From Yuukianura sp. NJ FZ-2021 (Eukaryota): 64,000 nt of DNA. The stretch is taken from contig CM102289.1 of the NCBI GenBank assembly GCA_046563655.1, positions 2,232,001-2,296,000 on the forward strand, given 5' to 3'. The position numbers were made by a program, and so were the translations under genes. Below, one piece after another: positions 1 to 64,000 of the stretch. Numbering within the stretch: the first letter of the stretch is position 1; the number at the start of each line of letters is the position of its first letter. The notes beneath the pieces are model-generated. The model searched no databases. It was not told the origin of the DNA and worked only from the letters and a program-made list of their open reading frames with translations.

Positions 1-590
1 ACATTAGAGGTCATCCGGACATCCGATTTCACCAACGTGACAACTCCGTTTTTGAGAGAAGCATGCGCTACCAACTGGACAAACAGCAAATCCGAAAGTA
101 CAAGGAAGACTTGGACAAGCAAATGGCAGAACGCGCCAAAATTTTCAAGCCTAACGACTCAAATGAAAAAAGTTCAGATTTGGCAACGCTTATAACCGAA
201 CAGCGACTTTCGCGTCGTTGGGAATCCTTGCCAAAATTGACCTCGACTGATGTCACCAGAAATTATGTCAAGTAAGCCTTAAAAATACTAAATTTGTGTT
301 GTGTTTTTTCAAAATTTTGGAAAAATTTTTTTCAAAGCTCTCCCAGAACTCCGGATCCTGAAGACTACAAGCGTGGTTTGGCACTTCAGTTGCAAGACAA
401 ACTGTCACTTCAGGCCGAAGAACATCAGCAGGAAAAAGCTCTTCACTCACTTCATTTCAGTGCCTTTGATAGTTTTTGGGGCAAACCGGGAGCGGGAGCT
501 CCAAAAAATACAAAACGAAAGGAAAATTTATTCAACCTTCTGCACCGCAGCGTTGGTCCGTCCAGTTCCGTGTCAAGTCCAAAAACTTGA
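1..590 (+). CDS. 3' part of an uncharacterised coiled-coil protein (starts before the window; exons <1-271 and 338-590)
   Basis: GT at 272 and AG at 336-337 join ...VTRNYV-N-SPRTPDP... in frame. Stop TGA at 588-590, AATAAA at about 659. Contains FWGKPGAGAP, reminiscent of the WGKxGxGAP motifs of CSPP1/CCDC66-type proteins (recall only). Confidence 0.7.
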
Positions 591-1251
591 TTTCAAAATT
601 TTCTATTGTTCTTTCATGAAATTTTTTTATTCCCCGCTGTGTGATTTCATTTCGTACTAATAAAAGCAGAGATGGTCTCTGTTCTGCCAGGGTGCTTTAA
701 AAGTAGGTCAAACGCTGAAAAAGTGGATATGGGCCAGGGGTGAACTATGTTTCTAGATTATGGATAACCTATTTAATACGTTTTCGCAGAATTATTGATT
801 TCTCCAGAGTGTAATAAATATATTCAAAACGACACAATGGCTCTCGGTCATTACAAAATTGAAACAGGTACATCTAAAAGCCAAGAGATTGAGGGCATGC
901 TTTGTTACTTTCACTTTTATTCAATGTTGACGGAATATCAACTTGTGACAACAAAAAAAGCTTCAGTTTTTAACAAAATCAAGGTTCTTTGGCAACGAAA
1001 AGTTCATATTTTCGTTAACATGTTGGGTGTACTACCTCGCTTGTTGCAAAAAAAAAACGAAAAAAAAAATTAGAGACCAATCCAAAAAATTGGTACCAAT
1101 TCGTATGCAAAATTTAAGAAAAAATGGCTGTATTGCTTTGACTACGGTGCCCTGAAATGAAAATGTGAAACTTTTTGAAAAATCAAAAAATACGAGGTAT
1201 TACCGAACCTGTTAAAGAAAAGTAATCAATCAGCAAACTTTTTCAACGAAA

Positions 1252-2350
1252 GGCTACCGTAGTTCGCTTATGGGACAGAGCAGACCCGTACGATTTGGCT
1301 GAAAATTTAACCACGTGTTCTCGACACCTACAGGAACAACTTTTGTACAGGGTCCAGATGGGGCATCAAACGGTTTGACCCCCAGGGGTCACCAAAGGTC
1401 ACGAGGTCATCCTATGACAACCCCCCATAATTAAGGTGTCGTTGGAAAGGTCATGACCTTGTGGTTCAGAAAATGTATAGGTATCAATACTTTGGTGCAG
1501 GCGTTTAGCCGTAAGGGGTCACTGAAGGTCGACCATGAAAAAAGTTGCAAAGTACCAAAAAGTGAAATCGTTTCATGACAACCGACAAAATGACTTATAC
1601 AAAAGTTGTTCCACTCAAAAAAATAAGCAACTTTTCCCTCTTGCATTTTTTTCTACGGCGAACAGCTGATGAAATACCGACCCAGGCCAAAACTGCTAAA
1701 AGTAGATTTCAGCTAGGACTTTCGCGACAGTAAAAAGGAATCTGATTGGTTTTTTATATTTTGGACGTAAACGTCAGGATATTGTTTTAAAAAGTTAGTT
1801 TCTGCAACCATTTCCATGTTCTGGGGGAGTCTAGAGGCGTAGAACCGTCGTTCTTGTCCAATTTCCTTTTGCCGTCGCGAAAGTCCTATCTGAAATCTAC
1901 TTTTAGCAGTTTTGGCCTGGGTCGGTATTTCATCAGCTGTTCGCCGTAGAAAAAAATGCAAGAGGGAAAAGTTGCTTATTTTTTTGAGTGGAACAACTTT
2001 TGTATAAGTCATTTTGTCGGTTGTCATGAAACGATTTCACTTTTTGGTACTTTGCAACTTTTTTCATGGTCGACCTTCAGTGACCCCTTACGGCTAAACG
2101 CCTGCACCAAAGTATTGATACCTATACATTTTCTGAACCACAAGGTCATGACCTTTCCAACGACACCTTAATTATGGGGGGTTGTCATAGGATGACCTCG
2201 TGACCTTTGGTGACCCCTGGGGGTCAAACCGTTTGATGCCCCATCTAGACCCTGTACAAAAGTTGTTCCTGTAGGTGTCGAGAACACGTGGTTAAATTTT
2301 CAGCCAAATCGTACGGGTCTGCTCTGTCCCATAAGCGAACTACGGTAGCC
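1252..2350. mobile_element. Non-autonomous foldback DNA element with ~490 bp inverted arms and ~120 bp spacer; probably Spy-type
   Basis: 1252-~1740 is the near-perfect reverse complement of ~1862-2350. Termini GGCTACCGTAG...CTACGGTAGCC. Flanks are AAA|...|TTT with no target-site duplication (TSD), the reported Spy insertion signature. Confidence 0.85.
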
Positions 2351-2406
2351 TTTAGGTGTAAAAAGCAACGTTTAAAAATAAAAATTTGTAGTTCAAAGTC
2401 GAAAAT

Positions 2407-4663
2407 TTAATGATCGCAATTTGAGCGTAAACAGGAATTGAACGAGTAAAGCGAAGATGCTTGTGCTGTTGATTCTGGTGGTGGACGCTTGTACTTGATT
2501 TCTGACCGACCTTTCGGTCCAATGTCAATTCGAGTAAAGTGGGAGAAGTAGATTCCTTCAAATGGGAACAGAAACTTACTAATTTTTGTGGCTTTTGTAC
2601 AGTCATTGTCAATATTTTCATGTTCAGTGACTAAAGTACCCCTCCAGCCACACTTCAAAGCCAGTACAAACGTCATCCGTCTACAGACATTGTTTTCGGT
2701 AAAGCTAAGTGTTTCCAGTGTATCATCGTATTCGATAGTCTCTAAAGCATCGAGGTTATCCTCAGAGTAGACATATGATTTGTAATGGCCCGCTTCTCGC
2801 TCGCGCATGCGTGGACTGAATCTGGCAATTCCTTGCCTGACTACTGGTTCTGGAACGGAATCAACACTTAAAAGTTCACGAAACTCCCAACATCCAGCAA
2901 GATTTCGGAATACTACGGCTGGAACGTACTTTCCATTTCGCATTGCCTGAAGATCGGAATGAAAGTTTTGAAGAATTGCGGTGGCTTCTGGAGATGGAGA
3001 GTATTTTGAAGCAAATGCGTACTCTTCTTCTGGTCGTTCGAAAGTTTTCAGCAAATTGGCATGGAACTGGACCGATTCTGTGTAAATTGGCTGCGGAAAT
3101 TGTTGTCTTGGAAATCTTTGCCTAATTCCCATCTCGCGTTGGATATCTTTCAATTGATCGTCAACTGCTGGCCACGGCAGAGAACCTGAACGAAAAAATG
3201 AACTAATCAAAATTGTTCAATTTTTAATTTCTTAAAAAACTTTTTTTATCGTTTGATACCTGAGAAAACTGAAGCAGCAAATCGTGCCTGGAGTTCAATT
3301 GTTGTGAAATAGGGACCACGGTACATTCCAACAAACGCTGCATTTGGTAGTTTCGGATGTAAAATTCCGCACCCCAGAAGCAATGGCAGAAAAAGATCCT
3401 TCTCGTCAAAGTCAATCGCTTCCAGTGTTTCTTTAGTAAAAAATGGCAGTTGAGTAGAAAATCCCGTAGCAAAAATTACAACTGTATTCTCATGTGGAAT
3501 TTTAAGTTCATTTGATTTTCCATTTTCGTTTTTTTGTTCAATTCTAAGATTTAATCCATCGATTTCAATTAGTTCTCCTCTGATTACTTCAATGTCTCCG
3601 TTTCGAACCAATTCAGCATAAGTATCCGAAATACCGATGAATGACGTTTCTTCATCTTTGACTTCCAGTACTGGTGAAATCCGACTCTGACTGCCACAAA
3701 ATCTTTTTATTTGAGCATTTCGTTGTAAATTTATTTCAGTTGTGGTAAGAATCGGTTTTGGCTCAACATTGTCAATGTCAACTTTTGTCGCAGATGAATC
3801 TTTCTTATGAAACTTTGCCATCAGTGCAAGATCAATCGGAACGAAAGCTGGACAGACACTGGACGGATCTTCTGGAATCAAAGAAGGGAAAATCCAAAAT
3901 GCTTTCTTCGTGACATGAATTACGCGACGTGGACTATGACGATAAAGTTGTCCTGCCAACTCAATTCCACTGAGGGACCCCCCAACAATGACGACCGATT
4001 TCCTTGTAAGGTCGAGGAGCCCTTGACTTAACAAAATTTCGGCTTGAGAGTAGTGGTACACTGGACATGCGTTGGACGAAACTCCTGGAATCGATGGGAT
4101 GAAGGGTTTGCTGAAAAATCCAGAAGCGATTACTAAAAAGTCAAAGTATTCTTCTCCAGACCGAGGCGGCAGAGCATGATTGATGCTTCCGCCCTGCGCA
4201 GTTTCATATTCGACGTGCCATTGACCTCTCTCCGAGTCAAAATTCACATGAGTAACTTTCGTATTGGTTCTAATGCAGTTTGGTTCACTTAGAAAGTGTT
4301 TGGCATAGCCCTGGAGATACTGTCCAACTTCAGTTGCCGTAGGAAACAGCCGTACTGGAGGTTTGGATGAATCCGTTTCCCATGGATAGTCAGAAAAAGT
4401 ACAGACGTACTTGGACACATTAGTTGTAAGCGTTTGGGGAACGTGTTTGCTACTTTTGGACCAAATTCCACCGATTTCAAACGATGTTTCAAAGACTATC
4501 GGAAGAAGACCTGCTTGTTTGGCTGCTTTAGCGGAAAGTAATCCCGATACTCCAGCCCCTTTAATTAGCAAACATAAATTTTTTGAAAAGAATCAATTTT
4601 ACAACAATTAATTTTGACTTTGCCAATAATTGACTCACCAATGACTGCCACGGATTTTGCCAT
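2407..4663 (-). CDS. Flavin-containing monooxygenase (class B) fused to a C-terminal DUF6314-like domain; exons 4663-4639, 4558-3260, 3185-2407; 700 aa
   Basis: Spliced N-terminus MAKSVAVIGAGVSG (FAD GxGxxG), IGGIW, LVIASGFF, VGGSLSG (NADPH), FATGF, FVGMYRGPYFTTIELQAR. Exon lengths sum to 2103 nt (701 codons). Confidence 0.9.
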
Positions 4664-5326
4664 TTACTTGACGGTATTCAATAAAATATAGTGTGTAATA
4701 CGCGCACTCACAACTAAAAATTGACAAAATTTCCAAAAAAAAAAAAAAAAAAGTTCTGTTTCTCTTAAGTTTACTGCATGATATGAAGAAATGTCACTGC
4801 TATAGAGAGCTCTTAACACTTTAATGGCCTTGAAAAAAAAAATCTCCTGTAGTGTTTTACTTTTCATCTACTAAAATGTCATTTGGATTTTGCTAGTGAA
4901 TTAACTCTTCAAAAACATGCAATACCATCAGTTGGACAAAAAAAATTATGCTAAATAAAGCTTTCAAAATTAGGCTAGTTTTTAAAAAGTCTTTTTAGAA
5001 AGAATTCTATTTATTAAACTAATTTCAAGTTCGAATTTTTATTCAAAAATTAAAATATTTATGGTTTTGCAACAAATTCTGGCTATATTGTTAAAGTGTT
5101 TAGTTTCAAAAGAAGAAAACTTTCAACGTTAACACAGTTTAGTACTTTTAATAGTAGTTAAAACATAATTAGTCTCTAAAGTGCCATAGTTAGAATGAAA
5201 GTACATATATTTTCCCCGTGTATTACATTTGACATATATTTCACGCATTACATAACTATTTGGAAATTAATGTATAGCGTAGGAAGTCACAAATAGCAGC
5301 AACTTGAGTTAAGCAACTCCGCGACT

Positions 5327-7771
5327 TCATTTGATTGACAGAAGTAGTGAAATTGTAAAGTCAATCATTTTGTAGTTAACAGTGGATACCATTTCACGGT
5401 CAACGCGATTCAACGGTCCAACTTTAACGAAGCATGGCAGCAAAGCCTTGACTCTTCTGCCGTCGACTTTAGTGTGCCTTCGATGCGTTTTCAAAATAAA
5501 AATATAGTCTGATGAAGATGTATAAACTTGAGCAGCTTGTAATACAAATATGTGCAGAACCCCATGCGAAAGCACTGCAGCAAACAGAAGAGCTGGTAGT
5601 AGAATTGACATGCCAGTGTTCAAAGCAACAGCATAAAAAATTACGCCGAGTGTACTGCCCGTGACAACACCAGAAGCGAAACTAAACACTACAAAGTCGT
5701 TAAAAATTTGAAGCAAAATGTACAAGTTGGAGTAGATTTGAGTGAGGTAGTTTGTACGCAATGCCAAACAATTCTGTTGTAGTTTTTCTTTGAGATGTTC
5801 TGCGGAGAACCAGAACAGCAAAGCATCGTTTAAAAAAATGACGAGCATTATTTGTGTAGAAAATTTGAGTGCACAACAAAATGTTATAAAGATCAAAGAC
5901 ATTGCTACAAAAATTGTGAGGCATCTAGCAGTTCCTTCGGTCCAATTGGTATCGACAGTCAAGCTGGTAATTGTCCCGAAATCAAGACCAACGTCACTTT
6001 TAAGTACAATTTCTAGCGTATACTGGATAATTCGTTCAGCGTCATCGAAGAACACAACGAGCATCATTGTTGTGAAAATTGGGCAACCAAAATACAATCC
6101 AAAGTGAAACATTTTCATGATACGGTAGCTGAAGGCTGATTCTGGTACACGCAGGTACCCTCCTAAAAACAATAAGTGTTAGCGTTTTTGCGCCTTTGAT
6201 TCATAATACAATATAATAAAGTATGCAGCCGTAGCAGGTCATAAGAGCTAAACCAAAAAGAGCTAATCCAATAAGAGCTACTCAATAAGAGCTAAAAAAA
6301 ATAAGAGCTACTCCAATAAGGGCTACTTCAATAAGAGCTACTTTCAATAAGAGCTACTTTCAATAAGAGCTAAAAAAATAAGAGCTAATTCAATAAGAGC
6401 TACTCCAATAAGAGCTACTTTTAATAAGAGCTAAGAAAAATAAGAGCTACTTTCAGAAAGGGCTCATTTCAAAAACACATTATCAAAAACGGAAATTTTT
6501 CAAGAAAATTGAAACCAGCCAAACTTTTTGGAAAACTTGAATGCGTTTAATTAATTGCTGGCAGGTACCCCAATCCAAAATGCGCGTAAAAAGTACAGGG
6601 ATTTTGAAAAGCGGCTGTCCAAAATCGTGGAAGAATACGACCACAACTCCGTTTCGGACTTTTTGCTGGGGATTTCGCTTAACGTTAAATTCCAGATTTA
6701 AAACTTTTAGATTAGAGGGTAACTTAAAATTTCATACAAACTCGGACAAAAATATTAAACTTAAAATGTTAGGTTAAAAACTTAGGTTAAAACACTGCTA
6801 AAAGATTCTTGTTTTGTTATTTCTACTTTTGTTAGTACATCAATTGAAAGTAGGTTAACTATGCCATATTTGTTTTAGTTACATAACAATTTAGAGGTCA
6901 AGTTGCATCCTTGCATCGTTAAATGGCGAATTAAATTCTTTTTCAGAAATTTTGATCAAGATGTGCTTCGGCTATTAAACGCATTCAAGTTTTCCAAGAA
7001 GTTTTGCTGGTTTCAATTTTCTTGAATCGTTTTTAATAATGTGTTTTTGAAATGAGCCCTTTCTGAAAGTAGCTCTTATTTTTTTTAGCTCTTATTAAAA
7101 GTAGCTCTTACTGGATTAGCTCTTTTTGGTTTAGCTCTTATGACGTGGAACCGTATGCAGCTACTAATATACCACATGTTCGTATATAAAGATAAATAGT
7201 ATATATTCATGTCTATAGCAACATACTATTCATTAGTTACCTAGTTTCTCGCCAGTTACAAACGACATGGCAGTATTTAGTAATTGTAGTAAATAGTATT
7301 TCCCGAATATGCAGGAACTGATGTCCAATGTCATACTATGGATGAGAATGCAACTGCAGCCAAATAGCAGAACCGAAAAGATAGTGCTTGATATTGAGAA
7401 AATACTGTTCAGATATGCCAAGGTCATACACATTATGATAGTCAGAACGTCAACCCCTAGCAGACCTGCGGTGACTATACTCCGGAATTTTGATGTTGAC
7501 AAAACAAACCGATTTTGCAAACGATTCCAACCGACAGGAATTTGATACAAGTTGTAAGCATTATTGATTGATGTCAGTAGCAGCCCAACGGCTGGGTTTT
7601 CATTAGGTTCTACGTTTTGTTCCAATTAAAAAAAAGTTTTGATGAAATTTACGAAAAATTTAAATTAGAAATTCTAGAAGTGCTGAACTTACCCTCTTTT
7701 CTGGAGAAGTTTTGTTTCTCAAATAAACGGCAACAAATGTAATGCCAAAACAGGTAAATTTTATGCAGCAT
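5327..7771 (-). CDS. Divergent gustatory-receptor-like 7TM chemoreceptor, paralogue A; exons 7771-7693, 7609-7241, 6162-5327; 427 aa
   Basis: Multiple hydrophobic helices. C-terminus KVGPLNRVDREMVSTVNYKMIDFTISLLL resembles the TM7 region of arthropod GR/OR proteins. Phase-1 junctions keep frame (1284 nt). Confidence 0.75.
6229..7152. mobile_element. 924 bp non-autonomous DNA element in the GR-A intron; asymmetric ends and subterminal inverted arrays of AAGAGCTA
   Basis: 8 bp direct repeat GTATGCAG at 6221-6228 and 7153-7160. Ends CCGTAGCAGGTC and GACGTGGAACC. Inverted arms at about 6237-6552 and 6974-7145. Confidence 0.85.
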
Positions 7772-8477
7772 TTTACGTTTAAATTCTATTTCAGTTAGAA
7801 GATATTTTCGGCGGTGACTAAAACGAAGAAGAACTGGTATTGAATTAAGCTCGATTTCTAAAAAAAACCTTTCTGTCTACTTTGAGCTGAACAATCGTTA
7901 ATGAATAACCGAGATCATTAAAATAGGCGAAGAGGTTTGAAAGCATAAATTCTTTAGCAGCGTTTGCGAAGAAAGGCGTTGTTTTTCTAAACTTGTAGAA
8001 ATAGGCGTTACTAATGAACCAAAAGATAACAACGAAGCAAAAGTGTGCATTTTGTTGGTTGCCATGTGAGAGTTGGTTTGAGCATTTTTACTTTTTAATG
8101 AAGGTTTTTACTTCTCTATGGCAGAATTATGCATTTCAAAACATGAACGTCCACTAAATTCCTTGGAAAAGTTTGAAAAAATAAGGTTACGTGTTTTTAA
8201 AATATTTCTATTTGTCTAGATCCATAGCTAAATAAAATTGACTCTCTTTTGTTTGAATTAAGTTACATTTGCCTTATTTTTTTACCAATTTATTCTTGTG
8301 TTTTACGTAGTTACACAGGGAGTGCATACATCAAGGATATTACACGTATGATACATATTTCTTGCACCATTACACGTGTATTACATACATAAGGTATATG
8401 AAACATATGGCATATATTTCACGTTCATTATACAAGAATCTTGGCTGGCCTTCGGCCAGCCAAAGATTCTTGACTAT

Positions 8478-9077
8478 CACTTGACTATCATCTGCGCAGT
8501 ATCTGCACACTATCTGCGCAGTATCTACGCAGTATCTGCGCAGTATCTGCGCACTTTCTGCGCACTTTCTGCGCAGTATCTGCGCAGTATCTACGCACTA
8601 TCTAAGCACTTTTTGCGCACTTTCTGCGCAGTATCTGCGCACTTTCTGCGCAGTAGCTGCGCACTTTCTGCGCAGTATCTACGCAGTATCTGCGCAGTAG
8701 CTGCGCACTTTCTGCGCAGTAGCTGCGCACTTTCTGCGCAGTAGCTGCGCACTTTCTGCGCACTTTCTGCGCAGTATCTGCGCACTTTCTACGCAGTATC
8801 TGCGCACTTTCTGCGCAGTATCTACGCACTATCTCAGCACTTTTTGCGCACTTTCTGCGCAGTAGCTTCGCACTTTCTGCGCAGTAGCTGCGCACTTTCT
8901 GCGCAGTATCTACGCAGTATCTGCGCAGTAGCTGCGCACTTTCTGCGCAGTAGCTGCGCACTTTCTGCGCACTTTCTGCGCAGTATCTACGCACTATCTC
9001 AGCACTTTTTGCGCACTTTCTGCGCAGTATCTGCGCACTTTCTGCGCAGAATCTGCGCACTTTCTGCGCAGTATCTG
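8478..9077. repeat. Minisatellite of 11 bp units (CTGCGCAGTAT / CTGCGCACTTT / CTGCGCAGTAG variants)
   Basis: Directly visible tandem array of about 600 bp. Preceded by the hairpin GAATCTTGGCTGGCCTTCGGCCAGCCAAAGATTC at about 8436-8469. Confidence 0.95.
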
Positions 9078-9492
9078 AACTATCTTTGAAATTTTTTCAA
9101 AATTTCAGAAAGAAATTAGAAATCTTTGAAAATTTATAACTTGAGAAGGGCCGAAAACGAACAAAAAAAAAGTTTCGACAGTCGAATTCTTTTAAAAAAA
9201 AAGAAATAAGAATTTTGAGAGGAAAATTTTTTTTTATAAATATTTTGCTCCATCGTTTTCCCCCCGCCCCCATTGTTTACCCATTTTTAAACTTGTTTTC
9301 TTGGAAACTGATTTGAGGGTGTACTCTTTTAGCTGGACCTCACTGTATAAAATTAGTAAATTGTCATGCGCAAAGAGGGTGGATAGAAATCCGAGGAATC
9401 CGATATCCGGCTTTTAGCCAGACCCTGAGAAAGAGGACAGAAACACACGCAGACGGGTCTCTCCTTATAAAAGAGATGTGTATTACATACAT

Positions 9493-10003
9493 GGTTGAAG
9501 TAAGATATCGTTCGCCGCCTATCCCCACCCGTTCAAATTTTCGCGTTGCCTCCATTGTACCCACCCATTGTCCCCACCGGATGGATACGTTTGTATCCAC
9601 CACAACCAAAAGTAGTACGTCCACCTAGCGGCAATACAGTAACCTCTGAATTCAAGCTGGCAACGTTTTTTCCTTTTTGATTTGGTCAATCCTGTTATAT
9701 TTTCCCGCGGCTTTAGGTTTGGTAAAGCACGCAATACTGATTACGTCTGTAGGTTTAACTTATTGAGTTACGCTGTGTTGATTATATGTGCCCTGGGTGG
9801 GTACAATGGAGCAATGCTACAGCGTTGCCAGCTCGAATTCGCTAGTTCCATTTCACCCGCTAGGGGGACTCGGCGGACGGCTGGTGGGTACACATTTGTC
9901 CCCACCAAGTGGGGACAAACGTATCCATCCGGTGGGTACAATGGAGGCAGCGCAAAAATTTGAACGGGTGGGGACAGGCGGCAAACGATATATTACTTCG
10001 ACC
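9493..10003. mobile_element. MITE with ~110 bp imperfect TIRs, Merlin-like
   Basis: Termini GGTTGAAGTAA...TTACTTCGACC. 8 bp direct repeat ACATACAT at 9485-9492 and 10004-10011. GG..CC ends with an 8 bp TSD match Merlin. Confidence 0.75.
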
Positions 10004-10204
10004 ACATACATCAAGTGTATTACACGTACGACATATATTGCATACATTATTACACGTGCATTACATATACCAAGTATATTACAAGTATGTCATATTTCAG
10101 GCATTATTATAATTATGTTTGCAGCAATATAATGCTTATGTTGGTTTACGCAATGAATACAAGCAATTTAACTTTTAAAAACCTCAGAGCTCTGTCACAA
10201 ATTT

Positions 10205-11781
10205 TCATTGGATTGAGAGAAGAAGAGTAATTGTAAACTCCATTATTTTGTAGTTGACGGTGAGTACCATTTGACGGTCAACGCGATTCAATGAGCCAAC
10301 TTTAACAAAGCATGGCAGCAAAGCCTTGACCCTCCTGCCGTTTGCCTTACTGTACCATCCATTTGTCTTCAAAATAAATTTATACTCTAACGATGACGTA
10401 TAGATTTGAGCAGCTTGTAACATAAGTATGTGCAGAATCCCATGCGCATGAATTGCAATAACTAAGGCTGCCGGTAACAGAATTGACATACCGGTATTTA
10501 AAGCAACGGCGTAAAAAATGACGCCAAGTGTACTGCACGTGACAACCACCGAAACGAAACTAAACTCTACAAAATCATTAAAAATCTGAATCAAAATGTA
10601 CATGTTGGAGTAGATTTGAGGCAGGTAGGTTGTACCCAGTCTCAGACAATTCTGTTCTAGTTTTTCCTTGAGATAATCTGGAGACAGCCAGAATAGCATA
10701 GCATCATTTAAAAAAATGACGAGAATTACTAGACTAGAAAAACTCAGTGCACAACAAAATGTTTGAAATATCATGGAGACTGCGAAAAAAATCGTAAGAC
10801 ATCTAGCAGCGCCTTCGGTCCAGTTTGTACCTACAGTGAAACCTATGATTTTCCCCAAATCAATACCAATGTCACTCTTGAGTAGAATTTGCAGCATATA
10901 CTGGATTAGTTGTTCAACGTCATGAAAGACCGCAACGAGCACGAGTGTTGTGAAGATGGGGCTTCCAATATATAATCCAAAATGAAACATTTTCATGATA
11001 CGCAAGCTGAACGCTGAATCTGGTACACTCAGGTAACCTCCTGGAAAGTTATTAAGCGTTTTGCATTAGGTTCCATATGATGTGGTCAGAAAGTGAAAAG
11101 ATCAAAACTGAAATGATCAGAAAAAACGGTCAGAAACAGAAGGACAGTAGCCACACCGAACCTGAAATCTTTTGAATTCTGAGGTTTTCACTTCTGATCA
11201 AATATTTCTGACCATGTCAAATGGTACTGTATAGGCCAGTTACCTAGTTTCTCGCCAGTTACAAAAGACATAGCTGTATTTAGTATTTGTAGCAAATAGT
11301 ATTTCCCTAATACTAAGGAACTCATGTCCAGTACCATACTATGGGTGATCACACAGCCGCCGCCAAATAGCAGTACGGTAAAGATAGTGTTTTATTTCAA
11401 AAATACTGTTCCCATATGCCAAGGTCATCCAAATTATGATAGTCAACGCGTCAACACCTAGCAGACATGCGGTGACTACAGTCCGGAATTTAGATGTGGA
11501 CAAAACAAACCGATTTTGCAAACGATTCCAACCGACGGGGAATTGATAAAAGTTGTAAGAATTATTGATTGATGTTAGTAGAAGCGCGACTGCTGGGTTT
11601 GTATTGGTTTCCTTCTTTTGTTCTATTTCAAAAATAAAACAAAATGTAATGAAATTTAAGAAAAATTTGAACTAGAAATAGAGGTACGGAACTTACTAAT
11701 TCTTTTTTTCCTGGAAAAGTTGTGCTTCGCAAATAGACGGAAGCAACTATGATTGCAAAAAGAGTAAACTCTATGAAACAT
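10205..11781 (-). pseudogene. GR-like paralogue B with a frameshift in exon 2; exons 11781-11697, 11622-11244, 11040-10205
   Basis: Exon 2 is 379 nt versus 381 nt in paralogue D. The frame slips near 11390 in a homopolymer tract (NSIFEI then out of frame). The rest is intact, so an assembly indel is possible. Confidence 0.65.
11069..11229. mobile_element. Diverged ~160 bp MITE in the GR-B intron; same family as 51825-51986 and 61206-61352
   Basis: GGTTCCATATGATGTGGTCAGAAAGTGAAAAGATCAAAA...TTCACTTCTGATCAAATATTTCTGACCAT aligns with the copy at 51825. Confidence 0.75.
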
Positions 11782-12961
11782 TTTACAGTCAAATTTCATT
11801 TCCTGCAGGAGATATTTTCGGTGGGTACTGAGCCGGGGACGAAGTGGTGTCGTACAAAGCGCGATTTCAAAAAAAAATTCTTTTTTAGACTTTCAATCCA
11901 TTTTGACTTGAAAAACTTTAAATGATTAACGATCCCATTAAAATAGGCAAAAGTTTTGCCCGACGACATAAATTTTGTTGAAGTGATTTTAATGAAAAGC
12001 ATTAAGTGCTTTGTCCTTTTTCAAAAATTCATTTGTGATATCCATTTTGCCTTTCAGAGTTGTAGAAAAAGCCAAAAGCATTAAGTATACTTTTTGTCTG
12101 CTGCTATGTGAGAGTGGTTTTGAGCATTTTTAAATCTTAAGTGGTTGCACTTATTTCCTATGCCAAAATTAATCGATTTCAAAAATTGAAGGCTCTAAAA
12201 AAAGGAAAAAGCTTGGAATTGGTTTTCTTCATCTGCGCAGAAGTGCTTGTGAAGTCAGTTCTCTTTGAATTTCATTTTGAAACTCCAATCAATGTGTTTA
12301 ACTTAACTTAAGCCGGATTCTTACAATTGTCTCACAATTGTTCATTGGCTCTTTTTGTACAGAATCGAAAAAACTGAAAGGATTTATGTCAGAATACATG
12401 AACGTATGTGGGGTATCTAATTGGCATTTTATATTATTAGTACTGTAGTAGCTTACAATTTACCATAGACGAGTTAATTATCTAGTAGCAGGTTACGATT
12501 TACTACAAAATATTTAATTACTCTAGTAAGTTATAATTTACTAAAAAAAATTTTCTACATATACAGGCTACAATTTACTAAAAAAATGAGTGTCATACGT
12601 TAATTAAAGCTTGTTATTTTGTAACTTCCAATGACATTCTAGTTACCTAGAGTTAAAAGAGAACCTACCAACCTTTGAAATGTTTTGCGTATAATTGATG
12701 TAGAAAGGTGGTTGTTAAAATTTAAGTTTTTCCATAAGTCAACAGAAACCAACCTAACACAAGAGAAAAAATGAGTGACAAAAATATAATGTCATTAACA
12801 AATAGTATTATTCCACAAAACTTTCTCCAAAAACATGTTCGAAGTTTTAATTGAGGAGGAGAGTAACATGTTTTAGGAATTCGTGGACGACAATTACGAT
12901 GATTTTGGACAAAGTTGTCTTTATAGCTAGAAATATATACTCATGTATTTAGCTTCAAACC

Positions 12962-14599
12962 ATGCAGAACACATTCATTGCTGAAGAATACCTGCTAGGT
13001 GGTTCTATTTCTCGGGACAATCGCTATTGCACAACTATTCATTCAGCATTTCGTAAACTTCAAGAAATAATGATTGATCGAACCAATTTGTGGGTTAGAT
13101 TAATGTATACTTGGTCAAGATTTATGCGCTACGTACCAGTATCATACCGTTTTAGACATGGACAGCCTGATATTATTTTTCACACTAAAAACAAGCCAGC
13201 GTACAATGTGTTCAGACTATTTTCTACGGTTGCTTTTGGGACACTTATGGTATTTTGGCACTACGAAACCGTTGTTGGTGCGGCGACAAAATTTGAAAAA
13301 GTAATTGCTGTTGGTCTAAACAGTATATTTAATATAGTGCACTTGGCACAATGGATTTTACTTATTCCAACCATACGACAACGTTGCGTCAACGTCACAA
13401 ACATTACTCTAGATTCCAAGTTTCATCTATCTAGAAACTTGCCACGCTCTTTTGAAATGTTATGTTTCCTATTTTGTTCGGCGTCAATAATATATCCGTT
13501 TATCGCACTTCCATTTGTATACGCTGCGTCATGGGCATTACCTGGGCTGTTCACCACAATTCACAATATACTGGCATTTACCGCTTCACAACTGAGCATC
13601 CCGCAGTCGACCGCGTACGTCTGGCTATTTACAATATTCAAATTTATTTCTTTCTCATGCATTGCAGTTGGCATTGGTCATGCGGGAGCCAATGGTGTTA
13701 CTATGTTCCACTGGATGTTTCTATATTTATTCACAACTACTCAACGACTAAAAGATCTCAGCTTCAACGGGTAGGTCGACTTAAAATTTGTCTTAGTTAT
13801 TACTTTCAGTTTTTTATATAAAAAAAACATTTTATCAAGCAAATTGTTTATTCTACACCAGATTGTCCAATAACTCCACGCTTTTAATTTTCTCAAATAA
13901 TTTGCAAATCTTACCCCGTGCTCTTCTATGGTTATGATTTGTATGTAATTTACTAGGAATTGGGGGGAAAATTGTTTGAAGGAAGATTATTGCAAGCCCC
14001 GAGTCATTGGACAACCTGTTGTAGGAAAAACAATTCGGTTGTCAATAAACCTTGATTTCTATGTTTTTTGGTTTAACTTACACTTATTTGTTAATTTTAT
14101 TCACAGTGATGACGTACGTCGGCTGAAGGAACGCAATTTCTTGGGACCTCAAATTCGTTCAGATTCATTGGAGTATCTAAAAGTTAAAGTAATTGGTGAA
14201 TCATATAATGAATCTTTTGGAGTTTTAATTACTGTACTCATCATTAACATTTTGGTGGGTATTGTCGTTTTTTCATTTTTCGCAATTCGTGCCAGTGGAG
14301 ACTTTCCTTTTGCGATTGTTTTTGTTATGATTAGTGCCAACTTATGTTGTATAGTCTGTACATCCCTCCTCTTGTCTGTTGCAACTGATCATAACATTTT
14401 GTCTAAAAGTTTAATTAAACTGGCTCTTCACGAATCAAGAAAATCCTACTCGAAATACGAATCAAAATTTTGGAAGAGCATGACACCATTACGGATCTCT
14501 ATTGCGGGTTTTTCAACCCTAGAAACAAAAGAATTCATTTTATTCATTTGGTCCCAAGTAGTCATTGCATCAATTGTGAATCTCCTCTTAGCATTCTAG
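12962..14599 (+). CDS. Distant GR-like 7TM chemoreceptor; exons 12962-13770 and 14107-14599; 433 aa (alternative start 13070)
   Basis: Phase-2 GT(13771)/AG(14106) junction is in frame. Hydrophobic helices. C-terminus KFWKSMTPLRISIAGF...VVIASIVNLLLAF. Confidence 0.75.
13853..14024. mobile_element. Small MITE in intron
   Basis: Inverted ends CTACACCAGATTGTCCAATAACTC and GAGTCATTGGACAACCTGTTGTAG. Related element at about 39176-39407. Confidence 0.65.
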
Positions 14600-15052
14600 A
14601 AGAATAACTCATTCAGCGTTAACTCAATGTCAAATTTAATAATTTACAAGTTAATAATAAGAACTAAAACAATTTTGTTACTTTTAAGTTAAATTTCTAG
14701 ATAAACTGTGCTGATCTGAAAATTAAAATGTTAATATTTTGCTTATTTGTGATTGCCATGAACCAATGGTAAAGACTTTGGTACACTATAAAGTGCAGTG
14801 GTTGAGCTTACGTAGTTACACATGCATTATGTTGAATCGCTATGTAGTAAAATAATTGCATGTTGCGCAAATTTTATATACAACGTGGGACACACGTAGC
14901 GCATATATCATGCATGTTACGTTACATTTATGACATATATTTGACGCATTAAAATATAACTACAACAATATAAAGCTTTATGCTGGTTTAGTCACATAAA
15001 TTACAAGCAAAGTTTAAGTAACTAATACCGTTTACTTTACTGCGACAAATTT

Positions 15053-16372
15053 TCATTTGATTGAAAGAAGAAGAGTAATTGTAAAGTCCATCATTTTGTA
15101 ATTGACGGTGGACACCATTTCACGATCAATGCGATTCCACGGTCCAACTTTGATGCAGCATGGCAGCAAAGCCTTGAGCTTTCTGGTGCCGGATTTAGTG
15201 TACCTTCTATTCGTTTTCAAAATATGAATATAGTGTAAGGAGGCTGTATAGACCTGTGCAGCTTGTAACACAAATATGTGCACAACCCCATGTGCAAGAA
15301 TTGCAGCAAACAGAAGAGCCGGTAGCAGAAGCGACATACCAGTATTTAAAGCAACAGCATAGAAAATCACGCCTAGTGCGCTGCCGATGACAATCACAGA
15401 AGCGAAAATAGGCCATACAAAGTCATTAAAAATCTGAAGCAAAATGTAAATGTTGGAGTACAGTTCAGTTAGGTATTTTTTACCTAAACAACTCAAACAA
15501 TTCTGTCGTAGATTTTCCTTGAGGAGTTCTGGGGACAACCAGAACAGCATGGCATCATTTAGAAAAATGACAAGCAATATAAGCGTAGAAAATTTGAGAG
15601 CACAGCAAAATGTTTGAAACATCGTGAAGATTGCTACAAAAATTATAAGGCATCTAGCAGTGACTTCGGTCAAATTCGTATTGATGTTCAACCCTACAAT
15701 TGTAGCGAAATCAAGACCAAGGACCATTTTGAGTTCAGTTTCCATGGTATATCGGACTAGTTGTTCGGCGTCATCGAAGAATACAACGAGCATGATTGTT
15801 GTGAAAATTGGGCAACCAAAGTATGATCCAAAGTGAAACATTTTCATGATACGCAAGCTAAACGCTGAATCTGCTACACGCAGGTAACCTCCTACAAACA
15901 ACAATTAGGAACGTCTTTGCGTCATTGATCTATAATATAATATAGTTAATATTATTATACTATTTCATCCATACGCTAGTTACTTACCTAGTTTCTCACC
16001 AGTTACAAACGACATGGCAGAATTTAGTAATTGTAGTAAATAGTATTTCCCGTATATGCAGGAACTCATGCCCAGTACCATACCATGGATAAGTATGCAG
16101 CCGCAGCCAAAGAGCAGCACCGTGAAAATAGTGCTTGGTATGGCGAAAATACTGTTCAGATATGCCAAGCTCATGCACATTATGATAGTCAACACGTCAA
16201 TACATAACAGACCTGCGGTGACTATACTCCGGAATTTAGATGTTGACAAAAGAAACCGATTTTGCAAAGGATTCCAAACGACAGGGATTTGATAAAAGTT
16301 GTAAGAATTATTAATTGATGTTAGCAGAAGCCCAACTGCCGGGTTTGTATTAGTTTCTTTATGTTGTTCCAT
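15053..16372 (-). CDS. GR-like paralogue C; exons 16372-15988 and 15891-15053; 407 aa
   Basis: Intact ATG, phase-1 junction in frame (1224 nt), high similarity to paralogues A, B, D and E. Confidence 0.8.
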
Positions 16373-17008
16373 TTCAAAAGAGAAAAGGCGTTAATGAAAT
16401 TTACGACAAATTAGAAATACTACAAGCTCTGCACCTGCTAACTCCCTTCCTTCCTGAAGAAGTTGCGCCTACCAAATAGAGAGAATGCCGAAACAAGTAA
16501 ATGTTATGAAATGTATTACGATCAAATTTTGTTTCAGATGGAAGATATTTTAGGCGGGCGCTGAACGAGGAGGAAGTGATGTCGAACGAAGCTCGATTTT
16601 GAAAAACTCTTTCGGGCTTTCAACCCATCTTTGCCTAGAAAAATTGCGAATAATTAACCGAGGTCATTAGATCCGGCACAAAAGTTTTGATAGCATAAAT
16701 TTTGTAGAGGCGATTGTAAAAGAAAGGCGTTTCTTTTTTCTAAAGTCGTAGAAAAAGGCGTTACTAATGAACCAAAAGTAAATGTTTATTTGTTTGTCGT
16801 CTGTCTGTGTGTGTGTCTGTTGTTAGAGTTGTTTTGAGCATTTTTAATTTACACCAGTTTCGCTTTCGTATGCCAAAATTATTGAATTTCATAAAACGGA
16901 GGCTCTAAATTCTCCTTTTGAAAAAAATTAAGAAAATAAGGCAACAAAGCTGTTTTAGCTTGTATTGCGCGGCATGGCGGCATGTAAATCATGCATATAC
17001 ACTTAAAA

Positions 17009-17101
17009 CCCAGCTTTGAGTGGGTTTTAAGTGGGTTGACCCAGCTTTGAGTGGGTTTTAAGTGGGTTGACCCAGCTTTGAGTGGGTTTTAAGTGGGTTG
17101 A
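17009..17101. repeat. Three perfect tandem copies of a 31 bp unit, CCCAGCTTTGAGTGGGTTTTAAGTGGGTTGA
   Basis: Copies start at 17009, 17040 and 17071. The upstream CACTTAAAACCCA is the inverted complement of part of the unit. Confidence 0.95.
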
Positions 17102-17137
17102 AGTAACTAATACCGTTTACTTTACTGCGACAAATTT

Positions 17138-18644
17138 TCATTTGATTGATAGAAGAAGAGTAATTGTAAAGTCCACCATTTTGTAGTTGACGGTAGACAC
17201 CATGTGACGGTCAACGCGATACAACGGGCCAATTTTAACAAAGCATGGCAGCAAAGCCTTGACCCTCCTGCTGTTCTCTTTACCGTGCCTACCATTTGTT
17301 CTCAAAATAAAAATGTAGCCTTTTGAAGACGTAAAGACTTGAGCCGCTTTTAACACAAATATGTTCAAACCCCCATGTGCAAGAATTGCAGTAAGCATGA
17401 GTGCCGGTAGCAGAATCGACAAACCAGTACTTAAAGCAACAGCATACAAAATGACACCAAGTGTACTGCTCATGACAACTGCAGTAGCAAAAATAAGCAT
17501 TATATAGTCACTAAAAAGGTGAAACAAAATATATACGTTGGAATAGACTTGAATGAAATTGGTTGTTTCCAAGCCCGAACAATTCTGTTGTAGGTTTTCC
17601 CTGAGACGTTTTGGAGACAACCAGAAAAGCATAGCTTCTTTTAAAAAAATGTCGAGGATTACTTCTGTAGAAAACTTGAGGGCAACACAAAAGGTTTGAA
17701 ACAACATGCAGATTGATGCAAAAATCATAAGGCATCTAGCAGTGCCTCCGGTCCAATTGCTATCGACGATCAAACCGGCAGTTGTATCGAAATCCGGACC
17801 AACGAAACTTTCCAGTACAATTTCCAGTGTATGTTGAATAAGTCGTTCAGCGTCATTGAAAAACACCACGATCATGATTCCTGTGAAAATTGGGCCACAA
17901 AAATGGAATCCAAAATGAAACATTTTCATGAAACCCAAGCTGAACGCTGACTCTGGTACACGCATGTAACCTACACAAAAAATATAAAACGTTTTTGCAT
18001 CATTGATTCATATTATAATATAAGAGTATGTATTGAATAATATACCGAATGTTCGTACATAAAGATAAATATACTATGCCAGTAGTTCTGTATATGCAAC
18101 TTACCTAGTGTGTCGCCAGTTACAAAAGACATAGCTGCATTTAATGTTTGTAGTAAATAGTTTTTTCCGAATATGCATGAACTCAAATCCAGCACTGTAC
18201 AATGGATGAGAATACAGCCGCAGCCGAATACCAGTACCGTAAATATAGTGCTTGAAACTGCGAAAATACTGTTCAGATATGCCATGCTCATACAAAATAT
18301 GATACTCAAAACGTCAAAACACAGCAGACTTGCTGTAACTATTCTCCGGAATTTAGACGTTGATATATCAAACCGATTTTGCAAGCCATTCCAGTAGACA
18401 GGGATTTGGTAAAAGTTGTAAGAGTTATTAACTGATTTTAGTAGAAACGCAACTGCTGAGTTCTTATTAGGTTGTTTCTTTTGTTCTGTTTCAAAAATAA
18501 AAAAAACAATGAAATTTTCAAAAAATTTGAATTGAAAATACTAGAAGTAATGAACTTACTAATTCTCTTTCTCCTGGAAAACCTGTGTTTTGCAAATACA
18601 TGGAAACAAATACGATGCCAAAAGGAGTAAAGTTTATGAAACAT
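17138..18644 (-). CDS. GR-like paralogue D; exons 18644-18560, 18485-18105, 17970-17138; 432 aa
   Basis: Canonical GTAAG/CAG junctions, all phase 1, total 1299 nt. A further in-frame ATG lies at 18668. Confidence 0.8.
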
Positions 18645-20412
18645 TTTATAATCTTTTATTCCAGACATGACATATGTTCGGCCACTGAAACGAGGACGAC
18701 GTGGTGTCGAACGAACCGCAATTTAAAAAGTTTTTTGTGAGCTTTCAATCCTTTTTGAGTTGAAAAATTGTAAATGATTAAGGGGATGATTAAAATAGGC
18801 AAAAAGTTGGCGGACAACATAAATTTTGTTGATTTGATTACTTCAGCGATTGCAATCGATTGCCACAAAAAGCATTAAGTGCTTTGTCCTATTTTCAAAA
18901 ATTCATTTCTGATATGCCTTTTTTTAAAGTTGTAGAAAAAGGACAGCCAAAAGCATTTGGACAGTTGCTCGTGTCGGATGCTATGCTTTCCTGTGCCAGA
19001 ATTAATGGATTTCAAAAATTTAAAACTCTAAATCTTCCACTTTAAAAAAAACTGAGAAAATAAAGTAGCTCTTCAGGTGAGGTAGCATCGAAGTTATTTT
19101 TAACTTTTTGTTGCAAGAAATGTCAATCCTGCACGGAACTCGCAAACCAAACTTGAAGTATAGTTCACAAAAATCATTCTTTGTAAAAATTTTAAAATTC
19201 ATTTGGTGTAAAACAGATATGCCTAGTATAGTACTAATGCGGAAATAACTTGTTGAAATCCCGCTAAATTCATATTTACCACCGAATTGTTTAATTAAGT
19301 AGTGCATTAGCTAAATACTTTTCGATTTTTTAAACCCGTATTTTTGCAGTAAGTTTAAAAATTTCGAAATTTTGTTTTGTTAAGAAGCATTCGCTTTTTT
19401 CACGCTCCGTCTACCAAGTTGCGAAAATTTAAAACCTCCGATAATGTCACATATTTTGGAAGGACAGGAAATGTCTGTCACCTTTGAAACACACGAGGTC
19501 AATTCAAAAATTTTTGATCAAAATGTCACACGAAAAGATAGGAAACTGACAAAATGCGGACTTTGTTGAAGGATATGAAATTCACCAAGCTCCGCTCATT
19601 CATGTGACCTCAAAATAAAAGACGTGATCTAGATTCAGCTTTTTAGCATCTTTTGCAATTTATCCGCCGCAACGCTGGCCTCCTCGTCAGCCTTCAAAAT
19701 GTCTAATTTTACATAAGGTCAACAATCTTTTGATGACCTCTACGATTACTTGAAAAAAAAAGAAGAAACTTTGATGAATTTCTAATTCCCAACTACGCAC
19801 AAATTGGCACAAGCACGTACGCCATTGCGAATCTACTGGATTAATAGAGTTTGGAATCAAGCTAAAAGTATAGGTTTGCTTTTTAAGAGTCAAATTCCAT
19901 TTCTCATTTTTCTTGGAATTCTGTTATGGTCACTAAATTTGTCAAAATTTGTGGTTTTGCAAACATTTTGTGGAGAGCGTTGGTTATTCATGAGTCGTGT
20001 GTTGGGTAATTAGTATTCTTAAGACTGCGTCATGCAGACTTCGTCTTATTGCCGTCTATGGTCACACTCCAAGTCATAAAGTGGACTCATAACAAAACCA
20101 AACTTCTTAAGTTGGATTTTGCAACATTCCAAATTTGTACCTCCGCAGATGCACTGCCTCTTCATTATCACTTTTTCAGAGTTTAGTCACAAACTAATTG
20201 CGGCCTTAAGAATAGTCCCTACACAGTAGGTTACTCAAACACTCCACAACATATCTTCACTCATCACTGTTTCCCGATTGGCCAAAGTGCATATTATTGC
20301 AACAATTTAAAAATTTCAAAAGTTTTGGCAAAAACTTTCACTTACAAGTCCACGCGTGACGATAACAAATTTTTGAAAAGCGACTTCGATTGGTTAGCGT
20401 CTTCGCGTAAAT

Positions 20413-21085
20413 ATGGTGTCACGCAGGTGAGATTGGAAAAAATTCTTCAAGAAAAATTTAAATACGTGAAAATTTTTTAATTTTTAAAGAAATTTTTGGT
20501 TTAAAAATTTTGCAGTAACTTTGTGCTTGGTGCGTTCCTGGGTGTTCTATTCCTGATTTCCATAACTGCAGCGATTCCGTTAGAGGTTTCACCGGAACAA
20601 ACATTAGAAGATCTTGCTTCAGGCGCCAATTCAAATTCAAACTCAAATGTAAGTACCAGGTCAAAGTTCAAATTTTGAACAGAATTAAAAAAAGTCAAAT
20701 TTCGACAATTGTAAATTTAGCAAAATTCAAAATTTTCAATTCATTTGATCTTTGCCTTAGGTAAAAGTGATCAAACCTGATCCCAGGACAGAGTATGATA
20801 CTTTGACCGGAGTTCGACGTCGTCCAAAGCCTCCGGTAAAATCATAATGTCGATGAATTTCAATATTTCAGTATTCTAAATTTTCGATTTTTTTAAATTG
20901 TGCAAAAATTCCAAATTATGTGTATTTTATAGGTTTGTGCTAGTAGACATACTGTTTGCCGACTTCACGGTCCACGGCCACGGAAATGTTGTGGTGAAGG
21001 AGTAGATTTGTTCTGCAAAGTCGGATATGGAGAATTTTACTGTTTTGAAAAATGGGAATCAACGACAGAATGGCAACTGGAGTAA
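20413..21085 (+). CDS. Secreted prepro-peptide with an inhibitor-cystine-knot (knottin) domain; exons 20413-20426, 20516-20648, 20761-20835, 20933-21085; 124 aa
   Basis: Spliced product MVSRSNFVLGAFLGVLFLISITAA-IPLEVSPEQTLEDL...TGVRRR-PKPPVCASRHTVCRLHGPRPRKCCGEGVDLFCKVGYGEFYCFEKWESTTEWQLE*. All three introns are GT-AG and preserve frame. Confidence 0.85.
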
Positions 21086-21929
21086 AAAGTACTTACAACG
21101 TGCAACGATAACATACAGATATTTGTTTACACTTTATTTTAATACAACAATAATTTAAAATATATTTTTAAATTTTTAATAGTTACAAATAAATCTACCT
21201 TCTTGCACTTATGTTAAAGCTAAATTTTAACGTTATAGAAATGTCATCTAATTTTTAGAAATTTTGACAGTGCGTGGCACTGCACAAATTTTTTTTTTTA
21301 ATTCCTGATTAAAAAGTTTTATTTTCGTTTCCATTACACAAATTCAAAGAATTTGTGGTGGCTTTTACGCAAATGTCGAGAGAAACATAGTTTTCGAAAA
21401 ACAAAATTTCGAAAGCCGGAATTTTTTTTAATGCTGCCCATGTTTTAGTATCAGAATTTTTGTTGAAGTCAGAAGTCATGTGCTTTTATCCAGGTCGATG
21501 CAGAGGTCAAATGAAGATACGGAAGATGACAAGAAGTTGTGTAATCTCTTAACAAAAAATCTATTGTTTTCTTCTAGTTCTAAAAAAAAGTGGAGTGACA
21601 GATTGGATACAAACTGAGCTCAATTGAATTTTCCAAGGCTAAAAATTAGTTGTGTACAAAACAGTTACAACAATTATTGATGAGTTCGGACACAAAACAG
21701 GCATTAAGTTAGCATTTGCAATTCAAAAAAAAAATTACTCTATCATTCGACTCGGAGTGTTGGAGCGTTGCACAATCTGGACTGTTCATTCCATTGTATC
21801 GGAAGCAACGCCATAACAAAAAGGTATTGTGTTGCAATTTGTAAACATTTCTATCCAGAGTCCTTTTTATTGAATGCCAAATGACAAACAATTTTGTTTA
21901 AGTGTTAGTTACAGAGTTATGCTTTCAGA

Positions 21930-24900
21930 ATGAGGTCGTCAGCGTCTCTGGTACTCGTCTACTTGGCCCATACCGTGCTAACTACAATACATCAAGCAAA
22001 TGGAACCAACGTTACCGTAACTAACGTTACGGAAGAAAAAGTTGGCAGAGGAATTCTGTTTCCGCAGGATTCCGAATCCCGCGAACTCAAATCCCTTGAC
22101 GGAATCTGGAACTTCCGACTCGCCCCGAAGAACAAGCCGGACTTAGGATTCAGTGAGCGCTGGTTCAAACGGAAGCTAGACGAGGTGGAAAAATTTCAAA
22201 TTAACTTAAAAGCTATATGTTAGGTGTAGGCGTGTAAATCCGGATTTTTGAATCAAAATCCGTCGAAATCCGAAAATCGGATTTCTAAAAAGCGATGGCG
22301 AATTTCCACTCAAAAACTGTAGTTTTTGCCTTAAAAAAGGCTTAAAAATACTAGAAATTTTCACTCTTTGCAATTTTAGACTGGTGACGTGGAGTTGATG
22401 CCAGTTCCAAGTAGTTACAATGATGTTACGCAGAGCAAGTTGATTCGAGATCATGTCGGCTGGGTGTGGTACGACAGACAATTTTGGATCCCTAAAGAAT
22501 GGATGAAGCGACGCCGAATTTTTTTGCGTTTTGGTGGAGTTAACTATCATGCTATTGTGGTGGGTAACTCCAAAGGTTTTAAGATTCAAAAATCCTGAAA
22601 TTTTGAAATTAACTTTTTCCAACTAGATTTTTTGAATTTGCAGTGGATCAATGGCGTCAAAGTTGTTGAGCACAGCGGAGGTCATTTGCCATTTCTGGTG
22701 GAACTGACCGCGTCTGCACCGCCGGCAAAACTTCATTTCAATTCGTCAAATCGTATCTCCGTCGCAATAAACAATACGCTCAGTGCTGACACTGTTCCGC
22801 AAGGCTCAATTTATCGTCCCACCGATGACAGGTTGCATTTTCACAAAAAAAATCAAAAAGTGATTTTTTTTTTTCAAAATTTTTAAATTTTTTTGTTTTG
22901 AATTTTTCAATTTTGAAGGTATCCCGAAGGCTACTTTACTATGAAGTACAATTTTGACTTTTTCAACTATGCCGGAATACATCGTTCCGTGTACATCTAT
23001 TCTACACCACTCATTTACATTGACGACATCACCGTTACAACAAAAACTAACGACACGACAGGTAACGTCAAGAATCAAAATTTACTTTTGACTTTGAAAA
23101 TTTGAAATTTTTTGAAAATTTTCAGGTATTGTTGACTACTCTGTAACATCTTACACATCCAGCAACGGATCATCTCTCGTTAAGTCTACCTCAGATGTGA
23201 AAGTTACACTGGAAGACAAACATGGAAATATCGTAGCTACTGGAGCTGGTGAAAGCGGGAATTTTCAATTACCAAATGCCAGTTTCTGGTGGCCATTCAC
23301 AATGGTCCAGAAGGACAAAGATGCTGGATACTTGTACACTCTCGTGGTTCGTAACTAATTTCAAAGTTCATAATTTCGGAATTATTAAATTCGAAACTGA
23401 AAATTTTGTATTTTTTTTTGTAGGTAAAACTTGTAGATAGCACCTTGGGATCTGAAGATGTGTACAGACTGAAAGTCGGAATTCGGTCAATCACGTGGAC
23501 AAACACTTCGTTCTTAATAAATGGAAAACCATTTTACTTTCGCGGGTTCGGACGTCATGAGGATTTCGATGTAAATCGCAAGCTTTTAAATGAATTTGGG
23601 CTTCTTAGAAAAAAAAAGTCTGCGTAACACTGACAAAATTTTGAATCAATTTTTGGCAATAGATACGCGGAAAAGGAATCGACAACGTAATGCTCGTAAA
23701 AGATCATAACTTGGTCAAATGGACTGGAGCCAATTCATACCGAACTTCGTAAATGCCATTGTTTTCAGTTTTTTTTTTAAATTTCAAAACTAAATTGCAA
23801 AAAGTTTTAAAAAATTGAATTTTTCGTATTTTTGCTTAGGCATTATCCGTATTCTGAGGAAATCTTGGATTTGACTGATCGTCTTGGAATTGTTATCATT
23901 GACGAGTGTCCAGCAGTTAGTTTGAATGGATTTGGATCAAAGTTACTGGAAAATCACAAGCAATCTGTCCGAGAAATGATTCAACGTGACAAGAATCGGC
24001 CGAGCGTTGTGATGTGGTCGGTCGGAAACGAACCACAGTCACAACAGGCCGCAGCCGAGAATTACTTCAAGTAAGTTTCGAAATTTTAGTTATATTTGAG
24101 AATTTGGCTTGTTAAAGTTATGAAAAGCTTAGTTTTTAAAAAAAGATACAAAATTGTGCTGTTTAGTTCAGGGAAGTAGTTGAGTTGACCAGAACTCTGG
24201 ACACTAATCGACCTGTGACACTGGTGACAAACCAGTGGTGGAGCGATGACAAAGTAGTAAGTCACTGACCTTTGACCTTGAGTGTTTTACTTTTCAGTGA
24301 AGTTGTGACCTTGGCTCGAACGAGTGACCCCACCAGGCCAATAACAATCGTCTTAGCACAGGACTTCGATCGTGATGTCACTGTAAATGCTTACACTTTG
24401 TTGCACTAATCAATGGTTACGGTTTGCTTTTACCTTTGCTTATAACCGAGTAGATTTACAATTTTAAAATCAATTCTCCCGCCATTTTTTTTTTTAAATT
24501 GAACTTATAATTTGTTTAGGCAAAGTTTCTGGACATCATTTGCATCAACCGTTACTTCAGTTGGTACTCGGATGCAGGTCACACAGAGGTCATCACGAAA
24601 TCGCTGATTCAAGATGTCCAAAATTGGGTGTCCCATTTTCATCGACCAATCGTTGTGGCTGAGTACGGAGCAGACACGGTCGCTGGACTGCATAGAGTAT
24701 AAACATGTATTTAAAAACTTAAGACAAAAGGAATTTTTGTTTTGAAATTTGAGCCTTTTATATTGAAATTTTAGAATCCTGATGTTATGTTTACCGAAGA
24801 ATACCAGGTGACGCTCATGAGAGAGCATTTCAAAGCATTTGATTTCCTTCGCCAAAATACGAGTTTTATTGGAGAACATATTTGGAACTTCGCGGACTTC

Positions 24901-25139
24901 ATGACGGAACAAGGTATTCATTTTAAAAAAGTTATATTTTCAAGAAATATCTGTTTAACTTTAAAAATTGAACAGGAACTACCCGAGTTGTTGGAAATCG
25001 TAAAGGAATTTTCACTAGAGATAGGCAGCCCAAGGCGTCTGCGCACTACCTCCGCGTTCGATATCATCTACTGGCACAACAATCCGATGACTATCCGCTC
25101 CCAGAAGACTTGAATTATGAACTACCCATTTATGGATGA
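21930..25139 (+). CDS. GUSB: Beta-glucuronidase (glycoside hydrolase family 2), about 12 exons, with signal peptide
   Basis: [56 protein letters not shown] (acid/base Glu), AEYGADT (nucleophile Glu), [20 protein letters not shown]. Confidence 0.95.
24266..24278. promoter_or_regulatory. Perfect DR1-type nuclear-receptor element TGACCTtTGACCT just inside a GUSB intron
   Basis: Exact match to the AGGTCAnAGGTCA consensus on the minus strand. Function not shown. Confidence 0.3.
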
Positions 25140-25648
25140 AAAGTAGACCAGTTTTGCAGCAACTAATAAGAATCACTGAATTTTAATATTTATTCACACC
25201 TATTAAAGCAAAATTAATACGTTAATTTTTCTCACTCCGCCCCGTTTCGAAGGGTTTGACTGAAAGACGTATCTGTGGAATAGATAGCCCTAGCCTATCG
25301 TAAGTTGGGGGTTTCAGAAACGAATACCCCGTTGTAACCACAGGGTAAACCACCTATGTTCTCATAACCACCCAATGGTTACAGTAGATGGTTACAGTAT
25401 ACCTAACTTGTGGTAGTTATACAAACAGTGTAGCCATTATTGGGTGATATTCAGTGTAAAGGGCGTAACGATGGCGTGTGTGATTACAAAGTGGCAATTC
25501 CCATTTAATGCAACCGAGTTTGTTGACAGATCTCACGCAATTTTGACAGCTGATTTCACATTAACTGTTTACAGGCGGTTAATTGTTAGATTCTAATTAG
25601 TATGTGGACTTAAATTGAGCAATATTCCGGTAGTTTTTGGAAATCGGG

Positions 25649-27615
25649 ATGCAGTCAACACTGCATAAAATTCTCGTCGTAGGCGGTGGAGCTGGAGGAC
25701 TCGAATTAGCAACCCATTTAGGACGGAAGCTCGGATTCAAACGACTAGCTCGTCCAGTACTTCTAGATTCATCCAGCACTCACATTTGGAAACCACTGGT
25801 TTGTGATCTCATAGCTATGATCCTAGTAGTAGGAAACATTGAGCATATACCAAAGTAATGATGAAGATAAACGAGAAACGAATCGAGTGGATCAAAACGA
25901 ATTCTAGCGGATTCGTTTGGTGAAATTCGAGAGAGGAGTAACTTCCTGCCCATGCTTTCTACCGTTCGTTAGTCTAATGCAAATGTCGAACATAACTAAA
26001 CTAGTAACCTGTAACACTTTGACTAATTAAATGCAATGGGTATGAATTTATGTTTAACTGGGATCCTAGTTATGAAGTAATGTTTCTTGCCTTCTAGCTT
26101 CATGAAGTTGCGACAGGTAAGACAGACAGCTTTGAAGTTGATGTTAAAGTTACTTAATATAATGTGTTTTTCAGGTGCTCTTAATACCGGGGAAGATTCT
26201 TTGAATTATTTTGCGCATGGACACAAGAACGGTATGCATTCACCTAAACCTAGTGACTTAGAAGTGGAAGCAGCAGTTTATTTGAACTTTTGTTTTTAGG
26301 TTATGAGTTCCAGTTGGGACGGATGTATGGCTTAGACAGGGAGAAGAAGCAGATAAAAGTAGCTGCAATCCTTGGTGACGAAGGAGAAGTCATCATAAAA
26401 GAACGTGCCATCAACTATGATTCGTTGGTGTTAGCTGTTGGGGCAGTCACAAATGACTTCGGTGTTCCCGGGGTAAACAATTGCCTGTTTCTGAATACCC
26501 CAGAAGATGCAGAGTTCCTACGGAAAAAAATCCTCCTTCGTGCTTTTCAAGTTGTCACCGGTAACTCGGCTACACCACGATTACGAATAGGAATTGTAGG
26601 AGCAGGAGCAACTGTAAGAAAATCGCTCTAATTTTTTATGTTTCGGCGATATTTTTTATATTGACGTTTTGGTATTCTTCCTTTTTGAGGGTGTTGAACT
26701 AGCTGCAGAAATTCACCATACCGTCACAGAACTACGAAACTACGGCGCAAATTTGTTTCCAGATCAACTCCAAATTGTTATAATGGAAAGTGGCAAACGT
26801 ATTCTTAGTGGTGGTCCAGAATCTTTGTCCAAGTTTGCAACGGATGAATTACTTGCAAGAGGAATAGAAATCCGAACGGAATGTCCGATTCGTGCAATCA
26901 AGAAGGAAGGCTTTGTCCTTGGCGGTGATAAATTGTTGCCTCTGGATATAATGGTTTGGACTGCTGGAATCAAATGCCCTGATTGGCTCTCCAAGATTGG
27001 ACTATCAGTGAATAACCTCAATCAAATCAAAGTCAACGAACATTTGCAGACTCTAGAGGATCCAAATATTTTGGCGCTTGGTGACTGTTCATACTGTCCA
27101 GATATTACAAATCCTGGGAAGTATTTGAGTTCCACAGCTCAGGTAATTGCAAAAAACTAAAAATATTACAAACATCTTACTAAGTTATGATCGAAACCTA
27201 ATCGCTGAATTTTTGATATTTTTTTCCCAAGGTGGCTCACCAACAAGCGGAATGGTTAGCAAAAAAGCTCCAAGCTCGTCTGAGAAACTCTGCAGTGGAA
27301 CCATTCAAGTTTGAACCCAAAGGAATGCTGGTGTCTCTAGGTGAATCCAGCGCAGTAGGAAGCTTGGCGGCGATAGTTGGACCCAAAAGGAACTATCACG
27401 GTTAGATTTTCAATTGAACAATAAAATGGAAATACTCGCCAATATTTTGAATTGATCATTTGAATATTCCAGTTGAGGGTCGAGGCGCCAAGTTACTATA
27501 CTCGTCATTGTATCGAATGCATCAAGCTGTTCTTTACGGCTGGACGACAGCGGCTATTCTGTGGATGGGTGATAAGCTCAGACGAGTTGCCCTGCCACAA
27601 CTAAAATTGCACTAG
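25649..27615 (+). CDS. ndh: Type II NADH:quinone oxidoreductase, proteobacterial Ndh type; exons 25649-25798, 26098-26116, 26175-26231, 26300-26613, 26690-27142, 27232-27400, 27473-27615; 434 aa
   Basis: KILVVGGGAGGLELATHLGRKLG, HIWKPLLHEVATG, NDFGVPGV, IVGAGATGVELAAE, WTAGI, ALGDC, AQVAHQQA, SLYRMHQ, and C-terminal PQLKLH. Collinear with E. coli Ndh as recalled. Six GT-AG introns; exons sum to 1305 nt. Confidence 0.93.
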
Positions 27616-27747
27616 CAATTCAATTAACAACATTTTCCATGGTATGAAGAAACCGGTGATTAGTATTGCTAAATTAAACGAACAGTTCAACCTTGCCACC
27701 TTAATTTCCGAAAATGTTCGTACTATTTTATTTTTTTAATGTGACTA

Positions 27748-30474
27748 CTACGTTTTCTTTCCTCTGTTTCGTGGCTTCTTCTTAGTAGGTTTCTCCGTCT
27801 TCTTATCATTTTGTGCTGTATTTTCTGCGCTCACTGTGCCGTTTAAGTCATCGTTACCGTCGCCAAGGTTTTTGTCGTCACTGACATCACTCTTGTCCTT
27901 CGGTTCATTTGAAACTTCCGGGGATTGGCGATCGTCCTGAGTTCGGTTAAGTTCGTTGAGTGCGTCATGGTTTTGAGGTAATATTTTATTCGCTTCAGCG
28001 TTTTCTTCAACTTTCTCTTCTGGCGTTTCCTCTACTTCAGTTACTTTTTGCGTTTCCTCAGTTTCATTTGCTCCTGGGGTTTCTTCCGCTTCATTCACAT
28101 GTGGCATTTTCTCTACTTCTGGCGTTTCCTTAACTTCTTCTGCTTCTGCCGTTTCCTCAGTTTCTTTGATTTCTGGCGTTTCTTCCATCTCATTCACTGC
28201 TGGAGTAGCATTAACATCCTCTACTTCTATCGATTCCTCAGCTTCTACTTCTGTCGTTTCTTCAGCTTCTTTGATTTCCGGCGGTTCTTCCTCGTCATAC
28301 ACTTTTGGCGTTTCTGGCGTTTCCGCAGCTTCTCCTACTTCTGTCGTTTCCCCAATTTCCTTTGCTTGTGGCGTTTTCTCATCTTCCTTTACTTGTGGCG
28401 TTTCTTCCGTTTCATTCACTTCTGGCGTTTCCTCAGCTTGTACTTCTGGCGTTTCCTCAGCTTCTACTACTAGAGGAGTTTGCTCAATTTCCTTTGCTTC
28501 TGGCGTTTCCTCGGCTTCCTTTACTTCTGGCGTTTCTTCCACTTCATTCACTGCTGGAGTTGCCTTTACTTCCGCTACTTCTGTCGTTTCAGGTTCTTGT
28601 ACTTGTGGCGTTTCCTCCACTTCATTCACTTCTGGCGTTTCCTCAGCTTCTACTTCTGGCGTTTCCTCAGCTTCTACTACTAGTGGAGTTTGCTCGATTT
28701 CCTTTGCTTCTGGCGTTTCCTCGGCTTCTTTTGCGACTGGCGTTTCTTCAACTTCTTTTACTTCGGGAGTTGCTTGGACCTCGCTTACAACTTGAGCTGT
28801 CTTGGCCTCATTTTCGGGCGTTGTTTCGGTGTTGTCCGACATTTCAGAAACTTCGTGAGTCGGTTCAGCTTCCGATTCCTTCAACTCTTCTACCTCTGCG
28901 CAAGAATCCACATCTCCTCCTGCAGTTTCACTGCTCTGATTTGTTGCAGGAGCGTCATCCTCGTCGTTCGCTTTTTCCTCAACATCATCTTGCTTAGGTT
29001 CTGTTGAATCTTCACTAGTGTCATTCACTTCTTGTTTGGCATCACCTACTTCTACGCTCAGTAAACTTACTGCCAACGGTTGCGCAATGGCTTCATTGTC
29101 TCCGGAGGCAATCTCATTTTCAGCATTTTGTGAAGTGCATCCCTCGCTGGATACGACATTTCCCTCAGGCAGATCTCCATCTACTACGCCCTCTACTGGC
29201 GTTTCTGTTTCAAATCCTTTGGTTCCCACCAAAATTTTGAGTCGAGTGTCAACTGTGTCAGTGAAATAAGGTCCCTCCAAAGTGATCTAACAAAAATTTT
29301 CATAGATTAAAATTTTTGAAATTCAAAATTTTTTGGAATTCTAAATTTATAGCTTACCGCTAAATAGTAGTCAAGATCAATTATTCTGCAACCTCCCAAG
29401 CTAGTTGGAGGTACTCCGTCGGGAATCGCAAGTTCTGCGTCCATGTTTCGCGAATCGCTGGGCTCTATTCCATCTAAAGTAACCGTCTCAAGTACATTCG
29501 TTTCGATGCTCTTCAGAACTTGACTGGGAAGGTTCACAATGAATCCCACTTCCTTTAAAAAAATGAATTTTTTTTTTGAATTTCCAAAATTTTTGAAAAA
29601 ATTTCACAAGTTAAACAAAAAATGGATACCTGTACTAGGCTGACTTTGATTTGCTTTATAGATTTTTCACTTTCGTTTGAAACTGTTAGTGAAAACGGAA
29701 CAGCCTCTCCCACTGTATATCCAACCCGCGAAAGTTTCAATTCAACTCCAAAAGGTGAATCCCAAAACTGTCTTAATGCAACAAATTTAAAATCTCCCAT
29801 GCTACTTCTGTCTACTCGAACTTCTTGGTTGAATCGTTGCCCCCAGTCATTCAAATCCTCTCCTCCTTCAACTTTAAACGCAGTTTTAAATGTTTTCATC
29901 ATAGACCATGGGCGCTTGATTTCAATTTTCACAAAGTACTCCACTCCACCGTACAATCCAGAAAACGAACTCGGAATTTTTTTAGGAAGTGCTTGACTGA
30001 ACGGAATTGACCGGTCAGGTTCAACAAATTCCTCTGAAGAATTTTTGAAAAAAAAAATTTGTTTGCTTTTTGGTTGAAAAATTTCAAATTGACAAAATTG
30101 CAGAATCCGAGTTGTTTACCGGTGGTTATAAGACTTATTTGTTCATTGAAGTACGACTCGGTTTCGGAACGGTACAAAGATTTCCGGTACTTTGGTGTTG
30201 GATTGTCTGTCCATTGTGTACGACATCTTCCTACCCAGGTTAACTTGACGTCTGAAAAAATTTGAAAATTTAAGTAAAAATTTGAACTTAAAACTTACTT
30301 TTTGAACTTATAAAATGTTTTTAAGTGTAAAAGTCAAAATTTATGGCGTCATTCAATGGAAAACTCACTGGACACTTTTGTTGGCGTTTTGAAGTGAAAC
30401 AGAACCGAACCAGATACGGTTTCGCCAGGATGAAAACTCGGTTGATCGAAAAGTATTTCAACAGGAGCCGACAT
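27748..30474 (-). CDS. Alpha-arrestin (ARRDC-like) with long Glu/Thr/Pro repeat tail; exons 30474-30369, 30251-30120, 30033-29630, 29552-29358, 29286-27748; 791 aa
   Basis: FHPGETVSGSV, IPSSFSGLYGGVEYFVKIEIKRPW, GYTVGEAVPFSLTVSNES, IPDGVPPTSLGGCRIIDLDYYL. Exons sum to 2376 nt. Confidence 0.85.
28000..28790 (-). repeat. Coding tandem repeats (EETPEV-type units) with a higher-order ~210 bp duplication
   Basis: Recurrent TTCTGGCGTTTC. The block EIEQTPLVVEAEETPEV occurs twice, 210 bp apart. Confidence 0.9.
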
Positions 30475-30918
30475 AGTTTAAAGAGTTTCCGAAAAAAGAA
30501 CAAAATTTTGTAAGAAATTTTTCGGTTTTTTACTTTTTTTTTTACGTAAAAAGTAAAATTTTTGTCGTTGCTCTACTTTTGTAAAATTAGAGAAACGCAG
30601 AATCTTTTTCTTAAAGTACAGCCAACTGATAATATGCGTTGCTGCTAATGAGTGAATACTACAATCTAATCATAGTTCACATGTTGTCTGGAACAGGCTG
30701 ATCTATGACCTCCTCCTCCAAGGTCACTTGGAAATTAGTCCCACTTATATTTTTGCAAAAGATGAGCCATAGCGTCATATTAAAGCCAACTCATACTAGA
30801 AGAGATTCTACACTTCTCCACACATTCATCAAAAAGATCTGTTTGGATTATTATGGTGATTTGCTTCTGCACTGCAAAAACTGAGTCAGCACTTGTCCAA
30901 TGCTAGACAAACTACTTA

Positions 30919-31778
30919 CCGTAAATGCTCTAACGCAAGCGCGTATTCTAATAGAAGCGCATACTCTAATACAAGCGCGGTTTCAGAGGCGGCAAACTGC
31001 GATATAAGCGCGGTAGCCAACTTGAGTTTATAACAGAACCTACAGCAAACAGACATCATCTGTTGGAATTAATATCTTTACTAATTTGACTCAAATCAAA
31101 CTGTAGCGGTTACATGCCGTTTCCTTTTGAAAATGGTGGAACAAAAAATACGACCGTTCGAATTCAGTCGTAATGTTACAAGTCGTTTAGTACGCGACTA
31201 CTATTACCGCCGCTAGTACCGCGGCTCACTTCGGACACAAGTTTTTAGTTGTCTGAATCAAAAAGATAAACCTGGCAACAACTTAACTAACTTTAAGGTT
31301 ATGTGGAATGAATTTTATTTCATTGTGAAATGGAATTTCAAATGACCAAATCAAAAGTCGTTCCAACTCTTCGTGACAAATCTACATACTGAGGGAACGT
31401 AGATGAAAAGATTAACTTCATCTTAAAAACAGTATTGCTAGATATCCTCTTTAATGTTTCGTCCAGTGGATATCCACTGGATAATTGAATATATTTCTTC
31501 CGGTTTCATCCGGAAGAAATGGATAGAATTGGATAGTACTTCCACCTAATTTGTTGTAGGTGGAAGAAATATTTTATCCATACGACCACACTGCTTCAAA
31601 GCTTTGAAAAAAGCAACAGTGACACAAACTTAATTATTAATTAACCCAAAGTATTAAATTAAATTTATCCTCACTTAAACTTGTTCATTATTCCGGTAAT
31701 AAATAGTATTCCAATAGAAGCGCGCCCGAAAGGCCAAGAATTCTTATAAGCGGCGCGCTTATATTAGAGCATTTACGG
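30919..31778. mobile_element. Non-autonomous Tc1/mariner-pogo-type element, 860 bp
   Basis: TA|CCGTAAATGCTCTAA...TTAGAGCATTTACGG|TA, with subterminal TAATA(C/G)AAGCGC repeats. Confidence 0.85.
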
Positions 31779-32633
31779 TAAGTCAAACCGCTAATATTGC
31801 AGATAAGGGTTAATTCTTGGGGAAAAAAAAGTTTTGTTTGAAAAAATCATAGAGTTTTTAAAGCGATTTTCGATTTTTTTTCTTTTAACGAAAAGTACGT
31901 TAACGTTAACGTTTTAACGTTAAAAGAAAAAAGTCGAAAACCCCCTTGACAATCTATAGAAAAAATGATTTGCTTCCTTCGAAACAAATGAAAAAAAAAT
32001 TAAAAAAAAATTTGCAAAAAACTAATAAGAAAAGTGTTTTAATTCTATTGTATATTCTATCTTCATTTCAAATAATTCGAATAGGACCCTCATATTACAC
32101 TTTTTTATGGTTTAACCGTTTTAAACATGCGATTAATAAAACATTATTCTAAAACCTTGTTTAATATTATTTCAAAAATAAAAGTTAATATTTAATTTTT
32201 GACTCTTCGTCATGTTTCTATTTCATGATTGCTGTCTTAAAACTTTCACAATGGTGAAATATACTTTTAAGAAAAATTTCGCCTTTACGTCACTTCATAA
32301 AGAATGTGGGGCCACAGATACAATTTAGGTTTACGTCGACCGCATTTTCGGGATTGAATTTAATTCTGTTCATCTGTCATCTCTGAGGTTTAGGTGGGCC
32401 AGTCTGGAACTTTTTTTTTTATTGCTGATTGAGTATAGTTCTTGAATACCGATTAAATTAAATTTACAAATTAGTGGCGCATTGAGTATATCATTGGATT
32501 CTTGATTAAATCCAGCAGGTAAGTTTTACAACTGCAGCAACTCTTCAACAATGTTGAACAGCTGAATCGTTAAATCAAAATAATCAATTGGTCAAAATTA
32601 TAAATTAATAATTGTAATCTTGGCGACAGGACA

Positions 32634-34370
32634 ATGTCCACTGCAACATCACCGAGGACTATGCCTGCTCCTGTCCGGCAATCGTTGACAATTGATGAGA
32701 GGAATAAAGATACGGACACCGACGACGATCAAGAAGACGATTTATATGGAGACCTCGAGAGCAATATCTTCGATCGTGTGTCACAGCAAAACAACACGGT
32801 ACTTCAATTATGCATTACTTACCAGTCTTTTCTTCCTTTGGCAGTGTTTTTCATTTATGCTTTTGTTTGTAGCAGCAAGTTCCTACGGCGAACTCGATTG
32901 AATTAGAAACGTTACTCGCCAGTGCTTACGAAGAGAATCACAGATTAAAGTTAAAACTGAAAGTGAGACATACGAGTGAATTCAGTAAAGCTAGACCTTT
33001 GATGGCAATTTTTTAATTTTAGTCCTCTTCATTCTCAGGAACTGTCAAAAACGCATGCCATTGTTTTGAAAAACGCGTCTTCACTACATGAGACAGCCAA
33101 GTTACAACTTTCGCAAAAGAATCAAGTTGTGAAGTCGCTCCAGAAAAAGTAATCACCCCAGTCAATTCAGAAATTCAAGAATATACAGGATGAATTTTAA
33201 CTTTTGGTTTTCCTCTAAGACTGCTAGAGCTTCGGACAAAAGATGTAGCAGTTGAGCGACAAGAATGGAAAGAAATTGATGAATTGATAATGGCCTGTTT
33301 GTCATCCATTCCTACTTACTCTTTCCAGCAGCTTTGTCAGCAAGCTATGAACGGAATACAACATGGACATGGAGAAAGGGAAACCAGGACAAACAATTGG
33401 ACAAAAAAATTCAACTACGAAAATGTATCTTACTACTTTTACTCACACCACCAGAAGGCTGTCCACACTGAGCCCATCATGGACATCCAGTACGTTGATC
33501 CTGTTCCCTTGGTCGGGGAGGCAAAGCAAACCGGGTTACATCGAACCGAACAAAGTACGAAGAAATCCTGTGTAGACCCGTTACCGACATTAACTGGAAC
33601 CCCAACTTCTACCAATGCATCCAACAGTTCTATTCCGACACTCGATTCAACCGAATTAACAAAAGTGAAACAGAATGGTCAAGCACTGTAAGAAGTGTTT
33701 CGTCATTCTCTCATTGAATTTGCAGTTTTTAAATGCAATTTCTTCCATTAGGGATCCAGTTGAACGGAAGCAGATTGAGGAGACTCGGAGTGACAAAACA
33801 AGTTGGAAAATTAAGGAGAATTCAAGCTCCGGTGAATTAACACCGTCACCGGAACCTCCTGCTAATAATCTCGAAGATCTTAACAACACAAAAGAGAAAG
33901 AAGATCGTTCAATTACTGGAAAACCGATTCGGCGACGACGCAGCGTTGACAGAGATCGAGACAGGGACGGCCCTGGAAGAAGGCTAAGGTGAGAAAAGTT
34001 GTTTAAGTTTTGAGTCTGTTTAAGTTTTGGAGAACTGGAGTTTTATGTCTTATTAACGAATATGTGTAGCAGAGACATGAGACCGAAAGATCAAGAGTGG
34101 CTTAGTCCAGCAGATTCGTCACGATCGAGATCTGGTCGATCCAGCGAAGGTTATGACTACGATGACCCCGAACGTGACCGAGACTCCAGAAAACTGTCGG
34201 CATCAGGCAGGTCGAAAAAGCCTTACTCTCTAGAGATTAGGAGAGAACGTGGCAGAAGTGATAGGAAAAGTGATCGGGACCACAAGAATGACAAAGTATG
34301 GGACCGAGTTCGGAATAGTAAGGTGAATGGAGATGCTAGACATCGCTCTAGAGATAGAGACCGAAGATAA
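32634..34370 (+). CDS. Multi-exon protein with FLASH/CASP8AP2-like N-terminal motif and coiled coil, and an Arg/Asp/Ser-rich C-terminus
   Basis: Spliced reading DDLYGDLE...LETLLASAYEENHRLKLKLK-ELSKTHAIVLKNASSLHETAKLQLSQKNQVVKSLQKKL. Terminal exons are RDRDRD and RSRS rich. About 6 exons; the 3' junctions are less certain. Confidence 0.6.
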
Positions 34371-35488
34371 CACCGTATGTTTACTTCTTTTAGCTTTTAC
34401 ATTACCCATGAGATGACCGATGAAAAGTTTTGTAATTTATTTTTTACTCGAATCGGTTTTAGTCGGGAAACTTATTGTTAATGTGAACGCAATACAGTTT
34501 CTATCATGAATCTCACAACAATATGGAATGTTTGTACATAATTCCTAACACTAAAGAAAAACTGGAAACTACTCATGAATTTTTGAAACAGGGTCAAGCA
34601 CATATTGGCGTTCGTTGCAACCGCATTTACAAAATTGATGTTTTCGACCACATCTTGCTGCTTATTCTAAACACCTCGGTTAATCATTCGCAATAGTTTT
34701 ATGTCAAAATGGATTGAAAACACAAAAAAGTCGTTCGAAACCACTTCTTCCGTGTTTAAGTCCCGCCATAAATATCGTAAGTATGTCCGCTAGTCACAAT
34801 AACTCAGGAATCGCTGAAACTGTTGTTGATATTATTTTGTAACTTGAAATTTGATTTTTAATTTCGCGTAATTTCTTAATTTCTTCCATCCAGTAACAGT
34901 TTCATCCATTTCGGGTACATTTCTTTCAGTGGAAGTTGGCAATTAAGCCACTGGACGTTTAAGTGTCCAGCAACACTGCTTTGACGACTTCAGGTCTAAA
35001 ATTCCTACTGTTCCTAGGCATGAAGTAACCTCTAACAATATCAGTTATTGCCAATATTTTGCACGTGGATTCTCCATAATTGATCTGAGGAATACTTATA
35101 TCGTTTTGTGAAGACGGTTACTAATTAACATTTTAGTGAGAGAAGTCTCGCTTTTTTTCAACAACTTTAGAAAAAAAAACGGATATTACAAATGAATTTT
35201 TGAAACAGGCCAACCCTATCTATCCTATTGCTCTTCTTTGTAATTGCTTCTATAAAATTTATGTCTTTCGAAATTTCCGGCCTATTCTAATGACCTCGGT
35301 TAATCATTAGCAATTTTCAAAAGTCAAAATGGATTGAAAGTCCAAAGAAGTTTTTTGAAATCGATCTTCGTTCGACAAAAGTCCTTTCTTTCAGGTCTCC
35401 GGCCATTTGAGAAAAGTAAGTTCGGTACTTTCAGCATCTCTAATTAAAATTTTTCGTAAATTTCATCTACAACTTCCTACTGTTTGAA

Positions 35489-38400
35489 ATGGAGCAAAAT
35501 AAAACAACTCATACAAACCCTGCAGTTGTGCTTCTTTTGACATCAATTAATAATGCTTACAACTTTTATCAAATTCCTGTCGGGTGGGATCCGTTGCAAA
35601 ATCGATTCGTTTTGTCCACATCTAAATCCTGGAGTAAAACTACCGCAGCTCTGCTAGGTATTGATGTGTTAACTATGGCGATGGGTATGAGCTTGGCATA
35701 TTTGAACAGTGTTTTCTCAATTTCAAGCACTATCTTCACCGTACTGATGTTCGGCGCCTCTTGTTTTAGTGTCCACAGTATTTCACTTGACATAAGTTCC
35801 TGTATATTCGGAAGATACTATATGTTGCAAATGCTAAATACAGCTATGTCTTTTCTAAGTGGTGAGAAGCTATGCTCCGTTTCAAAAATATATGCCACCT
35901 GTGTATTTCTCTGGTCCCCAGCTCCCAACGCCTCCCCCTCTAACTTTCACCAAATTTTGAACCAGGTTGGCGCGAAATATGTTGGTTTGTTTACATTTTT
36001 TCAAAACTTTGCTTACAGCTGATTCTCTTCAACTACACTTTTAAAAAGTTAACACTTTTAGTTTCGATTTCGTTAAGTTTTAATCTTTTTAAATCCAATT
36101 GCGAAAGACTAGTAGTTAGCAGTGGTGAGAAAAGTGTAGTGATGAGTGTATTAACACCGCCAAATCCTCCTCCAATACGTAAGATCAAGTCTCCAAACAT
36201 TAAATTGGCAGAGACTAAGTACATCCAAAACATCCATGAGTACTTGAAGTCTGTAAGAGAGAACACTGGCAAAGAAAATATTCCACTTGGATTCGTTACT
36301 CCAGGAAAAAAAAACGTAAGTAATACGTTGGATGTAAAACCAAATCCAATACTTCAATTCTGAATACGTCATATTTCGAAATTGAGTATGAATGTAAGAA
36401 ATCAATCCCTGTAATTTCAGATTCCTGAAATCATAGGGGAAATGGTCGGGATTTCCCAAAGAGCTGTGAGGAATCATTTAAAAAAAACAGATTTGGAACC
36501 AAGGAAACATAGAGGAAAGAAGACGAAGCAAGACGACATAGAAGATTTTGAAAAATGTGCCATACGCGATTTGATTTACACTAATGTTCATGAGGGTTAG
36601 GACAAGAAAATCACTTTTTACCTATACAATTCAAAAAATGGTTAAAAAAATTCTAATCTTCTGGTCAAGGTAAACCGAGATATTTTGCCAAACAACCCTA
36701 TTTCTCGCACTACGTTGTGGCGCGTTGTGCGTGAAATCGGTTTCAAATTCAAAAAATGTGAGGACAATCGTATTCGCTTAATGGAATCGAAAAGTGTGGT
36801 TAATCAGCGGATCCACTACCTCAAGTAATTCGTATTTCGTTAATACATTCAAAGAATTATGGAATAACTCAAATATTTTGAAGACTATTTACTCAAAATA
36901 TATATTAACAGACAGAAGAAACAATTTGAAGATGCTGGGGCTGAATTCGTGTTTCTGGATGAGACATGGATAAATAAGAATATACGTCCATCCCGGTCAT
37001 GGACTGATGATACGAAAAAATCGTTGCTTAACGTTAAACTTGAGAAAGGCCACCGCTTAATTGTAACGCATGCTGGAGGAGAAGAGGGATTTGTGGATGG
37101 CGCTGTTGATGTGTTTTTGTCAAACAGTGGCAAAGCTGACTATCATATTACAGAATAAATATTCATATTACATATCAGAATATTAAACAAGTTTTTTGGT
37201 AATTTTCGTGATGTTTTGCTTATTGTCACTACATTTCTACCCGACGCATGGTTTTACTTCCAAGTTGAGACAACTCACGTTCGAGAGAAAGTGAAAGCGT
37301 TGGGGGAATCCGTCAAGAGGAGAAGGCATATAGTTTTGAAACCAAGCATAGGTAAGTACGCTTTATCGTAACTACAAGGGACTATATTTACTAATGTATT
37401 TATTTTTATATACAAACATGGTGGTGTATTGTTTAAATTGAATTATTATATTTATATTAAATTATGAATCAATAATGTAAAAACGCTCAAAACGGTATGG
37501 CACAAACACCGTAAGAAAGTGTTGTAGGTGTGATCCGGCTGTGTTATACACTTCTTAGGATTGAACTGTAAGGTCTTGTGACAAAATTTTTAACTTCAAC
37601 GTGGTACAATGTGATACAGGTTTGAAAAGGCCCAAGGTTGCTATAGCGCCCATTTCTACAAATTTCTACAAGAGGTTTTGCCATAACTACGGTTTCAAAG
37701 AAATTGTTTGTTTTGAATTTTTTCTGCGATTCGTTGACCTCTCGCCATGTGAATCAAGTGGGATTCGTATGAAATTCGTACCAAAGTTGTTTTTTCTTGT
37801 TCTTTTTTTAAATCGGAGTTATGACATACCCTCTTACGCCATTTGTATAAATGGTTGCTATAGCAACCTTGAAAAGGCCTGAATCCCCTGATTCAGAAAC
37901 TGTATACATATGCTGCCATTTCCGACTTTTGGTTCAAAATATTTGGTGGAAACTACAAGGTATCGTCGCTTGGCATGTAATAACTTTTGAACTAAATGCC
38001 AGCAATAGCCAGAAATACATATAATTTCTAAATCGGAGGATCATGGGCTATTCAATGCTTATCATTTGCATGGGGTCGCCATAGGTCAATGTGATGACCT
38101 TTGACATCAAATTCGTCGTGTACTTGTTGTCACACTAAGTTGAAAATTTAGTCAGATGACATACCAATCCTAATAACTGATACGAAAAATTCAAATCGCA
38201 CCGACAATAGTTTCTTACGAGATTTGTTCCATGCCCTTTTTGGTTTTAGGAGGATGTCTGCGCGTATCAGATTCAGCATTCAGCTTGCGTATTATGAAAC
38301 TGTTTCATTACGGAATATACTATGGTGGACCAATATTTACAACAATTACTATTGCTCTCTTTTTCCATGACGTTGAACGAATTATCGTGAACACTCTGGA

Positions 38401-39085
38401 AACGGTACTCAAAAGTAACTTTGGTCTTGAGTGCGTCAGAAATACCGGTTGGACCGGGACCGTCGATACCGAATGGACTGGAGTTACTGCTAGATGCATA
38501 ACAATTGTTGCAGCAATCGTCACGATCACTCAAGCATTTTGTGTTATCGTCAAATTTCATACAATAGTACTTGTCGTCATTTTCCTAAATAATGCTTTGA
38601 TAGCCTGGTTGTCTCCAGAACTTCTCAAGAAAAAACTTCAACAGAATTATTTGACTACAAACTGCCTAACTCAAATCTACTCCAACGTGTACATTTTGCT
38701 TAACCTTTTTAATGACTATATAATGCTTATTTTTGCTTCTGTGGTTGTCATGGGCAGTGCTCTTGGCGTAATTTTCTATGCTGTTGCTTTAAATACCGGT
38801 ATGTCAATTCTGCTACCGGCTCTCTTGGTTGTTGCAATTATTGCGCATGGGGTTGTGCACATATTTGTGTTACAAGCTGCTCAAGTCTATACGTCCTCAT
38901 TAGACTACATTTTTCTTTTGAAAACGAATCAAAGGAACAGTGAAGCCGACGACAGAAGGGTCAAGGCTTTGCTGCCATGCTGCGTCAAAGTTGGACCCTG
39001 GAATCGCGTGGACCGTGAAATGGTGTCCACCGTCAATTACAAGATTATGGACTTTACAATTTCACTGGTTCTGTCATTCAAATGA
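35489..39085 (+). CDS. GR-like paralogue E; probable exons 35489-35861 and 38250-39085 (402 aa) across a 2.4 kb transposon-filled intron
   Basis: Both parts are open and paralogous to A-D. The ancestral donor (CTAG|GTAA) is missing. A phase-1 G|GTGAGA donor at 35862 would restore frame. Confidence 0.6.
35872..37160 (+). mobile_element. Truncated, intron-containing IS630/Tc1-mariner transposase remnant (possibly Sailor/DD82E type)
   Basis: Fragments SRTTLWRVVREIGFKFKK and FVFLDETWINKN...KGHRLIVTHAGGEEGFV...DYH. The reading stops before the second catalytic Asp. No second TIR found. Confidence 0.75.
37633..37871. mobile_element. 239 bp MITE with 8 bp TSD (P-element or hAT type)
   Basis: AAAAGGCC|CAAGGTTGCTATAGC...GCTATAGCAACCTTG|AAAAGGCC. 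Confidence 0.85.
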
Positions 39086-39175
39086 AAATTTGACACATGG
39101 CACAAAAAATGCGTGAGTTACTGAACCTCTTATACCCAAAATACCAAGGTTCATTGACAACCGAATCGTACTTCC

Positions 39176-39407
39176 TACAACAGGTTGTCTAATAACTCGG
39201 GATTTTTCAAAAATCTTGCTTCAAACAATTTTTCCTTCATTTTTCCTCCAATTTTGCTTGTATTCTATTTTCCTCCAGTTTCTTTTCGAACTAAATCGCA
39301 TAGGAATATAAAAAAAAGTAGACAAAAGTCAAGAAGTTTAAGCGGTTTCACTTTTCAAAGTTTTTGCACAAAATTAAAACACTAGGGTTATTGGACAACC
39401 TGTGTAG
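39176..39407. mobile_element. Small MITE related to 13853-14024
   Basis: TACAACAGGTTGTCTAATAACTC...GGGTTATTGGACAACCTGTGTAG. Confidence 0.65.
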
Positions 39408-39461
39408 AAAAAAATGTTTTTTTTTTGTTTACGAACCTTCCTGAATACGACTATAGTCATA

Positions 39462-40631
39462 CCGTATTTTCCCAAATAGTACACCTGGTGTACTAATTTT
39501 GTTTTCGACTTCTGGGGGTGGTGTACTATTAGGGACCTGGTGTATTATTAGAGACGGTGTACTAATTAATTTTTTAAGAATGAGGATTTTATTCTTAACT
39601 AAAACGTTTAGGAATCAGGAGAAAATAATTTCTAAATTACTAAAAACTACTCCACTTCGTTTTCAGAATCAGTATCCACAGTGTCCAACTCGTATTCTTC
39701 TTCTCCACTTGAGTCAATTAACACAGTCACAGGTCAGATCATCGTTCATCCAACCATTTGAACTGCTACGAATTACGATCCCAGTTTCAGTTTGAAGCTT
39801 CGCTACCTCTCGAATTCCCTGTTTGAAAACGATGAATGGTTTCAGCTTTGTTCCGTCACCTTTGGCCGCTAGAACAAGCGTAGCGTGTGCCTTCTCATTT
39901 CCAGTCGACTTTAGTTGAACAGTTTTAGATCCAATTGGAGCAATTGTTGTGTTGCTCAGCATGTCGAACAACAGACTGGTTTCGTCCATTGCAATAATTT
40001 GTGATGGTTCGATCTTCGTTCTGTTTCCGTTATCCAATCCGTAATCCAGTAAAAGAGTGAATCATCCAACTCAGGGATCAATCGTTTCCGTCCACCGCCG
40101 ATCAACCTTTTGTGTTTGACCTTGGATGATTTCACGTTTGACACTATAAACAAAATACTGTTTCAGTACGAACGTAATAATGAGGAAAAATTTTTTATTT
40201 ACAATAATTACTCACCTAAAGCATTTTCCTTTCTAATCCATGTCCGAATACTCTGTCGATCAATGTTGTATTCTTTAGCAGCTGCAGAAATTCATTTATC
40301 CTTGGCCAATTTCAACACTTTCAATTTGAACTCCAGGTCAAATGATCTTCTTTTTTGTTGGGAGACATTTTAAGTAAGAATACGAATTTTAAGTAAAACA
40401 ATTCGGAGAGAAGTTACGTGGAGATAAACACAATACTACACAACAAATGAAGAGCTATAATATTAGCTCAACTAACTTCTCCGGGTGTTATACTCCTAAT
40501 GCTATATTACCAAAGACCCTGGTGTACTATTTGGGACGGTGTACTAATTAATTTTTCGGCCCCTGGACCTGGTGTACTATTAGGGACCTGGTGTACTATT
40601 TAGGTATGGTGTACTATTAGGGAAAATACGG
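39462..40631 (-). mobile_element. Internally deleted pogo-family transposon
   Basis: TA|CCGTATTTTCCC...GGGAAAATACGG|TA with GGTGTACTA subterminal repeats. Remnants RRSFDLEFKLKV (followed by a stop), GGGRK, and IAMDETSLLFDM...KSTGNEK...DGTKLKPFIVFK...NGWM. Confidence 0.92.
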
Positions 40632-41603
40632 TAGAGTAGTGAAAGGGATTCTCGTTGGTTTTTTTCGTATTATTCACATTACATAATTAATTACTAGCAT
40701 GTTAATCAATCCATCAATTTTGTGGCGTTTTTTTTGTCATTATGTTTGATGCAATTAAATTAGTGAGCTACTCTTCCATCGACGGTTTTATTACATGCAT
40801 ACTTGATTGCTTTTAATTTAAGCAAAGGTCAAACCATCTTCTCGGTTTTTTGTAAGCCAGAACTGGTTATGATTTAATAGGTGCAGCTGGAGGTAGTGGA
40901 ACACACAAAGACTAATAAGATATTCGAATTCAAATTCGCCGCGCTTACAGGTCATTTCACTTCTCCACAATAGCGCTTCAGGAGAGACGTCAGCTGTGCG
41001 CTTCCATTAGGAGCGTCGCGCTGAATTGGACATTTACGGTATGTATCTTCTTTTTGAATGACAACGTTCGCTGTAATACGACTTTCTATGCAATTCCACT
41101 TTCGTTAGAATTTGACTTTCGTTGTTGGACTTTTGTTTTAATTCCCTTTGGGGCAACTCAATTTTCGTAGAAGTTTTTTCGTGGAAATTCAGTCAGAGAA
41201 ATTCGCTTCGTTGTAATTCATTGGAAGAAATGGCATGAAACAATTCTTTTCAACAATTCAATTTTTCTATGAAATGGAAAGAAATAGACTGTATAAGTTT
41301 ATATGTCCTGTCACGTTGTTCTAAAAAAAATACCATGGTTTGTAATAGTCTTCTTCAGTTTCTAACAAAAGCAAACCTAAAAGTCGTATTTGCAATGACA
41401 CGCATACGAAAACATTATTATAATTAGTATGAAAGCTTAGAATTTTTTTTTTGAAAATGATTCCTGGTTATCTGTAGCAGTGCTATAATAGCACTTCTCT
41501 AAAATATTTCAACTAATTCTAATTTCGAAGAAAAAACAAGACTGCACGTTCTAGTAAGAGTTGGCATTACTTGTTGTAGTTTGAACGGAAGGACGAAAAC
41601 GAC

Positions 41604-44144
41604 ATGAGCAATAAAAGGGTGCTCATGGCGATAGCGTTTGGGAGCATCCTGCTATGTCACTTCCGTGTCAAGTGTGAGAGGCTTCGAATGTTTGCTGAAA
41701 TTGATAAATTTTTGAAAGAATTCGAACAATATACAATTACATTATTGTTTAAGTCATCAAGCACAGTTATACCACAAATTACTGTTGCACCAATCATGCT
41801 CTTTGACGGATCAATTGTTTCTCGTTCTGCAAGTTCGGGGTTCAGACGGCGCTCGTTTTTTGATAATGTGCTGTTCTACTACTTTCCTGACTTGATTCCG
41901 TATACCGCCAACCGTGTTAAGATATACGATGAAGGTCTGAATTCAGGAGAACATTTTTACACAGTTTTCGTGACAAAAAATGCAGCAAACATTGATCGAC
42001 TACAAATTTTTCCAAATTCTAGACCCGTGTCAAGAGAATTCCTTGTTTTTGAAGTCAGTTTATTTAAAATTGAATACGAAATGGAAATCTTCGTTTTGCA
42101 AACAGTGGTTGGTACAGTACAGACTATAGACTTGAAATGGCCTTGGCCAAGGTTTCTGCGTTTACAAAACATGCCAAAGTGTACGCGAATTTCGAATTTT
42201 AGCTGTCGACAACTGCTTCACTACAACCAAACACCATACCCACTTCGCCCTGGCCTTCTAGTTATATATGGAACAAATTGGGGTAAAAATGCGAATGGTG
42301 ACTCGTCGTATCTATTTGTTAACCGTACAGTCCAGAGTAAAAGTGAATTCCACAGCGCTAAAAATTTGATTTGGCGGTACTTAAAAAAACCGTTCGTAAA
42401 GTATTTCGAAAATAGCAAACCAAACGAATTGCTGGTAATTACAATTTTGTCGCTTGAGTGGTTTGACATTTGGTTCTACGATCATGGCTCGAACATAGAT
42501 AAAAAGAGTCAAGATGCCTTGGAAATAGATCTGGCCAATTTTGCTAGGTTATTTCGACTTTTAGATGAAACTGGATTTGTAAGTAAGCCATATTCTCGAA
42601 GTCAATTTATAACTACAGGTGAGGAGTACATGAATTTTCTTACGTGCGACGGAGTTCATCAGCCACTAGCTTTTGAAATTTACATTAATCCATATGACAT
42701 GTATTCTTGGATATGTTTTTTTGTTGTGATTCTTATTGTACTACCAGTTACTGTACTAATTATTGTAGTATTTACTTTTGAAGATGGCACAGTGCAGATA
42801 AAAAGTTTGACACGCATCTTGCTAGATACTGTTAGCTTTACCGTTTCAGTTGATCTGGAAATCAGCCCATCAGATGTGAATCAGCTCAACAAATTTCCTG
42901 CAATACAGCGGAAAACAGTGTTTATACTGGGCATTTGGACGCTACTTTCAGTTGTGCTGGTCAATGCATACAAAGGTGTTGTAACCTCTGATCTAGTTGC
43001 AGATAGCCCAATCACAGGCAAGTATTCCAAGATCTCACAAACGGAAAGTTTTGAATTTTATTCCGCCGAAAAATTTACGTCTACGTTGAAATCTTGGGCA
43101 AAATCAGGGGGTGCAAAAGACGTTGGTTACAAAGTATTGGACGTGAGTATCCTCCACGGCTGTTTGTGCTACCCTGACATTCCTGTAGTTGCGGGACTGC
43201 TTTGTCATAGTTTACTTTCTGGAATGGGGGGTCCTTGGCATGAAAAGTGTGAAGAGGCCTTTAGTTCACTAAACGAAATGAACTTCAGTACATACCCGAC
43301 TCCAACTCCAGAATTTTGTTCGTTTCAGCACGGCAGGCAATACGTGGAAAAGGCAACACTGCTATACAGGGAAGAAAAGAGAATTGACCGCTCAATCTTG
43401 CGCAAACTTCAGGTCCACGGTGGCGGGTGTAACATAATTCAAGCCATCAGCAAAACAAATCACACGATTCATAGTAGTATTTCTCCCTTTCCAATTACAA
43501 ACACGGCCTATCAAATACAAAAGGCAACTTCTTACCTTTACACTAAACTTGAAAAAATGGAAAAGCTAGTCGACAGTATGTCCGGTTGTAATAAGACGGC
43601 CTACATTGATTCCGATGTTAACCTGGAGTACATGTTATTAGTTGCCAAGAACAACTCTAAAATTCGACACAAAGTTGCAAAAGAGCGCTTGTTTTACAAA
43701 TGGAAAGGGATTTTGATACGTTTTGATAGTGTGGTAAAAATATACCAGTACAAAAGGCTACTTCATCTCACTGCGCATGGGATTTACCACATTTGGGAAA
43801 AATGGCGCCAAATGTTGTCACCTTCGGAGGAACAAATAGCCGTTGCACGGGCAACAAATTTGCGTGGAAATGTGGAAGTAAATAAACTGTCATTGGAGAC
43901 ACAAGGATTAAAAACTATTTTTATTGTATGCTCTTTAAGTATCAGTTGTTGTATTGTCATTTTGGCAATTGAAGTAGTTGTAGGATACTTAACTAATATA
44001 CTAGATTCCTTTTGTTTCATTGGAGTTTGGTTGAGAATGTTGGTAAATTGTTTTCTAAAATGTACCGAGGAGCGAATGATGAACATGAAGATTCGGCTTA
44101 CCAAAATTAAAACTCGTCGTTCGAAACATTCAAATTCAATATAA
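41604..44144 (+). CDS. Intronless divergent ionotropic-receptor (iGluR/IR)-like protein 1, 846 aa
   Basis: Signal peptide; NFLTCDG..PYD before M1; M3-like WTLLSVVLVNAYKGVVTSDL; GIYHIW; M4 LKTIFIVCSLSI. Confidence 0.8.
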   Translation: MSNKRVLMAIAFGSILLCHFRVKCERLRMFAEIDKFLKEFEQYTITLLFKSSSTVIPQITVAPIMLFDGSIVSRSASSGFRRRSFFDNVLFYYFPDLIPYTANRVKIYDEGLNSGEHFYTVFVTKNAANIDRLQIFPNSRPVSREFLVFEVSLFKIEYEMEIFVLQTVVGTVQTIDLKWPWPRFLRLQNMPKCTRISNFSCRQLLHYNQTPYPLRPGLLVIYGTNWGKNANGDSSYLFVNRTVQSKSEFHSAKNLIWRYLKKPFVKYFENSKPNELLVITILSLEWFDIWFYDHGSNIDKKSQDALEIDLANFARLFRLLDETGFVSKPYSRSQFITTGEEYMNFLTCDGVHQPLAFEIYINPYDMYSWICFFVVILIVLPVTVLIIVVFTFEDGTVQIKSLTRILLDTVSFTVSVDLEISPSDVNQLNKFPAIQRKTVFILGIWTLLSVVLVNAYKGVVTSDLVADSPITGKYSKISQTESFEFYSAEKFTSTLKSWAKSGGAKDVGYKVLDVSILHGCLCYPDIPVVAGLLCHSLLSGMGGPWHEKCEEAFSSLNEMNFSTYPTPTPEFCSFQHGRQYVEKATLLYREEKRIDRSILRKLQVHGGGCNIIQAISKTNHTIHSSISPFPITNTAYQIQKATSYLYTKLEKMEKLVDSMSGCNKTAYIDSDVNLEYMLLVAKNNSKIRHKVAKERLFYKWKGILIRFDSVVKIYQYKRLLHLTAHGIYHIWEKWRQMLSPSEEQIAVARATNLRGNVEVNKLSLETQGLKTIFIVCSLSISCCIVILAIEVVVGYLTNILDSFCFIGVWLRMLVNCFLKCTEERMMNMKIRLTKIKTRRSKHSNSI

Positions 44145-44931
44145 ATATACTTCTTTTTAAATCGACCGACGCATTAGTAAAATCTAGTAAAATATAATTG
44201 TAAATACTTAACAACTTAATAAAAACTTAATAAATTTTTTTGTCACAATCCAGTTAACAACGTTAAGTTTAATATAACGCCAAAATTATTCCAAACATCA
44301 AAATCAGTTAAGTTCACTTTTATACTGAAATGGAACTTTAAACTTAAAAGCACAACAAACTTACGTCCGTGAAAAAAAACTCGCTAAAGCTATATTGCTT
44401 ATCTTATTTAAAAGCACTTTTAAGCGGTTAAGAAATGAAAGTATATGCTTCATGGCTTTAAGTTTTTTAATACAAGGCGCTTTGTGCCGTTTGTAAAAGT
44501 TCGTCTTTGTTATGAGTTTATAATTACAAAGTCATGTCAAAACAGCCTCACAACATTCATAACTTTACGACACGATTACTAAAGAAAATTACATCCATAA
44601 TACTTGCGTTTGGGCTCACAATCGTGTTTAAATTCTTAAAAACTCGCCTTTTTCTAGAATATCAACGCTTCAAAAAAATAATATAATTACATTTTTTAAT
44701 AACTTGCTTCAGTTTTTAAGCAAAGTCGAAAAGTCGAATTTGACACAACACGCCATATCGAGAAATAATTTTAATTAGTCTCAAAGGTTTGAACTTTTGT
44801 TTGAAAACGATATATCTGTTGTCTTTGTAGCAAAACTCTAAAAATATTTGAATTAATTGTAGTTTTCTTTTCACACTGGAAGGCAGGTACTAATACTTTC
44901 ATTATTTCTGCAATTTGAAAGCAACAACGAC

Positions 44932-47355
44932 ATGAGGAATACGATGGTGCATAAAACGATAGTGTTAGGCTGTGCCATGTTGTGTCACTTCGGTCTCAAG
45001 TGTGAGAGGATTCGAACGTTTGCTGAAATTGATAAATTCCTGAAAGATTTCGAACACTACACAATTACATTACTGTTTAAGTCATCAAACACAGCTATAC
45101 CACAAATTACTGTTGCACCCATCATGCTTTTTGACGAATCAATTGTCACTAGTTCTGTGGGCTCTGGGCGAGCTTGTTTTGAAAATGTGCTATTCTACTA
45201 CTTTCCTGACTTGATTCCGTATACTGCCAACCGTGTATACAATGAAAATCTGAATTCTGGAGAATATTTCTACACTGTATTTGTGACAACAAATGCTGCA
45301 TATATTGATCGACTTGAGATATTTCCAGGGTCAATATATAGTAAACCCGTGTCAACGGTGTTTCTTGTTTTCGAAGTAAGTTTACTTCAAATTGAAAGCC
45401 AAATGGAAGTCTACGTTTTGCAAACTGTAGTCAGTACTGTACAGACTATTGATATGGACAAGCCGTGGCCAAGGTTTTTGCGTTTACAAAACATGCCAAA
45501 CTGTTCAAGAATTTCAAATTTCAGTTGTCGCAATCGGCTCCACCACAAAGAAACACCATACCCACTGCGCCCTGGATTACTTGTTATAGGAGGCGCTGGT
45601 TGGCGCAATGATAAAAACGGAGACTCTTCATACCTATTTGTTAACCGCGCTGTACAGAATGACAGTGGATTTCACAGCGCTAAAACTTTGATTTCGCGGT
45701 ACTTAAAGAACCCGTTTGTAAAGTATTTCCCAAAGCACCAGTCCAACGAATTGCTGTTAATTACAGCTTTGTCGCTGGAATGGTTTGATATTTGGTTTTA
45801 CAATTACGGCTCAAACATAGCTGGAAAAAGTCAAGATGCCTTGGGAATAGCTTTGGCGAATTTTGCAATGCTGTTTGAACTTTTAGATGAAACTGGATTT
45901 GTAATTCAGTTTCCATATAGTACCCAATTTATAACCACTGGTGAGGAGTACATGAATTTTCTTACATGCGACGGAGTTCACCAACCACTAGCTTTTGAAA
46001 TTTACATCAATCCGTATGACATGTATTCTTGGATTTGTTTTTTCGTTGTGATTCTTATTGTACTGCCAGTTACTGTATTAATTATAGTAGTATTTACTTT
46101 TGAAGATGACACAGTGCAGATAAAAAGTTTGACACGCATCTTGTTAGATACTGTTAGTTTTACTGTTTCAGTTGATCTGGAAATCAGCCCATCAAATGTT
46201 AATCAGCTCAAAAAATTTCCTACAATACAACGGAAAACAGTGTTTATACTGGGCATTTGGACGCTACTTTCAGTAGTACTGGTCAATGCATACAAAGGTG
46301 TTGTAACCTCTGATCTAGTAGCAGATAGCCCAATCACAGGGAAATATTTCAGGATCTCACAAACGGAGAGTTTTGAATTCTATTCCCACAAAAAATTTAC
46401 GTCCAAATTGAAATATTGGGGAGAGTTTGGAGATGCAGAGGCCGTTGGTTACAAAGTATTGGACGTGAGTATTCTCCATGGCTGTTTGTGCTACCCTGAC
46501 ATTCCTTTGTTTGCAGCACAACTTTGTCATAGTTTTCTTCCTGGAGTGGGACGTCCTTTCGAGGAAAAGTGTGACCAGGCCCTTAGTTTACTAAAGGAAA
46601 TGAATTTCAGTACATTTCCGACTCCAACGCCAGAATTCTGCTCGTTCCGTCTCGCAACGAAATCCGTCGACGCAGCAGCACAGCTTTTCAAGGAACATAA
46701 CATAATTGATCTCACAAACATTAAGGATCTCGATTTAATCCGTGGCGGACTACGTGGAGGTTGTAATATAATTCAAGCCATCAGCAAAACAAATCAAACG
46801 AATCAAACGATTTCACCCTTTCCAATTACAACCAAGGCTTACCAAATACAAAAAGCAACATTTTTGTACTACAGTAAAACTCAGAGCTTCAAAAGGCTAC
46901 TTGACAATATATCTGGATGTAACAAGACGGCTTACATTAATTCCAATGTTAACCTGGACTTTATGTTATTAGTTGCAAAGAATTTTTCTAAAATACGCTA
47001 CAAACCAGCCGAAGAACGTTTGTTTTATACATGGAAAGGGATTTCACTACGCGTCAAGAGCGTGGTTCATGTTTACCAGTACAAAAGGCTACTACATCTC
47101 ATGGCGCATGGGATTTACCACATTTGGGAAAAATGGCGCCAAATGTTGTCACCTTCGGAGGAACAAATAGCCGTTGCACGGGCAACAAATTTGCGTGGAA
47201 ATGTGGAAGTTAATAAACTGTCATTGGAGACACAAGGATTGAAAACAATTTTTATTGTATGCTCTTTAAGTATCAGTTGCTGTATTCTTATTTTAGCAAT
47301 TGAACTAGTTATAGGATACTCAACTAAATATAGGAGATTTCTTTTGTTTTATTAG
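44932..47355 (+). CDS. IR-like protein 2, 807 aa; tail shortened by a +1 frameshift after M4
   Basis: Paralogue of IR1. The homologous tail (DFFCFIRVWLRIFVN) continues in another frame after about 47325. Confidence 0.8.
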   Translation: MRNTMVHKTIVLGCAMLCHFGLKCERIRTFAEIDKFLKDFEHYTITLLFKSSNTAIPQITVAPIMLFDESIVTSSVGSGRACFENVLFYYFPDLIPYTANRVYNENLNSGEYFYTVFVTTNAAYIDRLEIFPGSIYSKPVSTVFLVFEVSLLQIESQMEVYVLQTVVSTVQTIDMDKPWPRFLRLQNMPNCSRISNFSCRNRLHHKETPYPLRPGLLVIGGAGWRNDKNGDSSYLFVNRAVQNDSGFHSAKTLISRYLKNPFVKYFPKHQSNELLLITALSLEWFDIWFYNYGSNIAGKSQDALGIALANFAMLFELLDETGFVIQFPYSTQFITTGEEYMNFLTCDGVHQPLAFEIYINPYDMYSWICFFVVILIVLPVTVLIIVVFTFEDDTVQIKSLTRILLDTVSFTVSVDLEISPSNVNQLKKFPTIQRKTVFILGIWTLLSVVLVNAYKGVVTSDLVADSPITGKYFRISQTESFEFYSHKKFTSKLKYWGEFGDAEAVGYKVLDVSILHGCLCYPDIPLFAAQLCHSFLPGVGRPFEEKCDQALSLLKEMNFSTFPTPTPEFCSFRLATKSVDAAAQLFKEHNIIDLTNIKDLDLIRGGLRGGCNIIQAISKTNQTNQTISPFPITTKAYQIQKATFLYYSKTQSFKRLLDNISGCNKTAYINSNVNLDFMLLVAKNFSKIRYKPAEERLFYTWKGISLRVKSVVHVYQYKRLLHLMAHGIYHIWEKWRQMLSPSEEQIAVARATNLRGNVEVNKLSLETQGLKTIFIVCSLSISCCILILAIELVIGYSTKYRRFLLFY

Positions 47356-48325
47356 GGTTTGGCTAAGAATATTTGTAAACACTTTTCTAACATGCACCGA
47401 AAAACGAATGATATGAGCATGAAGATTTCACTTACACAAATTAAAAATTGGTATTCAAAAAATTCAACCTAACAAACACTTTCTGAACCTACCGACACAC
47501 TAATTTTGATTTTGCAAATAACACATTTACAACTTGATTTTGCACAGAACACACCGATACAATACTATGCTATTGTGAAATTAGTACGATGAAATTACTG
47601 CGAAATAATTGCAGTATCTTGCCAACCAAATATTTTTTTGTTGTAATGTAAGCCGGAAGAATTAGGTTTAAATTAATCCCAAAATTATGCCAAAAATCAG
47701 TTACGCTGAATTTTTATATCAAAATAGAATTTTAAACATATTAAAAACACAACAAACTTAAGTCAGTGAAAAAATTACTTCGTTAAACCAGTATTTTTCT
47801 TATTTAGAAGGACTTTTAAGTGTTTAAAAAATGAAAGCACGTCATTCTTCATACCGTTAAGTTTTTTCATAAAAGGCGCTTTGTCATGCTCGTGTAAAGT
47901 TTGTACTTCATGACTTTTTCATTACTTCGTGTCAAAACAGCTTCACTACATTCATAACTTTACAACACGATATACGGAACAGACTAAATCCGCAATACTT
48001 GCTTTTCGCCTTGATTCGTGTTTAAATTCGTAGAAACTCCTTTTTCCATGGACGTCAAAGCTACAAGAAATAATATGAGAACATATTTAATAAACTTCTT
48101 CAGTTTCTAAGCCAAGTCGAAAAGTCGAATTTGACAAAACACGCCAATACAAAGACATGAGTTTAATCAGTCTTAAAGCTTTGGAGTTTTTTGAAAACGA
48201 TTCCTGTTGTGTTTTCAGCAATACTCTAAAAATATTTGAATCACTCGTAATTTCACTTTCACACTGCAAGGTAGGTACTAAATAGTTGGCATTATTTTCT
48301 GCAATAATTGGAAATCAACAACGCG

Positions 48326-50870
48326 ATGCGCAAAACAATGGTTCTTAAACTGATAGTATTAAGCAGTATGCTGTTATATCATTTTCATGTCAAATGTGAG
48401 ACGATTCGAATTTTCACCGAAATTGATGAATGTTTGAAAGATTTCGAACAGTATACAATTACGTTACTGTTTAAGTCATCAAGCACAATTATACCACAAA
48501 TAGCTGTTGCGCCCATTATGCTCTTTGATAGTTCAATTTTTGCTACTTCTGCGAGTTCTGGGCGCAGAAGGCGATCATTTTTTGACAATGTGCTGTTCTA
48601 CTACTTTCCCGATTTGATTCCGTATACTGCCAACCGTGTTGCGATATACGACGAAAATCTGAATTCTGGAGAACATTTCTATACAGTTTTTGTGACAAAA
48701 ACTGCTGCACACGTTGATCGACTTCAAATTTTTCAATGGTCAGATAGGCCTCTGTCAAGGGTGTTCCTTGTGTTTGAAGTAAGTTTACTTCAAATTGAAC
48801 ACGAATTGGAAATTTACTTTTTGGAAACCGTAGTCGGTACAGTACAAACTATTGACATGAACAAGCTAGAGTTAAGGATTTTGCGTTTGCAAAATATGCC
48901 GAACTGTTCGCGAATTTCAAATTTCAGTTGTCGTAAACAACTCCATCACGACAAAACACCATACCCGCTCCGACATGGCTTCTTTGTAATAAATGGAGCA
49001 GATTGGGGTGCAAATGCAAAAGGAGACTCGTCGTATCTTTTCATTAACCGAGCTGTCCAGAATCATAGTCGTTTTCACAGCGCTAAAAATTTGATTTCGC
49101 GGTACTTGAAAAATCCTTTTGCAAAGTATTTTTCGAAGCAAATAAAGAACGAATTGCTGGTGATTACAGTTTTGTCGCTTGAGTGGTTTGATATTTGGTT
49201 CTACGATTATGGCTCAAGCATAGCTGAAAAGAGTCAAGATAGATTGGGAATAAGTCTTGCGCATTTTGCTAGGCAATTCCTACTTCTAGATGAAACTGGA
49301 TTTGTAGTTAATAAATATAATATTAGTACACAATTTATAATTACAGGTGACGAGTACATGAATTTTCTTACATGCGATGGAGTTCACCAGCCACTAGCTT
49401 TTGAAATTTACATTAATCCATATGACAAGTACTCTTGGATATTCTTTTTTGTTGTGATTCTTATTGTACTACCAGTTACTATATTAATCATAGTAGTATT
49501 TACTTTTGAAGATGACACTGTGCAGATAAAAAGTTTGACACGCATCTTGTTCGATACTGTTAGTTTTACTGTTTCAGTTGATCTGGAAATCGGTCCCTCT
49601 GATGTTAATCAGCTCACAAAATTTCCTACAATACAACGGAAAACTGTGTTTATACTGGGTATTTGGACGCTACTTTCAGTTGTACTGGTCAATGCATACA
49701 AAGGTGTTGTAACCTCTGATCTAGTAGCAGATAGCCCAATCACCGGCAAGTATTCCAGGGTCTCACAGACGGAGAGTTTCGAATTTTATTCCGCCCAAAA
49801 ATTTACGTCCAAATTGAAATCTTGGGCAAAATCTGGAGATGCAGAAGCCATTGGTTACAAAGTACTAGACGCGAGTATTCTCCACGGTTGTTTGTGCTAC
49901 CCTGACATTCCTGTACTTGCGGGACAGCTTTGTAAGAGTTTACTTTTTCGAGAGTCGTCGGATTCTTTGGGCGAACGGTGTGACAAAGCCTTTAGCTTAT
50001 TAAAGGAAATGAACATCAGTGCATATCCGACTCCAACTGCCGAGTTCTGTACGTTTCAACTCGCAACGCAAGATGTGGAAGCAGCAGCACAGTTTTACAG
50101 GAAACGCAAACGACTTGACCTCAAAGACGTCAAGAAATTTAAGTTCCACGGCGACTTTTGTCACATAATTCAAGCCATCAGTAAAACTAATCACACAATT
50201 CGTAGTAGTATCACCCTTTCCAATTACAACTAGCGCTTACCAAATACAAAAAGCAACATCTCACTACTACTATAAAGACACAAAAGAAATGGAAAGGCTA
50301 CTTAGCATTATTTCCAGTTGTAACAAGACGGCCTACATTGACTCCGATGTTAGCCTGGAGTACATATTATTAGCTGCAAAGAATCTATCTAAAATACGAT
50401 ACAAAATTGCTGAAGAACGGTTGTTTTACAAATGGAAAGGGCTTTCGATACGTGTCAATAGTGTGGTAAAAATATACCAGTACAAAAGGCTACTACATCT
50501 CATGGCGCATGGGATTTACCACATTTGGGAAAAGTGGCGCCAAATGTTGTCGCCTTCAGATGAAGAACAAGTTGTAACACGGGCTGTAAAATCGCGTGCG
50601 AATGTGGAAGTTAATAAGTTGACAGTGGAAACACAGGGATTGAAAACAATTTTTATCGTTTGTTCTTTAAGTATCAGTTGCTGTATTGTACTTTTAGCAA
50701 TTGAAATGGTCGTAGGATACTTAAGCAATATAACAAATTTCTTTTATTCTGTTGTACTTCGGCTGGAAATATTTAGAAACAGTTTTCTGAAATGTACCAA
50801 AGAGCGAACAACGAACATGAAGCCTCCAAAATTAAAAATCGTTGTTCCAAAAATTCGAAGTTGGAAATAA
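48326..50870 (+). pseudogene. IR-like 3 with a single 2 nt deletion near 50211
   Basis: AGTATCACCC versus ATTTCACC in paralogues. ORFs 48308-50233 and 50289-50870 are consecutive parts of one gene. An assembly error is possible. Confidence 0.7.
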
Positions 50871-51824
50871 CTTGCCTTGGCAAATAATTCTCAACAAATA
50901 AAGCGTAAATAGCATGTAAATATAACAAACTGAACCGATATAGTACTATGCTTTTGTGTTATTCGTACTTCAAAATAATAGCAATGTCATGCCTACCTTA
51001 TAACTTTTTTTGTCACAATGTAAATTGTGTTTAATGTAACATGTATCGCAAATATAAAAATCAGTTAAATCGAATTCGTTATATTTAGCTTAAATTTAAA
51101 ACCTTGTAAAAACGCAAGAAAAGCAGCACGTCATTAAAAATTACTTCGCAAAAGGTAGTTTTTTTCTTAGTTATTTTAATATTAACTACAGTAAAATACC
51201 CTAGTAATGAAAACATGCAATGCTTCATGTCTTCATGTTTTCAAAAGTAGTTTTGCCACGTCCGTGTAAGTCCGCCACGACTTTTTTTTTATGACAAAGA
51301 CATGTCTAAACTGCCCTCCAAAATTCATAACTTTACAACACGAAATACTAACAAAATTAAATTCACAATACTTGGCTATTTAGTTTAGTCGGTTTTAATT
51401 TTTTAGAAACTTCTTCTCTTGTATTACTGCAAGGCTTCAACAACTAATATGCATTACTTTTCTGATGACGCTCTTCACCTTGAACCTAGTCTCAAAATTG
51501 TATTTGAAAGAACAGGCCAAACGAAGATATTATTTTAAACAGTCTTAAACGTTGGATTCTTTAAAAAAGGATTCCAGTTGTACCAGTGTAACAGTATTTG
51601 AATTAATGGCAACTTAAATTTCACACAAAAAACTTCAGGTCTACTTAGTTCTAGTCAAATGGTTTTTTAAGCTCTTAACAAAACCTAATTCTTGAAAAAG
51701 AATACTGTAATGAACGCGCGAATGTTGGAAGTAAAATACACTTTTAATTAACCTTTGTCTTGACTGACTTGCTACATCAACAATTGTGCTACGTGTACCG
51801 TACATACAGTGAAAAGTAATATAC

Positions 51825-51986
51825 GGTTCCATGTGATTTGGTCAGAAAGTGAAAAGATCAAAAGTGAAATGATTAGAAAAAAAAAGTTAGAAAAAGAAGG
51901 AACCTAACCAAGCCTAACCTGAGATCTTTTGAATTCTGACTTTTTCACTTCTGACCAAATATTTCTGACCATATCACCTGCTACGG
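51825..51986. mobile_element. 162 bp MITE inserted in the 3' end of a minus-strand IR gene
   Basis: Flanked by TAATATAC and TAATGTAC. Ends GGTTCCA...CCTGCTACGG, the same as element 6229-7152 in reverse orientation. Confidence 0.85.
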
Positions 51987-54294
51987 TAATGTACTGCCGC
52001 ACATTTTTGTACACAGCCCATTTTGTTTCATACAGAAACAATAAGCTACAAAAACCGAGACCACAAGCGATAAAATAAAAACACGTTCTAATATTTCCTT
52101 TTAAATTAATTTTCTTTGGCAAATTCAATAGTCTCTTTTTTTTCAAATTTTCTTTCATAATTGCATCACTTGCTGTTGGATAGCGTACAGGTTGCCATTT
52201 CTCCCACAGTTGAAATACACCAGAAGCTAAATGTTTTTGTAATTTTTTGTACACGAATTCGTCAGAGGCAGCGACAAGTTTTACTAATTCCTTGGACTGG
52301 TTTCCTTTGCGAAAGAAATTTTCAGATTCTAGGTTACGACTATTTTCATGATGGGCTAAAAACAAGTCCAGGTTAGAATCTACACCCATAAGTGCAATTT
52401 TTGTACATTGTGAAAGCATTTGGTCCAATTTGGTAAGAACAAAATTAATATCAGTTTGTTGTGCCGAATGTTGATGATATGAATATATCCACGCAACAAT
52501 AAAATCATTTGGTAAATTGTAATGAGCTCCGACTTCACTGAATTCTGATATGTTTTCTACATTTGTGGAATTTTTGACGAGGAGAACATATTTATCGCAG
52601 TATATGGTTTTGTTCACGTATGGTTGTAACAGAACCTCCGAAGTATTTCGACAAGTTTTGGGATGTGTTTGACTCATTTCCACCAGTCGTTGCAATGTTG
52701 GGTATTTTACTGCTTGAGGGTGAACGTATTTGAACGTTGGGTAGCTGTAGTTAGTACAGTTGCAAACTATTTGGGTAGCAAGTTCAGCAGAATTTAAAAA
52801 TGTAAAAGTGTATTCTGGTCCGATTTGATGAAGCGGCATGTAGAACACCCTAGTTTCAAAGTCTTGAATAAAAATAAAACCTTGTAACTGGTTCGTCATG
52901 TAGAAAGTTTGACGAATCGGCTGCGGAGCAGATAAGAATGAAACTACTTTTCCCTTGTAGGCGTTTGTTAAAACAAGAAATGCAAGAGCCCACAATCCAA
53001 CTACCGTTGGAGTGCTCTTCCGATTTGGACTTTGATGAAATTTTTGAAAAACGTCAAGTGCGTTAAATGAAATTACAAAAAGGCAGTTTACTGCATAACG
53101 TAGAAATTCTTTTATCGTTAACCCAATGTGTGTCCTAATGTAGAAAATTGTACAAACGAAAGTAACCAGAAGACCGAAGAGTGTAGCAGTAAACCAAGAG
53201 AACGTGTCAAATGGCGCCGCATAAAATTCAAACGTGAGGATTTCACTTGTGCCATCACATGTTAAGAAATTTACTGTTTCTGTGCCAATGACTAACACAA
53301 AGTTTGGAGTTGCAAGTTCAGCGCTGGAAACAATAGAACCTGCAGAAATTTCTTGCTTGACTATCAATTCTCTGTTTGAATCAATAGTTGTAAATGTGTG
53401 GGCAATGCTCGAAGGAACAAAAATTTGAACTTCGTCGAACGCTAGCAATTGCAGATACTCAACGAATGTTAGGTTCGACTTGAGTTTTGCTGGTTTAAAT
53501 GGATTCAATTGTCTTTTGGATTCAATTTTCACAAATGGTCCCGTTCTAGACTCTAAAACGGGGTAGCACTTGTTTTGTATTTGATTTTGAACTACGGGTA
53601 TCATGTTCATCACAGAAACAGAAAATAGTTGTTGGGTGTCGTTTGTTTCATAATCAAATGCTGCATTATGGTATGTAATGTCAGTAATACTTGTTGTACT
53701 ATAATAATATTTAGAATTTGTGGTAAGAGGTGCCAGTTTGGAAAAAACAAGAGGGTTTCTACTAAATGACAAAAGATCCACAAAAAATGGATATGTATTT
53801 GGCAAATCAAAATCTAAGTGATGAACTATTACACTTAAGGTAAATCTTGAAATGAAGCTGAGTATGTCGGTGAAACTTCTGTCATGATAAAAGTCAACAC
53901 AGGGTAGTTTAGGGATCGCTGGATTTTCATTGAACTTGTTTGTACCTCTGTAGTAAGGAGTTATGAAGAATATTGAAAAGTATTTTAGCTTGCTCGTCTT
54001 TATCTCAGCACCAGCCAAATGTACTGCCGCAACTTGTTCCAGTAGTTTGTATTTATGATTACAATAAGTAGTTTGCTTTGTTCTCAGGTAAAACAATTTT
54101 ACCGGAACTTCAAAGCCTGCCGTAATCTCTGGGTGTGTATCATCTCCTGCTACTAACAAATTGTCACTGTGTGGAAATTGATTTATCAGAAGATGGAGAT
54201 TGGTCACTTGGAAGGAACTGTCATTGGCTCTTGCAAAATGTACAACAAATTGCGCTAACAATGCAATCACGGTTGAAATACCAAACAGATCCAT
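51904..54294 (-). CDS. Intronless IR-like protein of a second subfamily, 796 aa (derived copy)
   Basis: Signal peptide, NFLTCDG, M3-like WALAFLVLTNAYKGKVVSFL, SGVFQLW, M4. Near-identical to 61270-63660. Confidence 0.8.
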   Translation of the reverse strand: MDLFGISTVIALLAQFVVHFARANDSSFQVTNLHLLINQFPHSDNLLVAGDDTHPEITAGFEVPVKLFYLRTKQTTYCNHKYKLLEQVAAVHLAGAEIKTSKLKYFSIFFITPYYRGTNKFNENPAIPKLPCVDFYHDRSFTDILSFISRFTLSVIVHHLDFDLPNTYPFFVDLLSFSRNPLVFSKLAPLTTNSKYYYSTTSITDITYHNAAFDYETNDTQQLFSVSVMNMIPVVQNQIQNKCYPVLESRTGPFVKIESKRQLNPFKPAKLKSNLTFVEYLQLLAFDEVQIFVPSSIAHTFTTIDSNRELIVKQEISAGSIVSSAELATPNFVLVIGTETVNFLTCDGTSEILTFEFYAAPFDTFSWFTATLFGLLVTFVCTIFYIRTHIGLTIKEFLRYAVNCLFVISFNALDVFQKFHQSPNRKSTPTVVGLWALAFLVLTNAYKGKVVSFLSAPQPIRQTFYMTNQLQGFIFIQDFETRVFYMPLHQIGPEYTFTFLNSAELATQIVCNCTNYSYPTFKYVHPQAVKYPTLQRLVEMSQTHPKTCRNTSEVLLQPYVNKTIYCDKYVLLVKNSTNVENISEFSEVGAHYNLPNDFIVAWIYSYHQHSAQQTDINFVLTKLDQMLSQCTKIALMGVDSNLDLFLAHHENSRNLESENFFRKGNQSKELVKLVAASDEFVYKKLQKHLASGVFQLWEKWQPVRYPTASDAIMKENLKKKRLLNLPKKINLKGNIRTCFYFIACGLGFCSLLFLYETKWAVYKNVRQYITVAGDMVRNIWSEVKKSEFKRSQVRLG

Positions 54295-54410
54295 CCAGAA
54301 ACAGTTTTCTAAAATGTACCAAAAAACGAACGATGAGCATGAAGCCTGGTATCATCAAAATTAAAAAACGTTGTCCAAAAAATTCGAAATTGGAAATAAC
54401 TTGCCTTTGA
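54295..54410 (+). pseudogene. Orphan 3' tail of a lost plus-strand IR gene
   Basis: RNSFLKCTKKRTMSMKPGIIKIK is homologous to the IR3 tail at 50774-50870 and is followed by a copy of the same spacer. Confidence 0.7.
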
Positions 54411-55212
54411 AAATAATTGTCAACAAATAAAACGTAAATAGCATGTAAATGTAACAAACGGAACCGATGTAGTACTATGCCTTTGAGTTTTTTGTATTCG
54501 AAATAATAGCAATGTCATGCCAAATTTATAACTTTTTTGTTACTATGTAAGTTAGGTTTAATGTAACACCTATCGCAAATACAAAAATCAGTCAAGTCGA
54601 ATTCGTTACTATATAGCTTAAAACCTTGTAAAAAGACTAGAAAAGCAGCACGTCATTAAAAATTACTTCCCAAAAGGTAGTTTTTTTCCTTACTTATTTT
54701 AATATTACTTAAAACACTCTAGAAATGAAAGCATGCAATGCTTCATGTCTTCATGTTTTCATTAGAATGTAGTTTTGCCACGTCCGTCTAAGTCCGCCAT
54801 AACATTTTTCATTACAAAGTCATGTCAACATCGCCCTCCAAAATTCATAACTTTACAACACGATATACTAACCAAATTACATTCACAATACTTGGCTTTT
54901 TAGCTTAATCGGTTTTAAATTTTTAAAAACTTCTTCTCTTTCTTTACTGCATGCCTTCTACAACTAATATACATTACTTTTCTGATGACGTTCTTCAGCT
55001 TTAAGCCAAGTGTCGAAATTGTATTCAACAGAACAGGCCAGACCAAGACATTATTTTTAAACAATCCGAAACGTTGGATTCTTTAAAAAAGGCTTCAATT
55101 GTAACAGTGTAACAGTATTCGAGTTAATGACAATTTCAATTTCACACAAAAAACTGTAGGTTCTAAAAGTTGGACTTATTTGTTGTAGTGTGAAAGCAAG
55201 GACGAAAAGGAC

Positions 55213-57786
55213 ATGGGCAATGCAACGGCTTTCAAAACGATAGTATTAGGCAGTATGCTGTTATATCTGTCTCAATTCGGCATCAAATGTGAGAAAATTC
55301 GAATATTTGCTGAAATTGATAAATTTTTGAAAGATTTTGAACACTATACAATTACATTATTATTTAAGTCATCAAGCACGGTTATACCGCAAATCACTGT
55401 TGCACCGATCATGCTCTTTGACGGATCAATTGCCAGTAATTCTGCAAGCTCTGGCTACAGAAGGCGATCGTTTTTTGATAATGTGCTGCTCTACTACTTT
55501 CCTGAGGTGATTCCGTATACTGACAGCCGTGTTGAGTTGTTCGACATAAGTCTGAATTCTGGGTTACATTTCTACACAGTTTTTGTGACAAAAAGTTCTA
55601 CACACATTGATCGACTTGAAATTTTTCCATGGCCAAATCTCAGACCCGTGTCAAGAGAATTCCTTGTTTTTGAAGTAAGTTTACTTCAAATTGAAAACCA
55701 ATTGGAAGTTTACGTTTTGCAAACAGTGGTTGGTACAGTACAAACTATTGACACGCGCACACCTTGGCCAAGATATTTGCGTTTACAAAGCATGCCAAAC
55801 TGTACGCGAATTTCAAATTTCAGTTGCCAAAAGCATCTCCATCATGACCAAACACCCTACCCTCTTCGCCCAGGTCTTTTAGTTATACATCAGGCAACTT
55901 ACGCTGAAAACAATGGTGACTACACGTATCTATTTGTTAACCGCACTGTCCAGAATCGTAGTAAATTTTATAGCGCTAAAAATTTGATTTCGCGATACCT
56001 AAAAACACCGTTTGTAAAGTATTTCCCAAACCACAGGCATTTGGCGTACACCGAATTGCTAGTAATTACAGTTTTGTCGCTTGAATGGTTTGACATTTGG
56101 TTCTACAATCATGGCAAACACATAACTAAAAAAAGTCAAGATGAATTGGGAATAATTCTTGCTGTGGATTTTGCTCAGGAATTTCCACTTTTAGATGAAA
56201 CTGGATTCGCATTTAGTGAAGATATTAATAATACACAATTTGTAACTACAGGTGAAGAGTACATGAATTTTCTTACATGCGACGGAGTTCATCAGCCACT
56301 AGCTTTTGAAATTTACATCAATCCATATGACAAGTACTCTTGGATTTGTTTTTTCGTTGTGATTCTCATTGTACTACCAGTTACTGTATTAATTATTGTA
56401 GTATTTACTTTTGAACATGGAACTGTACAGATAAAAAGTTTGACACGTATCTTGCTAGATACTGTTAGTTTTACCGTTTCAGTTGATCTGGAAATCAGTC
56501 CATCGGATGTTAATCAGCTCAACAAATTTCCTGCAATACAACGCAAAACAGTGTTTATACTGGGCATTTGGACGCTACTTTCTGTTGTGCTGGTCAATGC
56601 ATACAAAGGTGTTGTAACCTCTGATCTTGTAGCAGATAGCCCAATCACCGCCAAGTATTCCAGGATCTCACAAACGGAAAGTTTTGAATTTTATTCCGCC
56701 AAAAAATTTACGTCTACGTTCAAATCTTGGGGAAAATCTGGAGATGCAAAAGACGTTGGTTACAAAGTAGTGGATGTGAGTGACCTACACCCCTGTTTGT
56801 GCTACCCTGATATTCCTGCTTTTGCGGGACAGGTTTGTCATAGTTTATATAATCAAGGTTCGCAGCATATGCTGAACGTCTGTGAGAAAGCCTTCAGTTT
56901 GCTAAATGCAATGAACATCAGTACATATCCGACTCCAACTCCCGAATTTTGTACTTTTCAACGCGCAACGCCTTTCGTGGAAGTAGCAGCCCAGTTTTAT
57001 AGGGAGCACAAACGAGTCGACCTCACTGCCCTGAAAAGATTTATACACGACACTGACATGTGTCACATAATTCAAGCAGTCGCCAAAACTAATCACACGA
57101 TTCCCAACAGTATTTCACCGTTTCCAATTACAACCAATGCCTACCAAATACAGAAAGCAACTTCTAACCACTTTACTAAAACTCAAGAATTGACAAGGTT
57201 GCTTGACAATATGTCTGGTTGTAATAAGACGGGCTACATTGATTCCGATGTTAACCTCGAGTACATCTTACTAGTTGCAAAGAATGTATCTAAAATAAGA
57301 TACAAAGTTGCAAAAGAACAGTTGTTTCACAAATGGAAAGGGATTTCACTACGCTTGAAAAGCGTGGTGAATATCTATCAGTACAAACGGCTTCTACATC
57401 TCATGGCGCATGGGATTTACCACATTTGGGAAAAGTGGCGCAGAATCTTGTCTCCTACGGAGGAAGAACAAGTTGTAACGCGGGCAATAAAATCGCGTGC
57501 GAATGTGGAAGTTAATAAACTAACAGTGGAGACACAAGGATTGAAAACAATTTTTATTGTATGTTCTCTAAGTATCAGTTGCTGTATCGTAATTTTAGCA
57601 ATTGAAGTAGTCATAGGATACTTAACTACAATAATAAATTTCTTCTATTTTATTGGAGGGTGGCTGAGAATATTTGTAAACCGTTTTCTAAAATGTACCG
57701 GAAACCTGAAATATCCTGAAACCCTGAACATGAAGATTCGGCTCACCAAAATTAAAAATCGTTCTTCAAAAACTTCAATCTTGTAA
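55213..57786 (+). CDS. IR-like protein 4, 857 aa
   Basis: Intact paralogue of IR1. Confidence 0.8.
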   Translation: MGNATAFKTIVLGSMLLYLSQFGIKCEKIRIFAEIDKFLKDFEHYTITLLFKSSSTVIPQITVAPIMLFDGSIASNSASSGYRRRSFFDNVLLYYFPEVIPYTDSRVELFDISLNSGLHFYTVFVTKSSTHIDRLEIFPWPNLRPVSREFLVFEVSLLQIENQLEVYVLQTVVGTVQTIDTRTPWPRYLRLQSMPNCTRISNFSCQKHLHHDQTPYPLRPGLLVIHQATYAENNGDYTYLFVNRTVQNRSKFYSAKNLISRYLKTPFVKYFPNHRHLAYTELLVITVLSLEWFDIWFYNHGKHITKKSQDELGIILAVDFAQEFPLLDETGFAFSEDINNTQFVTTGEEYMNFLTCDGVHQPLAFEIYINPYDKYSWICFFVVILIVLPVTVLIIVVFTFEHGTVQIKSLTRILLDTVSFTVSVDLEISPSDVNQLNKFPAIQRKTVFILGIWTLLSVVLVNAYKGVVTSDLVADSPITAKYSRISQTESFEFYSAKKFTSTFKSWGKSGDAKDVGYKVVDVSDLHPCLCYPDIPAFAGQVCHSLYNQGSQHMLNVCEKAFSLLNAMNISTYPTPTPEFCTFQRATPFVEVAAQFYREHKRVDLTALKRFIHDTDMCHIIQAVAKTNHTIPNSISPFPITTNAYQIQKATSNHFTKTQELTRLLDNMSGCNKTGYIDSDVNLEYILLVAKNVSKIRYKVAKEQLFHKWKGISLRLKSVVNIYQYKRLLHLMAHGIYHIWEKWRRILSPTEEEQVVTRAIKSRANVEVNKLTVETQGLKTIFIVCSLSISCCIVILAIEVVIGYLTTIINFFYFIGGWLRIFVNRFLKCTGNLKYPETLNMKIRLTKIKNRSSKTSIL

Positions 57787-58474
57787 ATAACTTGCCTTTG
57801 CTATAATCGAAAGGTAAACAGCATGTAGGTATAACAAACGCAAACAATATATTATAATACAATATAATATGATATAGCATAATATAATTTATATAATCTA
57901 GCTTTAAATATGCAAGCTTGTAAAATCGCCCCAAAAAAAATAGTTGCACGTCATTAAAAAAATACCTTGTGAAAAGCAAGCATGCAATATGCTTTGCTTT
58001 ATGCCTTCAACTTTTTTTTTTAAATTGCTTTGCCACTTTCATGTATGACTTTTTATTTAAAAGTCATGTCAAAACCGCCCCTCCCAAAATTCATAACTTT
58101 ACAATACGATATACTAAAAAGAATTAAATTCACAATACGTTGCTTCTTAGCTTATATTGGTTTTTAAATTTTTAGCAACGTCTTCTTTTTCTTCAAGCTA
58201 AGCTTCAAAAACTAATATGCATTCCTTTTTTCATGACCTTCTTCAGTTTTTAAGTCAAGTGTAGAAATTTTATTTGGCAGAACACGCCATACCTAAACGT
58301 TGTTTAACCATTGTATTTAAAGGCTGTATTTTTTTTTTAAAATAATCCAGTTGTATATTTAACAGTAAAGAATATTTGAGTTACTATTTGTAATTTCAAC
58401 TGGATAAAAAAAGAGAAGTTCTAACAGTTGGCTTTATTTGTTGTACTTTGAAAGTAAGAAGAAAACCCAATACG

Positions 58475-60780
58475 ATGTTTCTCAAAACGATAGTATTAGG
58501 TAACATTCTGTTATATCATTTGTGTGTCAACGGTGAAGAGACTCGAATGTTTGCTGAAATTGATACATTTTTGAAAGATTTCAAACACTACTCAATTACG
58601 TTATTGTTTAAGTCATCATGCACAGTTATACCTCAAATAACTTTTGCGCCCATCATGCTCTTTGACGGATCAATTGTTTCTCGTTCTACGAGTTCGGGGT
58701 TCCGACGGCTCTCGTTTTTTGAAAATGTTTTGTTCTACTACTTTGCTGATGTGATTCCGTATACCGTCAGTCGTGTTGATTTATACGATCAAAGTCTTAA
58801 TTCAGGGGAATATTTCTACACAGTTTTTGTGACTAAATATGCTCCGAACATTGATCGAATGCAAATTTTTCCAGGGTACAGAAAAAGTAAACCCGTATCA
58901 ACTGTGTTCCTTGTTTTTGAAGTCAGTTTAGTTCGAATTGAAAACCAAATGGAAGTCTATGTTCTGCAAAAAGTAGTCGGTACTGTACAAACTATTGACT
59001 TGGACAGACCTTGGCCAAGGTTTTTGCGTTTACAAAGCATGCCAAACTGTACGCGAATTTCAAATTTCAGCTGTCGAAAAGAGCTTCACTACAACCAAAC
59101 ACCATACCCACTCCGCCCAGGCCTTCTAGTTATAGAAGGCGTTGCTTGGGGTAGAAATGGAAACGGAGACACGTCGTATCTATTTGTGAATCGCGCTGTC
59201 CAGAATAAGAGTGGATTTCATAGCGCTAAAAATTTGATTTCCCGCTACTTGAAAAAACCGTTCAAAAAGTATTTCGAAAAGCGCGAGGGAAACGAATTGC
59301 TCGTAATTACAGTTTTGTCGCTTGAGTGGTTTGACATTTGGTTCTACGATCATGGCTCAAACATAGCTGATAAAAGTCAAGATGACTTAGGAATAGCTCT
59401 GAAGAATTTAGCTGTCGACTTTCTACTTTTAGATGAAACTGGATTTGCATTTAATGAATATAATAATAATACACTATTTATAACTACAGGTGAAGAGTAC
59501 ATGAATTTTCTTACATGCGACGGAGTTCACCAACCACTAGCTTTTGAAATTTACATCAATCCGTATGACATGTACTCTTGGATTTGTTTTTTCGTTGTGA
59601 TTCTCATTGTACTACCAGTTACTGTATTAATTATTGTAGTATTTACTTTTGAAGATGACACAGTGCAGATAAAAAGTTTGACACGCATCTTGTTAGATAC
59701 TGTTAGTTTTACTGTTTCAGTTGATCTGGAAATCAGTCCATCAAATGTTAATCAGCTAAACAAATTTCTTACAATACAACGGAAAACAGCGTTTATACTG
59801 GGCATTTGGACGCTACTTTCAGTTGTACTGGTCAATGCATACAAAGGTGTTGTCACCTCTGATCTAGTTGCAGAAAGCCCAATCACCGGCAAATATGTAA
59901 GGATCTCGCAAACAGATAGTTTTGAATTTTATTCCGACGAAAAATTTACATCCACGTTGAAATCTTGGGCAGAATCTGGAGATGCAGCGGCCGTTGGCGA
60001 CAAAGTAGTAGAAATGAGTATCCTACACGGATGTATGTGTTACCCTGACATTCCTCAAATTGCAGGACGGTTATGTCATAGTAGACTCCCTGGAATAATG
60101 GAGGGTTATTGGGATGAACGGTGTGACAAGGCTTTTCGTTTACTAAATAAAACGAACTTCAATACATATCCGGTTCCAACAGAGCATACCAGATACAAAA
60201 AGCAACATCAACCTGCTCCACTAAAACGGAAACAATGAAAAGACTACATGACAATATGTCTGGTTGCAACACGACTGCCTACATTCATTCCATCCAATAT
60301 TACCCTGGACTATATGCTTTAAGTTGCAAAGAATTTCTCTAAAATACGATACAAACTAGCAGAAGAACGTTTGTTTTATAAATGCAAAGGGCTCACACTA
60401 CGTTGTGGTGGCGTGGTGCATGTTTACCAGTACAAAAGGCTACTACATCTTATGGCGAATGGGATTTATCATATTTGGGAAAAATGGCGCCAAATGTTGT
60501 CGCCTTTCGGAGGAAGAAAACTTTGTAAGGCGAGCAATAAAGTGGAGTACGCATGTGGAAGCCAATAGCCTGACAGTAGAAACACAAGAATTGAAAACTA
60601 TTTTCATTGTGTGTTCAACAAGTATCAGTTTCTGTATTGTAATTTTATTAAGTGAAATAGTTGTAGCATACTTAACTAAAATAATAAACTTCTTCTATTT
60701 TATTGGACTTTGCCGAGGAAATATGTGAACATTTCTCTACTCTGCACCAAGAAGCGAATGATGAACAGGCGGATTTAATA
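58475..60780 (+). pseudogene. IR-like 5 pseudogene
   Basis: Deletion of roughly 200 bp near 60180 with a frameshift, then further indels and a stop (ATG CTT TAA near 60320; frameshift near 60500). Confidence 0.8.
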
Positions 60781-61205
60781 AATATAATATTAAAAAAAAC
60801 AACTTCTGTACTGACGGACATACTTGTATAATATAATTGTAAATAGTTTGTATTTATTGATAAAATTAAATAAAATTTAAATATAATGAACTAATGCTAT
60901 ACAATAATACTATATGCTTTTGTGTTACAAAGTTGAATCATTACATTTAGCTAAATTTGGAAACCTTATTTGTACTATGCAATAGTATTGTAGTTTTTGT
61001 TTTGTAAAATACAGTGCATGTCTACTTAGTTCTAGTCAAATGGTTTTTTAAGCTCTTAACAAAACCTAATTCTTGAAAAAGAATACTGTAATGAACGCGC
61101 AAATGTTGGAAGTAAAATACACTTTTAATTAACCTTTGTCTTGACTGACTTGCTACATCAACAATTCTGCTACGTGTACCGTACATACAGTGAAAAGTAA
61201 TATAC

Positions 61206-61352
61206 GGTTCCATGTGATTTGGTCAGAAAGTGAAATGATTAGAAAAAAAAAGTTAGAAAAGGAAGGAACCTAACCAAGCCTAACCTGAAATCTTTTGAAT
61301 ACTGACTTTTTCACTTCTGACCAAATATTTCTGACCATATTACCTGCTACGG
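61206..61352. mobile_element. MITE copy (147 bp, 15 bp internal deletion) in the 3' end of the second minus-strand IR
   Basis: Same insertion point and flanks as 51825-51986. Confidence 0.85.
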
Positions 61353-63660
61353 TAATGTACTGCCGCACATTTTTGTACACAGACCATTTTGTTTCATACA
61401 GAAACAATAAGCTACAAAAACCGAGACCACAAGCTATAAAATAAAAACACGTTCTAATATTTCCTTTTAAACTTATTTTCTTTGGCAAATTCAGTAGTTT
61501 CTTTCTTTTCAAATTTTCTTTCATAATTGTATCACTTGCTGTTGGATAGCGTACAGGTTGCCATTTCTCCCACAGTTGAAATACACCAGAAGCCAAATGT
61601 TGTTGTAATTTTTTGTAAACGAATTCGTCAGAGGCAGCGACAAGTTTTACTAATTCCTTGGACTGGTTTCCTTTGCGAAAGAAATTTTCAGATTCTATGT
61701 TACGACTATTTTCATGATGGGCTAAAAACAAATCCAGGTTAGAATCTACACCCATAAGTGCACTTTTTGTACATTGTGAAAGCATTTGGTCCAATTTTGT
61801 AAGAACAAAATTAATATCAGTTTGTTGTGCCGAATGCTGATGATATGAATATATCCACGCAACAATAAAATCATTTGGTAAATTGTAATGAGCTCCGACT
61901 TCACTGAATTCTGATATGTTTTCTACATTTGTGGAATTTTTGACGAGGAGAACATATTTATCGCAGTATATGGTTTTGTTCACGTATGGTTGTAACAGAA
62001 CCTCCGAAGTATTTCGACAAGTTTTGGGATGTGTTTGACTCATTTCCACCAGTCGTTGCAATGTTGGGTATTTTACTGCTTGAGGGTGAACGTATTTGAA
62101 CGTTGGGTAGCTGTAGTTAGTACAGTTGCAAACTATTTGGGTAGCAAGTTCAGCAGAATTTAAAAATGTAAAAGTGTATTCTGGTCCGATTTGATGAAGC
62201 GGCATGTAGAACACCCTAGTTTCAAAGTCTTGAATAAAAATAAAACCTTGTAACTGGTTCGTCATGTAGAAAGTTTGACGAATCGGCTGCGGAGCAGATA
62301 AGAATGAAACTACTTTTCCCTTGTAGGCGTTTGTTAAAACAAGAAATGCAAGAGCCCACAATCCAACTACCGTTGGAGTGCTCTTCCGATTTGGACTTTG
62401 ATGAAATTTTTGAAAAACGTCAAGTGCGTTAAATGAAATTACAAAAAGGCAGTTTACTGCATAACGTAGGAATTCTTTTATCGTTAACCCAATGTGTGTC
62501 CTAATGTAGAAAATTGTACAAACGAAAGTAACCAGAAAACCAAAGAATGTAGTAGTAAACCAAGAGAACGTGTCAAATGGCGCCGCATAAAATTCAAACG
62601 TGAGGATTTCACTTGTGCCATCACAGGTTAAGAAATTTACTGATTCTGTGCCAATGACTAACACAAAGTTTGGAATTTCAAGTTCAGCGCTGGAAACAAT
62701 AGAACCTATAGAAATTTCTTGCTTGACTATCAATTCTCTGTTTGAATCAATAGCTGTAAATGTGTGGGCAATGCTCGAAGGAACAAAAATTTGAACTTCG
62801 TCGAACGCTAGCAATTGGAGATACTCAAGGAATGTTAGGTTTGACTTGAGTTTTGCTGGTTTGAATGGATTCAATTGTTTTTTGGATTCAATTTTTACAA
62901 ATGGTCCCGTTCTAGACTCTAAAACGGGGTAATATTTATTTTGTATTTGATTTTGAACTACGGGTATCATGTTCATCACAGAAACAGAAAATAGTTGTTG
63001 GGTGTCGTTTGTTTCATAATCAAATGCTGCAGTATGGTATGTAATTTCAGTAATATTTGTTGTACTATAAAAATATTTAGAATTTGTGGTAAGAGGTGTC
63101 AGTTTGGAAAAAACAAGAGGGTTTCTACTAAATGACAAAAGACGGACAAAAAATGGATATGTATATGGTAAATCAAAATTTAAATGATGAACTATTACAT
63201 TTAAGGTAAATTGTGAAATGAAACTGAGTTGTTCGGTTATACTTTTGTCATGATAAAAGTCAACACAGGGTAGCTTAGCGTTCGCTATACTTTCATTGAA
63301 CGTGTTTTTACCTATGTAGTAAGGCGTTATGAAGAATATTGAAAAGTATTTTAGCTTACTCGTCTTTATCTTAGCACCAGCTAAATGTACTGCCACAACT
63401 TGTTCCAATAGTTCGTTGTTATGATTACAATACGTAGTTTGCTTCGTTCTCAGGTAAAACAATTTTACCGGAACTTCAAAGCCTACCGTAATCTCTGGGT
63501 GTGTATCATCTCCTGCTACTAACAAATTGTCACTATGTGGAAATTGATTTATCAGAAGATGGAGATTGGTCACTTGGAAGGAATTGTCATTGGCTTTTGC
63601 AAAATGTACAACGAATTGTGCCAAGAATGTAATCAGGGTTGAAATACCAAACAGATCCAT
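61270..63660 (-). CDS. Intronless IR-like protein of the second subfamily, 796 aa (probable parental copy)
   Basis: Same motifs as 51904-54294. Retains unique upstream sequence. Confidence 0.8.
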   Translation of the reverse strand: MDLFGISTLITFLAQFVVHFAKANDNSFQVTNLHLLINQFPHSDNLLVAGDDTHPEITVGFEVPVKLFYLRTKQTTYCNHNNELLEQVVAVHLAGAKIKTSKLKYFSIFFITPYYIGKNTFNESIANAKLPCVDFYHDKSITEQLSFISQFTLNVIVHHLNFDLPYTYPFFVRLLSFSRNPLVFSKLTPLTTNSKYFYSTTNITEITYHTAAFDYETNDTQQLFSVSVMNMIPVVQNQIQNKYYPVLESRTGPFVKIESKKQLNPFKPAKLKSNLTFLEYLQLLAFDEVQIFVPSSIAHTFTAIDSNRELIVKQEISIGSIVSSAELEIPNFVLVIGTESVNFLTCDGTSEILTFEFYAAPFDTFSWFTTTFFGFLVTFVCTIFYIRTHIGLTIKEFLRYAVNCLFVISFNALDVFQKFHQSPNRKSTPTVVGLWALAFLVLTNAYKGKVVSFLSAPQPIRQTFYMTNQLQGFIFIQDFETRVFYMPLHQIGPEYTFTFLNSAELATQIVCNCTNYSYPTFKYVHPQAVKYPTLQRLVEMSQTHPKTCRNTSEVLLQPYVNKTIYCDKYVLLVKNSTNVENISEFSEVGAHYNLPNDFIVAWIYSYHQHSAQQTDINFVLTKLDQMLSQCTKSALMGVDSNLDLFLAHHENSRNIESENFFRKGNQSKELVKLVAASDEFVYKKLQQHLASGVFQLWEKWQPVRYPTASDTIMKENLKRKKLLNLPKKISLKGNIRTCFYFIACGLGFCSLLFLYETKWSVYKNVRQYITVAGNMVRNIWSEVKKSVFKRFQVRLG

Positions 63661-64000
63661 TTCGTGTTACCAAAATTTGCGGCTTATAACTAAGACACAC
63701 AAAAGTTGACTGTGGTGACTGTACCGTCACCGTCATGTACCATCGTGTGTTTCCCAGTTTGACCTCTAAATTCAATCTCAAGGTCACATGGTTAAGTATT
63801 TATTTTAAATTTTGAAAGTGGAAAATGTTCAATTCTCCGAATTGAAAATAAATACTGAACTAGAGGTGAGACCCGAAGCACGCCATTAGATCACAAAATT
63901 ATGTTCACAAAACGTATTTACACGCGATTCAAGTATTTCTTACCATAGTATTTTTCCGCGTATGAAAGCGCCGAAGAAAAGGAACGCAACATGGATCACA

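What the first reader, a model, noticed from the sequence alone, without database searches (positions are those of the whole stretch)
2407..4663. FMO fused to a DUF6314-like domain: second horizontal-transfer candidate
Seen: a 700 aa, intron-poor FMO whose last ~190 aa (VFRNLAGCWEF...GIARF...GW...H...FLFPF...GPKGRSEIKYKR) extend beyond a normal animal FMO. The FxGxxxHxxxY/F fingerprint is degenerate (ACPVYHYSQA). Recalled: the FVGxYRxPY..xExQAR segment plus a C-terminal DUF6314 domain is an architecture I associate with fungal and some bacterial FMOs. Inference: acquired from a soil microbe, possibly for detoxification or secondary metabolism. Two candidate transfers within 25 kb is notable.
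Basis: partly seen in the sequence, partly recalled or inferred. Interest (0 to 1): 0.7.

Follow-up and report, generated by a model that had tools for sequence, protein, structure and literature searches.

The report
Fungus-derived, biotin-linked monooxygenase in arthropod
A springtail-like animal carries an intact gene, taken long ago from a fungus, for a flavin enzyme with a worn-down barrel domain; its bacterial relatives sit beside vitamin B7 (biotin) genes, which hints at an undescribed biotin-handling enzyme in an animal that has also borrowed the genes for making biotin.

Summary
The gene is real: three exons, 700 aa, single copy, among arthropod genes. Trees place it inside a fungal clade of FMO-DUF6314 fusions (98/97). 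They reject grouping with animal FMOs (p=0.007) or moss-like homologues (p=0.009). Its first intron sits at the same codon and phase as in 12 fungal-type loci, so the donor was probably a fungus.

The tail is a decayed DUF6314: 31.5 bits on a custom profile (shuffles at most 10), predicted ten-strand barrel, conserved motifs partly lost. An intact free-standing DUF6314 gene lies on another contig.

New lead: bacterial family members cluster with biotin genes (bioY/bioB within 10 kb in 4 of 25 genomes, 0.24 expected; also birA, avidins, carboxylases, an avidin-FMO fusion). This host also carries bioA (two), bioD and bioB. Best guess: an NADPH/O2 monooxygenase acting on biotin or a vitamer. Substrate and expression are untested.

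The scan earlier noted this fusion twice in peat moss, and the free barrel in this genome; a scan note supplied the biotin lead.

The parts
4639..4663 (-). Exon 1 (start codon, 8 codons and the first base of Gly9)
4559..4638 (-). Intron 1, 80 nt, GT-AG, phase 1 inside the first Gly of the FAD motif; same position and phase as in 12 fungal-type loci
3260..4558 (-). Exon 2: most of the class B flavoprotein monooxygenase core
   Evidence: Pfam FMO-like 77.3 bits; 37% identity to Botryobasidium P0003
4542..4558 (-). FAD-binding GxGxxG (aa 9-14; first base in exon 1)
4419..4421 (-). Asn55, invariant in alignment A1; aligned by recall with the Asn that stabilises the flavin hydroperoxide in FMOs
   Evidence: N46 of P0001 invariant in 25 rows; the role is recalled knowledge
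4041..4073 (-). Degenerate FMO fingerprint (aa 171-181); His177 kept, F, G and Y/F replaced
3966..3989 (-). NADPH-binding Rossmann motif, subfamily form GGSxS (aa 199-206)
3282..3335 (-). Subfamily signature FVGMYRGPY...ELQAR (aa 417-434)
   Evidence: mostly invariant or nearly invariant columns in A1
3186..3259 (-). Intron 2, 74 nt, GT-AG, phase 1; not seen in the fungal-type or moss-like loci inspected, so probably gained in the animal
   Evidence: continuous ORFs across this point in L056, L059, L061, L062, L066, L072, L075
2407..3185 (-). Exon 3: end of the FMO (RxQFP), helical linker, barrel domain and stop codon
2440..2919 (-). Decayed DUF6314 homologue (about aa 531-690): predicted ten-stranded calycin-like barrel; about 15 aa hairpin deletion; CxxDxY and GPxKDY motifs partly lost
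1239..2363 (.). Host non-autonomous foldback/MITE-like element with 503-nt inverted arms, 43 nt past the stop codon; dispersed on many contigs, so it anchors the gene in host DNA
   Evidence: (135 matches)
5327..6178 (-). Last exon of the upstream neighbour, a repeated multi-pass membrane gene whose nearest Atlas clusters are mostly arthropod (linkage evidence, not part of the FMO)
   Evidence: score 0.97, but recognition value low

Best explanation
A single-copy, host-integrated gene acquired as genomic DNA from a Dikarya fungus, probably a basidiomycete. It encodes a class B flavoprotein monooxygenase of the FMO-DUF6314 family. Shown: gene structure, placement among fungal homologues, shared intron, intact FAD, NADPH and Asn motifs, decay of the fused barrel, an intact free barrel gene on contig C3, the biotin context of bacterial relatives, and bioA, bioD and bioB in the host. 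Inferred mechanism: NADPH reduces FAD, O2 forms the C4a-hydroperoxyflavin, and one oxygen goes to a soft nucleophile. The family's substrate is biotin or a close vitamer, most simply the thioether sulfur (biotin to biotin sulfoxide, for turnover or homeostasis). The DUF6314 barrel binds that ligand, because the same barrel with the same HxCxxDxY motif is the second domain of wHTH proteins set head-to-head with bio operons. In this animal the fused barrel has probably lost ligand binding and remains as a structural lid; the free barrel may supply binding in trans. My odds: fungal transfer about 0.88; biotin-linked role for the family about 0.7; role kept by this animal copy about 0.5.
For: Origin: best named hit basidiomycete; inside a clade holding the five named Dikarya rows in all six trees (96, 97, 97/97, 98/97, 98, 98); AU tests reject the host's own FMO p=0.005, the P0046 clade p=0.033, moss-like rows p=0.009, animal FMOs p=0.007; intron 1 in 11 of 35 census loci plus L059, in fungal-clade lineages only, absent from 12 moss-like and 6 diatom-like loci and from 5 other host FMO/BVMO genes; codon use host-like. 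Pairing: DUF6314 in 29 of 33 FMO-bearing bacterial genomes against 0 of 14 controls, within 3.5 kb of the FMO in 24 of 32. Biotin: FMO within 10 kb of bioB/bioY in 4 of 25 genomes (0.24 expected, p=1e-4; 3 of 24, p=0.002 without the locus that prompted the test); birA adjacent in L051 and L104, a biotin/lipoate-ligase-family gene beside L063, avidins in L090 and L096, biotin carboxylase in L102, biotin-dependent decarboxylase genes in L040, L043, L045, L046, L049, L103, avidin-FMO fusion P0124; wHTH-DUF6314 divergent from bioBFDA in 2 genomes, with the motif intact in 5 of 5. Host: bioB 397 bits, bioD 134 bits, two bioA above cut-off.
Against: No substrate, activity or expression data. Most bacterial loci have no biotin gene next to them: 9 of 33 genomes and 6 of 27 scanned metagenome loci do, and five of these loci are one alphaproteobacterial lineage. 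No fungal-type locus inspected has a biotin neighbour. The host's bioA/D/B lie megabases away or on another contig and look bacterial, so co-occurrence may only reflect a transfer-rich genome. Destroying biotin beside an uptake system is hard to rationalise, so the exact reaction is weakly supported. The animal protein is a long branch (0.9-1.3) with at most 38% identity to anything, and may have changed substrate. Barrel decay also occurs in other eukaryote members (12 of 68 lack HxCxxDxY, one through truncation), so it need not depend on a free partner. Most tree rows are unnamed; their fungal label is inferred, and animal and algal sampling is thin.
Confidence: 0.5

Rival explanations
1. 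Same fungal origin and biotin link, but the module salvages or repairs biotin rather than oxidising it. For example, the barrel's conserved Cys reduces biotin sulfoxide (or frees biotin from a conjugate) and the flavoprotein supplies NADPH electrons. The animal would use the free barrel as the catalytic half.
For: Neighbours are biotin importers and users (BioY/ECF, BirA, carboxylases). 18 of 33 FMO-bearing genomes show no bioB match, so the module is not tied to de novo synthesis. The Cys is invariant in alignments A2 and A4.
Against: The flavoprotein keeps oxygenase features (invariant Asn; nearest solved structures are mammalian-type FMOs, E 1e-69). The Cys motif is also kept in wHTH fusions, which fits binding better than catalysis.
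Confidence: 0.17
2. Fungal transfer repurposed as a broad-spectrum detoxifying N/S-oxygenase for dietary fungal or soil compounds. The barrel is a relic and the free DUF6314 gene is unrelated in function.
For: Long branch, loss of barrel motifs with an intact FMO core. The host holds several other FMO/BVMO-type genes. Class B FMOs commonly oxidise xenobiotics (established knowledge).
Against: Single copy with no expansion. Family context is biotin rather than xenobiotic catabolism. The host keeps an intact barrel with 20 of 20 conserved positions.
Confidence: 0.2
3. The enzyme supplies the C7 (pimelate) precursor by oxidative cleavage, filling the early gap in the host's borrowed biotin pathway.
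For: The host has bioA, bioD and bioB; I did not search it for known pimelate routes. One bacterial locus reads fabF-fabI-FMO-DUF6314 (L042), and L049 lies 4.3 kb from bioB.
Against: More than half of the FMO-bearing genomes show no bioB match, and all 9 bioD matches fall in bioB-bearing genomes, so the FMO often occurs where a precursor would be useless. MAG incompleteness weakens this. The type I BVMO fingerprint is absent.
Confidence: 0.08
4. Not a fungal transfer: fungal contamination in the assembly, an old eukaryotic gene lost in other animals, or a non-fungal donor.
For: The family is patchy across diatoms, mosses, fungi and unnamed eukaryotes. The unnamed P0046 clade could be animal, and its union with this gene is only weakly rejected (p=0.033).
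Against: 10.2-Mb contig with a host transposon 43 nt downstream and arthropod-type genes upstream; AT-rich introns and host-like codons; nesting within Dikarya and an intron seen only in fungal-clade loci.
Confidence: 0.05

Closest known systems
Uncharacterised fungal FMO-DUF6314 fusions (Botryobasidium botryosum BOTBODRAFT_59266; Jaapia argillacea JAAARDRAFT_373407)
   Same: Same domain order, colinear over about 660 aa (33% identity), same subfamily motifs, same clade; unnamed fungal-clade loci share intron 1.
   Different: Their barrels carry PF19834 and keep HxCxxDxY and GPxKxY; here the barrel is below cut-off with a deletion. An extra intron is present and the host is an animal.
'S-Ox-like 2' FMOs of Sphagnum fallax (PMC13557801; abstract, passages and section 8 read)
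   Same: Class B FMO with a C-terminal beta-barrel; the same top hit (Botryobasidium). No function is given in the parts read.
   Different: Rows I take to be these genes (42.4% to P0003, the paper's figure) are not sister to this gene (p=0.009), lack intron 1 and have intact barrels. The paper says they lack the fingerprint His, which this protein keeps.
Animal class B FMOs (mammalian FMO1-5 type; the host's own insect-type FMO at C3:13.29 Mb)
   Same: Same fold family; FAD motif, FATG motif and conserved Asn.
   Different: About 25-28% identity; separate clade; no barrel; different NADPH and fingerprint motifs.
Calycin-like ten-stranded barrels: CpeS bilin lyase, DUF3598, BFA1, nitrobindin, OlmO spirocyclase
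   Same: Best fold matches for both barrels (free: Z 12-13, rmsd 2.7-3.5 over about 130-145 aa; fused: CpeS Z 12.8, rmsd 3.1, 144 aa).
   Different: 5-13% identity; a shared fold gives no function. Avidin (eight strands, recalled) was not among the listed matches.
Horizontally acquired genes of springtails (PMC5490193, PMC4987106; passages read)
   Same: Fungal-origin enzymes linked to native genes are about 30% of reported transfers.
   Different: Those reports stress carbohydrate enzymes. No FMO-DUF6314 or biotin-linked oxygenase appeared in the passages or supplement search.

Membership tests
Class B flavoprotein monooxygenase (FMO-like) | Pfam PF00743 above cut-off | tested here: met
   77.3 bits against 22
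Class B flavoprotein monooxygenase (FMO-like) | FAD-binding GxGxxG near the N-terminus | tested here: met
   aa 9-14
Class B flavoprotein monooxygenase (FMO-like) | Second Rossmann motif GxGxxG/A for NADPH | tested here: inconclusive
   Variant GGSLSG, typical of the subfamily; canonical form in only 5 of 150 family rows; PMC13557801 reports GxxxSG/A in most plant families
Class B flavoprotein monooxygenase (FMO-like) | FMO fingerprint FxGxxxHxxxY/F | tested here: not met
   Only the His is kept; 66 of 150 family rows also deviate
Class B flavoprotein monooxygenase (FMO-like) | F/LATGY motif | tested here: met
   FATGF at aa 371
Class B flavoprotein monooxygenase (FMO-like) | NADPH- and O2-dependent oxygen transfer | not testable with these tools
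   needs an enzyme assay
DUF6314 (PF19834) | Score above the curated cut-off of 23.1 bits | tested here: not met
   no match; the C3 gene scores 115 bits
DUF6314 (PF19834) | Detectable homology and position after the FMO | tested here: met
   31.5 bits against at most 10.1 for 2000 shuffles; colinear in A3; hhalign to bacterial-type barrels weak, probability 14.7
DUF6314 (PF19834) | Ten-stranded barrel fold | tested here: met
   model pLDDT 77.4, ten strands, same top fold matches as the intact barrel; the model leans on the supplied alignment
DUF6314 (PF19834) | Conserved HxCxxDxY and GPxKxY motifs | tested here: not met
   11 of 20 conserved columns kept against 20 of 20 for the C3 gene (alignment-dependent)
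S-Ox-like 2 (Sphagnum) | Monophyly with the moss sequences | tested here: not met
   AU p=0.009; moss identity of the rows is inferred
Type I Baeyer-Villiger monooxygenase | Fingerprint FxGxxxHxxxW (recalled) | tested here: not met
   no Trp at that position; BVMO structures rank far below FMOs
Domesticated horizontal transfer | Best non-animal score minus best animal score at least 30 bits | tested here: met
   263 minus 104 = 159 among named rows; most rows are unnamed
Domesticated horizontal transfer | Nested in a donor clade, animal grouping rejected | tested here: met
Domesticated horizontal transfer | Physical linkage to host DNA | tested here: met
   assembly level only; no reads examined
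Domesticated horizontal transfer | Transcribed and spliced | not testable with these tools
   introns are inferred from the sequence only

The most novel reading that the evidence does not exclude
FMO plus DUF6314 is an undescribed two-part biotin enzyme: a flavoprotein working with a second, non-avidin kind of biotin-binding barrel. It occurs in bacteria as gene pairs or fusions and in fungi, diatoms and mosses as fusions. This arthropod took the fused gene from a fungus with an intron intact, split it into an enzyme with a vestigial barrel and a free working barrel, and uses it with bacterial bioA, bioD and bioB in a patchwork biotin pathway assembled from two kingdoms.
Probability: 0.3. Interest if true: 0.87.

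Novelty: new variant of a known kind. Interest (0 to 1): 0.64.

Why it matters
A fungal transfer in a springtail-like genome is ordinary. Three things here are not. First, genomic context ties a widespread FMO subfamily and a domain of unknown function to biotin. That gives a short, cheap substrate list, and may point to the kind of enzyme behind biotin sulfoxidation or salvage; my literature searches found no link of this family to biotin. Second, the same animal has borrowed the late biotin synthesis genes, so vitamin handling may have been rebuilt from several donors. Third, a donor intron kept across a fungus-to-animal transfer, and a fused domain decaying while an intact free copy persists, show how a foreign gene was remodelled after arrival.

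Tried and rejected
Pfam and NCBIfam on exon 3: no DUF6314 or named family. phmmer of exon 3 against 1.84 billion representatives: 0 hits. ESM Atlas on the tail: best 0.87, barrel families, a lead only. A hidden intron or frameshift restoring a canonical barrel: the other two frames are full of stops. Homologue search with the C3 barrel: 9 candidates, none passed. RNA runs: no RNA holder listed, so no reads were laid. Complex prediction of the FMO pieces with the free barrel: no answer. Cluster member names could not be obtained, so unnamed rows are labelled by tree position and flanks only. Barrel-only tree: neither barrel is placed; a common origin of the two host barrels (p=0.475) or of both with fungal barrels (p=0.414) is neither rejected nor shown. 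No FMO remnant within about 10 kb of the C3 barrel. The careful C20 mixture trees did not finish; quick versions are quoted. The sister link to Jaapia (99/93) dissolves under C20, so no donor species is claimed. The idea that the module replaces BioB: no genome with a bioD match lacked bioB. Conserved fungal biotin-transporter neighbour: the MFS genes are DHA1-type in three loci and anion:cation-symporter-type in one lineage, not informative. Avidin in the host: not found, search inconclusive. A first codon comparison used one out-of-frame host segment and was redone. Literature: DUF6314 0 papers, PF19834 0, Collembola + HGT + flavin-containing monooxygenase 0; listings showed no title or abstract start linking this family to biotin or to springtails. 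The F. candida supplement (file 3, cut when stored) labels genes by accession only, so an orthologue could be listed there unseen.

Full report
Gene. The finding is a minus-strand gene of three exons (4639-4663, 3260-4558, 2407-3185) with two short AT-rich GT-AG introns, giving 700 aa without an internal stop. It is single-copy by searches with both large exons. It lies on a 10.2-Mb contig of a 98.7-Mb genome. A host transposon with 503-nt inverted arms and 135 genome-wide matches starts 43 nt after the stop. Upstream is a repeated membrane-protein gene whose nearest Atlas clusters are mostly arthropod. 'Springtail-like' is my inference from gene content and agrees with earlier scan notes; I did not establish it. 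Synonymous codon use fits the host: score +0.071, against +0.014 to +0.074 for 7 host segments and -0.021 to -0.080 for 6 fungal-type genes.

FMO core. Exon 2 matches FMO-like at 77 bits. The FAD motif, FATGF, an invariant Asn and the subfamily signature are intact. The fingerprint keeps only its His, but 66 of 150 family rows also deviate, so this is no sign of inactivity. The nearest solved structures are ancestral mammalian FMOs.

The tail. Yet 36 of 84 homologues carry PF19834 at this position. A profile of their tails scores the window tail at 31.5 bits, against at most 10.1 for 2000 shuffles. The tail aligns end to end with an internal deletion of about 15 aa and is modelled as a ten-stranded barrel (pLDDT 77; the model depends on the alignment) matching CpeS, DUF3598 and OlmO. 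It keeps 11 of 20 conserved positions and loses the Asp and Tyr of HxCxxDxY and most of GPxKDY. Its branch is 2.4 against a median of 0.4. Mean identity to relatives is 0.23 in the barrel and 0.37 in the core; the Jaapia protein gives 0.33 and 0.37, but P0046 gives 0.22 and 0.37. Decay is therefore not unique: 12 of 68 long homologues lack the motif, one through truncation.

A second barrel. The genome's only PF19834 match is a separate two-exon gene of 176 aa on contig C3 (115 bits), between ionotropic-receptor-like genes and a UGGT-like gene. It keeps 20 of 20 conserved positions and folds confidently (pLDDT 90). Its first hairpin has the 15-residue length and PSG or MSG motif of the three fungal-clade barrels printed, while six bacterial ones have 9, 9, 9, 9, 11 and 14 residues and one has 18. 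Fission from the same import is possible, but the barrel tree neither shows nor rejects it.

Origin. The best named hit is Botryobasidium (263 bits) and the best named animal hit is a sea-urchin FMO (104 bits). No row named as an arthropod appeared, but most rows are unnamed. Six trees of 36-178 rows all place the gene in a clade holding the five named Dikarya rows (support 96-98); Rhizophagus falls elsewhere, among bacterial rows. After a scan note pointed to Sphagnum homologues (PMC13557801; abstract, passages and section 8 read) I added moss-like rows, which fall outside that clade. AU tests under LG+G4 reject union with the host's own FMO (p=0.005), the unnamed P0046 clade (0.033), moss-like rows (0.009) and animal FMOs (0.007). 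The branch is long, and the exact donor is unresolved.

Shared intron. Intron 1 splits the first Gly of the FAD motif in phase 1. The same intron occurs in 11 of 35 census loci (9 by script, L072 and L128 by eye) and in L059. These loci belong to four lineages of the fungal clade (L120 and L124 assigned by similarity, not by tree). It is absent from 12 moss-like, 6 diatom-like, 2 other and 4 fungal-clade loci, and from 5 other host FMO/BVMO genes. This favours transfer of fungal genomic DNA, although parallel intron gain cannot be excluded. Intron 2 was not seen in 7 homologous loci read through that point.

Function from context. In bacteria the FMO and the barrel travel together. DUF6314 occurs in 29 of 33 FMO-bearing genomes and 0 of 14 controls, within 3.5 kb in 24 of 32, fused in 7 of 34 loci. 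A scan note on wHTH-DUF6314 proteins beside bio operons prompted a test. The FMO lies within 10 kb of bioB or bioY in 4 of 25 genomes that have either, with 0.24 expected (p=1e-4); without the locus seen first it is 3 of 24 (p=0.002). For DUF6314 the count is 7 of 22. Other neighbours are birA (L051, L104), a biotin/lipoate-ligase-family gene (L063), avidins (L090, L096), biotin carboxylase (L102) and biotin-dependent decarboxylase genes (L040, L043, L045, L046, L049, L103), and P0124 is an avidin-FMO fusion. In all, 9 of 33 genomes and 6 of 27 scanned metagenome loci (of 30 listed as bacterial-type; 3 not scanned) show such a neighbour. The rest do not, one search covered selected neighbours only, and five loci are one lineage. 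wHTH-DUF6314 genes face bioBFDA operons in two genomes, and 5 of 5 keep HxCxxDxY, which suggests a ligand-binding motif. The module is not tied to synthesis: 18 of 33 genomes give no bioB match. Fungal-type loci show no biotin neighbours.

The host. It encodes bioB and bioD side by side about 2.7 Mb away on the same contig, and two bioA genes, all above NCBIfam cut-offs. Animals normally lack these (established knowledge). This fits a biotin role but does not prove one.

Verdict. Shown: a real, intact, fungus-derived FMO gene with a decayed DUF6314 barrel, an intact free barrel elsewhere, and a biotin-linked family. Inferred: activity on biotin or a vitamer, most simply S-oxygenation, with salvage, general detoxification and precursor supply as rivals. 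The architecture is in print only as a structural remark for Sphagnum. Searches for DUF6314 and PF19834 found no papers, and none of the biotin or springtail listings showed this link. The library lacks most subscription journals.

Noticed in passing
L002:1342-1962 (G000:C3, about 8.058 Mb): Intact free-standing two-exon DUF6314 gene of 176 aa whose N-terminus resembles the end of the linker in fungal fusions; between ionotropic-receptor-like genes and a UGGT-like gene.
   Followed up: yes
L139:553-2502 (G000:C7, about 4.935 Mb); L143 (C7, about 7.31 Mb); L144 (C2, about 1.86 Mb): Intronless-looking bioD and bioB convergent pair beside an ALAS-like gene, and two bioA genes above the NCBIfam cut-off: the late biotin pathway in an animal genome. 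The two bioA genes were not mentioned in the part of the earlier scan note shown.
   Followed up: partly
window 1239-2363: Foldback/MITE-like element with 503-nt arms at 98% complementarity, 43 nt after the FMO stop codon; it may have disrupted the 3' UTR, as no AATAAA lies in the gap.
   Followed up: partly
window 5327-18540: Tandem array of at least five related two-part multi-pass membrane genes (chemoreceptor-like by recall), no Pfam match.
   Followed up: partly
L021:295-3696 (left of the window): GH81 beta-1,3-glucanase with ricin-B-type lectin domains, another likely foreign gene within 10 kb of the window start.
   Followed up: partly
L005, L007, L014, L017: Four intron-poor Baeyer-Villiger-type monooxygenase genes in the host genome, candidates for further microbial transfers.
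   Followed up: no
P0124; L090:3873-6898; L096:4929-7671: Avidin fused to, or encoded beside, this FMO subfamily in bacterial-type contigs.
   Followed up: partly
L025:3949-4728; L147:4041-4820; L148:4031-4816; L152:795-1595; L153:3333-4124: wHTH-DUF6314 proteins of about 260 aa, divergent from bioBFDA in two genomes and from bioY in one.
   Followed up: yes
P0046, P0096, P0097, P0102, P0103: Unnamed eukaryote clade of FMO-DUF6314 fusions that has also lost the barrel motif; if animal, a parallel case of transfer and decay.
   Followed up: partly
window 6241-6475: Imperfect 15-16 nt tandem repeat just upstream of the neighbour gene's last exon.
   Followed up: no
window 27748-29286: Long Glu/Ala/Thr-rich repetitive open frame of 512 aa on the minus strand.
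   Followed up: no

Follow-up and report, generated by a model that had tools for sequence, protein, structure and literature searches.

A Bacterial-Type NDH-2 Gene with Six Predicted Introns Lies Between Animal Genes in Yuukianura sp. and Probably Derives from a Neisseriales-Like Betaproteobacterium

[quoted passage not shown] Yeast Ndi1, Plasmodium NDH2 and Ciona NDX share the enzyme family and the fold with it, and both Ndi1 and NDX carry mitochondrial presequences. FSP1/AIFM2 is an NDH-2-like enzyme able to work on non-mitochondrial membranes, to which it is attached by N-myristoylation. According to the accessible parts of two sources, alternative respiratory enzymes are missing from insects (PMC7056681) and disappeared along the line of descent to arthropods (PMC5496232). 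Springtails are reported to possess an alternative oxidase (AOX), which the available part of a preprint describes as the product of a foreign gene for a non-pumping respiratory enzyme, lying among native genes and interpreted as an ancestral acquisition (Weaver 2026, bioRxiv 10.64898/2026.06.01.729305).

We analysed a window of 64,000 nt of Yuukianura sp. NJ FZ-2021 (assembly GCA_046563655.1, contig CM102289.1, positions 2,232,001 to 2,296,000), in which tblastn revealed one NDH-2 copy. The initial annotation had proposed seven exons and six introns encoding a protein of 434 aa, and this gene model is confirmed by the gapless alignment of the junctions, the GT..AG borders and the intact motifs. 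In window coordinates, the predicted gene is organized as follows.

Exon 1, 25649..25798, plus strand: 150 nt, residues 1-50; start codon and first GxGxxG (FAD-binding Rossmann) motif, with no N-terminal extension.
Intron 1, 25799..26097, plus strand: 299 nt, GT..AG, phase 0.
Exon 2, 26098..26116, plus strand: 19-nt microexon encoding a portion of the N-terminal motif with the highest conservation; required for gapless alignment with 8/8 homologues.
Intron 2, 26117..26174, plus strand: 58 nt, GT..AG, phase 1.
Exon 3, 26175..26231, plus strand: 57 nt.
Intron 3, 26232..26299, plus strand: 68 nt, GT..AG, phase 1.
Exon 4, 26300..26613, plus strand: 314 nt; remaining FAD domain and first part of the second GxGxxG motif (NADH-binding Rossmann); PF07992 at 37.1 bits.
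Intron 4, 26614..26689, plus strand: 76 nt, GT..AG, phase 0; interrupts the second GxGxxG motif.
Exon 5, 26690..27142, plus strand: 453 nt (151 aa); contains the NADH-binding domain with an invariant Glu ending its second strand, the GD motif and the first two AQxAxQ residues; PF07992 at 65 bits.
Intron 5, 27143..27231, plus strand: 89 nt, GT..AG, phase 0; interrupts the AQxAxQ motif.
Exon 6, 27232..27400, plus strand: 169 nt; remaining AQxAxQ motif and C-terminal beta sheet.
Intron 6, 27401..27472, plus strand: 72 nt, GT..AG, phase 1.
Exon 7, 27473..27615, plus strand: 143 nt including TAG; two C-terminal helices predicted to be amphipathic and presumed to anchor the protein to the membrane.

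The spliced exons total 1305 nt, corresponding to 434 codons and the TAG, and the frame read from the ATG without splicing stops at codon 70. The introns have a GC content of 26-37%, against 45% in the exons. Aligning the spliced protein with the homologues examined (five bacterial and three springtail-type) leaves all six junctions gapless in each of the eight, which is far beyond chance, and the junctions sit within highly conserved motifs. The placement of the six predicted junctions, including those of the 19-nt microexon, is drawn entirely from homology.

The gene was also claimed to lie between two ordinary animal genes, 132 bp from the stop of an arrestin gene. Pfam domains and the coordinates of both stops bear this out.

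GH2 beta-glucuronidase-like gene, 22380..25139, plus strand: multi-exon, upstream; stop codon about 510 bp upstream of the NDH-2 start codon; GH2_N/GH2_C domains on four ORFs.
Arrestin-domain gene, 27748..30115, minus strand: convergent, downstream; long repeat tail rich in Glu, Thr and Pro; stop codon at 27748-27750, 132 bp away from that of NDH-2.

The N and C domains of GH2 fall on plus-strand ORFs at 22380-24699, and the best PDB match of the one exon compared is human beta-glucuronidase (1bhg, 5.5e-21), with bacterial GUS nearly equal. On the other side, Arrestin_N and Arrestin_C are located on minus-strand ORFs at 29310-30115, and the acidic repeat tail runs on to the stop. The ten best representatives for the arrestin are all animal (three nematode species, five insects, one springtail and one annelid), and its nearest atlas clusters belong to Eukaryota, with Arthropoda the commonest. 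These relatives are distant: an exhaustive search with the arrestin exon gave 22-48% identity, and a word-based search gave no match at E <= 1e-5. Among the ten best, the highest identity (37%) is that of the springtail Allacma fusca, which ranks fifth by E-value after nematode and insect proteins. Farther downstream, the window contains a weakly Lig_chan-like receptor array.

The spliced protein contains every motif that had been claimed for it, namely both GxGxxG motifs, AQxAxQ and the C-terminus ending in KLH. In an alignment of 14 family sequences, both GxGxxG Rossmann motifs occupy invariant columns. The same holds for A330, Q331, A333 and Q335 of AQxAxQ, which we take to be the quinone-site motif, and all four residues are kept. 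E213, the acidic residue that follows the second strand of the NADH domain, is likewise kept in an invariant column, and we assume that it determines the preference for NADH over NADPH. The Pfam, PDB and structure comparisons were made with single exons or with relatives of the protein. In the single-exon scans, Pyr_redox_2 (PF07992) was matched by exons 4 and 5 above the cut-off of 26.1 bits; exon 1 fell below its cut-off, exons 6 and 7 gave no Pfam match, and no NCBIfam equivalog scored above cut-off. Exon 5 alone retrieved the NDH-2 of C. thermarum (4nwz, 6.7e-09). The family profile matched the NDH-2 of S. aureus (5na1) at 1e-64, that of C. thermarum at 2e-58, yeast Ndi1 at 2e-45 and FSP1 at 3e-23.

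A structural model of P0005, a relative with 65% identity (pLDDT 81.8), superimposes on solved NDH-2 structures with TM scores of 0.81-0.84, so that the predicted NDH-2 fold is that of this relative rather than of the window protein. NDH-2 has C-terminal membrane-anchoring amphipathic helices, as stated in the accessible text of a preprint (bioRxiv 10.1101/2025.10.14.682086). In the window protein the hydrophobic moment is high near residues 386-396 and 410-416, and the P0005 model places C-terminal helices at 392-410 and 412-428 with a low pLDDT of 31-70. For the window copy, we infer catalysis, expression and the membrane site.

The identification as an NDH-2 of the proteobacterial Ndh type is upheld by the conserved catalytic motifs, by the trees and by the identity to bacterial proteins. 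Full-length blastp gave 57.4% identity to Jeongeupia and 58.0% to Chitinolyticbacter, and 40-42% to gammaproteobacterial Ndh. Overall, Neisseriales proteins share 55-61% identity with the window protein, and springtail-type proteins share 59-65%. Folsomia candida is the only named eukaryote among the 20 matches listed, and Orchesella dallaii is the only one among the best 120 of 8000 profile candidates.

A phylogeny with bacterial Ndh had been suggested as a check, and it places the window protein and the springtail proteins inside a Neisseriales clade. In a quick tree of 49 rows, the window protein is sister to 11 springtail-type rows (SH-aLRT 99), and together they fall within a 30-row clade with Neisseriales (support 100). 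The careful maximum-likelihood tree of 32 rows returns the same arrangement, with support of 100/99 for the window and springtail clade and 100/100 for the Neisseriales clade that encloses it. Both trees are midpoint-rooted and were built without Ciona NDX-type metazoan, fungal or plant NDH-2, and the label 'springtail-type' derives from the NDH-2 tree itself. Grouping the window protein with bacterial rows, apart from the other springtails, was rejected (delta lnL 24.7, p-AU 0.001; the group was named after the tree had been seen). The branches within the Neisseriales-type clade form open polytomies in both trees.

The gene is not private to this animal: orthologues are already annotated in two springtails, so that the initial annotation overstated its novelty. 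That of Folsomia candida is XP_021967012.1 (also OXA38030.1), annotated 'NADH dehydrogenase isoform X1', with an isoform X2 (XP_035701150.1); that of Orchesella dallaii is the unnamed protein P0027. We found no published work on a springtail NDH-2 or alternative NADH dehydrogenase, and there was none among the best-ranked matches listed by a looser literature search. The one listed paper in which this enzyme class, horizontal transfer and arthropods all occur concerns protozoan prenylquinones and is unrelated. The portion of the F. candida genome paper supplements that is available contains none of the terms 'NADH dehydrogenase', 'Pyr_redox', 'FAD-dependent' and OXA38030. The paper reports 809 foreign genes in its available text (PMC5490193). 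Since horizontal transfer is common in springtails and the orthologues were already annotated, our finding adds a case and leaves the general picture unchanged.

The composition of the gene resembles that of its host. The coding sequence has a GC content of 45.5% and a GC3 of 38.5%, against 60.6% and 64.5% GC in the contigs of two bacterial relatives. A metagenome scan with P0005 returned three loci, of which only L001 is springtail-type; the other two (L002 and L003) are GC-rich bacterial contigs. L001 carries an intronless P0005 coding sequence between AT-rich untranslated flanks (GC 35%), with an AATAAA near the 3' end. It is laid out as a spliced eukaryotic mRNA would be, which bears on the expression of the family.

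The relatives' intron positions were deduced from read-through gene calls at the protein level, not from DNA. By this measure, the relatives appear to have an intron at about residue 155 of the window protein, a site at which the window gene has none, and they seem to be without the three introns that the window gene carries in its C-terminal ~275 residues. The six predicted introns of the window gene thus apparently occupy sites that differ from those of the relatives. Because the relatives appear to have other intron positions, the introns were probably gained after the transfer.

We consider an old horizontal transfer, as the initial annotation proposed, to fit the trees, the motifs, the host-like composition, the introns and the integration among animal genes. 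The proteobacterial Ndh type in combination with animal neighbours, host composition, introns and catalytic motifs leads to this reading, and the evidence points to an old, single and functional transfer. We estimate a probability of roughly 80% that the gene is an intact nuclear NDH-2 gene of the bacterial Ndh type, transferred from a Neisseriales-like betaproteobacterium, kept by purifying selection and supplied with introns afterwards. The donor would have been a betaproteobacterium near the present Neisseriales (Chitinibacteraceae, Chromobacterium), and the recipient an ancestor of the springtail-type hexapods. After entry the gene would have adopted the base composition of its host and gained spliceosomal introns, with purifying selection presumably acting on it ever since.

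Other origins account for the data far less well. Some animal phyla possess NDH-2 (Matus-Ortega et al. 2011, as cited in the accessible text of PMC7056681), and the gene might accordingly be a survivor of an NDH-2 (NDX) family present in ancestral metazoans and lost from most arthropods. We regard such vertical inheritance as very improbable. The identity of 55-61% to Neisseriales and the nesting at 100/100 oppose it, as does the fact that springtails are the sole eukaryotes among the named matches, both in the 20 listed and in the best 120 of 8000. Furthermore, for the Orchesella orthologue each of the ten closest atlas clusters displayed is 100% Bacteria, which we treat as a lead only, and the family profile scores the solved mitochondrial NDH-2s of eukaryotes, Ndi1 and PfNDH2 among them, more weakly (2e-45 and 2e-43) than the NDH-2 of Firmicutes (1e-64). 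On the Neisseriales nesting and the restriction of eukaryote matches to springtails we reject a vertical origin, an exclusion that is indirect in trees of bacterial and springtail-type rows.

The nearest non-animal relatives of the gene are common soil and water bacteria, as would be the case for bacterial contamination or a chimeric join in the assembly. The chance of such an artefact is negligible: six spliceosomal introns lie within conserved motifs, the GC3 of 38.5% differs from the 60-65% GC of the bacterial contigs, the same sequence carries animal genes at distances of 132 bp and ~510 bp, and the orthologue belongs to a 743,784-nt contig in Folsomia and to a 3,024,870-nt contig in Orchesella dallaii. 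Introns and base composition effectively refute it. A different concern is that the transferred gene may be silent or decaying in the window lineage, since the terminal branch leading to the window protein, 0.43 in the careful tree, is longer than any other in its clade, where most measure 0.07-0.21. We think this improbable. The frame of 434 codons is open over seven exons and all splice sites are canonical. The protein retains 70/71 residues at invariant columns and 30/30 at near-invariant columns of the 14-sequence family alignment, and in comparison with the mRNA-like contig L001 the pN of 0.25 is far below the pS of 0.79, which is saturated. On these grounds a pseudogene is rejected.

By homology, the product of the transferred gene would be a single-subunit flavoprotein that holds FAD in its first Rossmann domain and NADH in its second. 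At the AQxAxQ site a membrane quinone would receive two electrons, with no protons pumped, and the two C-terminal amphipathic helices would keep the enzyme on the membrane surface.

We next consider where this may occur. The first Rossmann motif is preceded by 11 residues in all six full-length springtail-type proteins, the window protein included, and by 7-15 residues in 18/18 Neisseriales-type proteins. Within the first 40 residues, the counts of basic and acidic residues are similar in the two groups. The ATG is preceded by an in-frame stop at a distance of 5 codons in the window and of 11 codons in L001. Given the bacterial-length start and the upstream stops, no N-terminal mitochondrial presequence was found in 6/6 springtail-type proteins. 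As no presequence was gained, a bypass of complex I on the matrix side is no more likely than action at a membrane facing the cytosol.

The initial annotation favoured a rotenone-insensitive, non-pumping entry of NADH electrons in mitochondria, which may be paired with springtail AOX to bypass complexes I, III and IV. NDH-2 acts in this way in bacteria, fungi, plants and some animals (PMC7056681, accessible text), and the catalytic motifs are intact. Springtails, moreover, are reported to have an active, horizontally acquired AOX that the available part of the preprint links to hypoxia tolerance (10.64898/2026.06.01.729305). We nonetheless find this role doubtful. None of the six springtail-type proteins has an N-terminal extension and in-frame stops lie upstream, and the accessible text of the AOX preprint makes no mention of NDH, NDX, 'alternative NADH' or 'type II' (10.64898/2026.06.01.729305). 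In the protocol given there, rotenone was used only for estimating residual oxygen consumption (10.64898/2026.06.01.729305), and for this reason that text is silent on rotenone-insensitive NADH oxidation.

Alternatively, the enzyme may act outside the matrix at a cytosol-facing membrane, where NADH would keep ubiquinone or dietary quinones reduced, in a non-respiratory, antioxidant or quinone-detoxifying role like that of FSP1/AIFM2. The N-terminus has retained its bacterial length under long purifying selection, C-terminal amphipathic helices require no import machinery, and FSP1 belongs to the same superfamily (family profile 3e-23; fold TM 0.65). We put this role forward tentatively, at less than even odds: its one basis is an absent signal, and the protein may still carry uncleaved or internal targeting signals. 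A bolder proposal is that the betaproteobacterial NDH-2 and the oomycete-derived AOX form a full non-pumping bypass in springtail-type hexapods, with NDH-2 reaching the inner membrane without a classical presequence. We judge this unlikely. If it were true, these soil animals could reoxidize NADH during hypoxia-reoxygenation or when complex I is poisoned.

Compared with known systems, the window protein is closest in architecture to the Ndh of Neisseriales, which has a similar length (430-438 against 434 aa) and shares its N-terminal start, Rossmann motifs, AQxAxQ and KLH C-terminus, all in one clade at 100/100. Unlike these bacterial genes, the window gene is nuclear in an animal, has six predicted introns and AT-rich third positions, and is flanked by animal neighbours. 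The Folsomia isoforms X1 and X2 together with Orchesella P0027 form its sister clade (100/99) and have the bacterial-type N- and C-terminus in common with it; the identity to isoform X2 is 59% over 372 aa. The eukaryotic mitochondrial NDH-2s are far more distant, with 20-24% identity in structural alignments (Ciona NDX lies outside this comparison), although Ndi1 matches the P0005 model at TM 0.80-0.81. In contrast to Ndi1 and NDX, the window NDH-2 has no presequence. FSP1/AIFM2 is a much more distant member of the superfamily, and the window protein does not belong to it.

The springtail AOX gene resembles the NDH-2 gene as a foreign gene for a non-pumping respiratory enzyme; it differs in its donor (an oomycete rather than a betaproteobacterium), in the enzyme and in the step of the chain, according to the accessible preprint text. 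The hexapod lineage studied here has an NDH-2 of separate bacterial origin, conserved in at least three species-level lineages. It is a clear-cut example of intron insertion into a formerly intronless bacterial gene, apparently at lineage-specific sites; if these sites are indeed lineage-specific, the gene is a dated natural experiment in post-transfer intron gain. Together, NDH-2 and AOX raise the testable question of whether springtails have used foreign genes to reconstruct an alternative respiratory chain or employ the enzyme outside mitochondria as a quinone reductase.

The region 25000-28400 was read for exons of the NDH-2 gene, and the candidate exons were joined by script. The resulting gene and its neighbours are as follows.

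NDH-2 gene and flanking genes
22380-24699, plus strand, GH2 sugar-binding and TIM-barrel domains in several frames (Pfam)
25649-25798, plus strand, NDH-2 exon 1
26098-26116, plus strand, NDH-2 exon 2 (19 nt)
26175-26231, plus strand, NDH-2 exon 3
26300-26613, plus strand, NDH-2 exon 4
26690-27142, plus strand, NDH-2 exon 5
27232-27400, plus strand, NDH-2 exon 6
27473-27615, plus strand, NDH-2 exon 7
29310-30115, minus strand, Arrestin_N and Arrestin_C (Pfam), downstream of NDH-2

The spliced exons total 1305 nt, giving 434 codons and a TAG stop. All six introns (299, 58, 68, 76, 89 and 72 nt) are bounded by GT..AG, with a GC content of 26-37% versus 45% for the exons and 37% for the whole window. 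Without splicing, the frame from the ATG reaches a stop at codon 70. Across every one of the six junctions, the alignment of the spliced protein to 8 of 8 homologues, five bacterial and three springtail-type (grouping with Folsomia candida and Orchesella dallaii), is free of gaps, and the junctions interrupt the family's best-conserved motifs, among them the second GxGxxG and AQxAxQ. The microexon, flanked by the 299-nt and 58-nt introns, falls within the enzyme's best-conserved N-terminal motif and is required for this gapless alignment. Homology provides the strongest support for the predicted seven-exon model. The GT..AG introns and gapless junctions confirm the initial annotation of a 434-residue ndh with six introns; tblastn detected no second NDH-2 copy in the 64-kb window.

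Pyr_redox_2 scored above the Pfam cut-off in exons 4 and 5. We built a profile from 14 NDH-2 family homologues, chosen by us from the search results, and searched it against the PDB. It matched NDH-2 of S. aureus (1e-64), YjlD of B. subtilis (3e-59), NDH-2 of C. thermarum (2e-58), mycobacterial NDH-2 (6e-52), yeast Ndi1 (2e-45), P. falciparum NDH2 (2e-43) and FSP1 (3e-23). The window protein keeps 70 of the 71 invariant and all 30 near-invariant columns of this alignment, the sole change being Asp for Gly at residue 260. For P0005, its nearest full-length relative (65% identity), the AlphaFold model has a pLDDT of 81.8 and a pTM of 0.81 and superimposes on solved NDH-2 structures with TM scores of 0.81-0.84; its C-terminal helices (392-410, 412-428) are of lower confidence. 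Profile matches, conserved columns and the fold of the relative together identify the predicted protein as an NDH-2 family member, with the domain layout taken from bioRxiv 10.1101/2025.10.14.682086. Such an enzyme would be expected to oxidise NADH through FAD and hand the two electrons on to a quinone in the membrane, with no protons translocated.

Exon 5 was used as the query in a word-based search of longer proteins, which gave 20 matches, and the spliced protein was then compared with these over its full length by blastp. Identity to the window protein was 64.8% for P0005, 60.7% for P0004 (another homologue), 58.9% for Folsomia candida isoform X2, 58.0% for Chitinolyticbacter, 57.4% for Jeongeupia and 40-42% for gammaproteobacterial Ndh. 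A profile search, for which the best 120 of 8000 candidates were listed, brought in a protein of Orchesella dallaii together with numerous proteins of Chitinibacteraceae and Chromobacterium. Within these 120, the Chitinibacteraceae and Chromobacterium proteins are 55-61% identical to P0005, followed by Pseudomonas (45-47%) and the respiratory Ndh of Providencia and Pectobacterium (41-42%). No named eukaryote beyond the two springtails occurred among the 20 exon-5 matches or the best 120 of 8000.

We then compared two trees, both rooted at the midpoint only. The quick tree of 49 rows held the window protein and 48 of about 140 proteins, namely every springtail-type sequence, all Neisseriales that carry a name and a selection from the others. 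The careful tree held 32 rows, leaving out 17 (P0002, P0006, P0017-P0020, P0030, P0041, P0043, P0045, P0050, P0060, P0079, P0090, P0098, P0118 and P0128). The window protein is sister to all other springtail-type rows (SH-aLRT 99 in the quick tree, bootstrap/SH-aLRT 100/99 in the careful one), and together they fall inside a clade with Neisseriales-type bacteria (100 and 100/100). On the opposite side lie Pseudomonas, Enterobacterales, Alphaproteobacteria and other Gammaproteobacteria. Branches inside the Neisseriales-type clade form polytomies, and therefore the donor is placed no finer than that clade. Placing the window protein with bacterial rows, apart from the other springtail rows, was rejected by an AU test of this grouping, chosen after the tree had been seen (delta lnL 24.7, p 0.001). 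The simplest history would be a single transfer predating the split of the window lineage from that of Folsomia and Orchesella. The proteobacterial affinity and horizontal transfer proposed initially are well supported by 57-58% identity to Neisseriales and by the 100/100 clade.

The NDH-2 coding sequence has 45.5% GC (GC3 38.5%) versus 60.6% and 64.5% GC for contigs of two bacterial relatives. On L001, the contig carrying P0005, the coding sequence is unbroken, the flanks are AT-rich (GC 35%) and AATAAA lies close to the 3' end; these features resemble those of a spliced mRNA of a eukaryote, here from an environmental sample. Over 434 codons, the window gene differs from L001 with a saturated pS of 0.79 and a pN of 0.25. 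Saturated pS, low pN and host-like GC indicate, at the sequence level, a gene that is old, fitted to host composition and constrained, in agreement with the "old" transfer first suggested. Transfer and domestication are well supported.

The flanking genes were examined by a Pfam scan of long reading frames at 14-40 kb (129 of 148 frames; the other 19 lie over NDH-2 itself or antisense over the arrestin tail). The upstream neighbour is a multi-exon beta-glucuronidase-like gene whose end is separated from the NDH-2 start codon by about 510 bp. Downstream, the arrestin domains run on into a 512-codon Glu/Thr/Pro-rich repeat frame, whose stop (27748-27750) lies 132 bp from that of NDH-2. Both neighbours and the gap named in the initial annotation were thereby recovered. 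An exhaustive search with the arrestin exon gave 575 representatives at E <= 0.001 (best 2.6e-20). Ten were looked up, and all are animal proteins (Caenorhabditis auriculariae, C. bovis, Diploscapter, Trypoxylus, Ephemera, Daktulosphaira, Anabrus, Cochliomyia, Allacma fusca and the annelid Owenia), the springtail Allacma fusca having the top identity among them, 37%. Its closest clusters in the atlas are eukaryotic, with arthropods the commonest group. Judged by these matches and clusters, the flanks are animal and probably arthropod.

The arrestin tail (27751-29286, minus strand) consists of near-regular repeats, unusual on an arrestin-domain protein. Three stretches match the Pfam family CTD (Spt5 nonapeptide repeat, 7.8e-11), and the repeats leave GC and AT strongly skewed at 28001-30000. 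Other features of the window are listed below.

Other features of the window
3249-4592, minus strand, single unbroken 448-codon frame with FMO-like (1.6e-24) and Pyr_redox_3 domains
5330-6178, 10208-11065, 15056-15904 and 17141-18007, minus strand, and 38177-39082, plus strand, five paralogous frames of about 283 codons
41580-63666, both strands, seven long intronless frames of 614-865 codons
50169-50867, 233-codon piece extending frame 48308-50230 of the same array

The flavin monooxygenase gene has no introns in a region otherwise rich in them and could likewise be of foreign origin. The five paralogues share 59-74% identity and lie on both sides of the GH2/NDH-2/arrestin block; no Pfam family matched any of them at E <= 0.001, nor one rescanned copy at E <= 1. 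In the array, pairwise identity is 70-77% among the five plus-strand copies and 93% between the two minus-strand copies. The four frames of at least 798 codons matched no Pfam family at E <= 1e-4, and one copy showed a Lig_chan match below the cut-off (E 3e-4). The array probably represents tandem, divergent ionotropic-receptor-like genes.

The gene calls of several relatives (P0025, P0022, P0003 and P0004/P0021) break near window residue 155, with a stop, a start or an in-frame 24-residue insert, while their C-terminal ~275 residues are continuous. The window gene lacks an intron near residue 155 and has three in its C-terminal part. This suggests that the Folsomia and Orchesella side may carry a conserved intron there, which the window lineage lacks. 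Should these breaks represent introns, their positions differ from those in the window gene, and introns would appear, from the proteins, to have been gained independently after the transfer.

Eleven residues precede the first Rossmann motif in all six full-length springtail-type proteins versus 7-15 in 18 Neisseriales-type proteins, and over residues 1-40 the two groups have similar numbers of basic and of acidic residues. Ahead of the ATG, the reading frame is closed by a stop at a distance of 5 codons in the window and of 11 codons in the mRNA-like L001. No added mitochondrial presequence was found in the six springtail-type proteins. Since none was gained over a long history, the proposed role in place of complex I is hypothetical and not read off the sequence. 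Mitochondrial association is compatible with the absent presequence; a cytosol-facing quinone reductase, FSP1-like in role, would be at least as likely.

Some animals possess NDH-2, and flies have been made to express Ciona NDX (PMC7056681); in this and related papers, alternative enzymes are described as absent from insects or lost toward arthropods. Foreign genes are abundant in springtails: F. candida has 809, 330 of them common to O. cincta (PMC5490193); the present gene was not found in the readable text of its supplements, which covers them in part. Springtails have an active, horizontally acquired AOX according to a 2026 preprint, in the text of which the terms NDH, NDX, "alternative NADH" and "type II" are absent. 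A full-text literature search found no publication linking springtails with NDH-2, and springtail orthologues are already annotated in public protein databases. The gene is an apparently undescribed member of two known groups, the genes of bacterial origin that springtail-type hexapods have domesticated and the NDH-2 family, and its interest is raised by the parallel acquisition of AOX and the pattern of intron gain.
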